A DNA stretch of 64,000 bases from Kiritimatiellota bacterium (GTDB lineage Bacteria; Verrucomicrobiota; Lentisphaeria; Oligosphaerales; JAADHN01): positions 122,624 to 186,623 of the forward strand of contig JAADHN010000111.1 of NCBI GenBank assembly GCA_013151865.1, given 5' to 3'. A model generated the notes under the pieces. It saw only the letters and a list, made by a program, of their open reading frames with translations. It searched no databases and was not told where the DNA came from. Within the stretch, counting starts at the first letter, position 1. Every line of letters begins with the position of its first letter. Positions 1 to 64,000 of this stretch are shown here, piece by piece. The translations under genes and the position numbers were made by a program.

Positions 1-608
1 GCCTGCAGAATTCGGTCGAAATCCCGGTGCGCAAACGGCTCGCCGCCCGAGAATGTAATTGAGAGCGTCCCCATTTCGGGCAGTTGCGCAAGCACGTCGA
101 GGGCCAGCGCCGTGTCAATCGGGCGCCCGGCGCCGCCGGGCGGGTAATAACAGTGAACGCATCGGAGGTTGCAGGCGGAGGTTACATCGATCTGCATGCC
201 GAAAACAGTGGGGCGTCGCTGAAAGTAATCGTAGAACCAGGCGGCGGAGTTCATCGGCACACCCACGGGGCCTCCGGCCGGCAGAATCACGGGAAAGTCG
301 TAAACGCGAGCGGACTTGCGAGCCAGTTCGTTCTCGTCGCGACCGGTCACGACGAATTTCTCGGCCTCCAGAATGGCGACAAACCGTTTGAAAGCAGCTT
401 CGACGTCAAAGCGGTGAATCCCCTCCAATTCCCTCGCAAGATCGTCGATGGCCGAGTCCAGGGTCCGCGGCGTGCGTGCCAAGCGTCGGAGATACGGTTG
501 CTCCGTCTCGTTGAAGAGGTGATCGACCTTGGTGCGCTGGTTCACCAGATAGGCGAAACCGTCGTAGAAGCGAGTGAACGAATCGTCATGCAGCTTTACG
601 AGAGTCAT
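1..608 (-). CDS. Radical SAM enzyme with N-terminal PqqD-like (RRE-type) peptide-binding domain; N-terminus complete, C-terminus runs off the left window edge
   Basis: Not in the supplied ORF track (no stop inside the window). Hand translation of the minus strand from ATG at 608 is open for all 202 codons: MTLVKLHDDSFTRFYDGFAYLVNQRTKVDHLFNETEQPYLRRLARTPRTLDSAIDDLARELEGIHRFDVEAAFKRFVAILEAEKFVVTG...VFGMQIDVTSACNLRCVHCYYPP...TLSITFSGGEPFAHRDF. CxxxCxxC (C146/C150/C153) and the GGEP motif are radical-SAM hallmarks. The first ~90 aa look like a PqqD/RRE domain (strands followed by three helices). Confidence 0.85.
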   Translation of the reverse strand, partial: MTLVKLHDDSFTRFYDGFAYLVNQRTKVDHLFNETEQPYLRRLARTPRTLDSAIDDLARELEGIHRFDVEAAFKRFVAILEAEKFVVTGRDENELARKSARVYDFPVILPAGGPVGVPMNSAAWFYDYFQRRPTVFGMQIDVTSACNLRCVHCYYPPGGAGRPIDTALALDVLAQLPEMGTLSITFSGGEPFAHRDFDRILQ

Positions 609-883
609 TCTTGTTCCGTTGTACTCGGGGCGCGGGGAACGCCGGCGGGAGAGGATCTCGGACTGAATCGACCGGGGCGGCTTTTCCTCTTCGTAGCCGT
701 CCCGCAGCGGGAGCGGGAGTGAAGGCTTGAACAACGGAACGCTGTCGAAAGCGCGGCGGCAAAAGACGGGAAAAGAGCGGACGTACCCGCGTCGGGCCCA
801 GACTTGCCCGAAGCCGGCGACGCGACGCCGTATTTCAGCTCAATCCTTCACATCGAGTCGGTGCGCCGGCCCATCGAACCGCG

Positions 884-899
884 AACCGGCGCACCGGTT
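884..899 (-). terminator. Stem-loop 11 nt downstream of the precursor stop codon (possible partial terminator or transcript stabiliser between precursor and rSAM gene)
   Basis: Perfect inverted repeat AACCGG-(4 nt)-CCGGTT. No adjacent U-run, so not a canonical intrinsic terminator. T-rich tracts (CTCTTTTCCCGTCTTTTG on the minus strand) follow about 100 nt further on. Confidence 0.3.
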
Positions 900-909
900 G
901 GCGGGCGGC

Positions 910-1128
910 TCATCCGCCGCCACCGCCGAAGATCGAAATGCCGCAGTTGGAACCGCCGTAAGACGCCCCGCCGCCACCGCCGCCGAAGATCGAAATGCCG
1001 CAGTTGGAACCGCCGTAAGACGCCCCGCCACCGCCGAAGATCGAGATGCCCCCGCCGCAGATGGCTTTCATCTCGTCGGCAGACACCGTAGTGTCCTCTG
1101 CCAAATCTGTGATCTTGATCCTGGCCAT
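910..1128 (-). CDS. RiPP/bacteriocin precursor peptide: double-glycine leader plus glycine-rich tandem-repeat core (72 aa)
   Basis: ATG at 1128 is preceded by AAAGGA 8 nt upstream. The supplied ORF 910..1323 is an upstream-extended version of this gene. Peptide: MARIKITDLAEDTTVSADEMKAICGG|GISIFGGGGASYGGSNCGISIFGGGGGGASYGGSNCGISIFGGGGG. Positions -12..-1 (VSADEMKAICGG) fit the double-glycine leader consensus LSxxELxxIxGG. High GC3. A C39-peptidase ABC exporter lies in the same locus. Confidence 0.85.
   Translation of the reverse strand: MARIKITDLAEDTTVSADEMKAICGGGISIFGGGGASYGGSNCGISIFGGGGGGASYGGSNCGISIFGGGGG
913..1050 (-). repeat. In-frame tandem DNA repeats encoding the precursor core (periods 57 and 51 nt)
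   Basis: 923-972 and 980-1029 are 50/50 nt identical. The third partial unit, 1031-1050, has 1 mismatch in 20 nt. The encoded units are GISIFGGGG(GG)ASYGGSNC. Confidence 0.9.
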
Positions 1129-1465
1129 GGGTCCGTTCCTTTCTGTCTTGCCGTGTCCGCACGGGGAACCACGGCGCTGCTCTGGTTCAACTCCAGCGAC
1201 GGCGTCTCGGAAATCCGGAGTCGACCGGCGCCGGCCCGACTTCAATCTCGCTTCCACGGGTCCGGTCGCACAAAAAACGCGCCGGCGCATTTCCGCCGAA
1301 ACCGAACGAATAATGTGCCGCAAGTTTCGTCTCCGGCACTTGGTGATACGTGGCGGCAGTTACTCCGTACCCGTCTTCAGTTCCGCTCGAAGTCGTGCGT
1401 CCTCTGGATGAGTCGGGACCGATTTCCACGGTCCACCCGACCGCATTTCGGTCCACCTTTCAATT

Positions 1466-1493
1466 AAAGTAACCAATTTGATCAATTTGTCAA
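1466..1493 (-). promoter_or_regulatory. Putative sigma70-type promoter for the precursor transcript
   Basis: An AT-rich patch in GC-rich DNA. The minus strand reads cTTGACAaattgatcaaattggtTACTTTaattg: a perfect -35 TTGACA (1488-1493), a 16-nt spacer, and -10 TACTTT (1466-1471, TAnnnT). The spacer contains the direct repeat CAAATTG-at-CAAATTG. Confidence 0.4.
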
Positions 1494-1592
1494 GTGCGCG
1501 CTGCCGGGAGACCGGTGTTTTCAAGCACAACGGCATCCGGCCGCACCGGCGTGATCGACCCGGTTCGACGCCGGGTGACGATCAGCGTTTTG

Positions 1593-2024
1593 TCATTCCT
1601 CTCCATCCAGTGCACCGCCGACGGCTTTGGCCAGCCAGTCCTGAAAAACCAATTCGCGGACCGTTTCCTTGACAGCCGGGGCGGCCATGTATGCCGCCGT
1701 GTCGGCCTCCGCCTCCAGCTTGTCCCGGAATTTGGAAATCAACAGGTTGGTTTCCAACCATTCTTCCCAGACCTCGGGGGTGAGACCGGAGATCTTGAGC
1801 CAAGCCATCGTGTCTTCCGCCTTGTTCAGTCCAGCCGCGGCGCGGGCCCCGTCGGCGGCCTTCTGCAACTCTTCGTCGCTGACCGACAAACCGGCTTCCT
1901 CGGCGGCGGCGCGGACCACCTTCCGTTGCACTACGTTACGCAGTGCAGTCGCGAACTGTCCGTTGATCCGCAGGCAGTTGAGCACCTCACCGACAGTGAC
2001 TTCCATCTCTTGGATTGCGGGCAT
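1593..2024 (-). CDS. SurA N-terminal-domain-like chaperone protein (143 aa), no PPIase domain, no signal peptide
   Basis: ATG at 2024 is preceded by AAGGAG 7 nt upstream. The sequence MPAIQEMEVTVGEVLNCLRINGQFATALRNVVQRKVVRAAAEEAGLSVSDEELQKAADGARAAAGLNKAEDTMAWLKISGLTPEVWEEWLE... aligns by eye with the N-terminal ~100 aa of the PpiC-type protein at 10092-10835 (shared SDEELQxAAD, TMAxL, GLT.E motifs). Confidence 0.7.
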   Translation of the reverse strand: MPAIQEMEVTVGEVLNCLRINGQFATALRNVVQRKVVRAAAEEAGLSVSDEELQKAADGARAAAGLNKAEDTMAWLKISGLTPEVWEEWLETNLLISKFRDKLEAEADTAAYMAAPAVKETVRELVFQDWLAKAVGGALDGEE

Positions 2025-2301
2025 GGTCTTTCTCCTTGATTTTGGCAAGCCCCGTGTTCCATTTGTGCTCCGGGCGGTCCGCCGGGGGCCCCACTTCGGA
2101 TCGCCGGGCCGGGAGCACAATAAAGAGCAGATCGATTACATTAATACAGTTTACGACGGTTTCACAAATTTGGCAACCCGGGACCAGAGGATTCTCTATG
2201 CCCCTCCCCGCCGGGACCGATGGATGTTGCGAACTTGTCCCGGCGGGACTGTCGCCCTCCCCCGAGTCCGAGCTTGTCCGCCGCCGTCGCACTTCCCGCC
2301 A

Positions 2302-3759
2302 CTACGGCATGAAAACACGCATCTCGCTGCGGAAATAAAAGATCCGAACAAGAACAAAAAGGTAATTGACCTGCGACCTCACATGGTTGAGCTTCGCGTT
2401 AAAATGGTCGGACTGAAACACCAACGTATCGAGCAGCAGACTGCGCCCGCCCCGGAGTCGGTCCAATTCCGCCTCCAAGTTCTTTGCGGTGATGTCCACC
2501 AGCTTCTCATCCAAGACGATTTCATCGGCAAGCCGTTTGAGTCTGACGAAGTCTTGGCTGAGCAGTTTTCGTATTTCATGTTCCCGATTCTTCTGGAGGA
2601 GCCGGTTCCGTTCCAGGGCGAGTTCGAGGGCCACGATCCGCTCTTGAATCGCCGTGTTCCCGACGGGCCAACTGAAATTCAATTCCACACCGATCAAGTA
2701 GTTCTGTGCGTCCAAGCCACTCACGGCGCGGACGGAATTGTCGTCATCGAAGCCGTAAACCGAGGCTTTCGCGGTCATGCCGAGACTTGGTCGGAGTTCG
2801 TCTCTGGCCTGCGTCAGGTCATAGAGCAATTGGTCCCCCTCGTTCCGAAGCGAGATCAACTGCTGGTCCCGCGCGCAAGCCAACCGGCAGCTCTCTTCCA
2901 ATGCGGGCATGGGCACTTGCGCTCTGATTCGTTCGAGATCGATGCGCGGCTTCACGTCGTCGAAAGCCCCGGTCGCGATTCTCGTGCGTACGGCGAATTG
3001 CAGTTGCTCAGCCAGGGTGCGAACCGCCTGCCTGCGCCTCAGGATGTCCTTCTCCTGTTCCAACACCACGGACTCAATCTTGTGCAGGTCGATGACGGGA
3101 ATGGCGTGCATTTCAAACTTTTCCTGGATGATCCGCAGGATTTCGCGCGAGTTTTTCAGGATTTCCTCGCCGATGACGAGATCTTGCCGAGCCTGGTAAA
3201 ACGCCAAATAGGCTTCCGCGACATCCCGAAGCACGGCGGATTCGATGGCCGCGCCGGTCTCCAGGTGGAAGCGCAACAGTCTGCGGGCCCGGGCGATATT
3301 CAATTCCGTGATGGTCCGCCCACGTCCTTTCAGGAGAGGTTGCGTGTAACTGATTCCCAATTCGGCTTGCGTCTCTTCGGCGCTGTCCGGAAACGAGAAA
3401 AGGCGGGAGGACTGGCGCGAAACCGTCATCCCCGCCGATGTTGTCCCACCGACCGAATTGAGTCGGTCGAGGCTCACGGTCCCGGAGTAGTTCCGCTGGT
3501 CACGGAGCCCGCTGAGCGCGAGTTCTCCATAGGTCCGACGGTCCCCGCTCACGTTTGACCGCAAGATCGGTTCGTAGATGGCCTGCTCCTCGACCAATCG
3601 GGCGGAAGCGCGTCGCACATCCAACTCCTGGACACGCAAGAGCTGATTCTCTCGCAACGCCTGTCGCAAGGCTTCGGCCAGAGAGAATTCCGGATTGCCG
3701 GCTGCTGCTTTGCCCATGAACACCGTCGCGCACGCGAAGAAAACCTGAAAACACGCCAC
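2302..3759 (-). CDS. TolC-like outer membrane efflux/channel protein (OMF); start uncertain (GTG 3759 or ATG 3717)
   Basis: Two-fold repeated coiled-coil/OEP-like sequence (LSLAEALRQALRENQLL..., TQPLLKGRGR..., LDLAQARDEL-type segments) of about 470-485 aa. Only the GTG at 3759 gives a hydrophobic N-terminus (ACFQVFFACATVFMGKAAAG). The part of ORF 2302..4212 upstream of that is Arg/Pro-rich junk. Confidence 0.8.
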   Translation of the reverse strand: MACFQVFFACATVFMGKAAAGNPEFSLAEALRQALRENQLLRVQELDVRRASARLVEEQAIYEPILRSNVSGDRRTYGELALSGLRDQRNYSGTVSLDRLNSVGGTTSAGMTVSRQSSRLFSFPDSAEETQAELGISYTQPLLKGRGRTITELNIARARRLLRFHLETGAAIESAVLRDVAEAYLAFYQARQDLVIGEEILKNSREILRIIQEKFEMHAIPVIDLHKIESVVLEQEKDILRRRQAVRTLAEQLQFAVRTRIATGAFDDVKPRIDLERIRAQVPMPALEESCRLACARDQQLISLRNEGDQLLYDLTQARDELRPSLGMTAKASVYGFDDDNSVRAVSGLDAQNYLIGVELNFSWPVGNTAIQERIVALELALERNRLLQKNREHEIRKLLSQDFVRLKRLADEIVLDEKLVDITAKNLEAELDRLRGGRSLLLDTLVFQSDHFNAKLNHVRSQVNYLFVLVRIFYFRSEMRVFMP

Positions 3760-4982
3760 GCGCCCGAATGCAGAAACGATGAACGGGAAAGGAGCCCTTG
3801 CGATACGAAGTGCGGTACGACAAACAACGAAAGACGGCGGAGTGCGGCGACCGTTCGAGGGGACAAACGGCAGGCGGCAGAGGCAGGAACAGCCCCGCCC
3901 GGAGAGAGCCGCGGACAGCGAACGGGGACACGCCGAATCTGAAGGACTTGCGCCTCCGACCCCGCCGTTTCTTTCCCCTGGGGCGCCGAAAGCGACGGTC
4001 GTCGCCAAGCCCCGACCGGGGCCGGTTAATCTGTCCGTGGCGTGCGTCATGAGGCGTCGGTTGGGTTCGGTGTCGGACTGGACGCAACCGGGCGTCCCTG
4101 CGGGTTCCGCGCCCCAGTGGGAACGGAGTACGCCTGATCGGTGGCATCCGGAAAATACTGGTGGCATTTGCGGAATACAAGGAACCCAACGCAAGTTCGA
4201 GCAACCGCACAATCCGATGGGGCAGGCCCCCCGTGAGGTCCGTCCGTCTCCAGGCCCGCTGTCGCGCCGTTTTGCACGAACGGTGTTCCCCGGCGCCGGG
4301 GGGGACGCGCCGTCAGCGACGCGTTACAAGTTCGAGTCCCTCGCATGCGCTGCGTACCTGGAGACCAAATTTGCATGAAGCATGAGCCATCTGCGCCAAT
4401 GCCGCTTTCAGACACCTTCAAGACATTGCTGCCGCCGCTGGCCGGGGCGGTGTTTCGATACGACCTCCTCCGGCGTTCGACGCAATGAGCCGGACTCGCA
4501 CAAACTGCGCTCCCTTGCAACGAAGTCCGTGAATGAATGAGACCCGACCCTTCTTATCTGAGACCGCAGGGCCCCCGCGAGCCTTTCGACAGAGTGGCCG
4601 TCCCATCGCGGGAGATGCGCCGGCGGGCATGTTCCAGCGCGGAAACCGCAGGCCTGCCGTCACACAGCAGCTGCCCGACGGTCTCGCCGCCCCGCGCTTT
4701 TGGAAGGGGGCGCGATCACTTGAATTCCGTCCGAAATGCAGCATACTTGAAAGTGCGGGGTCGGGGGTCGTATGCAGGCCGAATTCACCCCGCTCAGGTG
4801 CGAGCCATCTGGGTCGATGACCGGGCCGTAAAGACCGGAAAAGCAGCCGGGACCGTTTTTCGAGTCATGCAACAACTTGCCCGTGCGAAGGTTGCCTGCA
4901 CCCAGAACCGGCCCCTTCCAGGCTGCGAACGGGAACGTGCGGCACGAACTTGCAACCAGGTGTTAGAGCACACTGTTTTTTC

Positions 4983-7900
4983 ATGCAACACGCTGACCTG
5001 CTGTCTTTCATATCGGACCTCCCTCTCTTCTCGATCTACGATGAAGAGCGACTTGCCGCGTTCTTGGAGCAGATGTCCCTTGTCTCGTACAGCGCCGGGG
5101 AGGTGGTGTTCGAACAAGGCGATGCGGGGGACACTTTCTATGTGGTGTACAGCGGCCGCATCCGCATCCTCATGCGCCGGAACGGCAGCGATGTAAACCT
5201 CGGCGTCCTGCGCAAAGGCGACCACTTCGGCGAGTCTGCTCTCATCACCGACCACCCCCGCACTGCGACGGCTCGCGCTGTGGAAGACAGCGTGCTGCTT
5301 GTGGTCTCGCGCGAAGATTTCACCACCTTCCTTTTGGCGGAACCGGCACATCGCGACTACTTCGACAAGTTGATGCGCAGTGCGGCGATCGATCGGTTCC
5401 TCAAATCCACCTCGACCCTGGGGAAAGTGGGGCGCAACGAGGTGGCGGAACTGGTCCGGTGCTTCAAGCCGCAAACCTTTGGCGAAGGCGAGGCCGTATT
5501 TCGGCAGGGCTCAGTCGCCGACAAATTCTATCTGGTCGAAAGCGGGAAGCTCAAAGTCGTGCGCTGGACGGATCAAGAGCACGAAATCTTGAATTTCCTG
5601 CGCGAGGGCGACTTCTTCGGAGAGAAAGCCCTCGTGGAAGACACGACCCGGTACGCGGACGTGATCTGTCTGACGCCCTGCAAATTGTTTGCGATGCACA
5701 AAGACGACTTTGACGCGCTGATCCAGAAATCGCCGAAGCTGCGCCGTATCATCCAAGACCGCATCGAATCCTACAAAACCCCTCCTCCCATCCCCTATAA
5801 GGAGGTCATCAAGCAGGAGCTTGCCGCCCTGAAGGAGACGAAGGTGACGGCGGGGGAAGACGCCGAAAAGGCCGTGCGAGAGGACCGCGGCGCGGCGCAG
5901 AAAACCGCCCGTCGCCGTCGTTCCCGCAAGCCCGCCCGTCGGTTCCCTTTCATCCGGCAGTACGACGAGATGACGTGCGGCACCACCTGCCTTATGATGA
6001 TCTCCAGGTTCTATGGCAAGAACTTTGCCTCGGCCCGGTTGCGGGAACTGGCGCACGTGGACGTGAGCGGCGCATCGCTGGCGAACCTGGCGACGGCGGC
6101 CGAGCAACTGGGGTACACCACACGCGCCCTGAAACTGAAATACGACGGGCTTCGTTCCGTCCCGCTTCCCTGCATCGTGCACTGGCAAGGGTATCACTAC
6201 ATCGTGGTGCATAAAGTGTCGGACCGATACGTGTGGGTTGCGGACCCCGCAATCGGCTTGCGCAAGTACGACCGGGAGCACTTCGAAAAGAATTGGAGCG
6301 GCATCACCCTGACCCTGACCCCTACCGCCTCGCTGGAGGAACAGACTGACGACCGGTCTTCGCTGCGCAACTTCCTGCGGTTCGTTACCCCCCACCGGAA
6401 AACGTTGATTGAAGTCCTCATTGCTTCGGTACTGCTGAATATCTTCGGCCTGGCTACGCCCATCTTCACCCAGAATGTCGTGGATAAAGTGCTGACCCAC
6501 AACAATACATCTATGCTGAACATGCTGTTCATCGGCATGTTGCTGGTTTTGTTCTTCCGAATCATGGTCATGTTCGTGCGCCAGTACCTGATCGTCCACA
6601 TCAGCATGCAGATTGATCTGAAGATGCTCGTGGCATTCTACCGGCACATGCTCGCATTGCCGCTGGGATACTTTAAAGCTCGGAAGGTGGGTGATTTCGT
6701 CTCGCGATTCGGGGAAAACCAGAAGATTCGCGCCTTCATGACCCACACTGCCCTGAGTCTTATGTTGGACGTGGTCTTACTGGTGGTATACCTCGGAATG
6801 ATGTTTTACTACAACACCAAGATGGCCGCGTTGACGATGGTCTTCATCCCATTCGTCGCGGCAGTCACCCTGGTCTTCACGCCGATCCTCCGTCGACTCA
6901 ACATCGACGCCTTTCAAGCTCATGCGGAGGCCGATTCGCACTTGATCGAATCCATCACGGGCATCGACACGATCAAAGCCCTGCACGCCGAATCGCCTGT
7001 GCGTTGGAAGTGGGAAGACAAGTACATTCGCAGCATGAACATCGACTTCAAGCTGACCAATGCAGGCATGATGTTCAGTGCCTTCGGCGATCTGGTCGGC
7101 ACGCTCAGTGCGACCGTTCTGCTCTGGTTCGGTGCGCATCAAGTCATGGCGGGGGCCCTCACCGTCGGTGAACTGATGGCTTTCATGGCCCTGATGGGCA
7201 GTGTAATGGTCCCGGTCAACCGTGTGATCGGCGCCTGGGACGACATTCAGCAGACGCTGGTTTCAGTCGACCGCCTCAACGACGTTTTCAGCGCCAAGCG
7301 TGAGTTCGCCGACGCGGACGCCGGCCACAGCGGGGTCCCCCTGGAGGACGTGCCGTGCACAATCGAATTCAAGGACGTGTTTTTCCGTTATGGCGGCAAC
7401 GACGATCCATATATTCTCTCCAAGATCAACTTGAAACTCCCGGCGGGCAAATCCCTGGCCTTGGTCGGACGCAGCGGCTCGGGAAAAAGTACATTGGTCA
7501 AGCTGTTGGCACGTTTCTGGGACGTCACTGAAGGGCAGATTCTCATCAACGGCGTCAATGTTCGACATATCGATTTGAACTGCCTGCGGCGCATGATCGG
7601 ATTTGTATTGCAGGAGACCTTCATCTTCAACGGAACGGTTCGGGAGAACATTGCCTACGGCGAGCCGGAAATGGATTTCAGCCGAGTATTGCGAGCGGCG
7701 AAGATGGCCAATGCCCACGACTTCGTCACCACATTGCCCTTTGGCTACGACACGCGTGTCGGGGAAAGCGGCGTGCAACTGTCCGGCGGGCAAAAACAAC
7801 GCATCGGGATCGCCCGGGCACTGTATGCCGAACCCAGGGTCCTGGTCTTCGACGAAGCGACCAGTTCCCTCGATTCCGAGTCGGAGCAGGCCATTCAGAA

Positions 7901-8087
7901 GAATATGCAAGGCATTCTTGCGGACAAAACCTCCATCATCATAGCTCACCGTCTCAGCACAGTCCGGGATGCCGATGTGATCGCCGTACTGGACAATGGC
8001 GAGGTCGTCGAACAGGGCTCCCACACTGAATTGATGGAAAGCAAGGGCCTCTATCACTTCTTGGTGCACCAGCAGTTGAATCTGTGA
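4983..8087 (+). CDS. Bacteriocin-type ABC exporter: 2x cyclic-nucleotide-binding domain + C39 cysteine peptidase + TMD + NBD (1034 aa)
   Basis: cNMP phosphate-binding cassettes FGESALITDHPRTATARA and FGEKALVEDTTRYADVIC. C39 motifs QYDEMTCGTTC (Cys codon 5976-5978), HYIVVHK and ADPA. Six-helix TMD region. Walker A GRSGSGKST, signature LSGGQKQR, Walker B VLVFDEATSSLD, H-loop IIIAHRLS. ATG 4983 is chosen because the domain begins directly after it; no clear SD. Confidence 0.9.
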   Translation: MQHADLLSFISDLPLFSIYDEERLAAFLEQMSLVSYSAGEVVFEQGDAGDTFYVVYSGRIRILMRRNGSDVNLGVLRKGDHFGESALITDHPRTATARAVEDSVLLVVSREDFTTFLLAEPAHRDYFDKLMRSAAIDRFLKSTSTLGKVGRNEVAELVRCFKPQTFGEGEAVFRQGSVADKFYLVESGKLKVVRWTDQEHEILNFLREGDFFGEKALVEDTTRYADVICLTPCKLFAMHKDDFDALIQKSPKLRRIIQDRIESYKTPPPIPYKEVIKQELAALKETKVTAGEDAEKAVREDRGAAQKTARRRRSRKPARRFPFIRQYDEMTCGTTCLMMISRFYGKNFASARLRELAHVDVSGASLANLATAAEQLGYTTRALKLKYDGLRSVPLPCIVHWQGYHYIVVHKVSDRYVWVADPAIGLRKYDREHFEKNWSGITLTLTPTASLEEQTDDRSSLRNFLRFVTPHRKTLIEVLIASVLLNIFGLATPIFTQNVVDKVLTHNNTSMLNMLFIGMLLVLFFRIMVMFVRQYLIVHISMQIDLKMLVAFYRHMLALPLGYFKARKVGDFVSRFGENQKIRAFMTHTALSLMLDVVLLVVYLGMMFYYNTKMAALTMVFIPFVAAVTLVFTPILRRLNIDAFQAHAEADSHLIESITGIDTIKALHAESPVRWKWEDKYIRSMNIDFKLTNAGMMFSAFGDLVGTLSATVLLWFGAHQVMAGALTVGELMAFMALMGSVMVPVNRVIGAWDDIQQTLVSVDRLNDVFSAKREFADADAGHSGVPLEDVPCTIEFKDVFFRYGGNDDPYILSKINLKLPAGKSLALVGRSGSGKSTLVKLLARFWDVTEGQILINGVNVRHIDLNCLRRMIGFVLQETFIFNGTVRENIAYGEPEMDFSRVLRAAKMANAHDFVTTLPFGYDTRVGESGVQLSGGQKQRIGIARALYAEPRVLVFDEATSSLDSESEQAIQKNMQGILADKTSIIIAHRLSTVRDADVIAVLDNGEVVEQGSHTELMESKGLYHFLVHQQLNL

Positions 8088-8173
8088 GAAAAAGCCGCCC
8101 TGAAGAGGGGCGGCGCCTGCGGACGGAAGTTCCTTTCCTTCCGTGTCGGCTCAAACGAGAGGTACGTCGGTTC

Positions 8174-9523
8174 ATGCCGCCGGAGAAGAACACGACAAAT
8201 GACTCGCCGGAAGCTGCGGATGCGGGCATTTCCGAGGAAATGTCGTCGGAAAGTTTCTTGGTTACCGAGCAACTTCAGCGGGTTCCGAACCTGGTTGCAC
8301 GCGGGTTGATCTATATCGTGTCCCTTCTCGTGGTAACGATCCTGCTCTACACCCACTTTGTCCGGATCGACATTCTTTCCAGAGGGCAGGCAGTCGCTCG
8401 ACCCACGGCGCACAAGGTTCGAATTCTCGCCGACCGCCGGGGCTATGTCGACCGTGTGTTGGTGAAAGAAGGACAGCGAGTGGCTGCCGGCGACGCGCTT
8501 TTCGCGATCCGGTCCCGGGCGAACATTGACCGCGAAGCGCGCTACGCCGAACTGAAGATCACGATCCCGCTGAAAGAAGCTCACTTCAAACAGCGCCGGG
8601 CCCTAACGGCGGAGAAACTCCGAACCCTGCAGAATTCTTCCGCTTATCGCCGGAAGGTCCTCGCCTTGCGGAAAGAAAAGAACGCACTCGCCCGCGCCCG
8701 CGCCGAAATCGATATCCGTTATTGGACGCAACAGGTCGAAACGCTCGCCGAAAGCCTTGCCCGAGCCAGGAGCATGTTCGAAAAGAACATCACGACCCTG
8801 GAAGACTACAACGCCGCAAAGGGACGGCTCGAACACGCCAAGGCGCAACGGGATAAGTCGTCCAATGAACGCCAAACGTATCTGAAAGAAGCCGAGATCA
8901 TCGAAGCCGAAATCAAGGAGGAAGAAGCCAACCTTTCGAGTCAAACCGAAATCGTCCGGGGCGAAGGCCGCAGCATTGAGCTGGAGGCGCAAAGCACGTT
9001 GACAGCCATGCGCAACGAGATGAAGCTTTGCGAGGACATACTCTCGGTCCAGTCCCCCATCGGGACCACGGCCACGAAGCCGGAGGGCGTACTGACAATG
9101 ATCCGAACCGCAACGCCGGGCGCCATTTCGGAGTTGTTTGTCCGCGCCCCCGGTGCCTACGTGCGAGACGGCGACCTGTTGTGCACCGTGGTTCCGGCCG
9201 GCAGTCCCTTGTACATGGACATCGTCCTGGCCAATAAGGACATTGGTTTTATTACCGAGGGGATGCCGGTCAAGTTCAGGTTCGATGCATTCTCCTACAG
9301 AGACTACGGGGCGCTCGCGGGGCGGGTCGAATCCATCTCTCCGTCCGCCGTGGAAGACCCGACCATGGGGTTGGTGTACCACGTACGAGGCGTGCTCGAT
9401 CAACCCGGCTTCAAGATCGATGGAAAACTGTACCGGGTTAAACCCGGAATGACCGCCACAGCAGAACTCGTGACCGAACAAAGGACCTTGTTTTCTATTC
9501 TTGTCAGCAAACTCCGCAGGTGA
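8174..9523 (+). CDS. HlyD-family membrane fusion/adaptor protein of the exporter
   Basis: N-terminal TM helix (LIYIVSLLVVTILLY), lipoyl-like hairpin motifs (GYVDRVLVKEGQRVAAGDALF ... GAYVRDGDLLCTVVP), long coiled-coil middle, beta-barrel C-terminus. Immediately downstream of the ABC gene. GAGAGG lies upstream of ATG 8174. Confidence 0.85.
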   Translation: MPPEKNTTNDSPEAADAGISEEMSSESFLVTEQLQRVPNLVARGLIYIVSLLVVTILLYTHFVRIDILSRGQAVARPTAHKVRILADRRGYVDRVLVKEGQRVAAGDALFAIRSRANIDREARYAELKITIPLKEAHFKQRRALTAEKLRTLQNSSAYRRKVLALRKEKNALARARAEIDIRYWTQQVETLAESLARARSMFEKNITTLEDYNAAKGRLEHAKAQRDKSSNERQTYLKEAEIIEAEIKEEEANLSSQTEIVRGEGRSIELEAQSTLTAMRNEMKLCEDILSVQSPIGTTATKPEGVLTMIRTATPGAISELFVRAPGAYVRDGDLLCTVVPAGSPLYMDIVLANKDIGFITEGMPVKFRFDAFSYRDYGALAGRVESISPSAVEDPTMGLVYHVRGVLDQPGFKIDGKLYRVKPGMTATAELVTEQRTLFSILVSKLRR

Positions 9524-10091
9524 TCCCGAAAGGATCCCCAACAAGGCCGGGACGCTTCCCGACGGAACCGCCGCCGTTTTCCTGCACGACGCTGCAGTTG
9601 TCCCGCGACAACCTGAGCCGAAACACCAGGCACGCCAATTGTGGGACACGGCCCGACACCCCCGGCGGTGTCGGGAGAGTGATGTCGAGTTTTTATGCGC
9701 CTTGCACACTCCCCGCACAAGAGAACCACGTTTCTCGGCTCGCCCGGATGCACGCCCGCGGAAGCAGCCATATATTGAGCGTTGCGAAAGTTCCGTCGAA
9801 AACTGGCACAACTGGCCCCTTGATGGACGTCGACCGGGAAAAGACGTCGTGGAACGCGGCCGACCAACGCCCCGCAGCCGCAAGAACGGACTGCTTTGCG
9901 AACCGGCCCCAGGGCGCGGTCGAGCTGCCCGTGCGAAGACACCCCCTCCCATTCGGCCGCGTTCCGTCGAGGCGGAAGCAGCAGGACACAGACCGCTCAG
10001 GATTGTCGCGGCGATTGTGCGGAAGGCGCGGGTATCGCCCGTGCCCAGCTTGTTTCGAGGTGATCGGCCCCCCAACACCGGGAGATAAGTG

Positions 10092-10835
10092 ATGGAATTC
10101 AAGTATGCCCGTGGAAGCGTTACCAGCGAGGATCTCATTGGGTTGCTGGTGTTCTCGGGGCGGATGGACGCCTTGCTGAAAGAGGCCATCGAGAGGCGCG
10201 AAGTGCGGCGCAAGGCAATGGAATTGGACATCCGGGCGAGCGACGAGGAACTTCAGGCAGCCGCGGACCGGCTCCGGAAAGAGCTTGGTTTGGTCCGAGC
10301 GGACGTGACCATGGCTTTCCTTACCGGCTTCGGGCTCACGGTCGAGGACCTGCAGGAGTACTGCGAGTTCGAGGCGTTGCGGGAAAAGGTCCGGGAACGT
10401 CTGACGCCGGAAGCCAAGATCAACGAGTATTTTCTGAATTACCGTGCCGATTTCGACCGTGCCACCATCTCGATCATTACCGTCGACAGCGAGGAACTCG
10501 CCCGAGAGTTGATCATGCGGGTCGTGGAAGACGGCGAAGATTTCCACGAATTGGCGAGTGAGTATTCACTTGATGAAGGGACCCGCGAAAACGGCGGAAG
10601 GGTCGGCGCCGTCCCACGAAGCGCTTATTCGCCGGAAGTGAGCGCCAAAATATTCAACGCAGACCCGGGTGACGTGGTCGGACCGTTCTCGTTGGGCGAC
10701 CGCTCCCTTCTGATCTTGGTCGAGAAGGTGGAAAAAGGCGGGCTGACCGACGAAGCGAGGACCGCGGTCCGGGATCGGATTTATCAGGATTGGCTCCATG
10801 CATTCCTGCGCGCCGGGATCTCCGTCGCGTCCTGA
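10092..10835 (+). CDS. PpiC/parvulin-type peptidyl-prolyl isomerase with SurA_N-like N-terminal domain, no signal peptide
   Basis: GGAG lies 7 nt upstream of ATG 10092. The C-terminal half (ISIITVDSEELARELIMRVVEDGEDFHELASEYSLDEGTRENGGRVGAVPRSAYSPEVSAKIFNADPGDVVGPFSLGDRSLLILVEKV) has the rotamase/parvulin pattern. The N-terminal half is paralogous to the 1593-2024 product. Confidence 0.8.
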   Translation: MEFKYARGSVTSEDLIGLLVFSGRMDALLKEAIERREVRRKAMELDIRASDEELQAAADRLRKELGLVRADVTMAFLTGFGLTVEDLQEYCEFEALREKVRERLTPEAKINEYFLNYRADFDRATISIITVDSEELARELIMRVVEDGEDFHELASEYSLDEGTRENGGRVGAVPRSAYSPEVSAKIFNADPGDVVGPFSLGDRSLLILVEKVEKGGLTDEARTAVRDRIYQDWLHAFLRAGISVAS

Positions 10836-11095
10836 GGCGCGGAAGGAGGCCGACGTGGCGGGCACGGAGGAAATCGGATGACGGCCTGGGAAAAAGCCGA
10901 CCGCGGAGAACTCTGGCGCCGTCCACCGCGGCTCCCGCCGCCCTTTCGGACGCCCCCTTTCTTCAGCGCATGAGGCGGTAACGGCAACGCGCCCTTGAGG
11001 CGTCCGTTCGATTCACGGCGGGCTGAGCGGTCGCGCGTCCGGGCAGAAGGCCCGGCAACTCGCGATTGGAACGCCGGTGAAGGCGAGGAAGAACC

Positions 11096-11326
11096 ATGGC
11101 AAGAATCAAGTTTGAAGATTTGGAGGAAGTCACGGCGACAAAGGCAAAGATCAACCTTGGCGGCCTGCTTCACGAGACAGCCGTGAACGGACGCCAATTC
11201 GTTGTCAATCGGCAGGGCAAACCGGTGTCGGTAATCCTCAGCTACAACGACTACCGCGACCTGCTGGCTGAGCTGGAGCGGTTGCGCCGAATACGAGGAC
11301 CCGACACGCTCCCATCTCTTCGGTAA
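11096..11326 (+). CDS. Phd/YefM-family antitoxin-like protein (76 aa), no adjacent toxin gene
   Basis: GAGGAAG SD. VTATKAKINLGGLLHETAVNGRQFVVNRQGKPVSVILSYNDYRDLLAELE matches the Phd/YefM N-terminal fold pattern (compare YefM [47 protein letters not shown]). Confidence 0.7.
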   Translation: MARIKFEDLEEVTATKAKINLGGLLHETAVNGRQFVVNRQGKPVSVILSYNDYRDLLAELERLRRIRGPDTLPSLR

Positions 11327-11626
11327 AGCAACGACTCGGGACGCCGCCCCCCGGCCAAGCCGCCGGTCCCATATCCTATTCTCGGATGCCGGCCAAGAAC
11401 ACACGCCGAGGCGCGCACATGGAACATGCGCATGGGGCGACTTGTGAGTCTCGTGCGATCGACGTTTCGGTTCGCCCGCCGAGAGGCACGGCCCTCCCGC
11501 ACCGCGGGATCGCCCGCCACGGGCGAACGAATGACCGGACTGTGCGTTCGTCACGGAAATACGCGCGCCCGAGCGGGCATGGGTGAGTCCTGAAGTTTAT
11601 TTGTGAACACAAAAGGCACCTCGACG

Positions 11627-12133
11627 ATGACCGAGAACGGCGTTCGACCCGAGCGACATCGCCCGGCCTGGAACGAGTATTTCCTCAAGTTGGCTATGCT
11701 CGCCTCGGAGCGGGCCACCTGCCCGCGCATGCACTGCGGCTGCGTGCTGGTCCGCGACCGCTTCGTCCTGGCAACGGGATACAACGGCTCATTGCCCGGA
11801 GCACCTCACTGTGACGAGGTCGGTTGCATGGTCGTCAACGGACACTGCGTCCGCACGAACCACGCGGAGATCAACGCCATCTGTCAAGCCACACGTCACG
11901 GTGTGATCCTGACCGGCGCCACTGCGTACGTGACCAACATGCCCTGCACGGCCTGCGCCAAGGCCCTGATCGCCGCCGGAATCGAGCGGGTCATCGTGTT
12001 CTCCGAGTATCACGATACACTTGCAGAACGCTTTTTTAAGGAATCCGGCGTGCTCTTGGAACGTCTCCCGATGCCCGACCGGGAAATTCACTACGATTTG
12101 GACGCTTTTGCGTCTGCCGCCCCGCCTGTCTGA
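11627..12133 (+). CDS. dCMP/CMP deaminase (ComEB-like zinc deaminase)
   Basis: Zinc-binding motifs HAEINAI and PCTACAKAL. The WNEYFLKLAMLASERATC N-terminus is typical of dCMP deaminases. Confidence 0.85.
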   Translation: MTENGVRPERHRPAWNEYFLKLAMLASERATCPRMHCGCVLVRDRFVLATGYNGSLPGAPHCDEVGCMVVNGHCVRTNHAEINAICQATRHGVILTGATAYVTNMPCTACAKALIAAGIERVIVFSEYHDTLAERFFKESGVLLERLPMPDREIHYDLDAFASAAPPV

Positions 12134-12191
12134 GTTTTCGGCCGGCTCGGGGGGCACCCGACCGGCCCCGTCGAGGGACCACGGAGGTCTG

Positions 12192-14405
12192 ATGCTTTGG
12201 TGTTTCGCCAATAGGCTGGCACTCAAGGACGTCGGTCGCCCGGGCCGCCTCTTGGCCGCGGTCCTTTTGTGCTTGGCCTGGAGCGCGGTTGTCCGGAGCC
12301 GCGCACGTGCTTCCGGTCGAGATCCCGCCACGGACGGGCGCGGGACTCTCTCCCGGGAATCGCACTTGGACCCTCCCGCGAACAGCGCTGGTTTGCCGGA
12401 GGCGCACGGCGCGGCTTTTCTGTCCCGCCGACCCCGACCCGGCGCACCCCGACGGGCCGAATCGAAGTCGGTCGACCCCGTTGTCGTGCCGGACGCCACG
12501 GGGACCGCCACCCCCGCCGCCCGAAGATGCCCGAGGTTTGCGAAGTCCGCGCTGGGGACCGGACAGAGGGTCCTGTCAGGGCCATGGGCAGCAATCGGCC
12601 TGGTCGACACCCCGAGCGAGTCTCCCGACACGGAAATCACCGCCCGAGGCGATGCACCAAGGGAAAACACCGCGGTACTGAGCATATCGAGCCAGCCCGA
12701 TCCGGGGGTGTGGATCGAGTATCGGTTTCCGGACGGCACAATTGGAGCCCGTCCCACACCATTCGATCTGACCGTCGCGCCGGGGACAAGATTGGAACTG
12801 ACCGCGCCATGGTCATCCGGCGGGAAATACTTCCTGACGTGGGAATCGAGCGCGCTTCGGGAACGGGTCCTGCACATCACTCACAACGTCACGGTGGATG
12901 CCGACATCGCGGCTGTCGCCTCGTACGGAGTCGTGACCGATTTCTATGTAAACGACTCCGCGCCCGACCCGGAACTCGGGATTGCGGCGGGTTCCGATTC
13001 GTTTCCCGGCACATCCCCCGAGGCCCCCGCAGCCGGAATCCAGGCTTTGTTGGACCATTACCCCAGGCTGGGGAACGGCATCACGCTGCACGTGGCGCCC
13101 GGCACATATCCTGAGAATGTCGTACTCCGAAGCGGACACACGGGTCTGAAAGTGATCGGCGCCGGGGATGCCTCGATCATAGACGGCGGAGCTACAGGCC
13201 CCTGCCTGACCTTGACCGGCTTTGCCACGGGGACGGTCAGCGGCCTGCAGCTCCGCAACGGACTCGCCGAGTCCGGCGGCGGTCTGCTGTGCACCGACGG
13301 TTCTTCCCCGGACCTGATCGGCCTGCAGATAACGAGCAACAACGCCACGCGGGCCGGCGGGGGGACCATGATTCGGCAGAGCGGCCCCCACATGGTAAAC
13401 TGCGTGATCACCGGCAACACCGCCCCGACCGGCGGGGGGATCGCGTGCGAAGCAGGCGCTTTTCCGGCGTTCATCAACTGCACCTTCAGCGGAAATCGAG
13501 CGACCTTGTACGGCGGCGCCGTGTGGCTGGACGGTGCGTTGCCCGACTTTGCCAACTGCATTTTCTGGGGCGACACCGCCCCGGCGGGACTCGAGTTCGC
13601 CATGGGCAACTGGTCGGAACCATGGGTCTGGAACAGCGACGTGGCAGGCGGTGAGGCCGCGGCCTTGATCCTAGACGAGGGAGGCTCCCTGTTCGGACAA
13701 TACACCGCGAACAAGGACGCCGACCCGAGGTTCGTTCGACCGGGACAGTGGTCGGACAACGGCTGGACGGCGGGCGACTATCGCCTCCTGCCCGATTCTC
13801 CCGTTGTGGACAGCGGCGACAATTCGGCGCTCCCAACAGGACTGAATACCGACAAAGCGGGCGGTCCACGCATTCTGCCGGCGGACTCCGGCCTTGTGGA
13901 CATGGGCGCTTTCGAAGCCGACAGCGACACGCAGTGGCTCGATTTCACGCTGGCGCTCGATTTGGGTTGGAACTTGATCTCGGTTCCATTCGAACCGGCC
14001 GACGGAAGTCCGACGGCCGTACTCGGCCCCGACGTGGCGCTCCCGGTGTGGACATGGGACGGCGCCAGGTACACCCAGGCACAGTCTATTCAACCGGGAT
14101 GCGGGTATTGGGTGTTCGCGTTTTTGCCGGTCCAGCGGACGCTCTTCGGACAGGAGGCCGCGGCGGCGGTCGTTTCGGTCGAGACCGCCGGCTGGCGCCT
14201 CGCGGGGCCGGTGACCACGACGCCTTTCCCCGACCTGCCCCTCCCGCCGGTCGTTACTCCCGCAGTCGCGGTGGACTCGCGGTTCTGGGTATGGGAAACG
14301 AGCGGCCAACGCTACCGCCTCGCGCACAAGCTTCCTGCCGGTCAAGCTGTCTGGATTTACGTTTTTGGACCGTGCACCGTCGAACTTGCGCCGCCTTCCC
14401 CGTGA
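12192..14405 (+). CDS. Secreted right-handed parallel beta-helix repeat protein (function unknown)
   Basis: GGAGG SD. Signal-like N-terminus (LLAAVLLCLAWSAVV). Repeated G-x-x-x-GGG(I/L)/N-C-x-F turns (GGGLLCTDGSSPDLIGLQITSNNA, GGGIACEAGAFPAFINCTFSGNRA, GGAVWLDGALPDFANCIFWGDTA) are typical of beta-helix/PbH1 repeats. Confidence 0.6.
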   Translation: MLWCFANRLALKDVGRPGRLLAAVLLCLAWSAVVRSRARASGRDPATDGRGTLSRESHLDPPANSAGLPEAHGAAFLSRRPRPGAPRRAESKSVDPVVVPDATGTATPAARRCPRFAKSALGTGQRVLSGPWAAIGLVDTPSESPDTEITARGDAPRENTAVLSISSQPDPGVWIEYRFPDGTIGARPTPFDLTVAPGTRLELTAPWSSGGKYFLTWESSALRERVLHITHNVTVDADIAAVASYGVVTDFYVNDSAPDPELGIAAGSDSFPGTSPEAPAAGIQALLDHYPRLGNGITLHVAPGTYPENVVLRSGHTGLKVIGAGDASIIDGGATGPCLTLTGFATGTVSGLQLRNGLAESGGGLLCTDGSSPDLIGLQITSNNATRAGGGTMIRQSGPHMVNCVITGNTAPTGGGIACEAGAFPAFINCTFSGNRATLYGGAVWLDGALPDFANCIFWGDTAPAGLEFAMGNWSEPWVWNSDVAGGEAAALILDEGGSLFGQYTANKDADPRFVRPGQWSDNGWTAGDYRLLPDSPVVDSGDNSALPTGLNTDKAGGPRILPADSGLVDMGAFEADSDTQWLDFTLALDLGWNLISVPFEPADGSPTAVLGPDVALPVWTWDGARYTQAQSIQPGCGYWVFAFLPVQRTLFGQEAAAAVVSVETAGWRLAGPVTTTPFPDLPLPPVVTPAVAVDSRFWVWETSGQRYRLAHKLPAGQAVWIYVFGPCTVELAPPSP

Positions 14406-14634
14406 AGCCCAAATCCATCTTTCATCCACCGTGACGCGCGATCGTTTCCGGAGGCAGCATCGTGGCTGGACAATTTGAAATCCGGCCCATTTCGGTACAG
14501 GTTATCGATGGACGATGCGACGCAGTCCTCGCGGGGAACGGGGTCACGGTGGAGAAAAGCGGACAATCGTCCGGGGGGAGCCCCTTCGCCGGCTCGAAAC
14601 GGTGTTGGGTGTGGGACAGCATTGAACAGGGAGC

Positions 14635-15864
14635 GTGTCCGTGCACACACAATTCGAACGGTACCTCCGCGAACTGTTCCAACTGACTCTGGCACGTCCA
14701 CCGGAGGAGATGCTCAACCAGTGCCTGTGGTTCTGCATCGACCTGGCGGGCGCCGAAGGCGGCTCGATCCTGGCGGAAGAGGGTCCGGGCCTCAAGTTCC
14801 TCTTCTCCAACGTCGAGTCACTCATCGGCATGTCGGTCCCTTGGAGCAGCATTGCCGGCGAAACCGTCCGCCAAAACGTGGTCATCTACACGTATGCGCC
14901 CAAGGACAAGCGGCACTTCGACGGCATCGACCAGCAAACCCGACGGCAGACCGATTACCTGCTCAGTATTCCCATCCCGTCGGTTCACGCGGCCCGGGCC
15001 TCTCGGGCACAGAAGAACACAGGTGTGCTGCAACTGCTTTTCGCCCGGGATGTTCTGCCGGGCGTGGACTTGGAGCAAGCCCGGGAAGGGATCACCCTTG
15101 AAGCTCTGAAAGATCAAGGCTTCTACGCCGACCGATTGGCCGGGGTCTTCCTGATCCTGCCGACGATCTCCTTCATTTTCGAGGTGCTCCAATTGCGGGA
15201 AACTTCGTACCAGGTAATCCATGAGCTGAAAAACAAGCTCATCGCCGCAGAATCGTGGCTGAACTGCCTCCGTGAGGACGTCGAGGACGTTGAGCCGGAA
15301 ATATTCAAGGATGAGAGCATTATCGAGGACTTCGAGCTGGCCCACGGCGCCGCACACCACGGCGCACGCCTGGCCAGAGCCTATCTGCAGTTCACCAAGA
15401 TCTATGCTCCGGAAGCGGTGGAAACCAACATCAATGACGTGTTGAAGAAGACCGCGGCCAATGCCCGGGCCTTTGCCGCCGAGTTCCCCGGCGGGGACGT
15501 TGACATCGCCTTGGAACTCAGTGACGACATTCCGGTCCGCAGCTTCGATCCGGAACAGATGCAGATGGCCTTTTTCAACCTCGCCAAAAACGCGGTCGAA
15601 GCCCTGAAAGAATTCAAAGTCGACAACGCGGAAGTCCGATTTGTTTCCCGGTACGTGAACAATGGCATCGAAGTGGAAATCCGCGACAACGGACCGGGCA
15701 TGCCGGAAGAAATCGCTTCCAACCTTTTCGTGGCCTTTAAGACCAAGAAGGAAGGCGGCACGGGACTGGGCTTGACGATCGCCAAGAAGATCATCGACGT
15801 GCACGGCGGCTCCATCGATTGTCAAACAGGGCCTTCAGGCACTCGATTCATCATCCGTTTCTGA
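14635..15864 (+). CDS. Sensor histidine kinase (cytoplasmic, GAF-like N-terminal region)
   Basis: H-box IHELKNKL, N-box FFNLAKNAVEAL, G1 IRDNGPGMP, G2 GGTGLGLTIAKKIIDVHGG. Start is GTG 14635 or 14641 after AGGGAG. Confidence 0.85.
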   Translation: MSVHTQFERYLRELFQLTLARPPEEMLNQCLWFCIDLAGAEGGSILAEEGPGLKFLFSNVESLIGMSVPWSSIAGETVRQNVVIYTYAPKDKRHFDGIDQQTRRQTDYLLSIPIPSVHAARASRAQKNTGVLQLLFARDVLPGVDLEQAREGITLEALKDQGFYADRLAGVFLILPTISFIFEVLQLRETSYQVIHELKNKLIAAESWLNCLREDVEDVEPEIFKDESIIEDFELAHGAAHHGARLARAYLQFTKIYAPEAVETNINDVLKKTAANARAFAAEFPGGDVDIALELSDDIPVRSFDPEQMQMAFFNLAKNAVEALKEFKVDNAEVRFVSRYVNNGIEVEIRDNGPGMPEEIASNLFVAFKTKKEGGTGLGLTIAKKIIDVHGGSIDCQTGPSGTRFIIRF

Positions 15865-16001
15865 AATATGGGACGCCGCCCTTGCCGGACAATCGGCGGC
15901 GAAACCGATTGCAGCATGGAACGACGGAACGGACCCACCGGCTTGCCGGCCGGGGTCCGACTGTCCGACTCAGGTATGGCAAACCCAAGGAGGGAAGCGC
16001 A

Positions 16002-16553
16002 ATGGCAGGCAACGAATACCAGAGCACAGATCCGGAAAGCCAGGACACCAAAGAAGCGTACCATCAGTTACTGGACACCATCAAACAGCGGATGGACCCC
16101 ACGAGCAACACCGTGTTGCTGGTGGACGACGAGCGCGCCATTCGCCGGCGCGTGGCCCGGGACATCACCAAGAACGATCCCACGATCGTGATCCATGAGG
16201 CGGCCAACGGCCAGGAGGCATTGGACAAACTCGAAGAGATCCGTCGGACGTACAGCCGCGACCCGCTTTTCATTGTTCTGGATCTGAATATGCCGGTGAT
16301 GACGGGCTGGGAAGTCATTGACGTGTTGCGGAAAGAGTACGAAAGCCAGGGCAAGACACAAGGCATCCCAATCATCGTGCTATCGTCGACCACCGGGGAA
16401 AAAGGGCTGCTCTTCAAGAAGTCCGTCCACGGCGGCAAGGCGCGCTACGCTCCTCTGGTCACTGTGGCTAAGGAAGCGTGCATCGCGCCCAAACGCTATG
16501 ACGCCCGGGGAGAAAAGGGCCTGATGGCCTGGATCAAGTACTTCACCCGGTGA
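16002..16553 (+). CDS. Response regulator, receiver domain with short C-terminal extension (no recognisable DNA-binding output)
   Basis: AAGGAGG lies 7 nt upstream. VLLVDDE...LFIVLDLNMPVMTGWEV...IPIIVLSS give the canonical DD/D/T(S)/K receiver pattern. Confidence 0.85.
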   Translation: MAGNEYQSTDPESQDTKEAYHQLLDTIKQRMDPTSNTVLLVDDERAIRRRVARDITKNDPTIVIHEAANGQEALDKLEEIRRTYSRDPLFIVLDLNMPVMTGWEVIDVLRKEYESQGKTQGIPIIVLSSTTGEKGLLFKKSVHGGKARYAPLVTVAKEACIAPKRYDARGEKGLMAWIKYFTR

Positions 16554-16816
16554 GACGGGGAGGGAGGTTGCGCCCCGGTCTCCTGCCGATGCACGAAAAG
16601 AATACGTACCCGGCGGGCAGGCGCCGTTCCCCGCTGAACCTGATCCGGGTAACAGGCGTTGCAAGGTGCAACGAGTGAGGATGCCGTGCGCGACTGACGA
16701 CGCCCCAGCCGCAGTCGAGTGCGCAACCAAAACGAAACTAGGGTGTTGCGAAACCGTATGGCGCCGCACGGCAGGCAGCCAGGGATGCCGCGGTGCTTCT
16801 CCGGCGGGGACGGCGG

Positions 16817-17932
16817 CTACGAGAAGAATTTGCGGGCCTTGGCCATGAAGGTCCGCATGCGTGGGTATGAACTGTCCGCGGTCATTTCCTGAAACTCCCG
16901 GAGTTTTTCTTTCTGTTTCGCGGACAGGTGCACAGGCACCTCCACGATGACGCGGACATGCTGATCGCCCCTCCCGTAACCCCGCAATGACGGAATCCCC
17001 TTGCCACGCAACCTGAATACGGTTCCGCTCTGTGTTCCGGGCGGGACTCGGACCTCGGCCGTGCCGCTCACCGTGGGTACTTTGATCGTGCCCCCGAGCG
17101 CCGCGGTCGTGAAAGGGACCGGCACCTCGCAATACAAGTCGTTGTCTTCCCGCTGGAAGATTTCATGGTCGCGCACATGGAGGACCACATACAGGTCTCC
17201 GCGGCTCCCCCCGCGCCGTCCGGCCTCGCCTTCACCGGCGACCCGCAGACGAGCGCCTGTATCCACGCCGGCCGGGATGTGGATTTGAATCCGTTTGCGT
17301 TTCTGCACCCTCCCCTCGCCGCGGCAGTCACGACAGGGGGATTCGATTTTCTCTCCGGTCCCTGCACACACCGGACAACGCTGGCGGATGCTGAAGAACC
17401 CCTGGGCCATGGTGATCTGCCCGGTCCCGCCACATTGCGGACAACGCCGGCGCGAAGTACCTGGCTCGCACCCCGTTCCTTTGCAGCGTGTACAGGTTTC
17501 GGCTCGGGGAATGGAAATCTCTTTGTCCGCCCCGAACACCGCCTCTTCAAAATCGATCTGCAAATCGTACCGCAAATCCGCGCCGTCCCGGGCCGCTTCC
17601 CGAGAGCGCCCTCCCCCCATGAAACTCTCGAAAAAACTCCCCCCGAACACCTGCTGAAAAATGTCGAACGGGTCGAAACCGGCCCCCCTCCCCGCCCCAT
17701 GTTGGCCGCTGACAAATGCCTCGTGCCCGAACTGATCGTATTGGCTGCGCTTGGCCGGGTCGCTCAATACTTGGTAGGCCTCGGACGCTTCCTTGAAACG
17801 TTCCTCGGCCTCTTTGTCGCCCGGGTTCTTGTCCGGATGGTACTTGATCGCCAAGCGGCGATAAGCTTTCTTCAATTCTTCGGCCGTAGCCGAACGGTCG
17901 ACTCCGAGTACCTCGTAGTAATCCTTTGGCAT
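16817..17932 (-). CDS. dnaJ: Chaperone DnaJ
   Basis: J-domain (DYYEVLGV...YHPDKN), G/F region, four CxxCxGxG zinc-finger repeats, C-terminal substrate-binding domains. Confidence 0.95.
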
Positions 17933-18206
17933 GGAATGGCTTGTCCGTCTTCAAGCGAGGGCGTGCTCGTACGAGCCCGTCCCCCGAAATGTTGTTCGTG
18001 AAAGCGTGATTCCCGTCTGAAATCAAGAACGGCGGGACACCTCCTGACAAGACTCGAATCAACCGGCGCGGGTTCCGACAGCCGAGAGCGCCAAGCGTCA
18101 AAAAAGCTGCCGGCGCCAATCGTCCGCGCCCGGCTTCAATCTCGTCGCGACAGCGCAGCAACACCGGCGACCCGGGTCTGCCCGCGCCTGTCCGGAGGAT
18201 GACTTG

Positions 18207-18992
18207 TCACCCTTCTTCCCGGCGGTCGGGCGGACCGCTGCTGACAACCACCGACGCCGGCCTCAACAGCCTGTCGCCCAAGCGGAAACCGCATTTCCAC
18301 TGCTTCAGAACGCGGCCCGATGGGACCTCGGTCGAAGGCTCCTGGGCCACGGCCTCATGGAACCGTGGGTCGAATTCCATGCCTTCTGCCTCGATACGTT
18401 CCACGCCGAGTGTCTCGAAGGCCTTGCAGAATTCGGCCAGGATCATGTCCATGCCCTGTTTCAGCACATTGATATCCGAGGTCTTGTCTGCGTGGGCCAT
18501 GGCCATCTCGAAGTGATCGAAGACCCGCAGGAATTCCTCGATCACGGCCGTGGTCGAGGCTTGACGGACAGCCTGAAACTCCCGGGCAACCCGCTTCCTG
18601 TAGTTGTCCAGCTCCGCACGCGACCGCAAGTACCGGTCTTTAAACTCCTCCAACTGCGCACCGAGTTCTTTGAGTTTAACCCCCAATTCCTGGACCTGGG
18701 GACCAAGAACCTTGACCTGCTGGGAGAGGTCCCGCTGAGCCTTCATCGCTTTGCCGCCGCCCTTGGAACGGGACTTCCTGGTGGAACGCCCGCCGGCCGA
18801 ATCGACCTTGACGGCCGCATCCTGCTCGCCGGCGTCGACCTCCTGGGCATTTTGCGGTTCACGGCTCACCGCCTCGCGCGAAGCGCGGCCTTTTTCTTCG
18901 CTTTGGTTAGCCATCATGGTATTCTGTTCTCGTGTATCCTGCAACGTATCGTGTTCCGATTCACGGTCCGGTTGAACGTGTCTCTCTTCCAT
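18207..18992 (-). CDS. grpE: Nucleotide exchange factor GrpE
   Basis: The LRSRAELDNYRKRVAREF core and FDPRFHEAV...V..V.QxGY-like C-terminus are typical of GrpE. An acidic/low-complexity N-terminus makes the exact start uncertain. Confidence 0.9.
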   Translation of the reverse strand: MEERHVQPDRESEHDTLQDTREQNTMMANQSEEKGRASREAVSREPQNAQEVDAGEQDAAVKVDSAGGRSTRKSRSKGGGKAMKAQRDLSQQVKVLGPQVQELGVKLKELGAQLEEFKDRYLRSRAELDNYRKRVAREFQAVRQASTTAVIEEFLRVFDHFEMAMAHADKTSDINVLKQGMDMILAEFCKAFETLGVERIEAEGMEFDPRFHEAVAQEPSTEVPSGRVLKQWKCGFRLGDRLLRPASVVVSSGPPDRREEG

Positions 18993-19675
18993 GGTACGTC
19001 TATCTCTAACTTTTCCTGTTCCAGTGAGATTGCCGGGAACTCGAGGCCCGAGACTCGGCGGACGTCAAACGCACGCGACGACAACGGGAAGCACTTGCCT
19101 GCACGACAGCGCCCCGCCCATCCCAGTCGAAACCGGGCGGAGCGGACGTCCTGCTAACGCCCGATCCTTCCCGACGGACGCCGCCGCGCCAATCATGCCC
19201 GGCCCCGGCGTCTGCCCTGTTCAAGGCCGGCCAGACGGGGAATCGCGCGCGCCTCCCGCAAAGGGGTGCGGCGCAGCCGGCCTTTCTCGCGACGTTTCCG
19301 CGGATATTAGACACGCGAGAGTCGCGAAAGGAGAACCGAAATATGGTGTTTCTTACGTTTTTTTCCACCCCGCGCCGGTGCCTCCCGATCAGTCGGGCGA
19401 TAGACGATGACGTTGTTGCGCGCTGTCATGTCGGGCGGGGGCGAGGGCGACGGCCCCCGCCCCAGTGAAGCCCGCCGAGCAAACACGCTTCGGCGCCCCG
19501 ACAGGAAGCGGGCGTCCCTCTCGACAATGTTATGGCACACACTACAGTAACCGCCGACAGCCGGGGCCCCCTCCGGAGCCCCGTTCGGCGACCGACTCTC
19601 ACCGCCCCCCCTCTTGGAAAAGGGCGGGGACGCCGCCCCACGGATATAAAACCAATGCCAAAAAAGGAGTCTGTC

Positions 19676-20473
19676 ATGCGCCGAAGTCGAGTCCTTGAAA
19701 AGCTGCGTTCCGGGGAAGTTGCCCTGACCGTTAATGTCAGCTTGGCCCCTTCGCCCCTGGCCGTGCAACTGGTGGGGCGTTGTGGATTCGACGGCATTTG
19801 GATCGATACCGAGCACCGCCCCATGAACCAATGGCAGGTATCCGCCATGATCACAGCGGGCCGCTTGGTCGACGTCGACTGTTACGTGCGGATCCGCAAG
19901 GGGGAAGGCTATACAAGCTTCTTCCGCCCGCTCGAAGACGGGGCAGCCGGGATCATGGTCCCTCATGTCAAGACGCGCCAGGAAGCTGAATGGGTTGTCT
20001 GCAACTCAAAGTTCCCACCTGTCGGCCGTCGCGGCCTCGAAACCATGATGCCGGACGCCGACCTGGGGTTCAACGACCCGATCGAGTACACCCAGTTTGC
20101 CAATCGAGAGACCTTCGTCGCGATCCAAATCGAAGACGTGGAGGCCCTCGATCACATCGAGGAAATCGGGACGGTTCCGGGCATCGACGTTTTGTTCATC
20201 GGTCCGGCGGACCTGAGTTTCTCGATGGGTATCCCGCTCCAGCTCGACCACCCGCGTTTCAGGAAGGCCGTGGAGAGCATCGCCGCCGCGGCGGCGGAGA
20301 ACGGCAAGTGGTGGGGAATACCGGTCGGGACCGTCGAGACCGCCCGCGAGTATGCCGCCCAAGGGGCACGCTTCCTGAACGTGGGCGGCGATTACGGTCT
20401 GCTGCGAGATGGCTTCCAGCGGATAAAGACCGAGTTCTCGGAAGCGCTGGAAGAGTTTTCGTTGGGAAACTGA
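19676..20473 (+). CDS. HpcH/HpaI-family aldolase (2-keto-3-deoxy-acid aldolase-like)
   Basis: AAGGAG lies 6 nt upstream of ATG 19676. GFDGIWIDTEH, IMVPHV, QIEDVEAL and DVLFIGPADLS are family-typical motifs. Confidence 0.8.
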   Translation: MRRSRVLEKLRSGEVALTVNVSLAPSPLAVQLVGRCGFDGIWIDTEHRPMNQWQVSAMITAGRLVDVDCYVRIRKGEGYTSFFRPLEDGAAGIMVPHVKTRQEAEWVVCNSKFPPVGRRGLETMMPDADLGFNDPIEYTQFANRETFVAIQIEDVEALDHIEEIGTVPGIDVLFIGPADLSFSMGIPLQLDHPRFRKAVESIAAAAAENGKWWGIPVGTVETAREYAAQGARFLNVGGDYGLLRDGFQRIKTEFSEALEEFSLGN

Positions 20474-20629
20474 CGGCCGGCGATCCCCGCACGGGGAGAA
20501 CACGGCTGAGGGAAACGCCGGGCCCGCCCGGTAACAGCGGCGCGCGGGGATGTCTTGCTCCGCCTGGACCGACATTTCCGGCAAAGCGTTGAGACCACGC
20601 GGGGCGGCCGGCCGAAAAGGGATGGTGCC

Positions 20630-22078
20630 GTGATCAGAACGGACGCACTCGAAGCGGGGACGGAAGTCGAGACCACATCAACGGCGCACGTCGTGGAAGG
20701 GACCGATGTCCTGGTGGTCGGAGCCGGACCCGCCGGAGTGGCTGCAGCACTTGCCGCGGCCCGATCCGGCGCCCGCACCATCCTTGCGGAGGCTTCCGGG
20801 ATCGTGGGCGGAATGATGACCGGCGGCAACGCCGGACTGACCAACTTCATCGTTCACCAAAAGGACCCGGCTGTCCAGGAAGAAATCCTCGCACAACTGG
20901 CTCGCACCCCGGAGAAAGTCCGGATCGTCGGGGGTATCCCGCTGGAGATCGCCCATCGGCTCATTGAAAGCGACGCAGCCGTCGGCACGGCGGGGACCGC
21001 CGGCAGTTACGTCTTCGCTTCGCCGGTACCGTTCCGCTACCTGCTGCTGGATCTTCTCGAAGAGGCCGCAGTCAAGCTGATGCTCCGTGCGCTTGCGGTG
21101 GACGTCGTGCTTCGAGACCGTCGGATCGACGGGGTCGTCTTCGAGACCAAAGCCGGGCGGGTCATCGTGCCGGCAGACGTTGTTATCGACGCCTCGGGCG
21201 ACGGGGACGTCGCTGCCCGGGCCGGGTGCCCCTTCGTGCTCGGAATCGGACCGGACGACGCCGCGGCGCGTGCGGACCCATCCAAGCTTGGGGCAATGAG
21301 CGCAATGGGAATCATGTACCGGGTGGGAAATGTGGATTTCGGCCGTTGCTTCCAGTTTCTGTTCGAGCACCCCGAGCGTTTTCGTATTCAAAGCCTGGCG
21401 TTATACACCCTGGAGGAAGCTTGGACACGTTTCCAGCAGGGGGAAATGTTTACCATGGTGGTGAAGTGTCGGCAGTTCGGCTTGCAGGTCTACAACTCCC
21501 CCGATCCCGGCGTGGCAACCCTGTGCTGCCCGTGCTGGAACGGCAACGGACTCGATAATGACGACCGAGTCCGGGGCGAACTGGCCATGCGCGACCTGGT
21601 GCGCCGACAGCTCCGGGACATCCGTGGAATACCGGGGTTCGACCGGGCGTTTCTTCTGGATTGCCCGGACGTCCGCGTGCGGGAGACGCGGCGGGTCCGG
21701 GGGGAGTACGTTCTGACCGTCGAAGATGTGCTGACCGGACGCGACTTTCCCGACGCCATCGGTCGGGGGGCCCACACGGTGGACGCGAGCGACGTCCCGG
21801 AAGAAATCCGCAAGCGACCGATCCCGCGAGATTGGTGCTTTCACATCCCTTTCCGATGCCTCTTGCCCAAAGGCCCTCGAGGCCTACTCATGGCCGGACG
21901 ATGCGCATCCATGACGCATGAGGCGTTCGGCTGTACCCGGACCACGGTCCAGTGCATGGTCATGGGCGAAGCCGCCGGGACCGCAGCGGCGCTGGCGGCA
22001 ACCCGGAGAACAGACCCGCACTTGCTCGACATCAACGCCCTGCGCCGTGCTCTCGAAACCCACGGCGTATTGTTGTAG
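20630..22078 (+). CDS. FAD-dependent oxidoreductase (GIDA/FAD_oxidored-like)
   Basis: Dinucleotide-binding motif DVLVVGAGPAGVAAALAAARSG near the N-terminus. Start GTG 20630 was chosen for the AAAGGGA SD and is uncertain. Confidence 0.75.
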   Translation: MIRTDALEAGTEVETTSTAHVVEGTDVLVVGAGPAGVAAALAAARSGARTILAEASGIVGGMMTGGNAGLTNFIVHQKDPAVQEEILAQLARTPEKVRIVGGIPLEIAHRLIESDAAVGTAGTAGSYVFASPVPFRYLLLDLLEEAAVKLMLRALAVDVVLRDRRIDGVVFETKAGRVIVPADVVIDASGDGDVAARAGCPFVLGIGPDDAAARADPSKLGAMSAMGIMYRVGNVDFGRCFQFLFEHPERFRIQSLALYTLEEAWTRFQQGEMFTMVVKCRQFGLQVYNSPDPGVATLCCPCWNGNGLDNDDRVRGELAMRDLVRRQLRDIRGIPGFDRAFLLDCPDVRVRETRRVRGEYVLTVEDVLTGRDFPDAIGRGAHTVDASDVPEEIRKRPIPRDWCFHIPFRCLLPKGPRGLLMAGRCASMTHEAFGCTRTTVQCMVMGEAAGTAAALAATRRTDPHLLDINALRRALETHGVLL

Positions 22079-22238
22079 CCGACGTTCCAGACCCCATCCA
22101 GCGTCTTCTCAAGTGGTGCTGAACGGGCCGCAAACACAGCGCGAGTTTCCAGCCCGGATCGTGCATGAGCCATCCGCTGCGGTGACGTCTGTGAATCAAT
22201 CGGGAGAAAAACGGTGTGGCGCGCCTGCAGGGCCCGAC

Positions 22239-23180
22239 TCAATTCTTCGTCGCCGGGACAGGGCGTTTGGTTCGAACGAGGTGCGGGGTCAGGGTGATGG
22301 TCAACCGGTTGCCGTCAAACACGCGGCCGATGCCGAAGAGTCGCGTGTAGACGTCGCGTTTGCGTTGGTCCAACCCGCCGAGGCGTACGGTCTGACCGTC
22401 CCGAACCACGACCGTGGTGGTCAGTTCCTTCACGTCGACGCTCAGCGGTTCGGGGCCGCGAGCAGACAGCCGCGGATACACCTGGATCTCGATATTGCCG
22501 TCAGGCAAGACACGGGGGCGCACCTCGAGGGACGCGCCCAGACGACGCTTCGCCAGCTCCTGACGCCACCAGCCGTGCCGATAGCCGTATTCCCGCACCC
22601 ACACCGGGTCCGCGACTTCTTTCCCAACCCAGATGCGGGCGGCATGGCCGTTGAGGGTCAGGACGAATTGACGGGTGAGAGTGCGGCTGCGACGTTCCTC
22701 CGCCCCCGCCGACAACACCCCGGCCGCGCCGATCCGCGTCCGCCCGCCACGGCGCCGGACGGTGACTCCGCCGATTCTCACATCTGCGTCCGCACTCGAG
22801 TTCCGACGCGATTGGTCGAACGCCACGTCGATCCGGATATTCACAGGGGCCGTGTCCACTTTCTTTAAGATTCGACGAACAGCCTCGATGTTCTCCGGGT
22901 AATCGTGAATGATCAGCAGGTTTCGGGATTGCGCAAACCCGAGTCGTCCTTTCTCGGAGAGAAACGGGGCGACGATCTCCCGGGCTTCCGAGTAAGACAA
23001 AGATCGCAGGGTCACGAAGCCGGTGTCCGGCGGTTTGCGGATCACGCTGTTCTCCGCCTTTCCCGCCGGTGCGACCAACATCACTACGACCATGCACGCC
23101 GCCAGCCGGAGCCCGCCGGCCGTCCCGGACATCCGGAGTTTGAGCGCTTTTTCCGCTTCCGGTGTTCCGCAATGTTTCAT
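22239..23180 (-). CDS. Short secretin-family outer-membrane protein (NolW-like N-domain + secretin C-domain, 313 aa)
   Basis: Signal/TM segment LAACMVVVMLVAPAG. NolW-like domain LRSLSYSEAREIVAPFL...NLLIIHDYPENIEAVRRILKKVD. Secretin-type C-terminus TTTVVVRDGQTVRLGGL...LTITLTPHLV. Confidence 0.65.
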   Translation of the reverse strand: MKHCGTPEAEKALKLRMSGTAGGLRLAACMVVVMLVAPAGKAENSVIRKPPDTGFVTLRSLSYSEAREIVAPFLSEKGRLGFAQSRNLLIIHDYPENIEAVRRILKKVDTAPVNIRIDVAFDQSRRNSSADADVRIGGVTVRRRGGRTRIGAAGVLSAGAEERRSRTLTRQFVLTLNGHAARIWVGKEVADPVWVREYGYRHGWWRQELAKRRLGASLEVRPRVLPDGNIEIQVYPRLSARGPEPLSVDVKELTTTVVVRDGQTVRLGGLDQRKRDVYTRLFGIGRVFDGNRLTITLTPHLVRTKRPVPATKN

Positions 23181-23472
23181 GATATTGATCGCCTCGGAAA
23201 ACGCGGGAGTGCAAGCGGACGCCCCGTCTCGTCAGAGTCAACGGGACGAACCGAAGTCGATCCAGCGCCGGCATCCACGGCAACATCGCCTTTGCTGAGG
23301 AAACTCTACCGCGGCGGCCGCCGAAATGAAACCGGTCTCGGCCCGAATCGCGTCCTTCGGACACGGGATCGGATGCTCACGACGGCGACTGGGATGCGAG
23401 GGCCGGGGGACCGGTAGTCGGGGCACGGGGCATCGGCCCTCACCGCGTACGAGAATCTGAGGCGGCCACGTG

Positions 23473-25965
23473 TCAGCGGCCCGCTTTCCAGGCCGCGGCG
23501 GCCGTGGCGTCGAGGGCGTCCCAGCGGCGATGCCAACTGGTGTAGATGATGCCGAGGAAGGGCAGGTCCCGGTCGAGGGCCTTGCGGGCGACGCGGCCCC
23601 AGTTCTCGGCGCACGTACGGTTGTACCAGGGTGATCCGGTAGTCGTTATCCCCTGTTTTGCAAAAAATTCAAGACTTGACCAGCCTTTGCTCAACGGGTC
23701 GGACGGACCATAGAACCAGACGCATTGGATGATGTCTTTCGGGATATTCCCGAAGTCCGCGTCGTCGCGGAGCACTCGGCGTCCGTTGTGAAAAGGGTTC
23801 AGGGGATCGGCCCACATCATGAGCCGAACCCTGGGATCGACCTCGTGCGCGGCGGCGTTCCAGCGGGTGAGATCTTCGGCGATCAAGGCGGTTTCGGAGA
23901 GATCGCGCCGACGGCAACGGCTGTCGCCATTCATGCGCGTGGGTTCATCGTGGCCGATGTGAACATATCGGGGATGGACGAGCCGGATAGCCGCCTGCAA
24001 GGCGGGCAGGCAGATCCGATATACGGCCGGCTCGGACGGACAATAGCTGCCGCCTCCGCCCACAACATCGTACGAAGCCACCACCGCGGCGCCGCCCGGG
24101 ATGCGGCTACCGGGCAGGCGGCGCACGGCGAACGGGACGGCTTTGTCGGCATGGCGGTACTCGATGGTTCCGTCGACAACGGCATAGTCTTTGCCGAGGG
24201 CATACACCGTTTTGCCGTCGACTGAAGTCAAAACCACGTCGGTTGCCGAGGTTCGAATCACGTTGTGTTGCGCCAGGGGCACCGGATCCATGCCGTGCAA
24301 CTGGAGGTGTTCGCCCCGGACCCATTTTCCTTCCGCAACGCGCGGGTCGCGGACAATTTGCTGGCCGGCGTGTCCGAAACTCTGGAGTTCCGGTATGGGC
24401 TCGATCCCCCAGTCGCGGATGTCCCGGCACACGGCCCTCACCCGCTTCCGCACGTCGGCATTGCCGAGAGTGAACCAGGCGCTGTCTTCGATGACGAGGG
24501 CGTTCATTTTCAGGCGCACGAGTCGACGACACAATGCCGCACGGCGCTCGGGATCGAACGGTAGACCCGCCACATACGAGGCGCGGAGAGGCAGGTCGGG
24601 CCAGTCGTCGATCCGGCAAGCCGTAGCGTGCCAAGCTCGTGCGTCGGATGCCCCCAGCCCGAGCAAGGTCATTAGGGCCCAACGCACGCCGTCCGGACCG
24701 AAGGCTTCGATGCGCACGCCGTCGGCAGTCACTTGCAGCCGATAGCGCTCGGTCGCCGGCCAGGCCGGGTTGGGCGCCGGCTTCTGCAAGACGATTTCCA
24801 CCGGTGGTCCCTGGGGCGCAGCATCGGGGGCCGCGTGCAACGTCTCGCACAGGAGTTCCCAGGCTCGGCGCACGGAACGCGTATCCGGCAGGCCTGTCGC
24901 CTGAGGTGGGGCACCGGACTGCCAAACGAGGTCCGGCGCCCCGACCTGCTGCTCGAAGCGCCGGACCGGAAAGGGCGGAGTCCAGTTCCGGAGGCGGACG
25001 TTGTCGATCCGGACCAGGCCAATGGGGCCATGCCCCACCACGGCGACCTCGACGTCGCCGTGCTCGGGCATGCGGAAGTCCACCCGACAACGTTCCCATC
25101 CGGCGCCCCGACGTTCGGGGGTCCCGGCCGGAACGGCGGCCAGCAACTGTCCGGTATGCGCGTCCGCAACCTGGAGGCGCAGGACGCCGGCAGCCAAATC
25201 GACAAACATGACGGATGCTTCGAACACGGCGCGGCCGCGCAGTTTGGAAGTCAGTTTCTGAGAAACTTCTATTCGTCCGCCCTTGTCGGCGCGGAGCGCG
25301 AGGGCGTGTCGCCCGAATGGACCGGTCCCATCGTCCTGGACACGAAACCGGCGCGTGCTCCAGAACGGCCCGTGTTTTCCGTCCGTTTCCATGCCGTAGA
25401 CTTCCGCGTAGGCATTCATCGAACGGTCGCCCCGGGCCCAAACCGAAAACGTGAGATCTTGCCCCGGTTTGCATGGGATGTCCTGCCAGACCCGACTCAT
25501 GCCCTTGCGGTCTTTCTGCGAAATCCGCAGGCAGGTTTTGCCGCTGAAGGCCGCGCCGGACATATCGCGGAAGATGGTCCGGCCGGCGTTGTCTTGCCCC
25601 CAACCCGGAAAGCGGTTGCCGTCGGCCTGCTCGAACCCGGGGTTTTTCAAAGGGATGCCGGAGAGTCGTACCGCATCGAAGCGGACCGTCCCTGTATCGA
25701 ACTGAAGGCGGAGGTAGACGCGCAAACGAGTGTACTTGCCCGTATTGAAGGCCCGGGTCAGGCGCTGCCAAAACGGTCGTGATTCCACAGCGGCGGCGGC
25801 GCGTCGGCCACGCACCTTCCAGCAGGCCGGCCCTCCGTGCGGATCGATTTCTTCGAATCCCGGGTTGCGGAGTTCGCTCGCCGCCGGCGTCCGGAATGTG
25901 AGCAGAACACACGAGCAGACGAGGAAGCGAGCCATCGTACGACGCCGGTCGTGAAGCGTCTGCAT
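23473..25965 (-). CDS. Secreted glycoside hydrolase, GH20-like catalytic region with N-terminal CBM4/9-like modules
   Basis: Repeated NPGFE(E/Q) carbohydrate-binding-module openings. PELQSFGHAG and YVHIGHDEP resemble the GH20 PGH / H-x-G-x-DE motifs. AGGAG SD lies upstream of ATG 25965. The family assignment is tentative. Confidence 0.55.
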   Translation of the reverse strand: MQTLHDRRRTMARFLVCSCVLLTFRTPAASELRNPGFEEIDPHGGPACWKVRGRRAAAAVESRPFWQRLTRAFNTGKYTRLRVYLRLQFDTGTVRFDAVRLSGIPLKNPGFEQADGNRFPGWGQDNAGRTIFRDMSGAAFSGKTCLRISQKDRKGMSRVWQDIPCKPGQDLTFSVWARGDRSMNAYAEVYGMETDGKHGPFWSTRRFRVQDDGTGPFGRHALALRADKGGRIEVSQKLTSKLRGRAVFEASVMFVDLAAGVLRLQVADAHTGQLLAAVPAGTPERRGAGWERCRVDFRMPEHGDVEVAVVGHGPIGLVRIDNVRLRNWTPPFPVRRFEQQVGAPDLVWQSGAPPQATGLPDTRSVRRAWELLCETLHAAPDAAPQGPPVEIVLQKPAPNPAWPATERYRLQVTADGVRIEAFGPDGVRWALMTLLGLGASDARAWHATACRIDDWPDLPLRASYVAGLPFDPERRAALCRRLVRLKMNALVIEDSAWFTLGNADVRKRVRAVCRDIRDWGIEPIPELQSFGHAGQQIVRDPRVAEGKWVRGEHLQLHGMDPVPLAQHNVIRTSATDVVLTSVDGKTVYALGKDYAVVDGTIEYRHADKAVPFAVRRLPGSRIPGGAAVVASYDVVGGGGSYCPSEPAVYRICLPALQAAIRLVHPRYVHIGHDEPTRMNGDSRCRRRDLSETALIAEDLTRWNAAAHEVDPRVRLMMWADPLNPFHNGRRVLRDDADFGNIPKDIIQCVWFYGPSDPLSKGWSSLEFFAKQGITTTGSPWYNRTCAENWGRVARKALDRDLPFLGIIYTSWHRRWDALDATAAAAWKAGR

Positions 25966-26686
25966 TGCCTTGACTCCTGAAATAGGCCGGAAACGGCGCC
26001 TGCCCCTAGGACGCGAGGGGACCGGATTCGACTTGAAGATTGCCGCCGAAACTCTGACTCAAGAATTCCTCGGGGAGATTGGCCGGGCGCCAAACCGCGC
26101 GGTCCGCAACGCAAGGCACGACACCGGCGGCGAGCAGGCGCGAACCCAGATCCGGCAGAATCGAATTAGTCCCAAGTACGGAACGGTCGCAACCAGCCGT
26201 TTCCAACAGTGACGGGACGATTGAGATCGGCTTTCGGGTCCGATTTGCAATGCGTATATTCGGTGGATGGGGTTCTGTCAAGCGATGCCACGCCGGGAGA
26301 GCCTGTCAACCCGAGTGGTTTGATCAATCAGGGGTGTTTGGGGGCGCTCTCACCTCGGCATTGTACCAGACTCAGCCCACCGGGCGCTGATCTGCAGGGG
26401 GGGCGAGCCGCCTGCCGTGCGCGCTCGTCCGGCCCCGGTCAAAGGGCTCGACTTTCACCTCCTCGCGTCCCAATCCGCGTGCATCGATGTCTATCGGGGT
26501 TGAGAAAGAAAAGAACCGGGGATGAACGCAGATTAACGCGGATGCGAACCCCAGAGTAAAAACGGCGTCTCGCCGTTTCTCGGTACGCGACGAGACGCCG
26601 CACGCCGCGTCTACCGTGTCGCGCATGTCGCACCCAATGCCGCTATATTGCGCGGGTCCTGAGTTCTTTTGATCCGGAGGTTCGCC

Positions 26687-29600
26687 ATGCAACGCGACTT
26701 GAAGCCGTTCTGGATGTCTTGGATCGCGGTGGGCGCGATTGTTGCCGGTGCGACACGGGCGGCGACGGAACGCCCGCAATTCAGTGCCTGGTACCGGTTC
26801 GAAACCCCCGAAGCCCCGGGGCGCAGCACGGGATTGACGCCGTGGCCGGCCACGACGCGGGACGTGCGCCGGCTCCCGCGCGGTGCGGGACGGTTCGGAG
26901 GCGCGATCCGACTGCCCGGCACACGCGGCAACGGACTCTACCTTCCGAACCCCGTCGCGTTTTTCGGTAAAACGGCGCGGACAGGGACGATTGCGCTTTG
27001 GGCCAAGGCGAGCGATCCTCCCGGCCCGAAGCCACGCATTCTTTTCGATTTCATGGTTTCATCGCGCAACACGCTCGTGGACGGTTACGAAACGGTCATG
27101 TTCGTCCAGGCGGACAAACTGGTGACTTGGCCCGCCCTCGGACGGCGCATGGAATTGCCGAGTCCACTGGCAGCCGGCCAGTGGGTGCATCTGGCCCTGG
27201 CCTGGGACTGCATGGCGGGAGCGACCCTTTACGTGAACGGTAAGAAAGCGGTGGAACGCAAGGGCCGCTTCAAGCCCACGCCGTTGTCGCCGGTGTGGCC
27301 CGGCCGAATCGGCTCCCACACGGTCGGTGGGGGCTATGCCTTTGCGGGGGACATCGACGAACTGCGCTTGTTCAACCGCCGCCTGACCGATGGAGAGGTG
27401 GCGGCACTTCACGCTCTCGACCCGACGATACCTGCGGTTGCCGCACTGTTGCAGGACGACGGAACGGTCGACGTCTTGAACCGGACAAGCGGGCGTGTCA
27501 CCATCCGCTTCGACCGCTGGCTGCCGAGTCGGACACTGGCTCCGCCGTGGTACGGGTACACGCCGGCGGCTTTCAATCAAACGGTGTGGACTGCGGGCAT
27601 GAGTACCACGGAACCGCTGGGACCGCAGCAGATTGTTCCACCGGACGGGAGCGTCTCGCGGCGGCTGGACTTTCCGCACGATTGCTGGGGGCCGGGTCGG
27701 CTCCGCATCATGGTCGGGGCGGGTCTTGCCTTGCAGGAACTGCCTGTGACCCCGTTGAAACGTCGCTGGTTCTTCCGCCGGACCGCGGGAGCGCCGCAAT
27801 TCGGCCTGCTGGACCGACGCGGTCTCGCAGTGGAGGTGCTGCGGACCAAGCCCGTGGTGTTTTCGACGGGGCGCGACTTGTCGTTGCCGATCCGCATCGG
27901 GAGCGACCTCAAGCGCCGCGCGCGCGGCACGCTCGGATTCGTTGTTTCCGGTCCCGGTCCGGACGGCAAGGAGTGCGGCAGCCGTTCGGTGCCGGTGGAC
28001 CTTCAGCCGGGGAAGAGTCGGCGGTTGGAACTGACGTTTCCCGGGTTGCGACTTGAACCCGCCCGCTACGAGTTGCGCGTGACCTTCATACCGGCGTCCG
28101 GGGAACACGGGATCCCGCTGCAGCGCCTGCCTGTGTTCGGCTGCAGTGACGACACGTTGAGCACGATCTGCGCGCCGGGGGCGGCGTACGTGGGCAATCC
28201 CATGGACGACCATGTGTTGGCGCGCATGGCCGCCGATGGTGTGAAGGTGGTCCGGTTCGGCGCGAAGAAAGACGGCGCGTCGTTCCGACGGGCACTCGAA
28301 GCCGTTCTGGCCCATGGTATGAGAGTCTGGCATACGCCGGTGTTCTCGTACAGTCAGGTCTGTGCGGACCCCGCAAAACGCGCCACGCTCGAACGCTGGG
28401 CCTCCGAATTCGGCAAAGGCCTGCGCGACAACCGAGCCGTTATCGATCAGAGTATGGCGGGCGAGGGCTTGAGCTATCCGCCGTGCTACTGCGAACACTG
28501 CACGAGTGCCTTTCGCAACTGGCTGCGCCGGAAGTACGGGTCCATTGTGGAGCTGAACCGTGCCTGGGGCAGCCGGTACACGACCTGGGACGAAGTCGAG
28601 CAATTGGGCAGTCCGGCGGACGTGGACATGGCCGCCGAGCGCCTCAAGATGATGCAGGTGGCCCTGGAACTGCCCAAACGCAACACGGATCGGTGGAAAC
28701 GCCTGTTCGAACTGGACAAGCCGCGGGCCATGGCCTGGCGACGTTGGCATGACGAATTGCTGCTGGACTGGTACCGTGACTTTGCGAGCGCATTTCGGCG
28801 CGCCAACGGCGGGACCGTGCCGCTGAGCGAGCAGCCGTGTTGGCCGAACTTCAAGACCCACGTGTTCTTCCCGCTGGCCAAGATCGCCGACGCCGGCGGC
28901 ATGGATCTGTACCTGCCCGGAGAAATGAAGACCACGCTCGGATATGCCGCGGAACTGTTCTTGAACTTCGACATGAACGCGTCCGTGTATGCCAACGAGC
29001 GCAAGCCGGTGATGGTCCACGAACTCTATGTTCAGGACTTGTCGCCACCGGGACTGGCCGAGGCCCAGGGCTGGTGGCTGGTCGGCCGCGGCTACAACCT
29101 GATGACTTTCTTCACATACAATTATTACCACGAAGGCACCCGGGCCGGACTGCCGTTGGTCTTCGGTTTGTTCGACAAAGACTGGAGACCCTACCCGGCG
29201 TATGCCTCATTCAAAAGATTCGTTGCGGACCTCGCGCGTTTCCGCGAACGGGTTCGTGTGCCGGAGTTGCGTCGGGTCGAGCCGCGGATCGGTCAGTTTT
29301 TGGGTGACGACGTGTCCATCGCCAATATCCTCGAAACCGGCGGGTCCACCTGGGAGGCCATCGGGGTGAAAGGGCACAACGGCAGTTATTGGCTCACCGA
29401 GCGCAACGGATTCGGCGTCGAGTTCATCGGTGACGGGATGTTCGACCGCTTGGATCGCGAACGGGTGCTCGTCGTGCCGTGGTGTCACGTGATTCGTCCG
29501 GCGGCGGTCGGACGCATCCTCGACGTGGCGCGCGGCGGCGGACTGGTGGTGATCGACGGCGCGTTCGCGCAGTTTGACGGCGTGTACCGTGCGTATCCCG

Positions 29601-30274
29601 TGGTCCCGGGGGGAGGCGCGGCCGAAGCACTCGGGGTGCGCTGCACCGGGTTCGACCGCAACGCGGCGCGAATCGTATTGCCCGACGGCAGGAAACTCGA
29701 GGCCCGCGGTCGCCCACGCGGGTTGGTGCTCGAGAAAAGAGTGCGCGTCCTGGGCCGATACGAAGACGGCGGCCCGGCGGTCGTCGAGAGTGCCGTGGGC
29801 AAGGGCCGCGTGATTTGGCTGCTGAGCGCACTCGGTCCCGAGCATCGCTCGCGTGCGCCGGATCCGAACGCGGTGCGCTTTTGGGGCGGGCTCATCGCGC
29901 GGGCGGGCCTGGCGCCCCGAAGTCGATTCGAGCCGGACGCTGCTGGGGGTTTGCGCAGCGATTCCAAGACGCTCGATCACGGCGGCAAAGGCATCGCGGA
30001 CTCCGCACCGTTGCCGGACGTTTCCTGTCGGGTCCGCAGAGACCGCGACCTGTTCGTGTTCGCGGCCAACTTCTTCGCCCCGAGCCGAGGGCAGGTTCGT
30101 CTTGCTCTACCGGAGCGGGCGTTCACGGTGTCCGACGCCCTGACAGGCAAACCGGTGCGGGGCGCATGGCACGGACGTACGCTGAGCATCCCGCTCGAGC
30201 TGGGCGCGTTCGACGGCCGTGTTTTCGAATTGCGCTACACCGGCGCCCGGAAGGCGCCCTTGGCGGATTGGTGA
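26687..30274 (+). CDS. Secreted LamG-domain protein fused to a GH42-like (beta-galactosidase-like) region
   Basis: GGAGG lies 6 nt upstream, followed by a signal peptide. LamG signature GDIDELRLFNRRLTDGEVAAL. GH42-like segment CEHCTSAFRNWLRRKYGSIVELNRAWGSRYTTWDEV. Confidence 0.65.
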   Translation: MQRDLKPFWMSWIAVGAIVAGATRAATERPQFSAWYRFETPEAPGRSTGLTPWPATTRDVRRLPRGAGRFGGAIRLPGTRGNGLYLPNPVAFFGKTARTGTIALWAKASDPPGPKPRILFDFMVSSRNTLVDGYETVMFVQADKLVTWPALGRRMELPSPLAAGQWVHLALAWDCMAGATLYVNGKKAVERKGRFKPTPLSPVWPGRIGSHTVGGGYAFAGDIDELRLFNRRLTDGEVAALHALDPTIPAVAALLQDDGTVDVLNRTSGRVTIRFDRWLPSRTLAPPWYGYTPAAFNQTVWTAGMSTTEPLGPQQIVPPDGSVSRRLDFPHDCWGPGRLRIMVGAGLALQELPVTPLKRRWFFRRTAGAPQFGLLDRRGLAVEVLRTKPVVFSTGRDLSLPIRIGSDLKRRARGTLGFVVSGPGPDGKECGSRSVPVDLQPGKSRRLELTFPGLRLEPARYELRVTFIPASGEHGIPLQRLPVFGCSDDTLSTICAPGAAYVGNPMDDHVLARMAADGVKVVRFGAKKDGASFRRALEAVLAHGMRVWHTPVFSYSQVCADPAKRATLERWASEFGKGLRDNRAVIDQSMAGEGLSYPPCYCEHCTSAFRNWLRRKYGSIVELNRAWGSRYTTWDEVEQLGSPADVDMAAERLKMMQVALELPKRNTDRWKRLFELDKPRAMAWRRWHDELLLDWYRDFASAFRRANGGTVPLSEQPCWPNFKTHVFFPLAKIADAGGMDLYLPGEMKTTLGYAAELFLNFDMNASVYANERKPVMVHELYVQDLSPPGLAEAQGWWLVGRGYNLMTFFTYNYYHEGTRAGLPLVFGLFDKDWRPYPAYASFKRFVADLARFRERVRVPELRRVEPRIGQFLGDDVSIANILETGGSTWEAIGVKGHNGSYWLTERNGFGVEFIGDGMFDRLDRERVLVVPWCHVIRPAAVGRILDVARGGGLVVIDGAFAQFDGVYRAYPVVPGGGAAEALGVRCTGFDRNAARIVLPDGRKLEARGRPRGLVLEKRVRVLGRYEDGGPAVVESAVGKGRVIWLLSALGPEHRSRAPDPNAVRFWGGLIARAGLAPRSRFEPDAAGGLRSDSKTLDHGGKGIADSAPLPDVSCRVRRDRDLFVFAANFFAPSRGQVRLALPERAFTVSDALTGKPVRGAWHGRTLSIPLELGAFDGRVFELRYTGARKAPLADW

Positions 30275-30382
30275 CGGGTGGCCATGTGGACACTGGAAGT
30301 CCGCAGGATGCTTGCGGGTTGCCGGACTGTTCTCGGCACGCACCTGCCGGGTTTTGTGCTGTCCGCAGGGCGCCCGCGGCAG

Positions 30383-30436
30383 CCGCACAGCAAAACCGCG
30401 GGTATTCCCGCGAGCGGCCGGTCGTGCGGTTTTTTT
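30383..30436 (+). terminator. Rho-independent terminator after the LamG/GH42-like gene
   Basis: Nested GC stems (CCGCAC...GTGCGG outer; CGCGGG-tatt-CCCGCG inner) followed directly by T7 (30430-36). Confidence 0.55.
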
Positions 30437-30469
30437 CTGCTTTTCCACGAGTGAACAGGAGACAGGAAC

Positions 30470-31504
30470 ATGAGGGACAACGAATTGACGGGCGCGCCGT
30501 TCATGGCGCGGTTGCAGCCGGCCCCGGCAGGCGGGGGCTTCCGGCGCGACGGCTGGTGGGTGTGGGGGGGGTCTCCGATTCGCGGGGAGGACGGCCGATT
30601 CCACCTTTTTGCCTCGTGCTGGCCCAAGCGGTTTCCGTTTTTCGAAGGCTACATTGCCTACTCGCGGGTTGTCCGGGCCGTTTCCGACTCGCCGGCAGGG
30701 CCGTACACTTACGTTGAAGAAGTGCTGCCGCCCCGCGGTTCGGGATTTTGGGACGGGCGCATGACGCACAACCCCACGATCCGCCGTTGCGGCGACCGAT
30801 ACCTGTTGTTCTATATCGGGGCCACTCACGACGGACCCGACCCATCCCCCGAAGAACTGGGCATCGAGCAATTCCCGCCCGTCTGCAATGCCATTTACCG
30901 CACGGTCCGGATCGGCATGGCTGTGGCGGATTCGGTCGCCGGGCCCTGGCGTCGGCCCGAGCGCCCGGTGCTCCAACCGCGCCCGGAGAAATGGGACAAT
31001 ACCGTGGTGACCAATCCGGCCCCGGTCGTACTCGAAGACGGACGTATCCTATTGTACTACCGGTCGAATACGCCCCGGGGACTGCGGCTCGGCGTGGCGG
31101 CGGCCGCCGGTCCGGACGCCCCGTTCGAGCGTCTGCGCGACGACCCGGTACTGCAGCTTCCGGGCGGGAATTTCGTCGAAGACCCTTTTGTCTGGCGCAA
31201 CGACGGCCGTTATGAAATGCTGGCGAAAGACATGACCGGCGGGATCACCGGGGAACAACATGCCGGCGTGCACGCCCTTTCGCCGGACGCCCTGGATTGG
31301 CGGTTGGCTCCGCAACCCAAGGCCTGGTCCAAGCGCATCCGTTGGGACGATGGTTCCGAAACCGTCCAAGGGGCACTTGAGCGTCCTCAACTTCTGTTCG
31401 ACCAGTCCGGTGCACCGACGCACTTGTTCGCGGCCACCGCCGACGGGCCCGGAGGGTTCCGCAATGCGAAGAATACCTGGACGCTGGCGGTCCCGCTTCG
31501 ATGA
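30470..31504 (+). CDS. Five-bladed beta-propeller glycoside hydrolase-like protein (GH43/GH117-like), no signal peptide
   Basis: AGGAG SD. WGGSPIRGEDGRFHLF, NPTIRRCGDRYLLFY, VTNPAPVVLEDGRILLYY and EDPFVWRNDGRYEML are blade-like repeats typical of the GH43 clan. The family is not certain. Confidence 0.5.
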   Translation: MRDNELTGAPFMARLQPAPAGGGFRRDGWWVWGGSPIRGEDGRFHLFASCWPKRFPFFEGYIAYSRVVRAVSDSPAGPYTYVEEVLPPRGSGFWDGRMTHNPTIRRCGDRYLLFYIGATHDGPDPSPEELGIEQFPPVCNAIYRTVRIGMAVADSVAGPWRRPERPVLQPRPEKWDNTVVTNPAPVVLEDGRILLYYRSNTPRGLRLGVAAAAGPDAPFERLRDDPVLQLPGGNFVEDPFVWRNDGRYEMLAKDMTGGITGEQHAGVHALSPDALDWRLAPQPKAWSKRIRWDDGSETVQGALERPQLLFDQSGAPTHLFAATADGPGGFRNAKNTWTLAVPLR

Positions 31505-31897
31505 ACCGGGGCCGGCCGTGCAGCATGTCTTCGTTCGCGGACAGAATCGGTCCGGCGGCCTCCGCCTTGACCAACCCTTCATGGGGCGGCCGAAAGGCCT
31601 GTCGCTGTATTCGCCGGAACGCCGGGAGTCCGCCGCACTTGTCCCGAACGCGGACGAAAGGGACCTCGGTGGACAGGTCGTGCCGGGATTGCCGCGGGGA
31701 CCGCGGACTCCAATGCCCTTGGTCCCGGGAATTCGAATGAAGCGACCGACCCGTCGCGGGACTGTGCTGAGCCTGGACCGGGCGCAGGTAGGCGCAATCC
31801 CGGATGGACCGGGTTGCACCGGGCAGCCTGACGGCGTACATGTTCCATTCGCGTGCACCGAAAAGTCATGACATACACGGGATCGAGGACAAAGCCG

Positions 31898-32590
31898 ATG
31901 CTCCTTGTGGCGGATGCACATGTCAGCGTCGAGAACGGAAACGTCGATTCGTTCTTCGCCATGCTGGACCGCATCGCGGACACCGATGAGGGCGTGGTTT
32001 TCCTGGGCGACATCCTCGAACTCTGGATCGGCTTACCCCGCTACGAGACGGATCTGCACCGTCGCTTCCTGGCATGGTGCCGGAAGCAGTGCGACCGAAG
32101 GACAGTCGGATTTGTCGAAGGCAACCACGAGTTTTTCGTGGCTCGTCACCATGCCGACGCATTCTCGTGGTGCGCCGCACGGGAATACCGGGACGGCGAA
32201 TGTCTCTACGCCCACGGCGATTTGATCGATGCCGCGGACCGCGGCTACCGTCTGTTTCGGGCTTTGACCAAGAATGGAGCGGCCCATTGGTTGCTCGCCC
32301 ATGCCCCGGGCATCCCGGCCTTGGTCGGTCGGATCAAGAGCGGCATGGAACGAAGGTCGCGCCGGTGCGCGAAACATGTGCCCGAACGCGACGCAGCGCG
32401 CTTTGCCGAGGCATGTTTTGCCCAGGGTATTCGACTCGTTGCGACCGGGCATTTTCACCGCTTCCACCAGTATGTTTCGGGGAATGGGGTCAACCGGTTG
32501 ATCGTGACGCCGGCGTGGGGGGAGAGTGAATGTGTGGTCCGTGTGCGAACGGACGGCAAAGTGGAGGTCGTGCATGGGCGGGAAATTTGA
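31898..32590 (+). CDS. Calcineurin-like metallophosphoesterase (LpxH-like)
   Basis: Motifs VADAHV, GDILE(L), GNHE, HGD and GHFH in canonical order. GAGGA lies 7 nt upstream of ATG 31898. Confidence 0.7.
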   Translation: MLLVADAHVSVENGNVDSFFAMLDRIADTDEGVVFLGDILELWIGLPRYETDLHRRFLAWCRKQCDRRTVGFVEGNHEFFVARHHADAFSWCAAREYRDGECLYAHGDLIDAADRGYRLFRALTKNGAAHWLLAHAPGIPALVGRIKSGMERRSRRCAKHVPERDAARFAEACFAQGIRLVATGHFHRFHQYVSGNGVNRLIVTPAWGESECVVRVRTDGKVEVVHGREI

Positions 32591-32680
32591 AGAAACCGAC
32601 CGCCTTGCCGCGCCGCGAACTCGGATGGAACAGGACAGAGATATGAAGGGAGAGGCTTCCAGCCTGAATGATGCGTGAAA

Positions 32681-32787
32681 CCATCTGCTGCGATGACGTA
32701 TCTCAACCGTCTCCGGAACATTGGTGCAGCCTGCCGACCCAAGCGGCGCTCAATAGAACCCCGACCGGCGTTCGACACAATGATCTG
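32681..32787. repeat. Conserved ~107-nt intergenic element, copy A (upstream of CDS 33062)
   Basis: Shares an identical 22-mer CCATCTGCTGCGATGACGTATC, then CGGAACATTG, then the terminal box CGTTCGACACAATGA(T/C)CTG with copy B at 37406-37513. Overall length is 107 vs 108 nt. Confidence 0.75.
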
Positions 32788-33061
32788 AGCCCGTGTACAC
32801 CTGCACCCTCTCGCGACAAAGGTGATGGATTCATCAGGGCAGCGGGACCGCCTTGGTGCGAAACGCGCCGAGCAGGCGAGCGATGTCTGGAGGCGCCAAA
32901 CGCCTGCCCGACGTTTTTCCATGACCCGGCTTGATTCAAGCAGGAACGCCGGTCGTGCAAAGACGTTGAAGCGGATGATTTCCGCCGGGGCGATCCCGGG
33001 CGAACTTGCGGAGTCCGCAGCTGATAGTTTCTCGGGGTTCACGTCAACAAGGGGCATCTGT

Positions 33062-35512
33062 ATGAAACGAATTCGCTGTCGATTGTCGACCGGGACGTTC
33101 CCGTCTTTTGCCGCACTCGCAGTCGCCGTCACCCTATCCGGGGCCCCGGCCGCACCGGCTCCCACGGCGGTCCACCGCCCGCCGCCGACTCCCCGAGGCC
33201 GGAGATCGGTCGGGTCGACCCGCGACATCTTTGCGGACACGTGGGTTGCCGCGGACGCGCTCGGACGCGTCCTGCCCGGCGCCGAAACGTGCGGTCCGCC
33301 CCGGCCGGGAAAAATCGTCGCCATGTTCTACTGGACCTGGCACCTGCCGAAAATCAATCCCGGCGTCCGCGGCGACGTATACGACAACAGTCGCATCATC
33401 GGCGAGGCCTTGGCCGAAGGGACACCGCCTCGGTGGCCCAGAGTTCGTGCAAACCATTTTTGGGGAGAGCCGGAACTGGGGTATTACCGGACCACGGATT
33501 CGTTCGTCCTCCGGAAACACGCCTCGATGCTCGCGGATGCGGGCGTGGACGTCATCGTCTTCGACACCACCAACCCGCCGTTCACCTGGAAGGAAGGCTA
33601 CCTGGCCCTCTGTCGCGAGTTCAGTGCCATGCGCAAAGCGGGGAACCGAACGCCGTCCATCGCGTTCATGTGTCCATTCGGCGACCCGACCGTGGTTGTC
33701 GAGCGCGTGTTCGATGAACTCTATCGGCCGGGCCTCTACGCGGATCTTTGGTTCCGGTGGGAGGGCAAGCCGTTGATCCTGGCGAACCCCAAATACTTCC
33801 GAAAGAAGCGGGAAATTCGCGAGTTCTTCACTTTTCGCGCTCCCATTCCCGGGTACTGGACCCGACCGAGCGGTCCGGGCCAGTGGCCCTGGCTCCAGGT
33901 CTACCCGCAGCACGGGTTCCCGGATGCGACGGGACACATCGAATGCGTGGCCGTGGGCGTGGCGCAGAACGCCATCCCCGGATATTTCGGCCCCGCTCCC
34001 ATGAGCCACAAGAAGGGCGCCATGGGGCGGAGCTGGCACGACCTCGCCCGCGATCCCAACGCCGAGGCCGTACTCTATGGTCCCAACTTTCGCGAACAAT
34101 GGGGCCGCGCCCTCGAACTCGATCCGCAGGTGGTATTCGTTACCGGTTGGAACGAGTGGACGGCCAGCCGCCTTCCCAAATTCGGCCCGTTCAACGAACA
34201 CGACGACGCAGTCTATCCCGGCGGCCTGTTCATCGATGAATACAACGAGGAATACAGTCGCGACATCGAGCCCATGAAGGGCGGGTTCGGCGACAGCTAT
34301 TACTATCAGCTTGTGGCTTGGGTCCGGATGTTCAAAGGCGTCCGTTCCCGTGCTTTGCCCAAGGGGCCGGCCGCTATCCGCATCGACGGCCGCTTTGACG
34401 ACTGGACGGCGGTCCGACCCGAGTTTCGGGACACCGTAGGCGACACCCTCCACCGCCGCGAACCGGGCTACGACGGGCGGGTCTATGTGAACGACACTGG
34501 ACGCAACGACATCGTGCGCTGCAAAGCCGCGTACGACGCCGAGAGCGTCTTTTTCTTCGTCGAGACCCGCCGCGCGCTCACCCCGGTCTCGGACCGGAAT
34601 TGGATGCTCCTGTTCGTCGACGCGGACCAGGACCCCGCCACGGGCTGGAACGGCTACGACTTTCTGATCGATGCTTCGCGCAGCGGCTCGACGCAGCGTG
34701 CATCGGTGGTGCGGCCATCCGATTCGACGACTTGGCAGGAAGCGGGGGGGGCGGAGTTTCGTGTCGCCGGCAATCGTCTCGAACTGCGGATTTCGCGGTC
34801 GGTTCTCGGCCTGGACGGGGTGGAGCCGCCCGCCTTCGATTTTCATTGGGCCGACAACATCCAACGGATTGCGATCGACGAATTCGGGGTCAATGGCGAC
34901 AGTGCGCCGAACCGGCGGTTCAATTACCGGTTCGGCCCCGATCCCGCGCCGTCGAAAGAACGGCGACGTCCCATCGGGTATTTTCCAAGAGACCTGCGCC
35001 GAGGCAAGTCCGGGCGTGTGGTGCTCCCGCCCCCGAGCCTGCAGGGACTTCCGCAGGCGTGGTGGGTTTGGCGGCGGGGAGGGCCGGACGCGATGGCCGC
35101 CGCCCCCGGTGAGACGACTCGTTTCCGCCGCCGCTTGACGGTCGCCGAACTCGGGAAAGGGGACGGCGCGTTCATGGCCGCGGCCGTGGACGATTCAGCC
35201 GAAGTTTTTGTGAACAAGGCATCCTGCGGCGTACTCACGGGCTGGACGCCGCCGGCGGTGTTTCCCATTGTGCTGCAGGCCGGGGAAAATCTGATCGAGA
35301 TCGTTGTGAAAAACGCCGGCGACGCCCCCAACCCGGCCGGACTTGCCGCCGAGATCGCCCTCAGAAAGTCCGATGGGTCTGTAAAGATCCTCGCCCGCAC
35401 CGGGGACGGCAAATGGGAAGCGGCACTCGATAAGGCGGGGACCGTCCGGGAATGGGCCCGGCCCCGGCGGATCGGACGCGTCGGTTGCGAACCTTGGGGT
35501 TCGCTCCCCTGA
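33062..35512 (+). CDS. Secreted putative glycoside hydrolase (TIM-barrel, GH99/GH71-like pattern) with C-terminal beta-sandwich domains
   Basis: Signal peptide MKRIRCRLSTGTFPSFAALAVAVTLSG. ELGYYRTTDSFVLRKHASMLADAGVDVIVFDTTN resembles glycosidase families that open with YY..D..V...H...M..AGI. Family unknown. Confidence 0.5.
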   Translation: MKRIRCRLSTGTFPSFAALAVAVTLSGAPAAPAPTAVHRPPPTPRGRRSVGSTRDIFADTWVAADALGRVLPGAETCGPPRPGKIVAMFYWTWHLPKINPGVRGDVYDNSRIIGEALAEGTPPRWPRVRANHFWGEPELGYYRTTDSFVLRKHASMLADAGVDVIVFDTTNPPFTWKEGYLALCREFSAMRKAGNRTPSIAFMCPFGDPTVVVERVFDELYRPGLYADLWFRWEGKPLILANPKYFRKKREIREFFTFRAPIPGYWTRPSGPGQWPWLQVYPQHGFPDATGHIECVAVGVAQNAIPGYFGPAPMSHKKGAMGRSWHDLARDPNAEAVLYGPNFREQWGRALELDPQVVFVTGWNEWTASRLPKFGPFNEHDDAVYPGGLFIDEYNEEYSRDIEPMKGGFGDSYYYQLVAWVRMFKGVRSRALPKGPAAIRIDGRFDDWTAVRPEFRDTVGDTLHRREPGYDGRVYVNDTGRNDIVRCKAAYDAESVFFFVETRRALTPVSDRNWMLLFVDADQDPATGWNGYDFLIDASRSGSTQRASVVRPSDSTTWQEAGGAEFRVAGNRLELRISRSVLGLDGVEPPAFDFHWADNIQRIAIDEFGVNGDSAPNRRFNYRFGPDPAPSKERRRPIGYFPRDLRRGKSGRVVLPPPSLQGLPQAWWVWRRGGPDAMAAAPGETTRFRRRLTVAELGKGDGAFMAAAVDDSAEVFVNKASCGVLTGWTPPAVFPIVLQAGENLIEIVVKNAGDAPNPAGLAAEIALRKSDGSVKILARTGDGKWEAALDKAGTVREWARPRRIGRVGCEPWGSLP

Positions 35513-35647
35513 CCGTCCCAGCGAGAGGCTTCGGACGGACCGGCAGGCGCGACGTTTCCACGCTCGCCGCAGCCGCGCCGACAGGTAGGCCGAGGCGATC
35601 GCCATGGATCGGGTTGCGTAATGCGAATAGGAAAGGGAACCTGTAAA

Positions 35648-37183
35648 ATGTCAAAACGTCCGAACGTCCTGTTGCTCATGACCGATCAGCACCGATTCGA
35701 CTGCCTCGGCTGCGCCGGAAACCCGGCCGTCGAGACCCCGAACCTGGACTGGCTGGCTGCGACCGGCACGCTCTTCACGAAAGCCTACACAGCCTGTCCG
35801 TCGTGCGTCCCGGCCCGGGCCAGCCTGATTACAGGCATGGACCAATGGCATACGGGGATCCTGGGCATGGGGCGGGGCCAGGGCCCCATGGGCGTGGGGT
35901 TCCGCCATACTCTTGCCGGGGAACTGGCCCGGGCCGGATATCACACCCAGGGCGTGGGCAAGATGCACTTTCACCCCCAGCGCTCGCTCAACGGCTTTCA
36001 CAACACGATCCTGGACGAATCGGGGCGGACCGTCGATCCCGGCTTCGTCTCCGATTACCGGGCTTGGTTCGACGCCAACAAGACCGGCGATTATGGCATC
36101 ACCGATCACGGGATCGACTGGAATTCCTGGATGGCGCGTCCGTACCACGCCCCCGAATTCCTGCACCCCACCAACTGGACCGTCAACGAATCGATCCGGT
36201 TCCTGCAAAAACGCGATCCGACGGCGCCGTTTTTTCTGAAAACGTCGTTCGCGCGTCCGCATTCGCCGTACGATGCGCTGCCCTACTATTTCGAGATGTA
36301 CGAACGCCGAGACCTGCCCGCCCCGAGTGTGGGGAGCTGGGCCGCCTGCCATGATGTGCCGCAAGACGCGGCCCGCCCCGATGCTTGGCGCGGAGTCCGC
36401 ACACCCGAGGAGATTCGCCGGGCCCGGGCCGGTTATTACGGGCAGGTCAATCATATCGACCATCAGATCGGACGCCTGCTGATGGCGCTGCGCAAAGCGG
36501 GAGAACTCGAGAATACCGTGATTCTGTTTACCGCGGACCACGGCGACATGCTGGGGGACCACAATCTGTGGCGAAAGACCTACGCTTACGAAGGCTCCGC
36601 CCATGTCCCCATGATCCTCCGCCTGCCCGCCGCGATGCGGGCGCCCCGCGGCCAACGGCTGGATGCGCCGGTCATGCTGCGGGACGTCATGCCCACCCTG
36701 CTCGACGCCGTGGGAGTGGAGATCCCGGCGACCGTGGACGGTTCGAGTATGACGCCCCTGGCCCTCGGAAAAACCGACGTGGCCTGGCGGACGTACGTGC
36801 ACGGCGAACACTGCACCTGCTACTCCGAGGAACAGGAAATGCAATACCTGACCGACGGGCGGATGAAGTACATCTGGTTCCCGCGCCTGGGGACGGAACA
36901 GCTCTTTGATCTGGCAGCGGACCCGGGCGAGATGCAAAACCTGGCCGACGATCCGGCCGCCGCGCCCTTGCTCCGGCGCTGGCGGGAGAACATGGTTCGA
37001 GAACTCGAGCCGCGCGGACTGGGTTTGACCGACGGAGACCGACTGGTGTGCCAGAAGGGGCGGCCGCCCATAGTCTCACCCTATTATCGGCAACGGATGG
37101 AACGGACAGGCTTGGATCTGGCGTCGTACCGGCAGCCCGTCGCCGGCCGCATTCGCGAGTCGAGCCGATCCCGCGATGCCTGA
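35648..37183 (+). CDS. Arylsulfatase (formylglycine-dependent, type I sulfatase)
   Basis: PNVLLLMTDQHR metal-binding start. FGly signature SCVPARASLITG (C-x-P-x-R). GKMHF and FTADHGD motifs. Confidence 0.9.
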   Translation: MSKRPNVLLLMTDQHRFDCLGCAGNPAVETPNLDWLAATGTLFTKAYTACPSCVPARASLITGMDQWHTGILGMGRGQGPMGVGFRHTLAGELARAGYHTQGVGKMHFHPQRSLNGFHNTILDESGRTVDPGFVSDYRAWFDANKTGDYGITDHGIDWNSWMARPYHAPEFLHPTNWTVNESIRFLQKRDPTAPFFLKTSFARPHSPYDALPYYFEMYERRDLPAPSVGSWAACHDVPQDAARPDAWRGVRTPEEIRRARAGYYGQVNHIDHQIGRLLMALRKAGELENTVILFTADHGDMLGDHNLWRKTYAYEGSAHVPMILRLPAAMRAPRGQRLDAPVMLRDVMPTLLDAVGVEIPATVDGSSMTPLALGKTDVAWRTYVHGEHCTCYSEEQEMQYLTDGRMKYIWFPRLGTEQLFDLAADPGEMQNLADDPAAAPLLRRWRENMVRELEPRGLGLTDGDRLVCQKGRPPIVSPYYRQRMERTGLDLASYRQPVAGRIRESSRSRDA

Positions 37184-37405
37184 TTGCCGATTGTATTCTT
37201 GCCCCAATGGGTGGCGGCGGAAGAATACCGGGCGAGATTGGGAGAGGAAAACGACCGACGGCATCGCTGTCCCTCCGCCCTGCCCGTGCAATCGGTCGCA
37301 TGTCGAAACACGTTCCGAACCGGGATTGCCGTGAACGACGTTCCCCGATCCCACAGCGGGACATTCGAAGAACACCGACCGCTTGAGCCGAATACCGCAC
37401 ATGGC

Positions 37406-37513
37406 CCATCTGCTGCGATGACGTATCGCAATTGCGTTCGGAACATTGCAGCGACCCGCCGGCCCGGGCGATGTTTTGACGCAGCTTTGTACGTCGTTCG
37501 ACACAATGACCTG
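37406..37513. repeat. Conserved ~107-nt intergenic element, copy B (65 nt upstream of GH5 start)
   Basis: See copy A. About 75% identity over the first ~60 nt, a variable ~45 nt, then a conserved 19-nt terminal box. Confidence 0.75.
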
Positions 37514-37578
37514 TAACCGTATAAGTTGCGTCATTTCGCGGCGAAGGTTATGACTGAACCGGGGTGAAGGAGAATGAA

Positions 37579-39177
37579 ATGCTGCGCAGATTCCTGTTTG
37601 CCGCGACCCTGACTTGGCGTGCCGTCGCGGTCGAGGCGGCGGCCCAAGACCGCGCCGTTCCCGGGCAGGTGGTTTTTCAAGCAGATTTCGAAAGCCCGAC
37701 GGCCCTCGAAGGCTGGACCGGTTCGCCCGGACTGGGCCCCGGTCGAAACGGCGGCCATGCTCTGTTCATCGAACGCTCTCCCGCGGCGGGCCCGGGATCG
37801 ACCGTGGCCCAGTTGAAACTGCCCGTGGAGCAGGTTCGGGGCTGTCTCGTCAATCTCACCGGATGGGTCCGGGCCGAAGGCGTGACCGAGAAACCCGAGT
37901 CCTGGAACGGCATCAAGTACATGGCCCCCGTTGTGGCCCCGGGCAAGCGCTCCTATCCTCAGGCCGGCATCGGGGTGGGCTCGTTCGGCTGGCGGCGGGT
38001 CGCGTTTGCCGTGCGCATACCCGAGAACGCCACGGACTGGCGTCTGTACATGGGCCTTGAGGCCGTCACCGGAAGCGTCTGGTTCGATGACTTGCGGATC
38101 GTGGTTCGGAAGGGACCGTTCGTGCGGAAGCCGCCGGCGGCGTCGGGGGCCGTCTACACCGGGCATCCGGCGGGAATGCGGCTCCGAGGGGCCATGGTAA
38201 GTCCCAACATCGGAAAAGACAGCCTGCGAGTGCTCGGCGTGGAATGGAAGGCCAACCTGGTTCGCTGGCAACTGGTGGGCTATCGACCGCCGAAAGGCGG
38301 GTTTTCCCCAAAGCACTACAACGCCTGGCTCGAACAGCGGTTGCAGCAACTGGACGCGGCTTTGCCGGTTTGTCGCGAATACGGAATGTATGTCGTGATC
38401 GACGTGCACTCTCCGCCTCGGGGCGGGCCCGACTCCGGGGCGAACCTGTTCACGGATCGGGAGTGTCAGCGCGGTTTCGTCGACAACTGGAAAAGAATGG
38501 CGCGGCGCTATAAAGACTCGGAGGTGGTCTGGGCGTACGATCTGGTCAATGAGCCTAATGAACGTTTTGTGCCGGAGGATTGCCTGGACTGGCAGGCCCT
38601 GGCTGAAACCACGGCGAAAGCCGTCCGTGAGATCGACCCTGACCACGCCATTATCGTCGAGACGCCCGTGGGCGGTGGTCCGGGCGGCTTCAAGTACATG
38701 AACCCGATTGACGCACCGGGAGTGGTGTATAGCCTGCACATGTACGAGCCCCACGCATTCACGCACCAAGGGGTACGGCCCCAGTGGAACGCCGCACAGA
38801 CCTATCCGGGCGTGATCGGCGGCAAGAAATGGGACAAGGCGCAGATCGAGAAAACCCTTGCACCCGCCGTCGAGTTCTCTCGGCGGTACAATGTCCAGAT
38901 CTTCGTGGGGGAATTCAGCGCCGTCCGCTGGGCGCCGAACCACAGCGCCTTCCGTTACCTGCGCGATTGCATCGACGTGTTTGAAGAACACGGATGGGAC
39001 TGGACATACCATGCTTTTCGGGAATGGCCCGGCTGGAGCGTGGAGCGCGGACCGGTCAAAGAGGACACGACCCGGCCCCCCAACCCCACGGACCGCGAGA
39101 AACTCCTGCGCCGATGGTTCGCCAAGAACCGGAATCCACCGTTTGCCCCCGCACCCGACGCCGTTCGCGGAGAATAA
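37579..39177 (+). CDS. Secreted glycoside hydrolase family 5 (cellulase/mannanase-type) with N-terminal beta-sandwich module
   Basis: GAAGGAG lies 6 nt upstream, followed by a signal peptide. Acid/base motif YDLVNEPNE. Nucleophile motif IFVGEFSA. HMYEPH. Confidence 0.8.
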   Translation: MLRRFLFAATLTWRAVAVEAAAQDRAVPGQVVFQADFESPTALEGWTGSPGLGPGRNGGHALFIERSPAAGPGSTVAQLKLPVEQVRGCLVNLTGWVRAEGVTEKPESWNGIKYMAPVVAPGKRSYPQAGIGVGSFGWRRVAFAVRIPENATDWRLYMGLEAVTGSVWFDDLRIVVRKGPFVRKPPAASGAVYTGHPAGMRLRGAMVSPNIGKDSLRVLGVEWKANLVRWQLVGYRPPKGGFSPKHYNAWLEQRLQQLDAALPVCREYGMYVVIDVHSPPRGGPDSGANLFTDRECQRGFVDNWKRMARRYKDSEVVWAYDLVNEPNERFVPEDCLDWQALAETTAKAVREIDPDHAIIVETPVGGGPGGFKYMNPIDAPGVVYSLHMYEPHAFTHQGVRPQWNAAQTYPGVIGGKKWDKAQIEKTLAPAVEFSRRYNVQIFVGEFSAVRWAPNHSAFRYLRDCIDVFEEHGWDWTYHAFREWPGWSVERGPVKEDTTRPPNPTDREKLLRRWFAKNRNPPFAPAPDAVRGE

Positions 39178-39280
39178 CTCGGAGAGCGAGTGGAGGCCCC
39201 ACGCACCTTCGGTTTTCACGAGCAGCCCCTCGCTCTCGGGACCCCGGCTGCAGCGAGGCCCGGCCTTCGGAGATGCACCC

Positions 39281-40402
39281 ATGACCCAGCGAGAGCGCAT
39301 TCTGTGCGTGTACCGGGGAAAAAGGCCGGATGTCGTGCCCTTCATGCTCGATCTGTCGCACTGGTTTTATCACCGGACCGGCACGCCCTGGGATTTGAGC
39401 AGGGCGTATACCGAGCCGGAATGGGACTTGATCGCCTACCACAAGAAAGTCGGCGCCGGATTCTACCTCGCGAATTTGGCGGCCTTCTACAGCGTCGAGT
39501 ACCGTCCCGGCGTCCGAGTCGGGACCACGAAAAAACGGCGCAACGGCAACCCCGAGATCACCTGGCGCATCGAAACGCCGCTGGGCAATATCGAGAGGTC
39601 CCGAATCTGGGAACCGAGGACATACGCATGGGCCGTCAGTCGTTGGGGCATTGCCACAGAACAGGACTTGCGGGTCTTCCAGTACGCCATGAGTGGTCGC
39701 ACGTATCGTCCCCTTTGGGACCGGTACCGTGCGTGGAGAGAGGCTGTGGGCGACATCGGCGCGGTGTATGTGTCCCCAGGCTACAGCGCCATGGGACACT
39801 TGCTGCATTACTGGATGGGCGTCGAGAAAACAGTGTATGCAACCGTGGACTGGCCGGACACACTACGGGCCGTGGTCGACGCGGTGAACGCCAATGTGCT
39901 CGACTTGGTCGACCTCCTGGCGCAGTCCCCGGCCGAGATCGTGATTCTCGGCGACAATTTCTCCAGCGATATTCAGCCGCCGCGATTCTTCGAGGCCTGG
40001 GCGCGACCTTTCTACGTGGAGGCCGTGCGGCGACTGCACGCCTCGGGCAAATTCGTGGCCGTGCATATCGACGGCAGATTGCGCAGCGCGGTCCGCATGA
40101 TCCGGGAGACCGGAGCCGATTGCGGGGATGCGATCACGCCGGCGCCCATGGGCGACCTGACGCCTGCGGAATGTCGTGCAGAGGCCGGACCGGACTTCAT
40201 TCTGTCGGGGGGCGTTTCACCGGATCTCTGGCTGCCCAACGCGCCCGTGGCAGCGTTCCGGGCCAAAGTCCTCGAGTGGCTCGAACTCAGACGCGCCAGT
40301 CCACGCCTGATCGCGAATGCCGGCGATCAAGTGCCGCCCGGCGCTGAGGAAGATAGAATCCGCATAATGCGGGACTTGGTCGAGGAACACGGACGGTTCT
40401 GA
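39281..40402 (+). CDS. Uroporphyrinogen-decarboxylase (URO-D)-like family protein
   Basis: ILCVYRGKRPDVVPF start and the IVILGDNFSSDIQPPRFFEAWARPFY...VAVHIDG...GADCGDAITP pattern are typical of URO-D/MtaA-like TIM barrels. The track ORF 38858.. is an upstream artefact overlapping the GH5 gene. Confidence 0.7.
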   Translation: MTQRERILCVYRGKRPDVVPFMLDLSHWFYHRTGTPWDLSRAYTEPEWDLIAYHKKVGAGFYLANLAAFYSVEYRPGVRVGTTKKRRNGNPEITWRIETPLGNIERSRIWEPRTYAWAVSRWGIATEQDLRVFQYAMSGRTYRPLWDRYRAWREAVGDIGAVYVSPGYSAMGHLLHYWMGVEKTVYATVDWPDTLRAVVDAVNANVLDLVDLLAQSPAEIVILGDNFSSDIQPPRFFEAWARPFYVEAVRRLHASGKFVAVHIDGRLRSAVRMIRETGADCGDAITPAPMGDLTPAECRAEAGPDFILSGGVSPDLWLPNAPVAAFRAKVLEWLELRRASPRLIANAGDQVPPGAEEDRIRIMRDLVEEHGRF

Positions 40403-40596
40403 TGGCTTAAACTCCCTTCGCCGGCCGGCAGTGTTGCCGGCCCCGTCGGCCCGAGGCGACGGCTCCGACCAATCTGTCGGAAAGTTTACCGACCGCTTCG
40501 CCGCCTCCTTGGGGATTGGTATATTCGTCGCGCCTGCCGGGTTTCCGGCAAGGCGGAGCCGGTTCGCATTCTCAGCATTTGAAAGACACAATCGCC

Positions 40597-42309
40597 ATGC
40601 ACTCGACGCCCGCAGTCGTCCTTTTCTTGGCAGCGGCCGCTTTCGCTGCCGCAGGCCCGGCCTGGCGGCGCGACGATTTCAATGATCCCGCGCACCTGCC
40701 CCTGGCCGTTCCGAACAACCCGCGCCTGCACGCGGAAATCAGGGACGGCAAGCTGCTGCTGGCGGACCGGGGCACACAGCCCGGCGACATGCTTGTCTGC
40801 ACCAAGCAGTGGGGGGCGCACCCCGAGAAGGGCGCCTCCTGCCGCGCCCGGGTCAAGGTCGTTCGCTGCAAGGGCCTTGCCGGTGTCATGATCGGCTTCA
40901 GCGACGGGGTGCACGAGGACATCCTGACGCTCTATCCGGAGCGGATCAAGCTGTATCGCGCCGGGCTCGAATACGCCATGGACACCACGGACGACTTTCA
41001 CGAGTACCGCATCGACATTCGCGGCACAGACGTCCATGTCACAGTGGATTCCGCACCGGCTATCGACGGCCCGGGCGCGTTCACGTTTCCCGCTTACCGC
41101 GGCCGAAACCGACTGAGCATCGGGGGTGGAGCCAGCGCCAGCGTGGGCGAGGCTTGGTGGGACTGGCTCAGTTGGACCGACGGGCTCGAAACCTGGATGA
41201 AGACCTATCCCGTCATTTCCGGGGCCGAACACGTCGTGGTATTCAAAGAACCCGGTGTTTATGCGCCCTTTCCCAGCCTGCGTCGCGATCCGAAGACCGG
41301 CTTTTTCTACACGACCTTTCAGAAAAAGCGGAAAAGGACGCATTACGAGACGACCGCCGCCGTCCGGGGCGTCATGGAGAGTCGCGACGGGGGGCGCACC
41401 TGGCACGCCGTGCCCCGACTCCCAAAAGGGGTGGTCGGTCCGCGCCCGGGGGAAGTCTTCCGCTGCCCGGACGGTGCGCTCGTCACCATTCGGCAGAACT
41501 GGCGCAGGTGGTTCCCACCCCAACGGCTGAAAGAATTCAAGGGCCGATATCGCACGTCCACTCAAGGGGCGGAAAAACCGGGTTGGTTCTCGGTCCTCAG
41601 CGGCGGTCGGCTTGCCCGGTCCGAAGACGGCGGCAAGACGTGGAAGGAATCCGCCATACCCGAGTTGGACACGTACGTCTCGTGTTCGTCCGGATGGTCG
41701 ATCCTGCAACTTCGCGACGGTCGGATCCTGCGCGCCTTCATGCTGCGACGCAACGCCCACGATTCCGGAGACGTTTACGCGGTGATTACCGCCGACGGGA
41801 AAAGGGCAGACATGGTGCGCGTCATGGGTGATCCCGAGGAAAAACTACGTTTTACGGAAGAAACCTTGGTGCACGAGACCTCAAAGGGCGTCGTTTGGAT
41901 GTTGACGCGCGTGGAAGGCGGCGACGACCATCTCTGGCAGGCGATTTCACGCGACGGCGGTTCGACCTGGACTTCGAGAAGAACCCGGATCAAAGGGCAT
42001 CCGCCAAGCGGTCTGGTGAAGCTGCCGGACGGACGCCTCGTGCTGACGTACGGTTACCGGCATTTGCCCTACGGTATTCGCGCCGTACTTTCCCGAGACG
42101 AGGGATTGACCTGGGACACGAAACACATCGTCACACTGCGCAACGACGGCGCCAATTTCGATCTGGGCTACCCGCGGAGCATGCTGCTTGATGACGGCAG
42201 GGTCTTGACCATCTATTACTTCGTGACCGACGCCGACCACATCACACACATCGCCTGCACCCGCTGGCAGCCGCCGCCGGCGGCGGGCTCCAGGACACGA
42301 GCCGAATAA
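40597..42309 (+). CDS. Secreted BNR/Asp-box beta-propeller protein (sialidase GH33-like) with N-terminal LamG/DUF1080-like domain
   Basis: Signal peptide. Four Asp-boxes: SRDGGRTW, SEDGGKTW, SRDGGSTW, SRDEGLTW. Confidence 0.75.
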   Translation: MHSTPAVVLFLAAAAFAAAGPAWRRDDFNDPAHLPLAVPNNPRLHAEIRDGKLLLADRGTQPGDMLVCTKQWGAHPEKGASCRARVKVVRCKGLAGVMIGFSDGVHEDILTLYPERIKLYRAGLEYAMDTTDDFHEYRIDIRGTDVHVTVDSAPAIDGPGAFTFPAYRGRNRLSIGGGASASVGEAWWDWLSWTDGLETWMKTYPVISGAEHVVVFKEPGVYAPFPSLRRDPKTGFFYTTFQKKRKRTHYETTAAVRGVMESRDGGRTWHAVPRLPKGVVGPRPGEVFRCPDGALVTIRQNWRRWFPPQRLKEFKGRYRTSTQGAEKPGWFSVLSGGRLARSEDGGKTWKESAIPELDTYVSCSSGWSILQLRDGRILRAFMLRRNAHDSGDVYAVITADGKRADMVRVMGDPEEKLRFTEETLVHETSKGVVWMLTRVEGGDDHLWQAISRDGGSTWTSRRTRIKGHPPSGLVKLPDGRLVLTYGYRHLPYGIRAVLSRDEGLTWDTKHIVTLRNDGANFDLGYPRSMLLDDGRVLTIYYFVTDADHITHIACTRWQPPPAAGSRTRAE

Positions 42310-42560
42310 AGCGACAGGTTCTTCAGGTGGCGGAATCTGGCGGGACCCCAAGCAAGACCGGAACCCTTTTCCCCGCAAGTTCTGGCGAATGTCTCCTCTC
42401 CATACACCACAAGAGGGCACAACGTGGAAGGGTCGCACCTACCGGGAGGGCAAGCGTTCCAGCTTGCCTGTCGTCCGTGGCCTCCAGCGGGCGCGAATCG
42501 CCTTTGCGCACAGGCCGCCTCCCGGCAAACACGCCGGCAATGGAGCGGCGACAGCGGACA

Positions 42561-44132
42561 TCACCCCTCGGGCTTCCGCTCCGGCCTCTTTTCCGCATCC
42601 GACACCCCTTCAGCTCCCGGGGCCAAGCTCGGAAACAACGTCGAAAACGCAGCTCGGACCTCGGCCACGTCGTCGAACGGCCTGCAGCGGTCTCCAATGA
42701 GCTGGTAGGTTTCGTGCCCTTTCCCGGCCACCAAAACCACATCCGCCGGCTCGGCGATCTCAAGGGCCCGTCGAATGGCTTTCCGTCGGTCCGGCTCCAC
42801 CACGCAGGGGGCGCATTCCGGCATACCCGATCGAATCTCGCTCAGGATGGCGGCGGGCGCCTCGGTGCGCGGATTGTCGTTGGTCAGGACCGTCAGGTCC
42901 GCCAGGTCCGCGGCCACCCGCCCCATGCGGGGACGCTTGCTCCGGTCCCGGTCTCCGCCGCATCCGAAAACGACGATGACTCTCCGTGGCCCCAACTCCC
43001 GAAGGGCCCCAAGAGCTTTGGCCAAAGCGTCGTCGGTATGGGCATAGTCCACCACGACGAGACGCCGGGCGGGACCGTAAACAGCCTGCATTCGACCCGG
43101 GGCCCCCCGGAATCCTCTCACTGCATCCGCAATGACGTTGAACGAAACCCCGGACGCCGCGGCAAGCGTCGCGGCGCCCGCAATGTTCATGGCGTTGAAC
43201 CGGCCGATGAGCGGACTGGCAAGGGCAAGGGCCTCGACACACCCCGGAAAATGGAGACGGCAACGCAGCCCTTCGAGCGAGGCGCGGTCGATCGCCAAGC
43301 GCGCGTCTGCCCACTGCCCCGTTCCGAAACCGACAACCTGTAAATCGGAACGCTCCCGGCGAAGACGCTCGAGCAGTTTCCGACCGAATGGACCGTCGGT
43401 GCCGATGACGGCGAGTCCCGCAGGGGCCAGACGCTCGACAAAAAGCCGAGCTTTGGCGGCAAAATACCGGTCCATTCCCGCATGGTAATCCTGGTGTTCC
43501 GGCGTCAAATGCGTAAAGAGGGCGGCTCGGGGGCGCGTGCGCCCGAGCCTGTTCTGGGCAAGTGCGTGACTCGATACTTCCATGACTACGGTATCCGCAC
43601 CTTGGTCGCGCATCCGGGCGAGCAAACGCTGCAAGAGGAACGGCGGCGGGGTGGTTCGGTCCGCGGCAATCGCGCCGCCGGGGGTCTCGTAACGGACCGT
43701 GCTGATGAGACCGGGCGTGCGACCTGCGGCGGCAAGAATCGCCTGCAACAACATGACAGTAGTGGTCTTGCCGTTGGTCCCGGTAACGGCAACGACCTGC
43801 AATTCACGGGCAGGAGAACCATGCAGGACTTCGGCGACCCGGGCTGCGGCCGCATACGTATCCGAAACGACGGCCACGGGAAAAGCCGGCGGAAGATCGG
43901 CAGGGAGCGCGGCGGCAATCAAGGCGACGGCGCCGCGACGGCGGGCCTCGGACAAATGGCAGAGCCCGTCCTCTTTTGAACCTCGGACCGCGACGAACAG
44001 GCAGCCGGGCAGGACTTCTCGCGAATCGCAAACCGCGCCCCGGATCGGAGTGCCGGGTTCGCCCCGGACCGTCAGGAGCAGTTCGCCGAGGGCTTCAAGG
44101 TAGTTTCGAAAAGGTTGTGCCATCCGGTGCAA
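42561..44132 (-). CDS. murE: UDP-N-acetylmuramoyl-L-alanyl-D-glutamate--2,6-diaminopimelate ligase
   Basis: ATP-binding loop VTGTNGKTT. Mur ligase middle and C domains. DNPR motif (LTNDNPRTE) diagnostic for DAP-adding MurE. Position in the dcw cluster. Confidence 0.9.
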   Translation of the reverse strand: MHRMAQPFRNYLEALGELLLTVRGEPGTPIRGAVCDSREVLPGCLFVAVRGSKEDGLCHLSEARRRGAVALIAAALPADLPPAFPVAVVSDTYAAAARVAEVLHGSPARELQVVAVTGTNGKTTTVMLLQAILAAAGRTPGLISTVRYETPGGAIAADRTTPPPFLLQRLLARMRDQGADTVVMEVSSHALAQNRLGRTRPRAALFTHLTPEHQDYHAGMDRYFAAKARLFVERLAPAGLAVIGTDGPFGRKLLERLRRERSDLQVVGFGTGQWADARLAIDRASLEGLRCRLHFPGCVEALALASPLIGRFNAMNIAGAATLAAASGVSFNVIADAVRGFRGAPGRMQAVYGPARRLVVVDYAHTDDALAKALGALRELGPRRVIVVFGCGGDRDRSKRPRMGRVAADLADLTVLTNDNPRTEAPAAILSEIRSGMPECAPCVVEPDRRKAIRRALEIAEPADVVLVAGKGHETYQLIGDRCRPFDDVAEVRAAFSTLFPSLAPGAEGVSDAEKRPERKPEG

Positions 44133-45879
44133 ACGGCATTGCCGCGGCTTGCGGAGACTGCAGTCCGGTCAATTCAGGGCGTTCCGGTGCAATGTCCAGG
44201 TACCTCAGGGTCCGCTCGGCGATCCTGCTGAAGGCGGGCGCCGCCACGGTCCCGCCATAATGACCGCCCCGTCGGGGTTCGTCCACCATGACCAGAAGCA
44301 CGAATGCCGGGTCCGCAGCGGGCACGAAACCGATGAAGGAGGCCACATACCGACTGTGCGAGTACGTGCCGTCGACCACCTTCTGCGCGGTCCCGGTCTT
44401 TCCCGCAACCTCGAACCCCTCGACCGCTGCTTTGGGCGCCGTTCCGCCGTCCCGGGTCACCAATTTGAGGGCCTGCACTATAGCATGGACAGCGGCAGGC
44501 CGCACGGCGCGACCGACGGCTTCGGGCTTGAAGGTCTCGCGCAGCCCGGTATTCGGGTCCTCAAGCCGCTGCACCACGTGCAGCCTCATGATCACGCCGT
44601 CATTGGCCAGGGCGGCGTAGGCCTGGACCAATTGCAGCGGAGTGACCAGAATGCCCTGCCCGATGGGAAACCGGGTAATGGACAAGCCGTCCCATTTCGC
44701 GAGTGGACGAAAGATCCCCGGCGCCTCGCCCGAGAGCCCGATGCCCGTCGGGCGGCCGAAACCAAAGCGACGCAAGACCTGATACAATCGTACCGGCCCC
44801 ATTCTCAAGGCAATTTTGGCCGCCCCGATGTTGCTCGATTTCTGAATGATCTCGCGTACGGTCAATTTCCCGTATCGGTGACCGCTGTCGCGCAACGGTC
44901 GCCCCAGGTAGTACCAGCAGCCGTCCTCGCAGTCGAATACGGTGTCCAAGGTGACCACGCCGAAATCAAGCGCCCCGGCCACTGCCATGGCTTTCATCAC
45001 GGATCCGGGCTCGAACCCGGTGAGCAGTAAACGGTTCTGAACGTAAGGGAGGTCTTCCGGCGCGATTCGATTGGGATCGAAACCCGGCTTTTGGGCCATC
45101 GCCATGATCTCGCCGGTGCGCGGATTGGCCATCACGGCAAAAGCGGCCTTAGGCTGGAATTCCTCCATCAGCGCGTCCAACTCGGACTCTACGATGTGCT
45201 GAATCGGTTCCTCGATGGTCAGGAAGAGATTGGCGCCGTCTCGGGCCCGTCGCCGACGGAGAGCGTTCATCCGCAGAGGGCGCCCTCGGCGGTCCCGTTC
45301 GTATACCACCTCGCCGGCCGAAGGACGCAAACGGCTGTCGAATTCCTTTTCGATGCCCGCCACCCCCACACCGCCGGCGTTGACAAACCCGAGCAAGGCC
45401 GCCAACATACGCCCTTTGGGATAAGTCCGCCGGTAGCTGTCCACGAACCGGAGGCCGTGAAGCCGATACGCCCGCAGGCGCTCGACGCGCTCCAAATCCA
45501 CACCGTACTTGACTGGGACTTCGATCTTCCCCGCAGTCAGAGCACGCCGGAACCGGCGCAACAGGTCGACCCTCGAGACACCCAGCTCACGGCTCAGAAT
45601 GCTCACCGTGCCCGGCAGGTCGGCGACAAACGCACGGGGCTCGGCCAACACATCGCGACAGGCGCGATTGCCCGCCAGCAGATACCCGTTGCGGTCCAGG
45701 ATCAACCCGCGCTGACCGGGAACGCGCCGACGAGATGTGTACGTGCGCTTCGCCTTGGAAAACAATTCGTTATGCCGGACGACCTGCAATTCGTAAAAAT
45801 GCGCCAGCAACAGCGAAAACGCCGCAGTCGTCGCCACGAACACGCACAGCACACGGACCATGTAGATGTCGCGCTGCAT
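44095..45879 (-). CDS. ftsI: Peptidoglycan D,D-transpeptidase (class B PBP, FtsI-like)
   Basis: N-terminal TM helix and PBP dimerisation domain. SxxK (SVMK), SxN (SSN) and KTG (KTGTA) motifs. Position in the dcw cluster. Confidence 0.9.
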   Translation of the reverse strand: MQRDIYMVRVLCVFVATTAAFSLLLAHFYELQVVRHNELFSKAKRTYTSRRRVPGQRGLILDRNGYLLAGNRACRDVLAEPRAFVADLPGTVSILSRELGVSRVDLLRRFRRALTAGKIEVPVKYGVDLERVERLRAYRLHGLRFVDSYRRTYPKGRMLAALLGFVNAGGVGVAGIEKEFDSRLRPSAGEVVYERDRRGRPLRMNALRRRRARDGANLFLTIEEPIQHIVESELDALMEEFQPKAAFAVMANPRTGEIMAMAQKPGFDPNRIAPEDLPYVQNRLLLTGFEPGSVMKAMAVAGALDFGVVTLDTVFDCEDGCWYYLGRPLRDSGHRYGKLTVREIIQKSSNIGAAKIALRMGPVRLYQVLRRFGFGRPTGIGLSGEAPGIFRPLAKWDGLSITRFPIGQGILVTPLQLVQAYAALANDGVIMRLHVVQRLEDPNTGLRETFKPEAVGRAVRPAAVHAIVQALKLVTRDGGTAPKAAVEGFEVAGKTGTAQKVVDGTYSHSRYVASFIGFVPAADPAFVLLVMVDEPRRGGHYGGTVAAPAFSRIAERTLRYLDIAPERPELTGLQSPQAAAMPFAPDGTTFSKLP

Positions 45880-45886
45880 GACGACC

Positions 45887-46321
45887 TCACCAGTTTTGGA
45901 CGACCAGCGCCGTTTCTTCGGCGCGTTCCTTCCCCGGGCCGGTCACGCGAGACTCCGGCGAGCCGTGCCGCCGGATGCAGTAAACCTGCCCGTAGTAGGG
46001 TTCATGGAGTTCTAATCCAAACCGCGAAACAGCGGCCCGAATGTAGTCGCCTCCGGTGTAACTCTCATAGTCGACACGTAGGTTCTCGTACTGTTTTGTC
46101 CCCTGAACCATTGCGGTCCGCAATTCTTGGGCCAGCCGGGCCCGTTTCTGGGATGCACTCTGCAACCACGTGAACGCCAAGGCGCCGGCCAGCAGCAAGA
46201 GCACGGCAAGCGAAAGGAAAACCAACGTGGCCGGCGAGAAGGCCGGGCCGGACGGTGGCTTGGCAGCCATCTCGTGAAACGGATGGTGTGTGCTGTACCG
46301 AGCATTTCGCATGGAGTTCAT
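45887..46321 (-). CDS. FtsL-like small bitopic cell-division protein
   Basis: Position between rsmH and ftsI. Single TM helix (LVFLSLAVLLLLAGALAF) followed by a short coiled-coil-like segment. Start uncertain. Confidence 0.55.
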   Translation of the reverse strand: MNSMRNARYSTHHPFHEMAAKPPSGPAFSPATLVFLSLAVLLLLAGALAFTWLQSASQKRARLAQELRTAMVQGTKQYENLRVDYESYTGGDYIRAAVSRFGLELHEPYYGQVYCIRRHGSPESRVTGPGKERAEETALVVQNW

Positions 46322-46430
46322 CCTTCCGCACGTCTTTTTCGCAGCACGACTCGAAAATGCCCCGACGAACCCGACAAGGTCCGCGCGTCGCTGCATCTGT
46401 CAACTCCTCCCGGACCAGCACCGGAGCAGC

Positions 46431-47423
46431 TCAGGCGGGCCCGATCTTCTCCGCAGCCCGCAACCGGGCCGGGCGGGCGCGCCGGTTCCGCGCCTCCTCC
46501 GCAGGCCCGGGTCGGAGCGGACGTCGCGTCAGTATCTTGAGCGTGGGCTTCTTCCCGCAACGACACTCGGGAAACCACTCCGGACACGTACAGCCCCGGG
46601 CTCGATTCCGGAAGAAATGCTTGACGATCCGGTCCTCCAACGAGTGAAACGATATGGCCACGATCCGCCCGCCGGGACGGATCAGTTCGACGCAGGGATC
46701 GAGGACTTCCCGCAACTCTTGCAACTCGTTGTTCAGGGCAATCCGCAACGCCTGAAAAACCCGGGTGGCCCGCGGCAGCCCCGAACGCCGGTCTCTGCCG
46801 AGCACGGCGGCTGCGAACTCCGCAAACTCCCGGGTCCGCTCCCAGGGACGCTCGCGTCGGCGCCTCACCACGGCGCGCGCCAGACGCCGAGCCTGAGGCT
46901 CCTCGCCGTATTCCCGAAAAATGCGGGTCAGTTCTTCCTCGGACTCACGATTGAGGAGCGTGGCCGCTGTGATGCGCCCGGCACGGTCCATCCGCATATC
47001 CAGGGGACCGTCGAACCGCAGAGAAAAGCCGCGGCGGGCGTCGTCCAGTTGCGGCGAGGACACCCCAAGATCGAGAAGCACGCCATCCACTCGGTCCCAG
47101 CCGACTTCGCGCACACAACTTGTCATTTGGCTGTATACATTGCGGAAAAGATGCACCCTCGCACCGAACCTCTCCAAGCGCACCGCAGCAGCATCCAAGG
47201 CCTGATCGTCCCGATCGATACCGAGCAACTCGACGCCCGGGGACGCGCTCAACAGCGCTTCGGCATGGGCGCCGAATCCCACGGTGGCGTCGATGAAACG
47301 CCCGCCCCGCTCAGGCCGCAAGAAACCGAGTACTTCGGCGACCATGACAGGTACGTGCACTGGAGAGGTCACATCGGCTCCTGTTGTTCCGCGCTTCCCG
47401 CTCCCGCTCAGCGGACGCCACAT
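46431..47423 (-). CDS. rsmH: 16S rRNA (cytosine1402-N4)-methyltransferase
   Basis: HVPVMVAEVL...FIDATVGFGAHAE...GVLLDLGVSSPQLD...SFHSLEDR are hallmark RsmH/MraW motifs. Start uncertain (ATG 47423, or further upstream to 47537). Confidence 0.9.
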   Translation of the reverse strand: MWRPLSGSGKRGTTGADVTSPVHVPVMVAEVLGFLRPERGGRFIDATVGFGAHAEALLSASPGVELLGIDRDDQALDAAAVRLERFGARVHLFRNVYSQMTSCVREVGWDRVDGVLLDLGVSSPQLDDARRGFSLRFDGPLDMRMDRAGRITAATLLNRESEEELTRIFREYGEEPQARRLARAVVRRRRERPWERTREFAEFAAAVLGRDRRSGLPRATRVFQALRIALNNELQELREVLDPCVELIRPGGRIVAISFHSLEDRIVKHFFRNRARGCTCPEWFPECRCGKKPTLKILTRRPLRPGPAEEARNRRARPARLRAAEKIGPA

Positions 47424-47537
47424 CCGGACCGGCGCCGGAATCGAACCACCCCCGTTGTCACTCGGGCTGCGACCCGCTATGTTGGACCGTGCCGAAAAAA
47501 CGCCTCGACCCCGGAACGACCCCGCCCCGCCCGTCAA

Positions 47538-48038
47538 TCAGTCCGACCGCGGTGCAGGTCCCCCGAAAAGGTCCCGCAACATTTCCGCCACCCCGGCCGA
47601 CGGCCCGGAGGCTTGCTGAAGAACGTTCAAGCTCTCGTCCTGGTCTTTGGGACGGGCCTGCCAATTCGCCGGGGCAAATACCTGGATCGTGGTGATGCCG
47701 CCGACCAACACAACTTTCGCCTGCGGTTCGAGGCCCGCGTGCTCCATGAGCTGCGGCGTTAGACTGATCCGCCCCTGCGTGTCGCACGTGCTGTCGTGCC
47801 CTTTGGACCCAACGAAGGCCAAGGCGTCCGCCACCTTCGCGTCCCCAAAAGGTGCACGCCGAAGTTTCTGGACCAATTCCTCGAACATGCTCGCGGGAAT
47901 CACGTGGATCCCCCGATTCGGACCCGGCATGAGAATGAAGCGATTCTTCGAACGGTCCGCCTCACGCCAAGCGCTGGGAATGGCCACGCGTCGCTGGCGG
48001 TCAAGCACGTATTCGTATTGTCCGAGAAACCACTTCAT
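47538..48038 (-). CDS. mraZ: Transcriptional regulator MraZ
   Basis: Two SpoVT/AbrB-like repeats (D..RRVAIP... and D.QGRISL.P). First gene of the dcw cluster. Confidence 0.9.
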   Translation of the reverse strand: MKWFLGQYEYVLDRQRRVAIPSAWREADRSKNRFILMPGPNRGIHVIPASMFEELVQKLRRAPFGDAKVADALAFVGSKGHDSTCDTQGRISLTPQLMEHAGLEPQAKVVLVGGITTIQVFAPANWQARPKDQDESLNVLQQASGPSAGVAEMLRDLFGGPAPRSD

Positions 48039-48065
48039 GTCGGCCCACGGCCCCGTGCCCCTACA

Positions 48066-48101
48066 CCCCCCTGATTAACCCTATTCTCACCTTTTCACCA
48101 C
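48066..48101 (-). promoter_or_regulatory. Possible MraZ operator: G-rich pentamers phased every 10 nt upstream of mraZ
   Basis: The minus strand reads GTGGTgaaaa GGTGAgaata GGGTTaatca GGGGGgtgta GGGGcac... ending 5 nt before the ATG. It resembles the 10-nt-phased (G)TGGG direct repeats bound by MraZ in E. coli. Confidence 0.3.
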
Positions 48102-48251
48102 ATATTACGCCTGGACACCCCGGTTTGCAAACCCGATCCAGCTTTTTTTGCAAAAAAAAACGCCGCAGGCCGGCGAACCCCGGACCGACGCGGCGTGTCA
48201 AACCCGGACAGCCTTGGAGGACGCTTTGGATCAGAAAGGAAGCAGGACCAC

Positions 48252-49187
48252 ATGGATGCAGAAACGTTGGTAATCGTGGGCACAGGGCCGGCGGGCCTGA
48301 CCTGCGCTGTTTACGCGGCCCGGGCCAATCTCCGCCCCCTGCTGATCGACGGCACGCTTCCCGGAGGTCAATTGACGCAAACCACTGAAGTGGAGAACTA
48401 CCCGGGGTTTCCGGAAGGCATTTCCGGTTTCGTGCTCATGCAAAACATGCGGCAGCAGGCCGAACGTTTCGGGACCAGGTCCCTCAGCGATACAGTGGCA
48501 CGCGGCGAGCTGTCCCCCGGTGGCCCGCACAAATTGTTCCTGGGCGGCGGCAAGACGATCGAGACGCAGGCCCTGGTCATTGCCACCGGCGCACGACCGC
48601 GCTGGCTGGGCGTCCCGGGCGAAGAAGAATTGAAGAACAAGGGCGTATCGGCCTGCGCCACCTGCGACGGCGCTTTTTTCCGGGACGTCCCCATCGCGGT
48701 CGTCGGCGGCGGCGATTCCGCCATTGAGGAAGCCCTGTTCCTGACGCGGTTCGGCTCCAAGGTCTTCGTCGTGCATCGCCGGAAGGAACTCCGCGCCTCG
48801 AAGATCATGCAGGAGCGGGCCTTCGCGAATCCGAAAATCGCGTTCTGCTGGGACTCGGTGGTTGACGAAATCCTGGGCGTGGACGCGGACCGGGTCACCG
48901 GCGTGCGGTTGCGAAATGTCGAAACGGGCGAGCTGTCCACGCTCGATTGCGGAGCGGTGTTTATGGCCATTGGCCACACTCCGAGCACGGAACCTTTTCG
49001 CGACCAGGTGGAAATGGACGAGCGGGGCTATATTCGGCTGCAGGGGCAGAGCAGTCGAACCAGCATCGAAGGGGTTTTTGCAGCGGGGGATTGCGCGGAC
49101 AGCGCGTATCGCCAAGCCGTCACGGCCGCCGGTATGGGCTGTCGCGCGGCCATCGATGCCGAACGGTGGCTGGCCGAGCGCGAATGA
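48252..49187 (+). CDS. trxB: Thioredoxin-disulfide reductase
   Basis: FAD motif VIVGTGPAGLTCAVYAAR. Redox-active CATCDG. NADPH motif VVGGGDSAIEEA. Confidence 0.95.
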   Translation: MDAETLVIVGTGPAGLTCAVYAARANLRPLLIDGTLPGGQLTQTTEVENYPGFPEGISGFVLMQNMRQQAERFGTRSLSDTVARGELSPGGPHKLFLGGGKTIETQALVIATGARPRWLGVPGEEELKNKGVSACATCDGAFFRDVPIAVVGGGDSAIEEALFLTRFGSKVFVVHRRKELRASKIMQERAFANPKIAFCWDSVVDEILGVDADRVTGVRLRNVETGELSTLDCGAVFMAIGHTPSTEPFRDQVEMDERGYIRLQGQSSRTSIEGVFAAGDCADSAYRQAVTAAGMGCRAAIDAERWLAERE

Positions 49188-49286
49188 TTCCCGGGCCGAG
49201 TAGGGGCGGAGCAATGGGGGCCCGAAAAGAAGGCCCGCAAGACTGCTCGTGGACGCACACCCCCACCAAGAGAGCCAAAACCGGCG

Positions 49287-50120
49287 TCACGCCAGCGATT
49301 TCTTGCTGCGCGTCTTCTGAAGTTGATTCTCCGGGATCCGGCGATAGATGAAATCAAGAGAAAGGTCGATGTCCTCCCGGGCCTCGTCCGGGGTCGATAC
49401 CCCGACAGTCACCATGTCGCAGTCTCGAATCGTGTTCCATACGAACGCCAGCCCCACCGGCGGCAGCAAGCGGCCGGCTGCCAGCGGCTTGATCGTCATC
49501 ACCGGTTTCGCGGCATGACGGATCACGCGCATTGCCCAATCCGCTTCAACGGACATGAGGAATCCCGCCGCGTTGTACATCTGGATGTAAGTCTCAATGT
49601 CCGCGCCGGTTCGATCCGCATACACGACGGATTCCGGGGCATGAGTGGACAGGCCGGGAATCATGCCTCGTTCCCGAATCATGGTGGTATACTTGTCGAT
49701 ATCCCGGATTCTCTGGAACATCTTGTCCAAGAGCCGGTCCGTGACGCACTGGTGCGGGAAGCAGAAAGTCCCCCCCTGTTCCCGGCAATGGTCGAAAACG
49801 CTGTCCGGTTCCTGTTCGGGGGGACCGCCCGGGAGGATGTTGAAGTGCGGCGTGAAGATCATGTGCATCTTGCTCCCGACCCGGTCCTCGGCATCGTGCA
49901 CCGCATCGACCAGCATGGGCAGGGGCATCCCCATCACCGCGTTCACACCGTGTTCGAGAAACGTGGTCAGAATGTCCGCGATCTTTTCACGGGTCTGAAT
50001 GCTTTTGATGAAATTGTCCTTGGCCACACTGGTATGAGACCAACCGAAAAACCAATTCGTGCCGACGATCATTCGCGAGATCGAGACACCCCCCACTGTC
50101 GTGCGCGGAAATTCGTCCAT
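49287..50120 (-). CDS. Conserved hypothetical protein (function unknown)
   Basis: Protein-like composition. AAGGGAAG SD lies upstream of ATG 50120. I recognise no diagnostic motif. Confidence 0.65.
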   Translation of the reverse strand: MDEFPRTTVGGVSISRMIVGTNWFFGWSHTSVAKDNFIKSIQTREKIADILTTFLEHGVNAVMGMPLPMLVDAVHDAEDRVGSKMHMIFTPHFNILPGGPPEQEPDSVFDHCREQGGTFCFPHQCVTDRLLDKMFQRIRDIDKYTTMIRERGMIPGLSTHAPESVVYADRTGADIETYIQMYNAAGFLMSVEADWAMRVIRHAAKPVMTIKPLAAGRLLPPVGLAFVWNTIRDCDMVTVGVSTPDEAREDIDLSLDFIYRRIPENQLQKTRSKKSLA

Positions 50121-50392
50121 GAGAGCGGCTTCCCTTTGGCGACCGTCCCGAAACACAGTGCGCCCGGAAAAGTCCGGGCGATATTACGGAGACGGCACGG
50201 AACCGAGACCGGCGGCGGTAGGACCGCCCGCACCACGCGGGTGGACAGGGGCGAGCGGGCAACGACCGGGACGGGGTCCGGGCCTGAACTGCCTGTAATA
50301 TGTCGCCGTGCCTCCCGAGCGCCAATGCGTTCGGGGACGGGCGGCTCGGCGACGCCCGTCCGGCTCCACCGAAACGAACAGAGGGTCACGAA

Positions 50393-50989
50393 ATGACACG
50401 AGTACTCGCAAAATGGCCCGCAGCCATCGGACTTGCTTGCGGCCTTCTGGGGTGCAGCCACCTGCCGACGTGGTTCTTGAAGGCGCCGCCGAACCGTGGT
50501 GACACTTTTCCGTCCGTGGTCCTCGAGGCCCCGTCCGATCCGAGTGCACGGACCTATCTCGGATTGAAACCGGGCGCAACAACATTCGCGGTCCAGGACA
50601 TTCGGGCCGACATGGTCATCATCGAGGTCTTGGACATGTACTGCCGATTCTGCCAGCAGGGCGCACCGGCGGCAAACGAGCTGCGAAAAATGCTCGAAAG
50701 CCGCGGTGTGGCGGACCGGGTCAAAATGATCGGGATAGCGATAGGAAACTCCCGGTTCGAAGCGGCGCTTTTCGCCGACCGGTTCCGCGTGCGTTTCCCG
50801 GTCGTGCCCGACCCGGACTCGACGGTGCGCCACGCACTCGGCCGAGTCGGGACCCCGGCGTTCTACGCCGTGCGCATTACAGACGGCAACGCCGTTATCG
50901 TGGCCCGACACAACGGGCTCCCGAAACACGACGATACGGCGCGCTTCCTGGACCGGGCACTCTCCCGTGCCGGGCTCCGCACGCCATGA
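50393..50989 (+). CDS. TlpA/redoxin-like thiol-disulfide oxidoreductase lipoprotein
   Basis: Lipobox LLGC after a signal sequence. Thioredoxin-fold CxxC (YCRFCQ) preceded by a beta-strand (MVIIEVLDM). Confidence 0.75.
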   Translation: MTRVLAKWPAAIGLACGLLGCSHLPTWFLKAPPNRGDTFPSVVLEAPSDPSARTYLGLKPGATTFAVQDIRADMVIIEVLDMYCRFCQQGAPAANELRKMLESRGVADRVKMIGIAIGNSRFEAALFADRFRVRFPVVPDPDSTVRHALGRVGTPAFYAVRITDGNAVIVARHNGLPKHDDTARFLDRALSRAGLRTP

Positions 50990-51442
50990 CTCAACGCCTT
51001 TTCGTCCGGCAAAATGGTGCGCGCGCCCGACGCCGCCGTGGTATCGCCGCACGGGACGTCGACGCCGGTAATCCCGGCCTCTTGATCGCGCGCATTTCGC
51101 AGGACGAAACCGTGCGTGATCGCAGCCCGATAGACCACCACGCCAAAGCGGTGTACGGGCGCGTCGTACACGACCCGGGGCGCCCCGCCGCAGACCGGGA
51201 ACAGCACATCCCCGGGAACGCCGCCAGCAGGCCGTAGGCCCGGACGCGCGTCCACCACCACCACCGCGAAAGCCGGAAACCCTTGCGTTGGGGGCCGACC
51301 CCGTTTTTCTGCACCCTCTCGGGGCCTTCCGCCGAGACCGAGACCGAGACCGGAATTGGCGGCAAGCATCCGTTTTTCCGGCCCGGCCCGGGGCTTTTCC
51401 GGTTGAATTCAGCGGCACTGACGCCTATGTTATGAGCCGGTT

Positions 51443-51518
51443 GCCAATGTAGCTCAGTTGGTAGAGCAGCTCACTCGTAATGAGCAGGTCGTCGGTTCGA
51501 GTCCGACCGTTGGCTCCA
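51443..51518 (+). tRNA. tRNA-Thr (anticodon CGU), CCA encoded
   Basis: Cloverleaf read by hand: acceptor GCCAATG/CGTTGGC (one G-U pair), D-arm GCTC/GAGC, anticodon stem GCTCA/TGAGC with loop CTCGTAA, T-arm GTCGG-TTCGAGT-CCGAC, discriminator T plus CCA. Followed by T8. Confidence 0.95.
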
Positions 51519-51536
51519 TTTTTTTTGCCCTGATCA

Positions 51537-51568
51537 GGCCCCGCGCCGCCCCGAAGCGGTCGCGGGCC
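51537..51568. terminator. GC-rich hairpin between the tRNA-Thr 3' end and the dxr stop (possible bidirectional terminator)
   Basis: GGCCCCGCGCCGC-cccgaa-GCGGTCGCGGGCC, an imperfect 13-bp stem. It is flanked by T8 on the upstream plus side; only a weak U-tract follows. Confidence 0.35.
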
Positions 51569-51575
51569 GTTTCCC

Positions 51576-52742
51576 CTACCGCACCGCACCGGTTGCGACC
51601 AGCTCACGCGCCACCCGCCGGGCATTGTAGTCGGCCGCCTGGACGGCCCGGATCGAGTCTGCGGACTCCGCAACGCAACGTTCCATCACGGCTTGAACGA
51701 GACGCGAGATGCCGGGCAGGGTCACCTTACCGGCGAGGAAACTCTCCACACCGATTTCGGTTGCTGCATTGAACACGGCGGTCATGGTCCCGCCTGCTTC
51801 GAGGGCACTGCGAGCCAACCGCAGCGCGGGAAAACGGTTTTCGTCCAAGGCCTCGAACTCCAATCGGCCGAGCGCGACCAAGTCCAATCGGGACACGACG
51901 CCCGAGCGCCGCTCGGGCCAAGTCAGAGCGTATTGGATCGGCATGGCCATGTCGGGCATCCCCAGCTGAGCCAGAACGCCCCCGTCCACGAACTCGATCA
52001 TCGAGTGAACGATGGATTGGGGGTGCACCACCACGTCAACGGCGCTCGACGGCACGGAGAAGAGACGGCAGGCCTCGATCAATTCGAGCCCTTTGTTCAG
52101 CAGGCACGCAGATTCCACGGTAACCTTGACGCCCATGCGCCAAGTGGGATGGGCCAGGGCCTGCTCGGGAGTGACTCTTTCCAAGGCTTGGCCCGGCGTT
52201 TTCCGGAAAGGGCCCCCACTGGCTGTCAGGATCAGGCGCCGCACGTCCCGAAGACGATGCCCTTGAAGGCATTGGAAAATCGCCGAGTGCTCGCTGTCCA
52301 CGGGCAGAATGCGGACTCCGCACCGACCGGCCTCGGCCATGACCAGTTCACCGGCCATGACCAGCACTTCCTTGGTGGCCAGAGCCACGTTTTTCCGGGC
52401 CCGCACGGCGGCGAGCACCGGATCGAGCGCCCGGGCATCGGGCATGGCGCACAAGATCATGTCGGCATCCGAGGCCGCGGCCAGAGAACAGAGCGCATTC
52501 GGACCGGCTTCGACCCGGCAGCCGGCCGGAACCAGGGCCCGCAGTTCCGCCAAGCGGCCGGGATCGGCCACGACAACAGTGCGACATCCGCACTGAGCGA
52601 CCTGTTCGGCCAGGAGGCCGGGCCGGCCGCCGCCGGAAGCGAGACCGACAACCTCGAATTCCGGCCCCAAGCGCCGGACCACGCGCACGGCGGCAGCGCC
52701 GACCGAGCCGGTCGAGCCGAGTATGACGATTCGCTTGCCCAC
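51576..52742 (-). CDS. dxr: 1-deoxy-D-xylulose 5-phosphate reductoisomerase
   Basis: N-terminal ILGSTGSVG NADPH motif. LPVDSEHSAIFQCL, HPTWxMG and full-length colinearity with Dxr. Confidence 0.95.
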   Translation of the reverse strand: MGKRIVILGSTGSVGAAAVRVVRRLGPEFEVVGLASGGGRPGLLAEQVAQCGCRTVVVADPGRLAELRALVPAGCRVEAGPNALCSLAAASDADMILCAMPDARALDPVLAAVRARKNVALATKEVLVMAGELVMAEAGRCGVRILPVDSEHSAIFQCLQGHRLRDVRRLILTASGGPFRKTPGQALERVTPEQALAHPTWRMGVKVTVESACLLNKGLELIEACRLFSVPSSAVDVVVHPQSIVHSMIEFVDGGVLAQLGMPDMAMPIQYALTWPERRSGVVSRLDLVALGRLEFEALDENRFPALRLARSALEAGGTMTAVFNAATEIGVESFLAGKVTLPGISRLVQAVMERCVAESADSIRAVQAADYNARRVARELVATGAVR

Positions 52743-53011
52743 GGCAATTTCTTTCAGCGAGAACCGGCGGACGCCGGGCCTGTCGTTACGAAAAACAGCG
52801 GACTCACAGCAACGTCCGCGAACGTACCGAATCCGGCGACGAAGCTATGGGTCGGCCCGACCCCGGTGCGAGCCGGTTAACGGCGGGCGTGTCGGCCCGC
52901 GCACGGTCCCCGCGAGCGGGGCACGACCCCGGGTGCGGCCGCAGTCCCCGCAACGAAGGCACGGCACCATGCTCTGAACACGGCTGCCGGGCCCCGTGCC
53001 GATCCCCTGCC

Positions 53012-55456
53012 TCAGGGCCCGGCGCCGGTCTGGGGCACGTCCACCTTCGCCGCGGCGGCTGTTTCCCGGCGCATGGCTGCGCCGCTTTCCGCCTCGGTCA
53101 CGCCCTCACCGGCGGCCGCCTGCATTCGCACCAGATCGGCCAGCACATGCAGGGCTTCCTCCATGACCAAATCCTTGCCGTCCTCGTCCTCGGCTTTCTT
53201 CTTCCGGCCCCGGGATCGACTGCGCGTGATCTTGACGCTGCGGATCCGCCGGGCCCATTCCTCTTCTTCTTTCTGATACTTGACCCGTTTGGCGCGGTTG
53301 AGCGTCAGCGTCTTCTTGCTGCGGCGCTCTCCGAACTGGTGGATGTCCGTCACCAGGGCCTGGAACTCCGGGTCACGGGACCGCCGGCGCTCGGACCTGA
53401 CCCGCAACGGGCCACGAAACCGCTCGACATCCACGGTGCGGACGACGTCCAGAGGCGTAATCTCATCCCAGGGCATAACGTGCGGCAGGTGCGCCTCGCC
53501 GAGTTCCATGTAATCGGTGAAAGACGGCAGCACGATATCGGGCGTGACCCCTTTTTTCTGGGTCGATCCGCCGCTGACCCGATAGAACTTGGCCATGGTA
53601 AACTTGAGTGACCCGGGCTTCTGCTTCTTGAAAATGGGAGAATATCGAAGCGTCCGGTCCAAATGATAAACCGTCTGAACGGTGCCCTTTCCGTGTGTCG
53701 AAGCTTCACCCACAAGGATGCCGCGGTGGTAGTCTTGGATCGCGGCGGCCACAATCTCGGAAGCCGAGGCGCTCAGGCGGTTCACGAGTACGACCAGCGG
53801 ACCGTCGTAGTACGTCTTGCCGTCGTCATCGGCTCGGACTCTGACCTTCCCCGACCCCTGACGCACCTGCACGACCGGCCCTTTGGGAATGAAGAGCCCG
53901 GTGATCCCGATGGCCTCGTCCAGACTGCCTCCGCCATTGGAGCGCAGGTCGAGAATCATTCCGGCAAGCGGGGTTTCCTTCTCCGCTTTTTCGATCAGGC
54001 GGCGCACGTCCCGGGTGGAGCTTTTGTAGTTGGGGTCGTGTCGGCGACGGGCCTCGAAATCGGAATAGAACGAGGGGAGCGAGACGACCAGGGCTTTTCC
54101 GAGAGGGGCGGCCGGAGCGGGAGGCTGAGGCAATTCCCGCAACTCGCTTCGGGCCGCCTGGTCCGTCAATTTCACCTCCCCGCGCGTGATATCGATCACG
54201 ACCGGCGCGCTGCCCAGACCTTTGGCCGCCTCGATCACTGTCAGGAGTACTTTCGTTCCTTTGGGCCCGCGGATCAATCGCACCACGCGGCGCAAGGGCA
54301 TGTTGACCACATCCACCGGCTCCTTGTCTTTCTCCTGGGCCACGGCAACGATGCGGTCGCCTTCCTTGAGCCGACCGTCCCGGTCGGCAGGTCCACCCGG
54401 AATAATGCCGGCGACTTTAACGTACTCATCCTCGGTGGTCAGCAGGGCGCCGATCCCCTGGAGCGACAGTTTCATGGAAATATCGAAGTCCTCTTCCGTG
54501 TCCGGGGCCATGTAAGCGGAGTGCGGATCGTAAACCCGCGTCATGGTGGAGAGGTAGATTTCGAGCACGTCCATGCTGTCGTTCTCTTCGAGTCGCCGGA
54601 GGTATCTCCGGTAGTTTCGCAACACGCGTTCCCGGGGTGTCAAGTCCTGGGAAGACGACGCCTCGCGCGGCTTGTCCGGCGGCGTCGTCACGGTCTCTTT
54701 CTGTTGGGGACCCGTGCGCCCGGCATCCGCCCCAGGCGGCGCTTTCTCGGCCGGTCCGTTTCCTTTCGCCGGCGGCGCCTCGGGCGCCTCCTTCTTTTTC
54801 GTCTCCGGCGCGACGGACGTGGTTTTTTCGCGGTTTTTCTTCTGCTTGGCCTTTTTTTCCTCGTCCATCAACTCGTAAGTCAACAGATTGTTCTTGAGGC
54901 GCTTGCGCCACAGGGCGTCGAGTTCCTCTTTGGACGCGGGCCAAGGAGCCTTGGACCGGTCGAGAAGGATGGATTCATCCTTATTGAAATCAAAAGGCTC
55001 CGGCAATCGTTTCTCGCAGTACTCGAGGCGGTCCCGAACGCGCTCCACCAGTCGGCGATAGACTTCGTAGGCGAAATCCACGTTCCCCTGTAGGAGCAGG
55101 TCGTCCAGGATCAGGCGATAGCTCTGGAACTCCTGGATATCGGAGGCCAGGAAATAGCTGTGATTGGGATCCAGCCGACTGAAGTAATCATTGAAAAGCT
55201 GCTTCGAAATCTCGTCGTCGAGCGGATGTCGGCTGTAGTGGTAGCGCGACATCAATTGGGCCACGACCTTGGCAACGACACGTCCGACGGCCGTGGCTTC
55301 GGGCGTTCGAACGACAGGCGCCGGCGCGGCGGCATACGAGGCCGCCGATATCCAGGCCAAGACGAGGGCCATGGCCGTTGTTCGACATGCGCCGTGCAGT
55401 GCGTCGACCCGGGACAAAGCGATTCTTGCGCGAATTGTCACTGCAAACTCCTTCAC
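53012..55456 (-). CDS. prc: Tail-specific (C-terminal processing) protease, S41 family, Prc-like
   Basis: PDZ (GIGALLTTEDEYVKVAGIIPGGPADRDGRLKEGDRIVAV). S41 catalytic region (LVVLVNRLSASASEIVA...GKGTVQ). Lys/Glu-rich insert. Start uncertain (GTG 55456 / GTG 55441 / ATG further in). Confidence 0.9.
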   Translation of the reverse strand: MKEFAVTIRARIALSRVDALHGACRTTAMALVLAWISAASYAAAPAPVVRTPEATAVGRVVAKVVAQLMSRYHYSRHPLDDEISKQLFNDYFSRLDPNHSYFLASDIQEFQSYRLILDDLLLQGNVDFAYEVYRRLVERVRDRLEYCEKRLPEPFDFNKDESILLDRSKAPWPASKEELDALWRKRLKNNLLTYELMDEEKKAKQKKNREKTTSVAPETKKKEAPEAPPAKGNGPAEKAPPGADAGRTGPQQKETVTTPPDKPREASSSQDLTPRERVLRNYRRYLRRLEENDSMDVLEIYLSTMTRVYDPHSAYMAPDTEEDFDISMKLSLQGIGALLTTEDEYVKVAGIIPGGPADRDGRLKEGDRIVAVAQEKDKEPVDVVNMPLRRVVRLIRGPKGTKVLLTVIEAAKGLGSAPVVIDITRGEVKLTDQAARSELRELPQPPAPAAPLGKALVVSLPSFYSDFEARRRHDPNYKSSTRDVRRLIEKAEKETPLAGMILDLRSNGGGSLDEAIGITGLFIPKGPVVQVRQGSGKVRVRADDDGKTYYDGPLVVLVNRLSASASEIVAAAIQDYHRGILVGEASTHGKGTVQTVYHLDRTLRYSPIFKKQKPGSLKFTMAKFYRVSGGSTQKKGVTPDIVLPSFTDYMELGEAHLPHVMPWDEITPLDVVRTVDVERFRGPLRVRSERRRSRDPEFQALVTDIHQFGERRSKKTLTLNRAKRVKYQKEEEEWARRIRSVKITRSRSRGRKKKAEDEDGKDLVMEEALHVLADLVRMQAAAGEGVTEAESGAAMRRETAAAAKVDVPQTGAGP

Positions 55457-55486
55457 ATTCCTTGAGGCGCGACGGCCGCAGGGCGC

Positions 55487-56794
55487 CTATGGCGCCGGGG
55501 ACGTCTTTTCGGCAAAAAGTTCCCGGCGCGCCCAAAGCCCCAGGCCGGGGTGGCTGATATAGAACACCTTTTCTCCGCCGGGCAACTCGTTGAAGCCGTC
55601 GCGGAGTTTTTCCGGGTCATATCGTTCGAGCATGGGGGCCAACTCGGCGGCCTCGAACCCCACGGCCCGGATTTCGTCGTGACTGACGCCGCTCCCCGGG
55701 CAATAGACAATGCGGAACCGCCCCTCGCTCGATCCGTGAATGAGGTGGGCCGCCGCGCTGAGATTGGCACGCAGGTCGTCGTTCGCCCGGACGGCTGCGA
55801 GCGTGGCCGGCGTGCCGCGGTACCCATATTTGCGGATGAGACGGTCGATTTCCCCGTCCTCGCCGAATTCCCGGAGACCGGGTGCGAGCACGATCAGCTC
55901 TCCGCCGTCCCCGATGGCCATGCGGGTCCGATACACCGCCTTGTTCCCCAACCAAGTGCTCTTGAACTCTTCCGGATCCAAGTATACCACCACCTTTTGG
56001 AGGGGCGCGCCCAGAAGGTCGAGGTTGACCGCCCGACTCAGGCGGGCGCCGGCAACGAACACCTCCTCGCCGTCGCCTACGAACAGCCCCTTCATCTGCA
56101 TTCGGCGCGTCTCGGGAGCGCGGGCCATGACGGTGAGGACATAAACGATGGGCAGTTCCGCCAGAAACCGGTCTGCCACGTAATTGAAAAGTCGACGCAC
56201 GGGCGTGTCGGTCCGGCCCATGATTCGCTCCATCCCGTAAACGGCGCCGAGAAAGTGGGATTTGTTGATCATGTCCGCCCCGCCGACGCCGACGCAGACA
56301 TTCTTGGTGTAATTGGCCATCCCCACCACTTCGTGCGGTACGATCTGGCCGACGGAAAGGATCAGATCGTACCCGGCGAACAGCAACCGGTTGACCTCGG
56401 CGCGAACGGCATAGTCGACCCTGCCCTCGGACCACTCGTCCAGTAGGGCGCCGGGCACTTCCCCGAGCTGCGTCAGGCTGCTCCGCCAATCATGGATCCG
56501 AAACCGGGCAAGAGGAATGTCCGGCCCGAACATGGCGCGGATTTCCTTCGCGGTCATCGGGGCATGTGTCCCCAGGGCGGGCATGATGTCGATCTCAGCG
56601 GTGGCCCCAAGCAGGTCGTAAAGAATGGCGGTCAATTCGCCCGCGTTTGAATAGAACCGGGTATAATCCGGCGGCAGAATGAGCACTTTCCGGAACGGTC
56701 CGCCGATCCGGGCCAGGGCCCCGGCAAGCAATTCCCGCTTCCGAGCGGCGTTCAGGGCAATGTTCTCGCCGGCTTCCTGGGCAAAAACGGCCAT
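55487..56794 (-). CDS. LarA-like (lactate racemase N-terminal domain / DUF2088) family protein
   Basis: GGAG lies 8 nt upstream of ATG 56794. VLILPPDYTRF...MPALGTHAPMTAKEI resembles the LarA_N pattern (D.TR ... GTH..mt.eE). Tentative. Confidence 0.55.
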   Translation of the reverse strand: MAVFAQEAGENIALNAARKRELLAGALARIGGPFRKVLILPPDYTRFYSNAGELTAILYDLLGATAEIDIMPALGTHAPMTAKEIRAMFGPDIPLARFRIHDWRSSLTQLGEVPGALLDEWSEGRVDYAVRAEVNRLLFAGYDLILSVGQIVPHEVVGMANYTKNVCVGVGGADMINKSHFLGAVYGMERIMGRTDTPVRRLFNYVADRFLAELPIVYVLTVMARAPETRRMQMKGLFVGDGEEVFVAGARLSRAVNLDLLGAPLQKVVVYLDPEEFKSTWLGNKAVYRTRMAIGDGGELIVLAPGLREFGEDGEIDRLIRKYGYRGTPATLAAVRANDDLRANLSAAAHLIHGSSEGRFRIVYCPGSGVSHDEIRAVGFEAAELAPMLERYDPEKLRDGFNELPGGEKVFYISHPGLGLWARRELFAEKTSPAP

Positions 56795-56877
56795 GATGAT
56801 TCTCCGCAACTGTCGGGGATCGAGTCCGCAACGGGGGAACGCCACAGTAGCGTGAACGGAGCGGTGAGGCGCCGCAG

Positions 56878-57378
56878 TCAGTGCACTCCCGGCGACCGGC
56901 GGCCGGCCGGAACGAACGAAACATCGCGGACTTGGTCGCCGGCGCACGATTGCACCGCCCCCAAAATATCCTGCTTCTGGAAGTTCGCCAATGAGTACAT
57001 CCAGCCGGGGTCGCGAACCTCGATCACCAAGCAACGATTCCGCAGGGCCACGGGCCAGGTCTGCCGCGCCAATTCTCCGCCGCAAATGCGTGGCCAGGCG
57101 TTTTGCAGGGACGTGACCGTCAAGTCCTCGTGCCTGCGCAGTTCGCGGAACAGCTCGGGGACGACCTCACCCACGGAGCGGGCCGGGACTTCCCGGGCAC
57201 GGATCTCGCCGGCCGTACGTTCCGGACCGTACCAGTCGGCCATGACCTGACGCCGGGACGCCTCGATCCGACTCGGCCGCCGGGCGAAGTGTGTCCTCAG
57301 GCGATTCCGCCGCAAGGCCATCCAGTAGCGCGCGTCGCCACTGGGCCGAGGGCGACCGGGTTTTGATCCGCCAGACAT
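56878..57378 (-). CDS. DUF721/DciA-like protein
   Basis: GGAGGTG lies 8 nt upstream of ATG 57378. LQNAWPRICGGELARQTWPVALRNRCLVIEVRDPGWMYSL matches the DUF721 pattern (W..ivG..la..t.p..l..g.L.v.v.s..W..eL). Confidence 0.6.
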   Translation of the reverse strand: MSGGSKPGRPRPSGDARYWMALRRNRLRTHFARRPSRIEASRRQVMADWYGPERTAGEIRAREVPARSVGEVVPELFRELRRHEDLTVTSLQNAWPRICGGELARQTWPVALRNRCLVIEVRDPGWMYSLANFQKQDILGAVQSCAGDQVRDVSFVPAGRRSPGVH

Positions 57379-57973
57379 GAAAACACACCTCCACTCGAGG
57401 GGGGGCAAATGCGCCGCAACCGCGGTGTGCCTGGAAATCAGAGGAGACCGTCAGACTCGAATGCGATCCGGCAAATCGGACTTGGGCGGCGCGCCCGGCA
57501 CGTCATGCGAGCCCCACACTCTCCGCGAGGATGCCCGAGCCTGCCGGCCTCATCCGAAACGGCGACGGACGTGCCGACCCTTCGGGAATGTCGGGACAAT
57601 TCCGGCACGCGCCTTACAATACCACGCCGAAACGCACGCCGCACGCGCCGGTTTGCAGGCATCTCGGTTTCGGATTGCCGGCAAACCGAGGACCGGACGC
57701 CGACGCGCCGCACGGCGAGAAGAAAAAGCGAACATCCGGCTCGTTTTCGGCTTCCGGCAAGTTGAAATCTCGACGCCAGGCATTTTGTTCCTGACTGCTC
57801 GCCTTTCGCTGTCGACGACCGCGGGATGCGGCCAAGCCTGGTCCGAATCGAGCCTACTGTCGTCTCGAAACAACTCTGGAGCGCAGCGCTTGCAGGCCCT
57901 GCACGATTCTCCGGGCAATCCTGAGACGTTTTGTCAAAATCACGAGGTCTTCAGAAACAAAGGAAATCGAACC

Positions 57974-59104
57974 ATGGCGCTCAAAGTTGGTGTGGTCGGA
58001 TTGCGCGGCATCGGGAACCGGCACGCGGACTGCCATGCGGCCGATGCCCTGGCCGAGTTGGTCGCCGTCTGCGACATCGTGAAGCAGCGCGCGGACGAGA
58101 CGGCAAAAAAACACGGCGTCCCCGCTTACTATTCTCTGAAGGATATGCTGCAAAACGAAGAACTGGACATCGTGGACGTCTGCACCGGTGGTCCCGAGAA
58201 CGGCGGGTGGCACTACGAGCCGGTCATGGAGGCCCTGGACGCCGGCCGCAACGTCCTGGTCGAGAAGCCGATCAGCAACGACATCGAAAAAGCGCGGGAA
58301 ATGGTGGCGTACGCACAGGAAAAGGACGTCTACCTCGGCTGCAACCTGAACCATTACTTCACCGAGCCGGCGCGCCAAGCCCGCAAGTACATGGACGACG
58401 GACGCGTCGGCGAACAGATTTATTGCCTGCACCGCATGGGCTTCCCAGGCGGAGTGTCCACCTATTCTCCCGGAGCGGCCCCCAATGCCAAAGGGTTTCC
58501 GTATTTCCACGTCAAGGCGTTCCTGAGTCACCCGTTCAGCATCATGCGCTATTTCTGCGGCGATATTACGCATGTCCAGGCATTCATGGGCCGACCGAGT
58601 TTCCGGATCGCGGCTGGCGACCCGATGGTATCGGTCAACAGCATCCATGTTCGATTCCAGAGCGGCGCGGTCGGGTACCTGTTCAGCCAGCGTGGGGATA
58701 CGACCATGGGACTGGGCGGCTGGTGGAGCGTCGAGGTCGGCGGTACGAAAGGCACGTTCTGCATCGAGAACTGCGTCGAAAAGTGCACCTTCTTCCCGGC
58801 GCCCGGCAGCGAGGGCGCGGCCCAACCTGAGAAGCTCGGTTTGGGCCAAGCCCCCGAACCGGTGGTGCACAACACTGGGGAAACGGACTTCGGGGCCACA
58901 TTTCCGCAGCGCATCCATGCCTTCCTCGAAGACGTGACCGATCGTGTCCCCAAACACGAATTGCGGGCTTCCGGGCGCGACGCCCTGGCGACCCTCGAGT
59001 ACACGTTTGCGGCCATTGAATCGTACGAAGAAGGCGGCATCTTGGTGCGGCCTTTTCCCCTGCCCCTGGTGGAACACATCCCCGCGGAACGGGAAGGGAC
59101 CTGA
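57974..59104 (+). CDS. Gfo/Idh/MocA-family NAD(P)-dependent oxidoreductase
   Basis: MALKVGVVGLRGIGNRHA Rossmann start and the EKP motif (LVEKPIS). The track ORF 57377.. carries a long junk N-terminal extension. Confidence 0.85.
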   Translation: MALKVGVVGLRGIGNRHADCHAADALAELVAVCDIVKQRADETAKKHGVPAYYSLKDMLQNEELDIVDVCTGGPENGGWHYEPVMEALDAGRNVLVEKPISNDIEKAREMVAYAQEKDVYLGCNLNHYFTEPARQARKYMDDGRVGEQIYCLHRMGFPGGVSTYSPGAAPNAKGFPYFHVKAFLSHPFSIMRYFCGDITHVQAFMGRPSFRIAAGDPMVSVNSIHVRFQSGAVGYLFSQRGDTTMGLGGWWSVEVGGTKGTFCIENCVEKCTFFPAPGSEGAAQPEKLGLGQAPEPVVHNTGETDFGATFPQRIHAFLEDVTDRVPKHELRASGRDALATLEYTFAAIESYEEGGILVRPFPLPLVEHIPAEREGT

Positions 59105-59399
59105 GGAACAATCCCGGCGCGGCGGGTTGGGCTGGATCGTGCACGGAGTCGAGTCATCGCGTCAAACGGCCGGCAAGCGGCACGGGTGTGTTGAACACCG
59201 GTTCGCTCCGGCGGTTGGCGGCAATGCTCTGAAGATACAACGTGTCTGAGAATAGTCCGGGAAACGCTGTAGCGCTGTAGTGTAGGGCCTGCGGGTTGGC
59301 GTGGGTCCCGGATTCTTTGGAGACGAGCCATGTGTGCAATGCGCCAACATGGCGGACGGTTCGTGAATTGTTCGGGGTAGCGCAGCGAGGAGTCCGGTG

Positions 59400-60221
59400 A
59401 TGCAACTGGGAGTCAACACGGTCCTCTTCGGCGGCCACGACTTCCGGACTGCCGTGCAACACATCAGGTGGGCCGGATACGATGCTGTCGAAATCTCCGC
59501 GCTCGATGGCCTGGGCGCTTTTGGCGACCCATTGGGCGAACACCTCCACCTGGACCGCTGGGAGGAAGACGTGCCGGGCATTCGGGCCGTACTCGCGGAA
59601 TTCGAGTTGCCGCTCTCGGCAATGGAAGTGGGGCCGCTGGACGAGAAACGCTGCCTGGCCGCCTTCGAGGCCGCTGCCGCGCTCGGTATTCCGGTGGTGA
59701 ACATCGGTCCCAGCGGCAAGAGCGGGGCGCCGGGCGATCTGGACGCCTGCATCGAGCGTATGAGGCGACTTGCCGAACGGGCCGAGGCATGGGGTGTGGT
59801 TCTGTGTGTGAAAGCCCACATCGGCGCGTCCATGTACGACACTGCCACCACGCTCGAAGTTATGAACAGGATTTCCTGCCCTGCGTTCGGGATCGACATG
59901 GACCCCAGTCACATCTACCGGGGCGGCGAAGATCCGGCCGAGGCGTTGCGCCAAGTGATTTCCCGGGTCCGGCATGTGCACATCCGTGATTCCGGCCCCG
60001 GCCCGGCGCCGGGCGCGGCCGAGGAACAGGCCTGCGGTCGAGCCGAGGTGGACCTGCCGGGGTACCTCCGGGTTTTGGTCGAATCCGGTTACGACGGTCC
60101 CGTGAACCTCGAGGTCATCGGGGCATCCCGGTATCCGGTGAGCCGCAGCGCCATAATCGCGGCCGAAAGCCGCGGATACCTGAATGCCTGCCTGAAATCC
60201 ATTGGCGGGAAGGGGACGTGA
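59400..60221 (+). CDS. Xylose-isomerase-like TIM-barrel protein (sugar phosphate isomerase/epimerase family), paralogue 1
   Basis: LGVNTVLFGGHDFRTAVQHIRWAGYDAVEI..., VKAH, GIDMDPSHI, HVHIRD and NLEV are family-typical metal-ligand motifs. Confidence 0.85.
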   Translation: MQLGVNTVLFGGHDFRTAVQHIRWAGYDAVEISALDGLGAFGDPLGEHLHLDRWEEDVPGIRAVLAEFELPLSAMEVGPLDEKRCLAAFEAAAALGIPVVNIGPSGKSGAPGDLDACIERMRRLAERAEAWGVVLCVKAHIGASMYDTATTLEVMNRISCPAFGIDMDPSHIYRGGEDPAEALRQVISRVRHVHIRDSGPGPAPGAAEEQACGRAEVDLPGYLRVLVESGYDGPVNLEVIGASRYPVSRSAIIAAESRGYLNACLKSIGGKGT

Positions 60222-60366
60222 ACGGCGGCGGCGCACGCGGAGAGGCCAAGCGACACCGCGGTCCGGGCCGTCCCGCGCCACCACGGGGCCGCCGCACGCG
60301 GAGGGGCCGGGCGGTCCGTCCGAGGCGGCCGACTTCTTCTCAACCAACAACGGAGACTCGAACACC

Positions 60367-61152
60367 ATGATCAAGCTCGGTGTGAATACAGTTTTGTTCG
60401 GCAAGCACGATTTTCGGACCGCGGTCCAGCATATTAAGTGGGCCGGATACGATGCGGCGGAGATTTCCGCTTTGCCGGGAATGGCCGATCACTTGCCTCT
60501 GGACAACTGGCGGGCCGTTGCCGGTGAAATCAAAGCCATCTGCAGCGATTTCGAACTGCCGCTCACGGCGGTCGAAGTCGGGGCACTCGCCCCGGAGCGA
60601 CTCCTGCCCGCCTTTGAGGCCGCCGCAGAGATCGGCATTCCCGTGGTAAACGTGGGGCCGGGACGGGACGAACTGTCGGCGGTGCTCGACAAGCTGCAGG
60701 AAATGTCCGAAAAAGCGGCGGAGTACGGCGTGATCTTGTGCGTAAAAGCCCACGTGAACACGGCGATTTTCAACACTCCGACCACGCTCCAGGCCATGGA
60801 AAAAGTCACTTCCCCCGCCTTCGGGATCGACATGGATCCCAGCCACATCCATCGCGGCGGCGAAATCCCCAAGGACGCCCTGCAACAAGTGGTCTCTCGG
60901 GTCCGGCACGTCCACATTCGGGATTGCGCCGGTCCCGGCCCCCGGCCGGGCGCACCCGAAATGCAGGCCTGCGGTCGGGGCGACATCGATTTGTTGGGCT
61001 ACTGCCGTGTCCTGGTCGAAGCCGGATACGACGGCCCCGTCAACCTCGAAGTGATCGGGGCGCGCGACTACGAACTCAGCCGTCAGGCCATCATCGCCGC
61101 GGAAAGTTACGGCTATCTGAATGCATGTCTCAAGATGGCCGGCGGGCGATGA
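60367..61152 (+). CDS. Xylose-isomerase-like TIM-barrel protein, paralogue 2 (about 60% identical to 59400-60221 by eye)
   Basis: MIKLGVNTVLFGKHDFRTAVQHIKWAGYDAAEI... colinear with paralogue 1 to the C-terminus (YLNACLK). Confidence 0.85.
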   Translation: MIKLGVNTVLFGKHDFRTAVQHIKWAGYDAAEISALPGMADHLPLDNWRAVAGEIKAICSDFELPLTAVEVGALAPERLLPAFEAAAEIGIPVVNVGPGRDELSAVLDKLQEMSEKAAEYGVILCVKAHVNTAIFNTPTTLQAMEKVTSPAFGIDMDPSHIHRGGEIPKDALQQVVSRVRHVHIRDCAGPGPRPGAPEMQACGRGDIDLLGYCRVLVEAGYDGPVNLEVIGARDYELSRQAIIAAESYGYLNACLKMAGGR

Positions 61153-61248
61153 AGGGCAATTGGGCGGCGGAATGATCCGTCGAATCGGACAGATCATCCC
61201 TCCCGGCGCACGACGCCGGAGGGAAAGTAAACCGGAGACAACACGATC

Positions 61249-62310
61249 ATGACTATCCAGGTCGGCATTCTCGGGTTCGCCCACGGGCATGTAAACGCCT
61301 ACTGCAGCCGGTGGCGCGAGCACCCGGAGTTCGGGGTAACGGTCACGGCCGGCTGGGACCATGACGCCGCACGGCTCGAGAAAGCGGCGTCGGGCCATGG
61401 CGTGGCGCCCTGCACCACGGTGGAGGCATTGCTCGAACGCCGGGATGTCGAGGCGGTAGTGGTCGCCTCCGAGACCTCTTTGCACGCGGACCTGGTCGAG
61501 CAGGCGGCCCGGGCGGGAAAGGCCGTGGTGCTGCAGAAGCCCATCGCGTTGACCTTGGCCGAGGCGGACCGAATCGTCGCCGCGATCAAGGAAACCGGCG
61601 TCCCGTTCACCATGGCCTGGCAAATGCGCGTGGACCCGCAGAACTTGAAGATCAAGGAATTGCTCGATAACGGGGAACTGGGCCAAGTGTTCATGGCGCG
61701 TCGACGGCACGGCCTGAGCACACACCTGTGGCCTTGGCTCGCGGAGAGTTGGCATGTGGACCCCAGGTACAACCGGGACATCTGGGCCGACGACGCGGCC
61801 CACGCGGTCGATTTCATCTACTGGCTTTTCGGAAAACCTCTGTCCGTTACGGCCGAAATCGAATCCCTGTACAGTCCGAAAATCCCCATGGACAACGGCA
61901 TCGCAATCTACCGGTATGCGGGCGGACCGCTTACGGAAGTGGTATCGTCATTCACCAACCCTGCCGGCGAAAACACCGTCGAAATCGTCTGCGAAAAAGG
62001 TACGATCATTCAGAATTACGGCGACGGGCCCAGTTGCGGTTTGCCGCGTCCCGAAGGCGCCCCCGGCCTGAAGTGGTACCTTACAGAACGGAAGGAATGG
62101 GTGCACAGCGACATTCCCACGCCGCCGGGACACGGTCACCGCATCGCCGGTTTGGCCGGTCCCATCGGAGAATTCCTGCGCGGCGAGCGCGACCCCATTG
62201 CCACCGCGGAAGAAGGCCGGACCGTACTGCGCATGATTCTGGCCTGCTACGTCTCGACGCGCCAGGGACGCCGCGTCGACCTCGACGACCCGGCGGTCGC
62301 CGATGTCTGA
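61249..62310 (+). CDS. Gfo/Idh/MocA-family oxidoreductase
   Basis: MTIQVGILGFAHGH start and the LQKP(I) EKP-like motif. C-terminal alpha/beta dimerisation domain. Confidence 0.85.
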   Translation: MTIQVGILGFAHGHVNAYCSRWREHPEFGVTVTAGWDHDAARLEKAASGHGVAPCTTVEALLERRDVEAVVVASETSLHADLVEQAARAGKAVVLQKPIALTLAEADRIVAAIKETGVPFTMAWQMRVDPQNLKIKELLDNGELGQVFMARRRHGLSTHLWPWLAESWHVDPRYNRDIWADDAAHAVDFIYWLFGKPLSVTAEIESLYSPKIPMDNGIAIYRYAGGPLTEVVSSFTNPAGENTVEIVCEKGTIIQNYGDGPSCGLPRPEGAPGLKWYLTERKEWVHSDIPTPPGHGHRIAGLAGPIGEFLRGERDPIATAEEGRTVLRMILACYVSTRQGRRVDLDDPAVADV

Positions 62311-62390
62311 ACACCGAAGCCGGTGAATGATGTACGACAAACCCGGCGACCGCCCCGGTCGCCGCAGGAACCAACGAAAGGATTTCTGCC

Positions 62391-63803
62391 ATGGCCCCCG
62401 CCACCAAGACCAAGAACGGGAAACCGAACCTTCTGCTGATCGGCGTGGATTCTCTGGTGCCGACGCACATGAGCGCCTACGGCTACCCGCGCCTGACCAC
62501 CCCGCACATCGACCGATTCGCAAGAGACGGCGTGCTGTTCGAGAACACGTTCTGCCCGCACGTCCCCACCACGCCGGGGTACGGATCCATGCTGACGGGA
62601 CGAGACTGTTTCGGGACCAACTGCGTGGCGCTCCGGCACAAGGGACCGTTGTGGGACCGAGTCAAGACTCTCCCCGAGGTCCTCGGTGAAAACGGGTACA
62701 ACACCACCATCGTCGGCTTCACCGGCAACCCCGCCTCCCGGGGCTTTCAGAACTACCTGAACTATTCCGGCTGGGGTGCCTCCGAGGACGGACGCATGGC
62801 CAAAGCCCAAAAACTCAATGAGGTCACAGTCCCCGAAATCGAGCGGCTCGCCGCCGAAGACAAGCAGCCGTTTTTCCTCATGCTTCGGCACATGGATCCG
62901 CACTCCCCCTACCTGCCGCCAGCCCCGTTCGAGCGCATTTTCTACCACGGCAACGAATGCGATCCCAGCAACAATTCCATGAGACCGGTCATGGAATTCA
63001 AACCGTTCCGCGACTACTTCGCGACCTGGATGCCTCCCGGCATTACGGACAAGGACTACGTGATCGCCCAGTACGACGGCGCCGTGGCCTACATGGATGC
63101 CTGCCTCCAGACTCTTTTCGCCGAACTCGAACGCCTCGACTTGGTGGAGAACACGATCGTGGTCTTGAACGCGGACCACGGCGAGACCCTTTACGATCAC
63201 GAGTGCTGGTTCGATCATCACGGCACGTACGACAACACGCTGCGCGTGCCCTTGATCATTCGGTACCCGGGCAAGGTCCCGTCCGGAATGCGTATTGCGG
63301 GGTACAACCAACACAAGGACTTGGTCCCGACTCTCCTCGAACTTATGGAGATCGAAACCGACCTCGAGTTCGACGGCCAATCCCTCATGCCGCTGGTCCG
63401 CGGCGAAAAGGACCAGCTCGATACCGAATTCTACATCACCGAATGCACCTGGATGCGCAAGCATGGTTGGCGCACCCCGGAGTGGAAGCTCATCGTCGCC
63501 CTGGAACCCGACTTCCATTTCAAGCCGCCGGTCGAGCTCTACAACCTGGTCCAGGATCCCGAGGAGAACCGCAACCTTGCCGAAGCCGAACCGGATGTGG
63601 TCGCCCTCCTCAAGAAACGGATGGAAGCCTTCATCGCCCGGCGCGAAAAGGAAATGGGGATCACCAACCCCATGCTCACACAAGGCGCCTGGCACGGTCA
63701 CCCGGAAGTCGGTCCGGCCTTCAAGAGCAGTCAACAGGCCTACGACACGCTGCACATTGGAGATCCGCAGCAGGCCGCGAAGCTGCAGGCCAAACCCCGT
63801 TGA
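62391..63803 (+). CDS. Sulfatase-fold (alkaline phosphatase superfamily) hydrolase lacking the C/S-x-P-x-R formylglycine motif
   Basis: PNLLLIGVDSL metal-site start and LNADHGE, characteristic of the fold. The nucleophile segment reads TTPGYGSMLTG where type I sulfatases have C-x-P-x-R-x-x-x-x-T-G. Confidence 0.8.
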   Translation: MAPATKTKNGKPNLLLIGVDSLVPTHMSAYGYPRLTTPHIDRFARDGVLFENTFCPHVPTTPGYGSMLTGRDCFGTNCVALRHKGPLWDRVKTLPEVLGENGYNTTIVGFTGNPASRGFQNYLNYSGWGASEDGRMAKAQKLNEVTVPEIERLAAEDKQPFFLMLRHMDPHSPYLPPAPFERIFYHGNECDPSNNSMRPVMEFKPFRDYFATWMPPGITDKDYVIAQYDGAVAYMDACLQTLFAELERLDLVENTIVVLNADHGETLYDHECWFDHHGTYDNTLRVPLIIRYPGKVPSGMRIAGYNQHKDLVPTLLELMEIETDLEFDGQSLMPLVRGEKDQLDTEFYITECTWMRKHGWRTPEWKLIVALEPDFHFKPPVELYNLVQDPEENRNLAEAEPDVVALLKKRMEAFIARREKEMGITNPMLTQGAWHGHPEVGPAFKSSQQAYDTLHIGDPQQAAKLQAKPR

Positions 63804-63920
63804 TTCCGTCCATTCTCGGACGCGGCGGTCGGCTCCGGGGACGCATCCCTGGGATCCGCCGGCCGCGGTGATGCATCTGAACGTTCGCCGATCGTTCGAC
63901 GAAATCGGAGGTCCGAAACC

Positions 63921-64000
63921 ATGCCTCTCAGAGCCGCCGTTATCGGCTGCGGTCCGATCGGAAACCGACATGCGGACATCTACCGGGAAGATCCGCTGGC
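63921..64000 (+). CDS. Gfo/Idh/MocA-family oxidoreductase, N-terminal fragment (continues beyond the right edge)
   Basis: GGAGG lies 9 nt upstream. MPLRAAVIGCGPIGNRHADIYREDPL is a Rossmann start very like that of 57974. Confidence 0.7.
   Translation, partial: MPLRAAVIGCGPIGNRHADIYREDPL

Follow-up and report, generated by a model that had tools for sequence, protein, structure and literature searches.

A long-type peptidase-containing ABC transporter with paired cyclic-nucleotide-binding domains, a candidate ligand-gated peptide exporter of a Kiritimatiellota bacterium

In peptidase-containing ABC transporters (PCATs), the C39 domain binds the leader of a precursor peptide, cuts after Gly-Gly, and passes the core into the transmembrane pathway, through which it is exported at the expense of ATP. 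The N-terminal extension of C39 ABC transporters was already on record when Wang et al. assigned it to CAP_ED domains in 2011 (PMC3140520; PMC4558948). The 'long-type' C39 ABC transporters are those that Wang, Fewer and Sivonen (2011, PMC3140520) described in cyanobacterial bacteriocin clusters of groups I, II, and VI. Records in GenBank already list such transporters as 'cyclic nucleotide-regulated ABC bacteriocin/lantibiotic exporter'.

HetC of Nostoc sp. PCC 7120, a family member studied in 2024, acts in heterocyst development, and no adaptor gene adjoins hetC (PMC10986499). It contains only one Pfam cNMP domain (aa 60-146), and its catalytic Cys is residue 347. The N-terminal domain of HetC is required in vivo; the N-terminal region binds ppGpp with a Kd of 59 uM as well as GTP and GDP, and shows no binding of cAMP, cCMP, or c-di-GMP, cGMP being absent from the list of ligands (PMC10986499). 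As observations on the only member of the class studied experimentally, the functional requirement for a nucleotide-binding N-terminal module counts for a sensor role of such modules, and the lack of cAMP binding counts against gating by a cyclic nucleotide (PMC10986499).

We analysed a stretch of 64,000 nucleotides from a Kiritimatiellota bacterium (contig JAADHN010000111.1, positions 122,624 to 186,623), referred to as the window. It contains a gene of this class with two cyclic-nucleotide-binding (CNB) domains, a transmembrane domain (TMD), and an ATPase domain (NBD). Its features, all on the plus strand, are as follows.

4983 to 8087, plus strand: long-type peptidase-containing ABC transporter gene, comprising CNB-A, CNB-B, linker, C39, TMD, and NBD (uninterrupted ORF, Pfam)
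4983 to 5342, plus strand: CNB-A, aa 1-120 (PF00027; Pfam core aa 34-117, 5082-5333)
5226 to 5279, plus strand: phosphate-binding cassette A, FGESALITDHPRTATARA, aa 82-99 (G83, E84, R93, T94, A95)
5343 to 5771, plus strand: CNB-B with connecting helix, aa 121-263 (PF00027; Pfam core aa 164-249, 5472-5729)
5616 to 5669, plus strand: phosphate-binding cassette B, FGEKALVEDTTRYADVIC, aa 212-229 (G213, E214, R223, Y224, A225)
5772 to 5942, plus strand: linker, aa 264-320, with the motif PPIPYKEVIKQELAAL followed by a variable charged stretch (alignment)
5943 to 6329, plus strand: C39 peptidase domain, aa 321-449 (PF03412 Peptidase_C39, 129.6 bits)
6405 to 7214, plus strand: ABC exporter transmembrane domain, aa 475-744 (PF00664 ABC_membrane, 174.7 bits)
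7416 to 8084, plus strand: ATPase domain, aa 812-1034 (PF00005 ABC_tran at aa 812-961, 110.6 bits)

The reading frame starts with ATG, is uninterrupted, and encodes 1034 residues; alignment with the N-termini of homologues favours ATG 4983 over an upstream TTG at 4950. On the NCBIfam models, the exporter passes TIGR01193 (bacteriocin_ABC) with a score of 530.5 against a cut-off of 523.85, and falls below TIGR03796 (NHLP-family bacteriocin exporter subunit) with 559.1 bits against 853.3. The C39 domain contains the catalytic residues Gln326, Cys332, His405, and Asp421, all in invariant alignment columns, and the Cys and His are conserved in 142 of 142 relatives. A sequence-only reading of the window had assigned the catalytic Cys to codon 5976-5978, and this codon is indeed that of Cys332. 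The same reading had described a complete TMD-NBD, which is borne out by the Pfam matches and by the ATPase motifs in the translation, namely Walker A (GRSGSGKST), the signature (LSGGQKQR), Walker B (VLVFDEATS), and the H-loop (AHRL). The linker spans about 60 residues between the CNB pair and the peptidase, and its motif is conserved within the close subclade. With its CNB extension, catalytic C39 domain, TMD and NBD, and cluster partners, the exporter has every feature that defines a long-type member, and it is almost certainly a PCAT.

The N-terminal module was then inspected by domain. PF00027 (cNMP_binding) matches the whole exporter with 169.4 bits over two stretches. Scanned alone, CNB-A scores 94.0 bits (E 5e-27) and CNB-B 84.6 bits (E 5e-24), both far over the gathering score of 27.5 bits. 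Hence, the two cyclic-nucleotide-binding domains that the sequence-only reading had proposed ahead of the C39-ABC unit, and for which it had suggested an HMM check, are present; the segment it gave, 4983-5733, covers aa 1-250, the two-domain module minus its last helix. The two cassettes it quoted are those listed above, and HMMER aligns each of them residue for residue with its counterpart in PKG and PKA-type domains. Cassette A is fully canonical (G-E...R-T-A). Cassette B retains the Gly, Glu, and Arg, and deviates in the way already noted from the sequence (RYA for R[ST]A): a Tyr follows the Arg, at a position normally occupied by Ala, Ser, or Thr. This Tyr is common to the closest relatives L003, L004, L006, L007, and L008.

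Relatives of the exporter are present in 551 species genomes. Eighty of them were examined, and all have the same N-terminal module and are spread over many phyla. The nearest, with 52-59% identity, come from metagenome genomes of Latescibacterota and Thermodesulfobacteriota. In two of the related loci, L001 and L002, the CNB pair appeared to be a separate upstream gene; three-frame translation revealed single frameshifts with otherwise continuous homology, so the apparent split genes are assembly artefacts. Likewise, a 'small ORF' past HlyD in L001 is the frameshifted C-terminus of HlyD. Cassette A is conserved among 62 family members at Gly (95%), Glu (89%), and Arg (69%). Of 144 relatives, 93 have a complete G-E...R triad in both domains and 132 have one in either or both, a retention that suggests selection for a phosphate-ribose ligand. 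The Arg is lost from one or both CNB domains in about one third of the relatives with the module still present, so part of the module's role may be ligand-independent. In the cyanobacterial long-type relatives examined (66 sequences and Nostoc HK-01), CNB-A lacks the cassette Arg (FGE.TLFP...PY.ARA) and CNB-B has no cassette. The window exporter does not fit the HetC-type profile (a single recognisable CNB domain, no CNB-A Arg, no CNB-B cassette), with these other cyanobacterial relatives standing in for HetC in the cassette comparison.

The AF2 model has a mean pLDDT of 84.9, which is confident at the domain level. CNB-A is modelled as a β-barrel with flanking helices, and the barrels of both CNB domains (pLDDT 85-96) have the eight-stranded β-barrel fold. 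The best structural matches of the predicted fold are PKA regulatory subunits and the CNB pair of PKG, with E-values from 1e-24 to 1e-18. The matches also include trypanosome PKA regulatory subunits with nucleosides (inosine, guanosine). Residues 9-258 align with residues 129-369 of PKA RI-alpha as one stretch. None of the PDB chains found has a CNB module and a C39-ABC unit in one chain. The pTM of 0.52 and the pLDDT of 59-78 in the linker make the inter-domain arrangement unreliable, so the model supports no particular docking mode.

The genes around the exporter encode putative partners of peptide maturation and export.

3 to 608, minus strand: radical SAM enzyme, N-terminal 202 aa, running off the window start (PF04055, 40.5 bits)
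910 to 1128, minus strand: 72-aa precursor with the leader MARIKITDLAEDTTVSADEMKAICGG, then a Gly-rich core of 19-aa repeats (translation)
1593 to 2024, minus strand: small SurA_N-like protein (SurA_N_3, 26.9 bits, just below the cut-off of 27.2)
2302 to 4212, minus strand, ORF as listed: TolC-like outer-membrane factor (PF02321 OEP, 77.4 bits)
8084 to 9523, plus strand: HlyD-family periplasmic adaptor (HlyD_3, HlyD_D23; TIGR01843, 149.8 bits, below cut-off)
10089 to 10835, plus strand: PpiC/SurA-like rotamase protein (rotamase family matches)

The start of the HlyD adaptor gene overlaps the exporter stop by 4 nt, and of 82 related loci 58 have an adaptor gene beside that of the transporter. 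The rotamase protein, found in 28 of the 82, matches TIGR04500 ('putative peptide maturation system protein') with 78.6 bits, below cut-off. The small SurA_N-like protein resembles the rotamase protein's N-terminal part, to which it is related (53.7 bits on TIGR04500), and L003 and L004 have copies of it, 52-54% identical, downstream of their rotamase genes. The TolC-like protein scores 51.6 bits on TIGR01844, below cut-off; judging by a signal-like hydrophobic stretch, its true start is probably near 3830. Given this gene set, the window protein is best explained as the inner-membrane part of a long-type PCAT system that exports peptides through three components (ABC, HlyD, TolC-like). Its substrate is probably the 72-aa precursor with a double-glycine leader. 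A 57-nt tandem repeat underlies the Gly-rich core of this precursor, and the same leader family occurs beside the transporters of the closest relatives L001 (eleven copies), L002, L004, and L006.

The radical SAM gene adjoins the precursor gene, and its fragment carries the cluster motif CNLRCVHC. Its best NCBIfam matches are rSAM/SPASM peptide maturases, all scoring far below cut-offs because the protein is truncated. A general link between cNMP-C39-ABC fusions and rSAM/Gly-rich precursors, as the sequence-only reading had suggested surveying, does not hold for this enzyme's family: a screen for that family alone, with the 202-aa N-terminal fragment as query, found a homologue in none of the 82 related loci. 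The large ORFs of the window include no nucleotide cyclase and no dedicated cNMP phosphodiesterase; the sole candidate among them is a generic Metallophos protein (31853-32590). There are no CRP-box-like sites in the window, no Rfam matches to RNA elements at positions 1-12500, and no sigma-70-like promoter or terminator at 3600-5100.

We compared the locus with the described systems. Like the window exporter, the cyanobacterial long-type PCATs have a CAP_ED/cNMP extension of about 300 residues followed by C39, TMD, and NBD, and their clusters likewise contain an HlyD adaptor, a rotamase/SurA-like protein, and double-glycine precursors. The window's modification enzyme recalls group II of these clusters. 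The window differs in being non-cyanobacterial, in having canonical cassettes where those of the cyanobacterial sequences examined are degenerate, and in its TolC-like gene and rSAM enzyme. HetC shares the cNMP-C39-ABC order and a near-equal length (catalytic Cys at 347 versus 332), but it has one Pfam-detected cNMP domain instead of two, and its ligands are ppGpp or GTP, not cAMP. Structures are available for the short-type PCATs PCAT1 (Clostridium thermocellum) and ComA (e.g. 4ry2, 8hf4), which share the catalytic residues; residues 10-721 of PCAT1 (4ry2) align end to end with the C39-TMD-NBD part of the window exporter, aa 318-1028 (E 6e-147). Unlike the window exporter, PCAT1 and ComA are Gram-positive proteins with neither an N-terminal CNB pair nor HlyD and TolC partners. 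The PKA regulatory subunits and PKG have two consecutive CNB domains, a connecting helix, and a canonical cassette, as the window exporter does, but their CNB pairs control a separate or fused kinase, whereas the window pair sits on a peptidase-transporter of the same polypeptide. Two CNB domains are also tied to bacteriocin-type export in TIGR03896 (cyc_nuc_ocin, 'bacteriocin-type transport-associated protein'), which is stand-alone; the window module is fused, and on this model the window protein reaches 69.8 bits, below the cut-off of 161.05. The window exporter thus adds a member to a known and widespread long-type PCAT design. The sequence-only reading, which took a second-messenger checkpoint on peptide secretion to be mechanistically uncharacterised, overstated the novelty: the architecture is known from the CAP_ED assignment of 2011, the GenBank name, and HetC in 2024, while it stands that no allosteric mechanism or structure exists.

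Ligand-dependent control of the exporter appears rather likely, and the suggestion of the sequence-only reading that a nucleotide may gate leader cleavage or export is a reasonable one. We modestly favour the reading that, in this long-type PCAT, the CNB pair senses a ligand and thereby controls processing or export. In that case, the CNB pair would act as a small-molecule sensor, with four such domains per homodimer, and through the linker it would alter the docking of the peptidase on the transporter or its meeting with the substrate. Release of the rSAM-modified glycine-rich peptide would then depend on a second messenger. Both cassettes are canonical, which sets them apart from those of the cyanobacterial sequences examined and makes cAMP or cGMP the likeliest ligand, and binding of either is plausible from the sequence; that the ligand is a 3',5'-cyclic nucleotide is nevertheless a tentative assignment, at somewhat less than even chances. 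More doubtful is the fuller proposal that the canonical-cassette branch comprises true cAMP- or cGMP-gated peptide exporters, in which the CNB pair would shift the peptidase from an undocked state to a docked one competent for cleavage, and back.

The main alternatives concern what, if anything, the module binds. Sensing of a non-cyclic guanine nucleotide, such as ppGpp or GTP, would tie export to the stringent response or the energy state. The ligands of the HetC region argue for it, as does the resemblance of the window's overall architecture and operon layout to those of the cyanobacterial relative L083; the window cassettes are canonical in both domains, however, against degenerate ones in the cyanobacterial set, so the HetC ligand result may not transfer, and cGMP was not among the ligands tested with HetC (PMC10986499). 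We regard this alternative as unlikely. Quite unlikely is a ligand-independent scaffold, in which the CNB domains would, for example, serve dimerisation, dock the precursor or the rotamase/SurA-like partner, or position the peptidase. It would fit the retention of the module in the cyanobacterial clade despite the loss of its cassettes, the co-occurrence of the rotamase protein with long-type transporters, and the 12 of 144 relatives in which the triad is missing from both domains, a count that includes frameshifted assemblies such as L001. Retention of Gly, Glu, and Arg in both cassettes by 65% of relatives, at an overall identity of about 30-35%, is nonetheless hard to account for without a ligand, and the HetC module does bind nucleotides (PMC10986499).

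Two further readings carry less weight. The module may bind another effector of the fold (2-oxoglutarate, haem, a gas, or a nucleoside) and not a nucleotide second messenger. Non-cNMP binders of the CRP/FNR/NtcA fold typically have altered cassettes. That fold takes diverse ligands (discussed in PMC10986499), and the nucleoside-bound trypanosome subunits among the structural matches point the same way, but the ribose-phosphate contacts G-E and R-T-A of CNB-A are canonical, which makes this reading improbable. A transcriptional role of the extension is highly improbable: Wang et al. gave it a 'putative transcriptional regulative function' (PMC3140520), and HetC loss changes the transcription of several genes (PMC10986499), but Pfam and NCBIfam find no helix-turn-helix or other DNA-binding domain in the exporter, the module is attached to a transporter in the membrane, and kinase regulatory subunits outrank CRP-type regulators as sequence and structural matches.

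A PKA-like, autoinhibitory pseudo-substrate in the linker was also considered, as the conserved motif PPIPYKEVIKQELAALKET resembled the leader helix EISREEMRKILGG with equal hydrophobic spacing. A scoring matrix from 13 leaders was run over the whole protein and compared with shuffled sequences. The scan was unsupportive: a fraction of 0.38 to 0.95 of the shuffles reached the observed score, and the linker was not top for the helix columns. Model confidence in the linker is low as well, and the pseudo-substrate was rejected for want of support.

The value of the window is that of a test case, with little new as a discovery. The long-type architecture is common, and its sole experimentally studied member gave an unexpected ligand. 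With two canonical cassettes and an identifiable substrate nearby, the window exporter is a cleaner candidate than HetC for a response to cAMP or cGMP. If cyclic nucleotides do gate it, this ABC exporter would be the first with a defined mechanism for such gating, and release of an rSAM-modified peptide would be licensed post-translationally by a second messenger. Under such control, the cell would stockpile inactive, leader-bearing peptide and release it on signal.

A continuous forward-strand open reading frame, from the ATG at 4983 to the stop codon at 8085-8087, encodes a protein of 1034 residues with the following domains.

aa 34-117, first cyclic-nucleotide-binding domain (CNB-A), 94.0 bits in a separate scan of the N-terminal halves
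aa 164-249, second cyclic-nucleotide-binding domain (CNB-B), 84.6 bits in the same scan
two stretches in the N-terminal region, cNMP_binding (PF00027), 169.4 bits (Pfam)
aa 321-449, Peptidase_C39, 129.6 bits (Pfam)
aa 475-744, ABC_membrane (Pfam)
aa 812-961, ABC_tran (Pfam)

Each N-terminal half alone passes the PF00027 gathering score of 27.5, which confirms the two cNMP-binding domains proposed by the sequence-only reading. The cassettes that it quoted (aa 82-99 and aa 212-229) align residue for residue with PKG/PKA-type cassettes in HMMER; its catalytic Cys codon, 5976-5978, encodes residue 332; and its observation, including a complete TMD-NBD (ABC_membrane plus ABC_tran), was accurate in every particular. 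Walker A, signature motif, Walker B and H-loop are all legible in the translation. The protein passes the NCBIfam model TIGR01193, 'peptide cleavage/export ABC transporter' (530.5 versus a curated cut-off of 523.85), and falls below the cut-off of the NHLP-specific TIGR03796. Invariant alignment columns hold the C39 residues Q326, C332, H405, and D421, and Cys and His are retained in all 142 relatives whose sequence covers them. Hence, the C39 domain is an active-type peptidase, unlike the C39-like domains of HlyB-type proteins.

The transporter gene is surrounded by the following features.

3-608, reverse, radical SAM enzyme, N-terminal 202 aa within the window, cut by the window start, divergent from the transporter
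910-1128, reverse, 72-aa precursor with a double-glycine leader, MARIKITDLAEDTTVSADEMKAICGG, divergent from the transporter
1593-2024, reverse, small SurA_N-like protein, divergent from the transporter
reverse, TolC-like outer-membrane factor, divergent from the transporter
from 8084, forward, HlyD-family adaptor, 4-nt overlap with the transporter stop
9524-10088, gap between the HlyD and rotamase genes, 566 bp without convincing coding potential
10089-10835, forward, PpiC/SurA-like rotamase protein, below the cut-off of TIGR04500 ('putative peptide maturation system protein')
11096-11326, forward, Phd/YefM-type antitoxin directly beyond the cluster, no obvious toxin partner

The cluster ends past the rotamase gene, since the antitoxin and a dCMP deaminase follow. 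The gap at 9524-10088 has no ORF with homologues and no Rfam match; in relatives, unlike in the window, the HlyD and rotamase genes are nearly adjacent. The cluster encodes two related SurA_N-like modules: one is the short protein on its own, the other the N-terminal portion of the rotamase protein. In two related loci (L003 and L004) the short gene directly follows the rotamase gene. The divergent intergenic region between the TolC-like gene and the transporter, about 1.1 kb long (~3832-4982, provided that the TolC-like gene begins near 3830), yielded no signal resembling a promoter or terminator, no CRP-box, and no Rfam/riboswitch match. The remaining window is ordinary chromosome (DnaJ, a MurE-like ligase, PBP, sulfatase, glycoside hydrolases, and a two-component pair), and no nucleotide cyclase was found among the large ORFs.

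The precursor core consists of about 2.5 copies of GISIFGGGGASYGGSNC, encoded by a 57-nt tandem repeat. The Gly-rich 19-aa unit, GISIFGGGG(G)ASYGGSNC, has one Cys, which could be a site of radical SAM cross-linking. The precursor matches no Pfam or NCBIfam family. Its leader is the one (MARIKIEDLPKDMEISREEMRKILGG) carried by small ORFs with unrelated cores that adjoin the transporters of the closest relatives; locus L001 has eleven of them, and L002, L004, and L006 have one apiece. This shared leader ties precursor to transporter more strongly than proximity alone. The eleven tandem genes (L001 4884-8899, cores of 11-96 aa) form a hypervariable substrate array just upstream of the transporter's closest metagenomic relative. 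A Phd/YefM gene also lies beside this array, and a ParE toxin gene follows the L002 rotamase gene. In the radical SAM enzyme, about 135 aa, possibly a precursor-recognition region, precede the CxxxCxxC motif; its best matches, which are weak, are rSAM/SPASM peptide maturases. Co-occurrence with radical SAM enzymes, which the sequence-only reading had proposed to survey, is not general: a homologue of this 202-aa fragment is adjacent in none of 82 related loci. It is well supported that the window protein is a peptidase-containing ABC transporter (PCAT), cleaving a GG-leader and exporting the core via an HlyD/TolC-like conduit.

PCAT1, ComA, and HlyB can be aligned to the window protein only from about aa 318 onwards. 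Residues 9-258 align without a break to both CNB domains of PKA RI-alpha (e.g. 4mx3 residues 129-369, E 5e-23). The predicted structure of aa 1-460, built on a 24-sequence alignment, has a mean pLDDT of 84.9, with confidence in both barrels and in the C39 domain but not in the linker (pLDDT 59-78) or in the arrangement as a whole (pTM 0.52). Its top Foldseek matches in the PDB are PKA regulatory subunits and the PKG CNB pair (E 1e-24 to 1e-18). Our PDB searches found no chain joining a CNB module to a C39-ABC unit.

The architecture itself is already known, named, and widespread. Cyanobacterial C39 ABC transporters have been sorted into short and long types, with HlyD and a rotamase-domain SurA protein in long-type clusters (Wang, Fewer and Sivonen 2011, PMC3140520), and the additional N-terminal region of the long type has been assigned to CAP_ED (PMC3140520; also PMC4558948). 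GenBank names such products 'cyclic nucleotide-regulated ABC bacteriocin/lantibiotic exporter', and NCBIfam models the unfused two-CNB partner as TIGR03896. On a Nostoc sp. HK-01 plasmid the genes come in the same order: transporter, HlyD, a hypothetical protein, and PpiC. When aa 1-460 were searched exhaustively with HMMER against 1.84 billion cluster representatives, 514 matched at E <= 1e-30; among the 150 best, at least 55 have a length of 990-1110 aa and are collinear from their own N-terminus. Scanning one genome per species, we found a relative encoded in 551 genomes. In each of the best 80, the match begins within the first 36 residues (the first 16 in most cases) and reaches residue 411 or beyond; these 80 include Latescibacterota, Thermodesulfobacteriota, Acidobacteriota, Verrucomicrobiota, Planctomycetota, Gemmatimonadota, Armatimonadota, Paenibacillus, and other groups. 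The nearest relatives are encoded by a Latescibacterota (59%) and a Syntrophaceae (57%) genome. The CNB pair and then the ABC part are collinear in all 82 loci examined, with HlyD adjacent in 58 and the rotamase protein in 28.

In two close relatives (L001 10001-13026 and L002 10001-13110) the CNB pair appeared to be a separate gene, which we rejected as single frameshifts within continuous homology; 'stand-alone' two-CNB proteins beside PCATs in databases may include such artefacts. Two related proteins, P0201 (405 aa, 32.7-kb contig) and P0196 (567 aa, 351-kb contig), have cNMP_binding and Peptidase_C39 without ABC domains. Their contigs are long, and they may represent soluble leader peptidases under CNB control or else truncated gene calls; in P0196 the alignment has an apparent frameshift past the first transmembrane helices.

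We then scored the G-E...R triad of the cassette in 144 mostly non-cyanobacterial N-termini, combined from cluster representatives and genome loci with possible overlap. The triad is intact in both domains of 93, in CNB-B only of 25, in CNB-A only of 14, and in neither domain of 12. The window protein falls in the both-intact class together with its nearest relatives, whose Tyr after the Arg in CNB-B is a subclade feature. Both arginines are missing from the versions in Burkholderia and Caballeronia, which have lost them. In the cyanobacterial set (66 long-type N-termini plus the Nostoc HK-01 protein), which stands in for HetC's own sequence, the CNB-A cassette reads FGE.TLFP...PY.ARA, lacking the phosphate-binding Arg, and that of CNB-B is wholly absent, in line with the single domain that Pfam recognises in HetC. 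The cassettes of the HK-01 protein (L083 5065-8145) and P0256-P0352 are degenerate despite the 'cyclic nucleotide-regulated' annotation. This distribution splits the family into canonical and degenerate branches.

In PCAT1, the peptidase domains are docked on the inward-facing transporter and released upon ATP binding. The CNB pair of the window protein, on its linker of about 60 residues, would change shape with ligand as in PKA regulatory subunits, and this change may alter peptidase docking or substrate access. A conserved linker motif, considered as a leader-mimicking pseudo-substrate, failed a shuffle test. Because of the cassettes, cAMP or cGMP is the likeliest candidate ligand for this protein. 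Nucleotide gating of cleavage or export, as the sequence-only reading had it, is plausible.

The pair might instead bind a guanine nucleotide as HetC of Nostoc PCC 7120 does. In HetC, characterised in 2024, peptidase and ATPase residues are essential, and deletion of residues 2-278 abolishes function; its N-terminal region binds ppGpp (Kd 59 uM), GTP, and GDP, and does not respond to cAMP, cCMP, c-di-GMP, or 2-oxoglutarate, a list that does not contain cGMP (PMC10986499). Our literature search found no experimental work on the CNB module beyond HetC, and this sole tested protein comes from a lineage that looks degenerate in its cassettes. The pair could also respond to another effector or serve as a ligand-independent scaffold, while a transcriptional role of the N-terminal module is very unlikely. 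For the question that HetC left open, the window protein is chiefly of value as a clean candidate for experiments, since both of its cassettes are canonical and its probable substrate has been identified.
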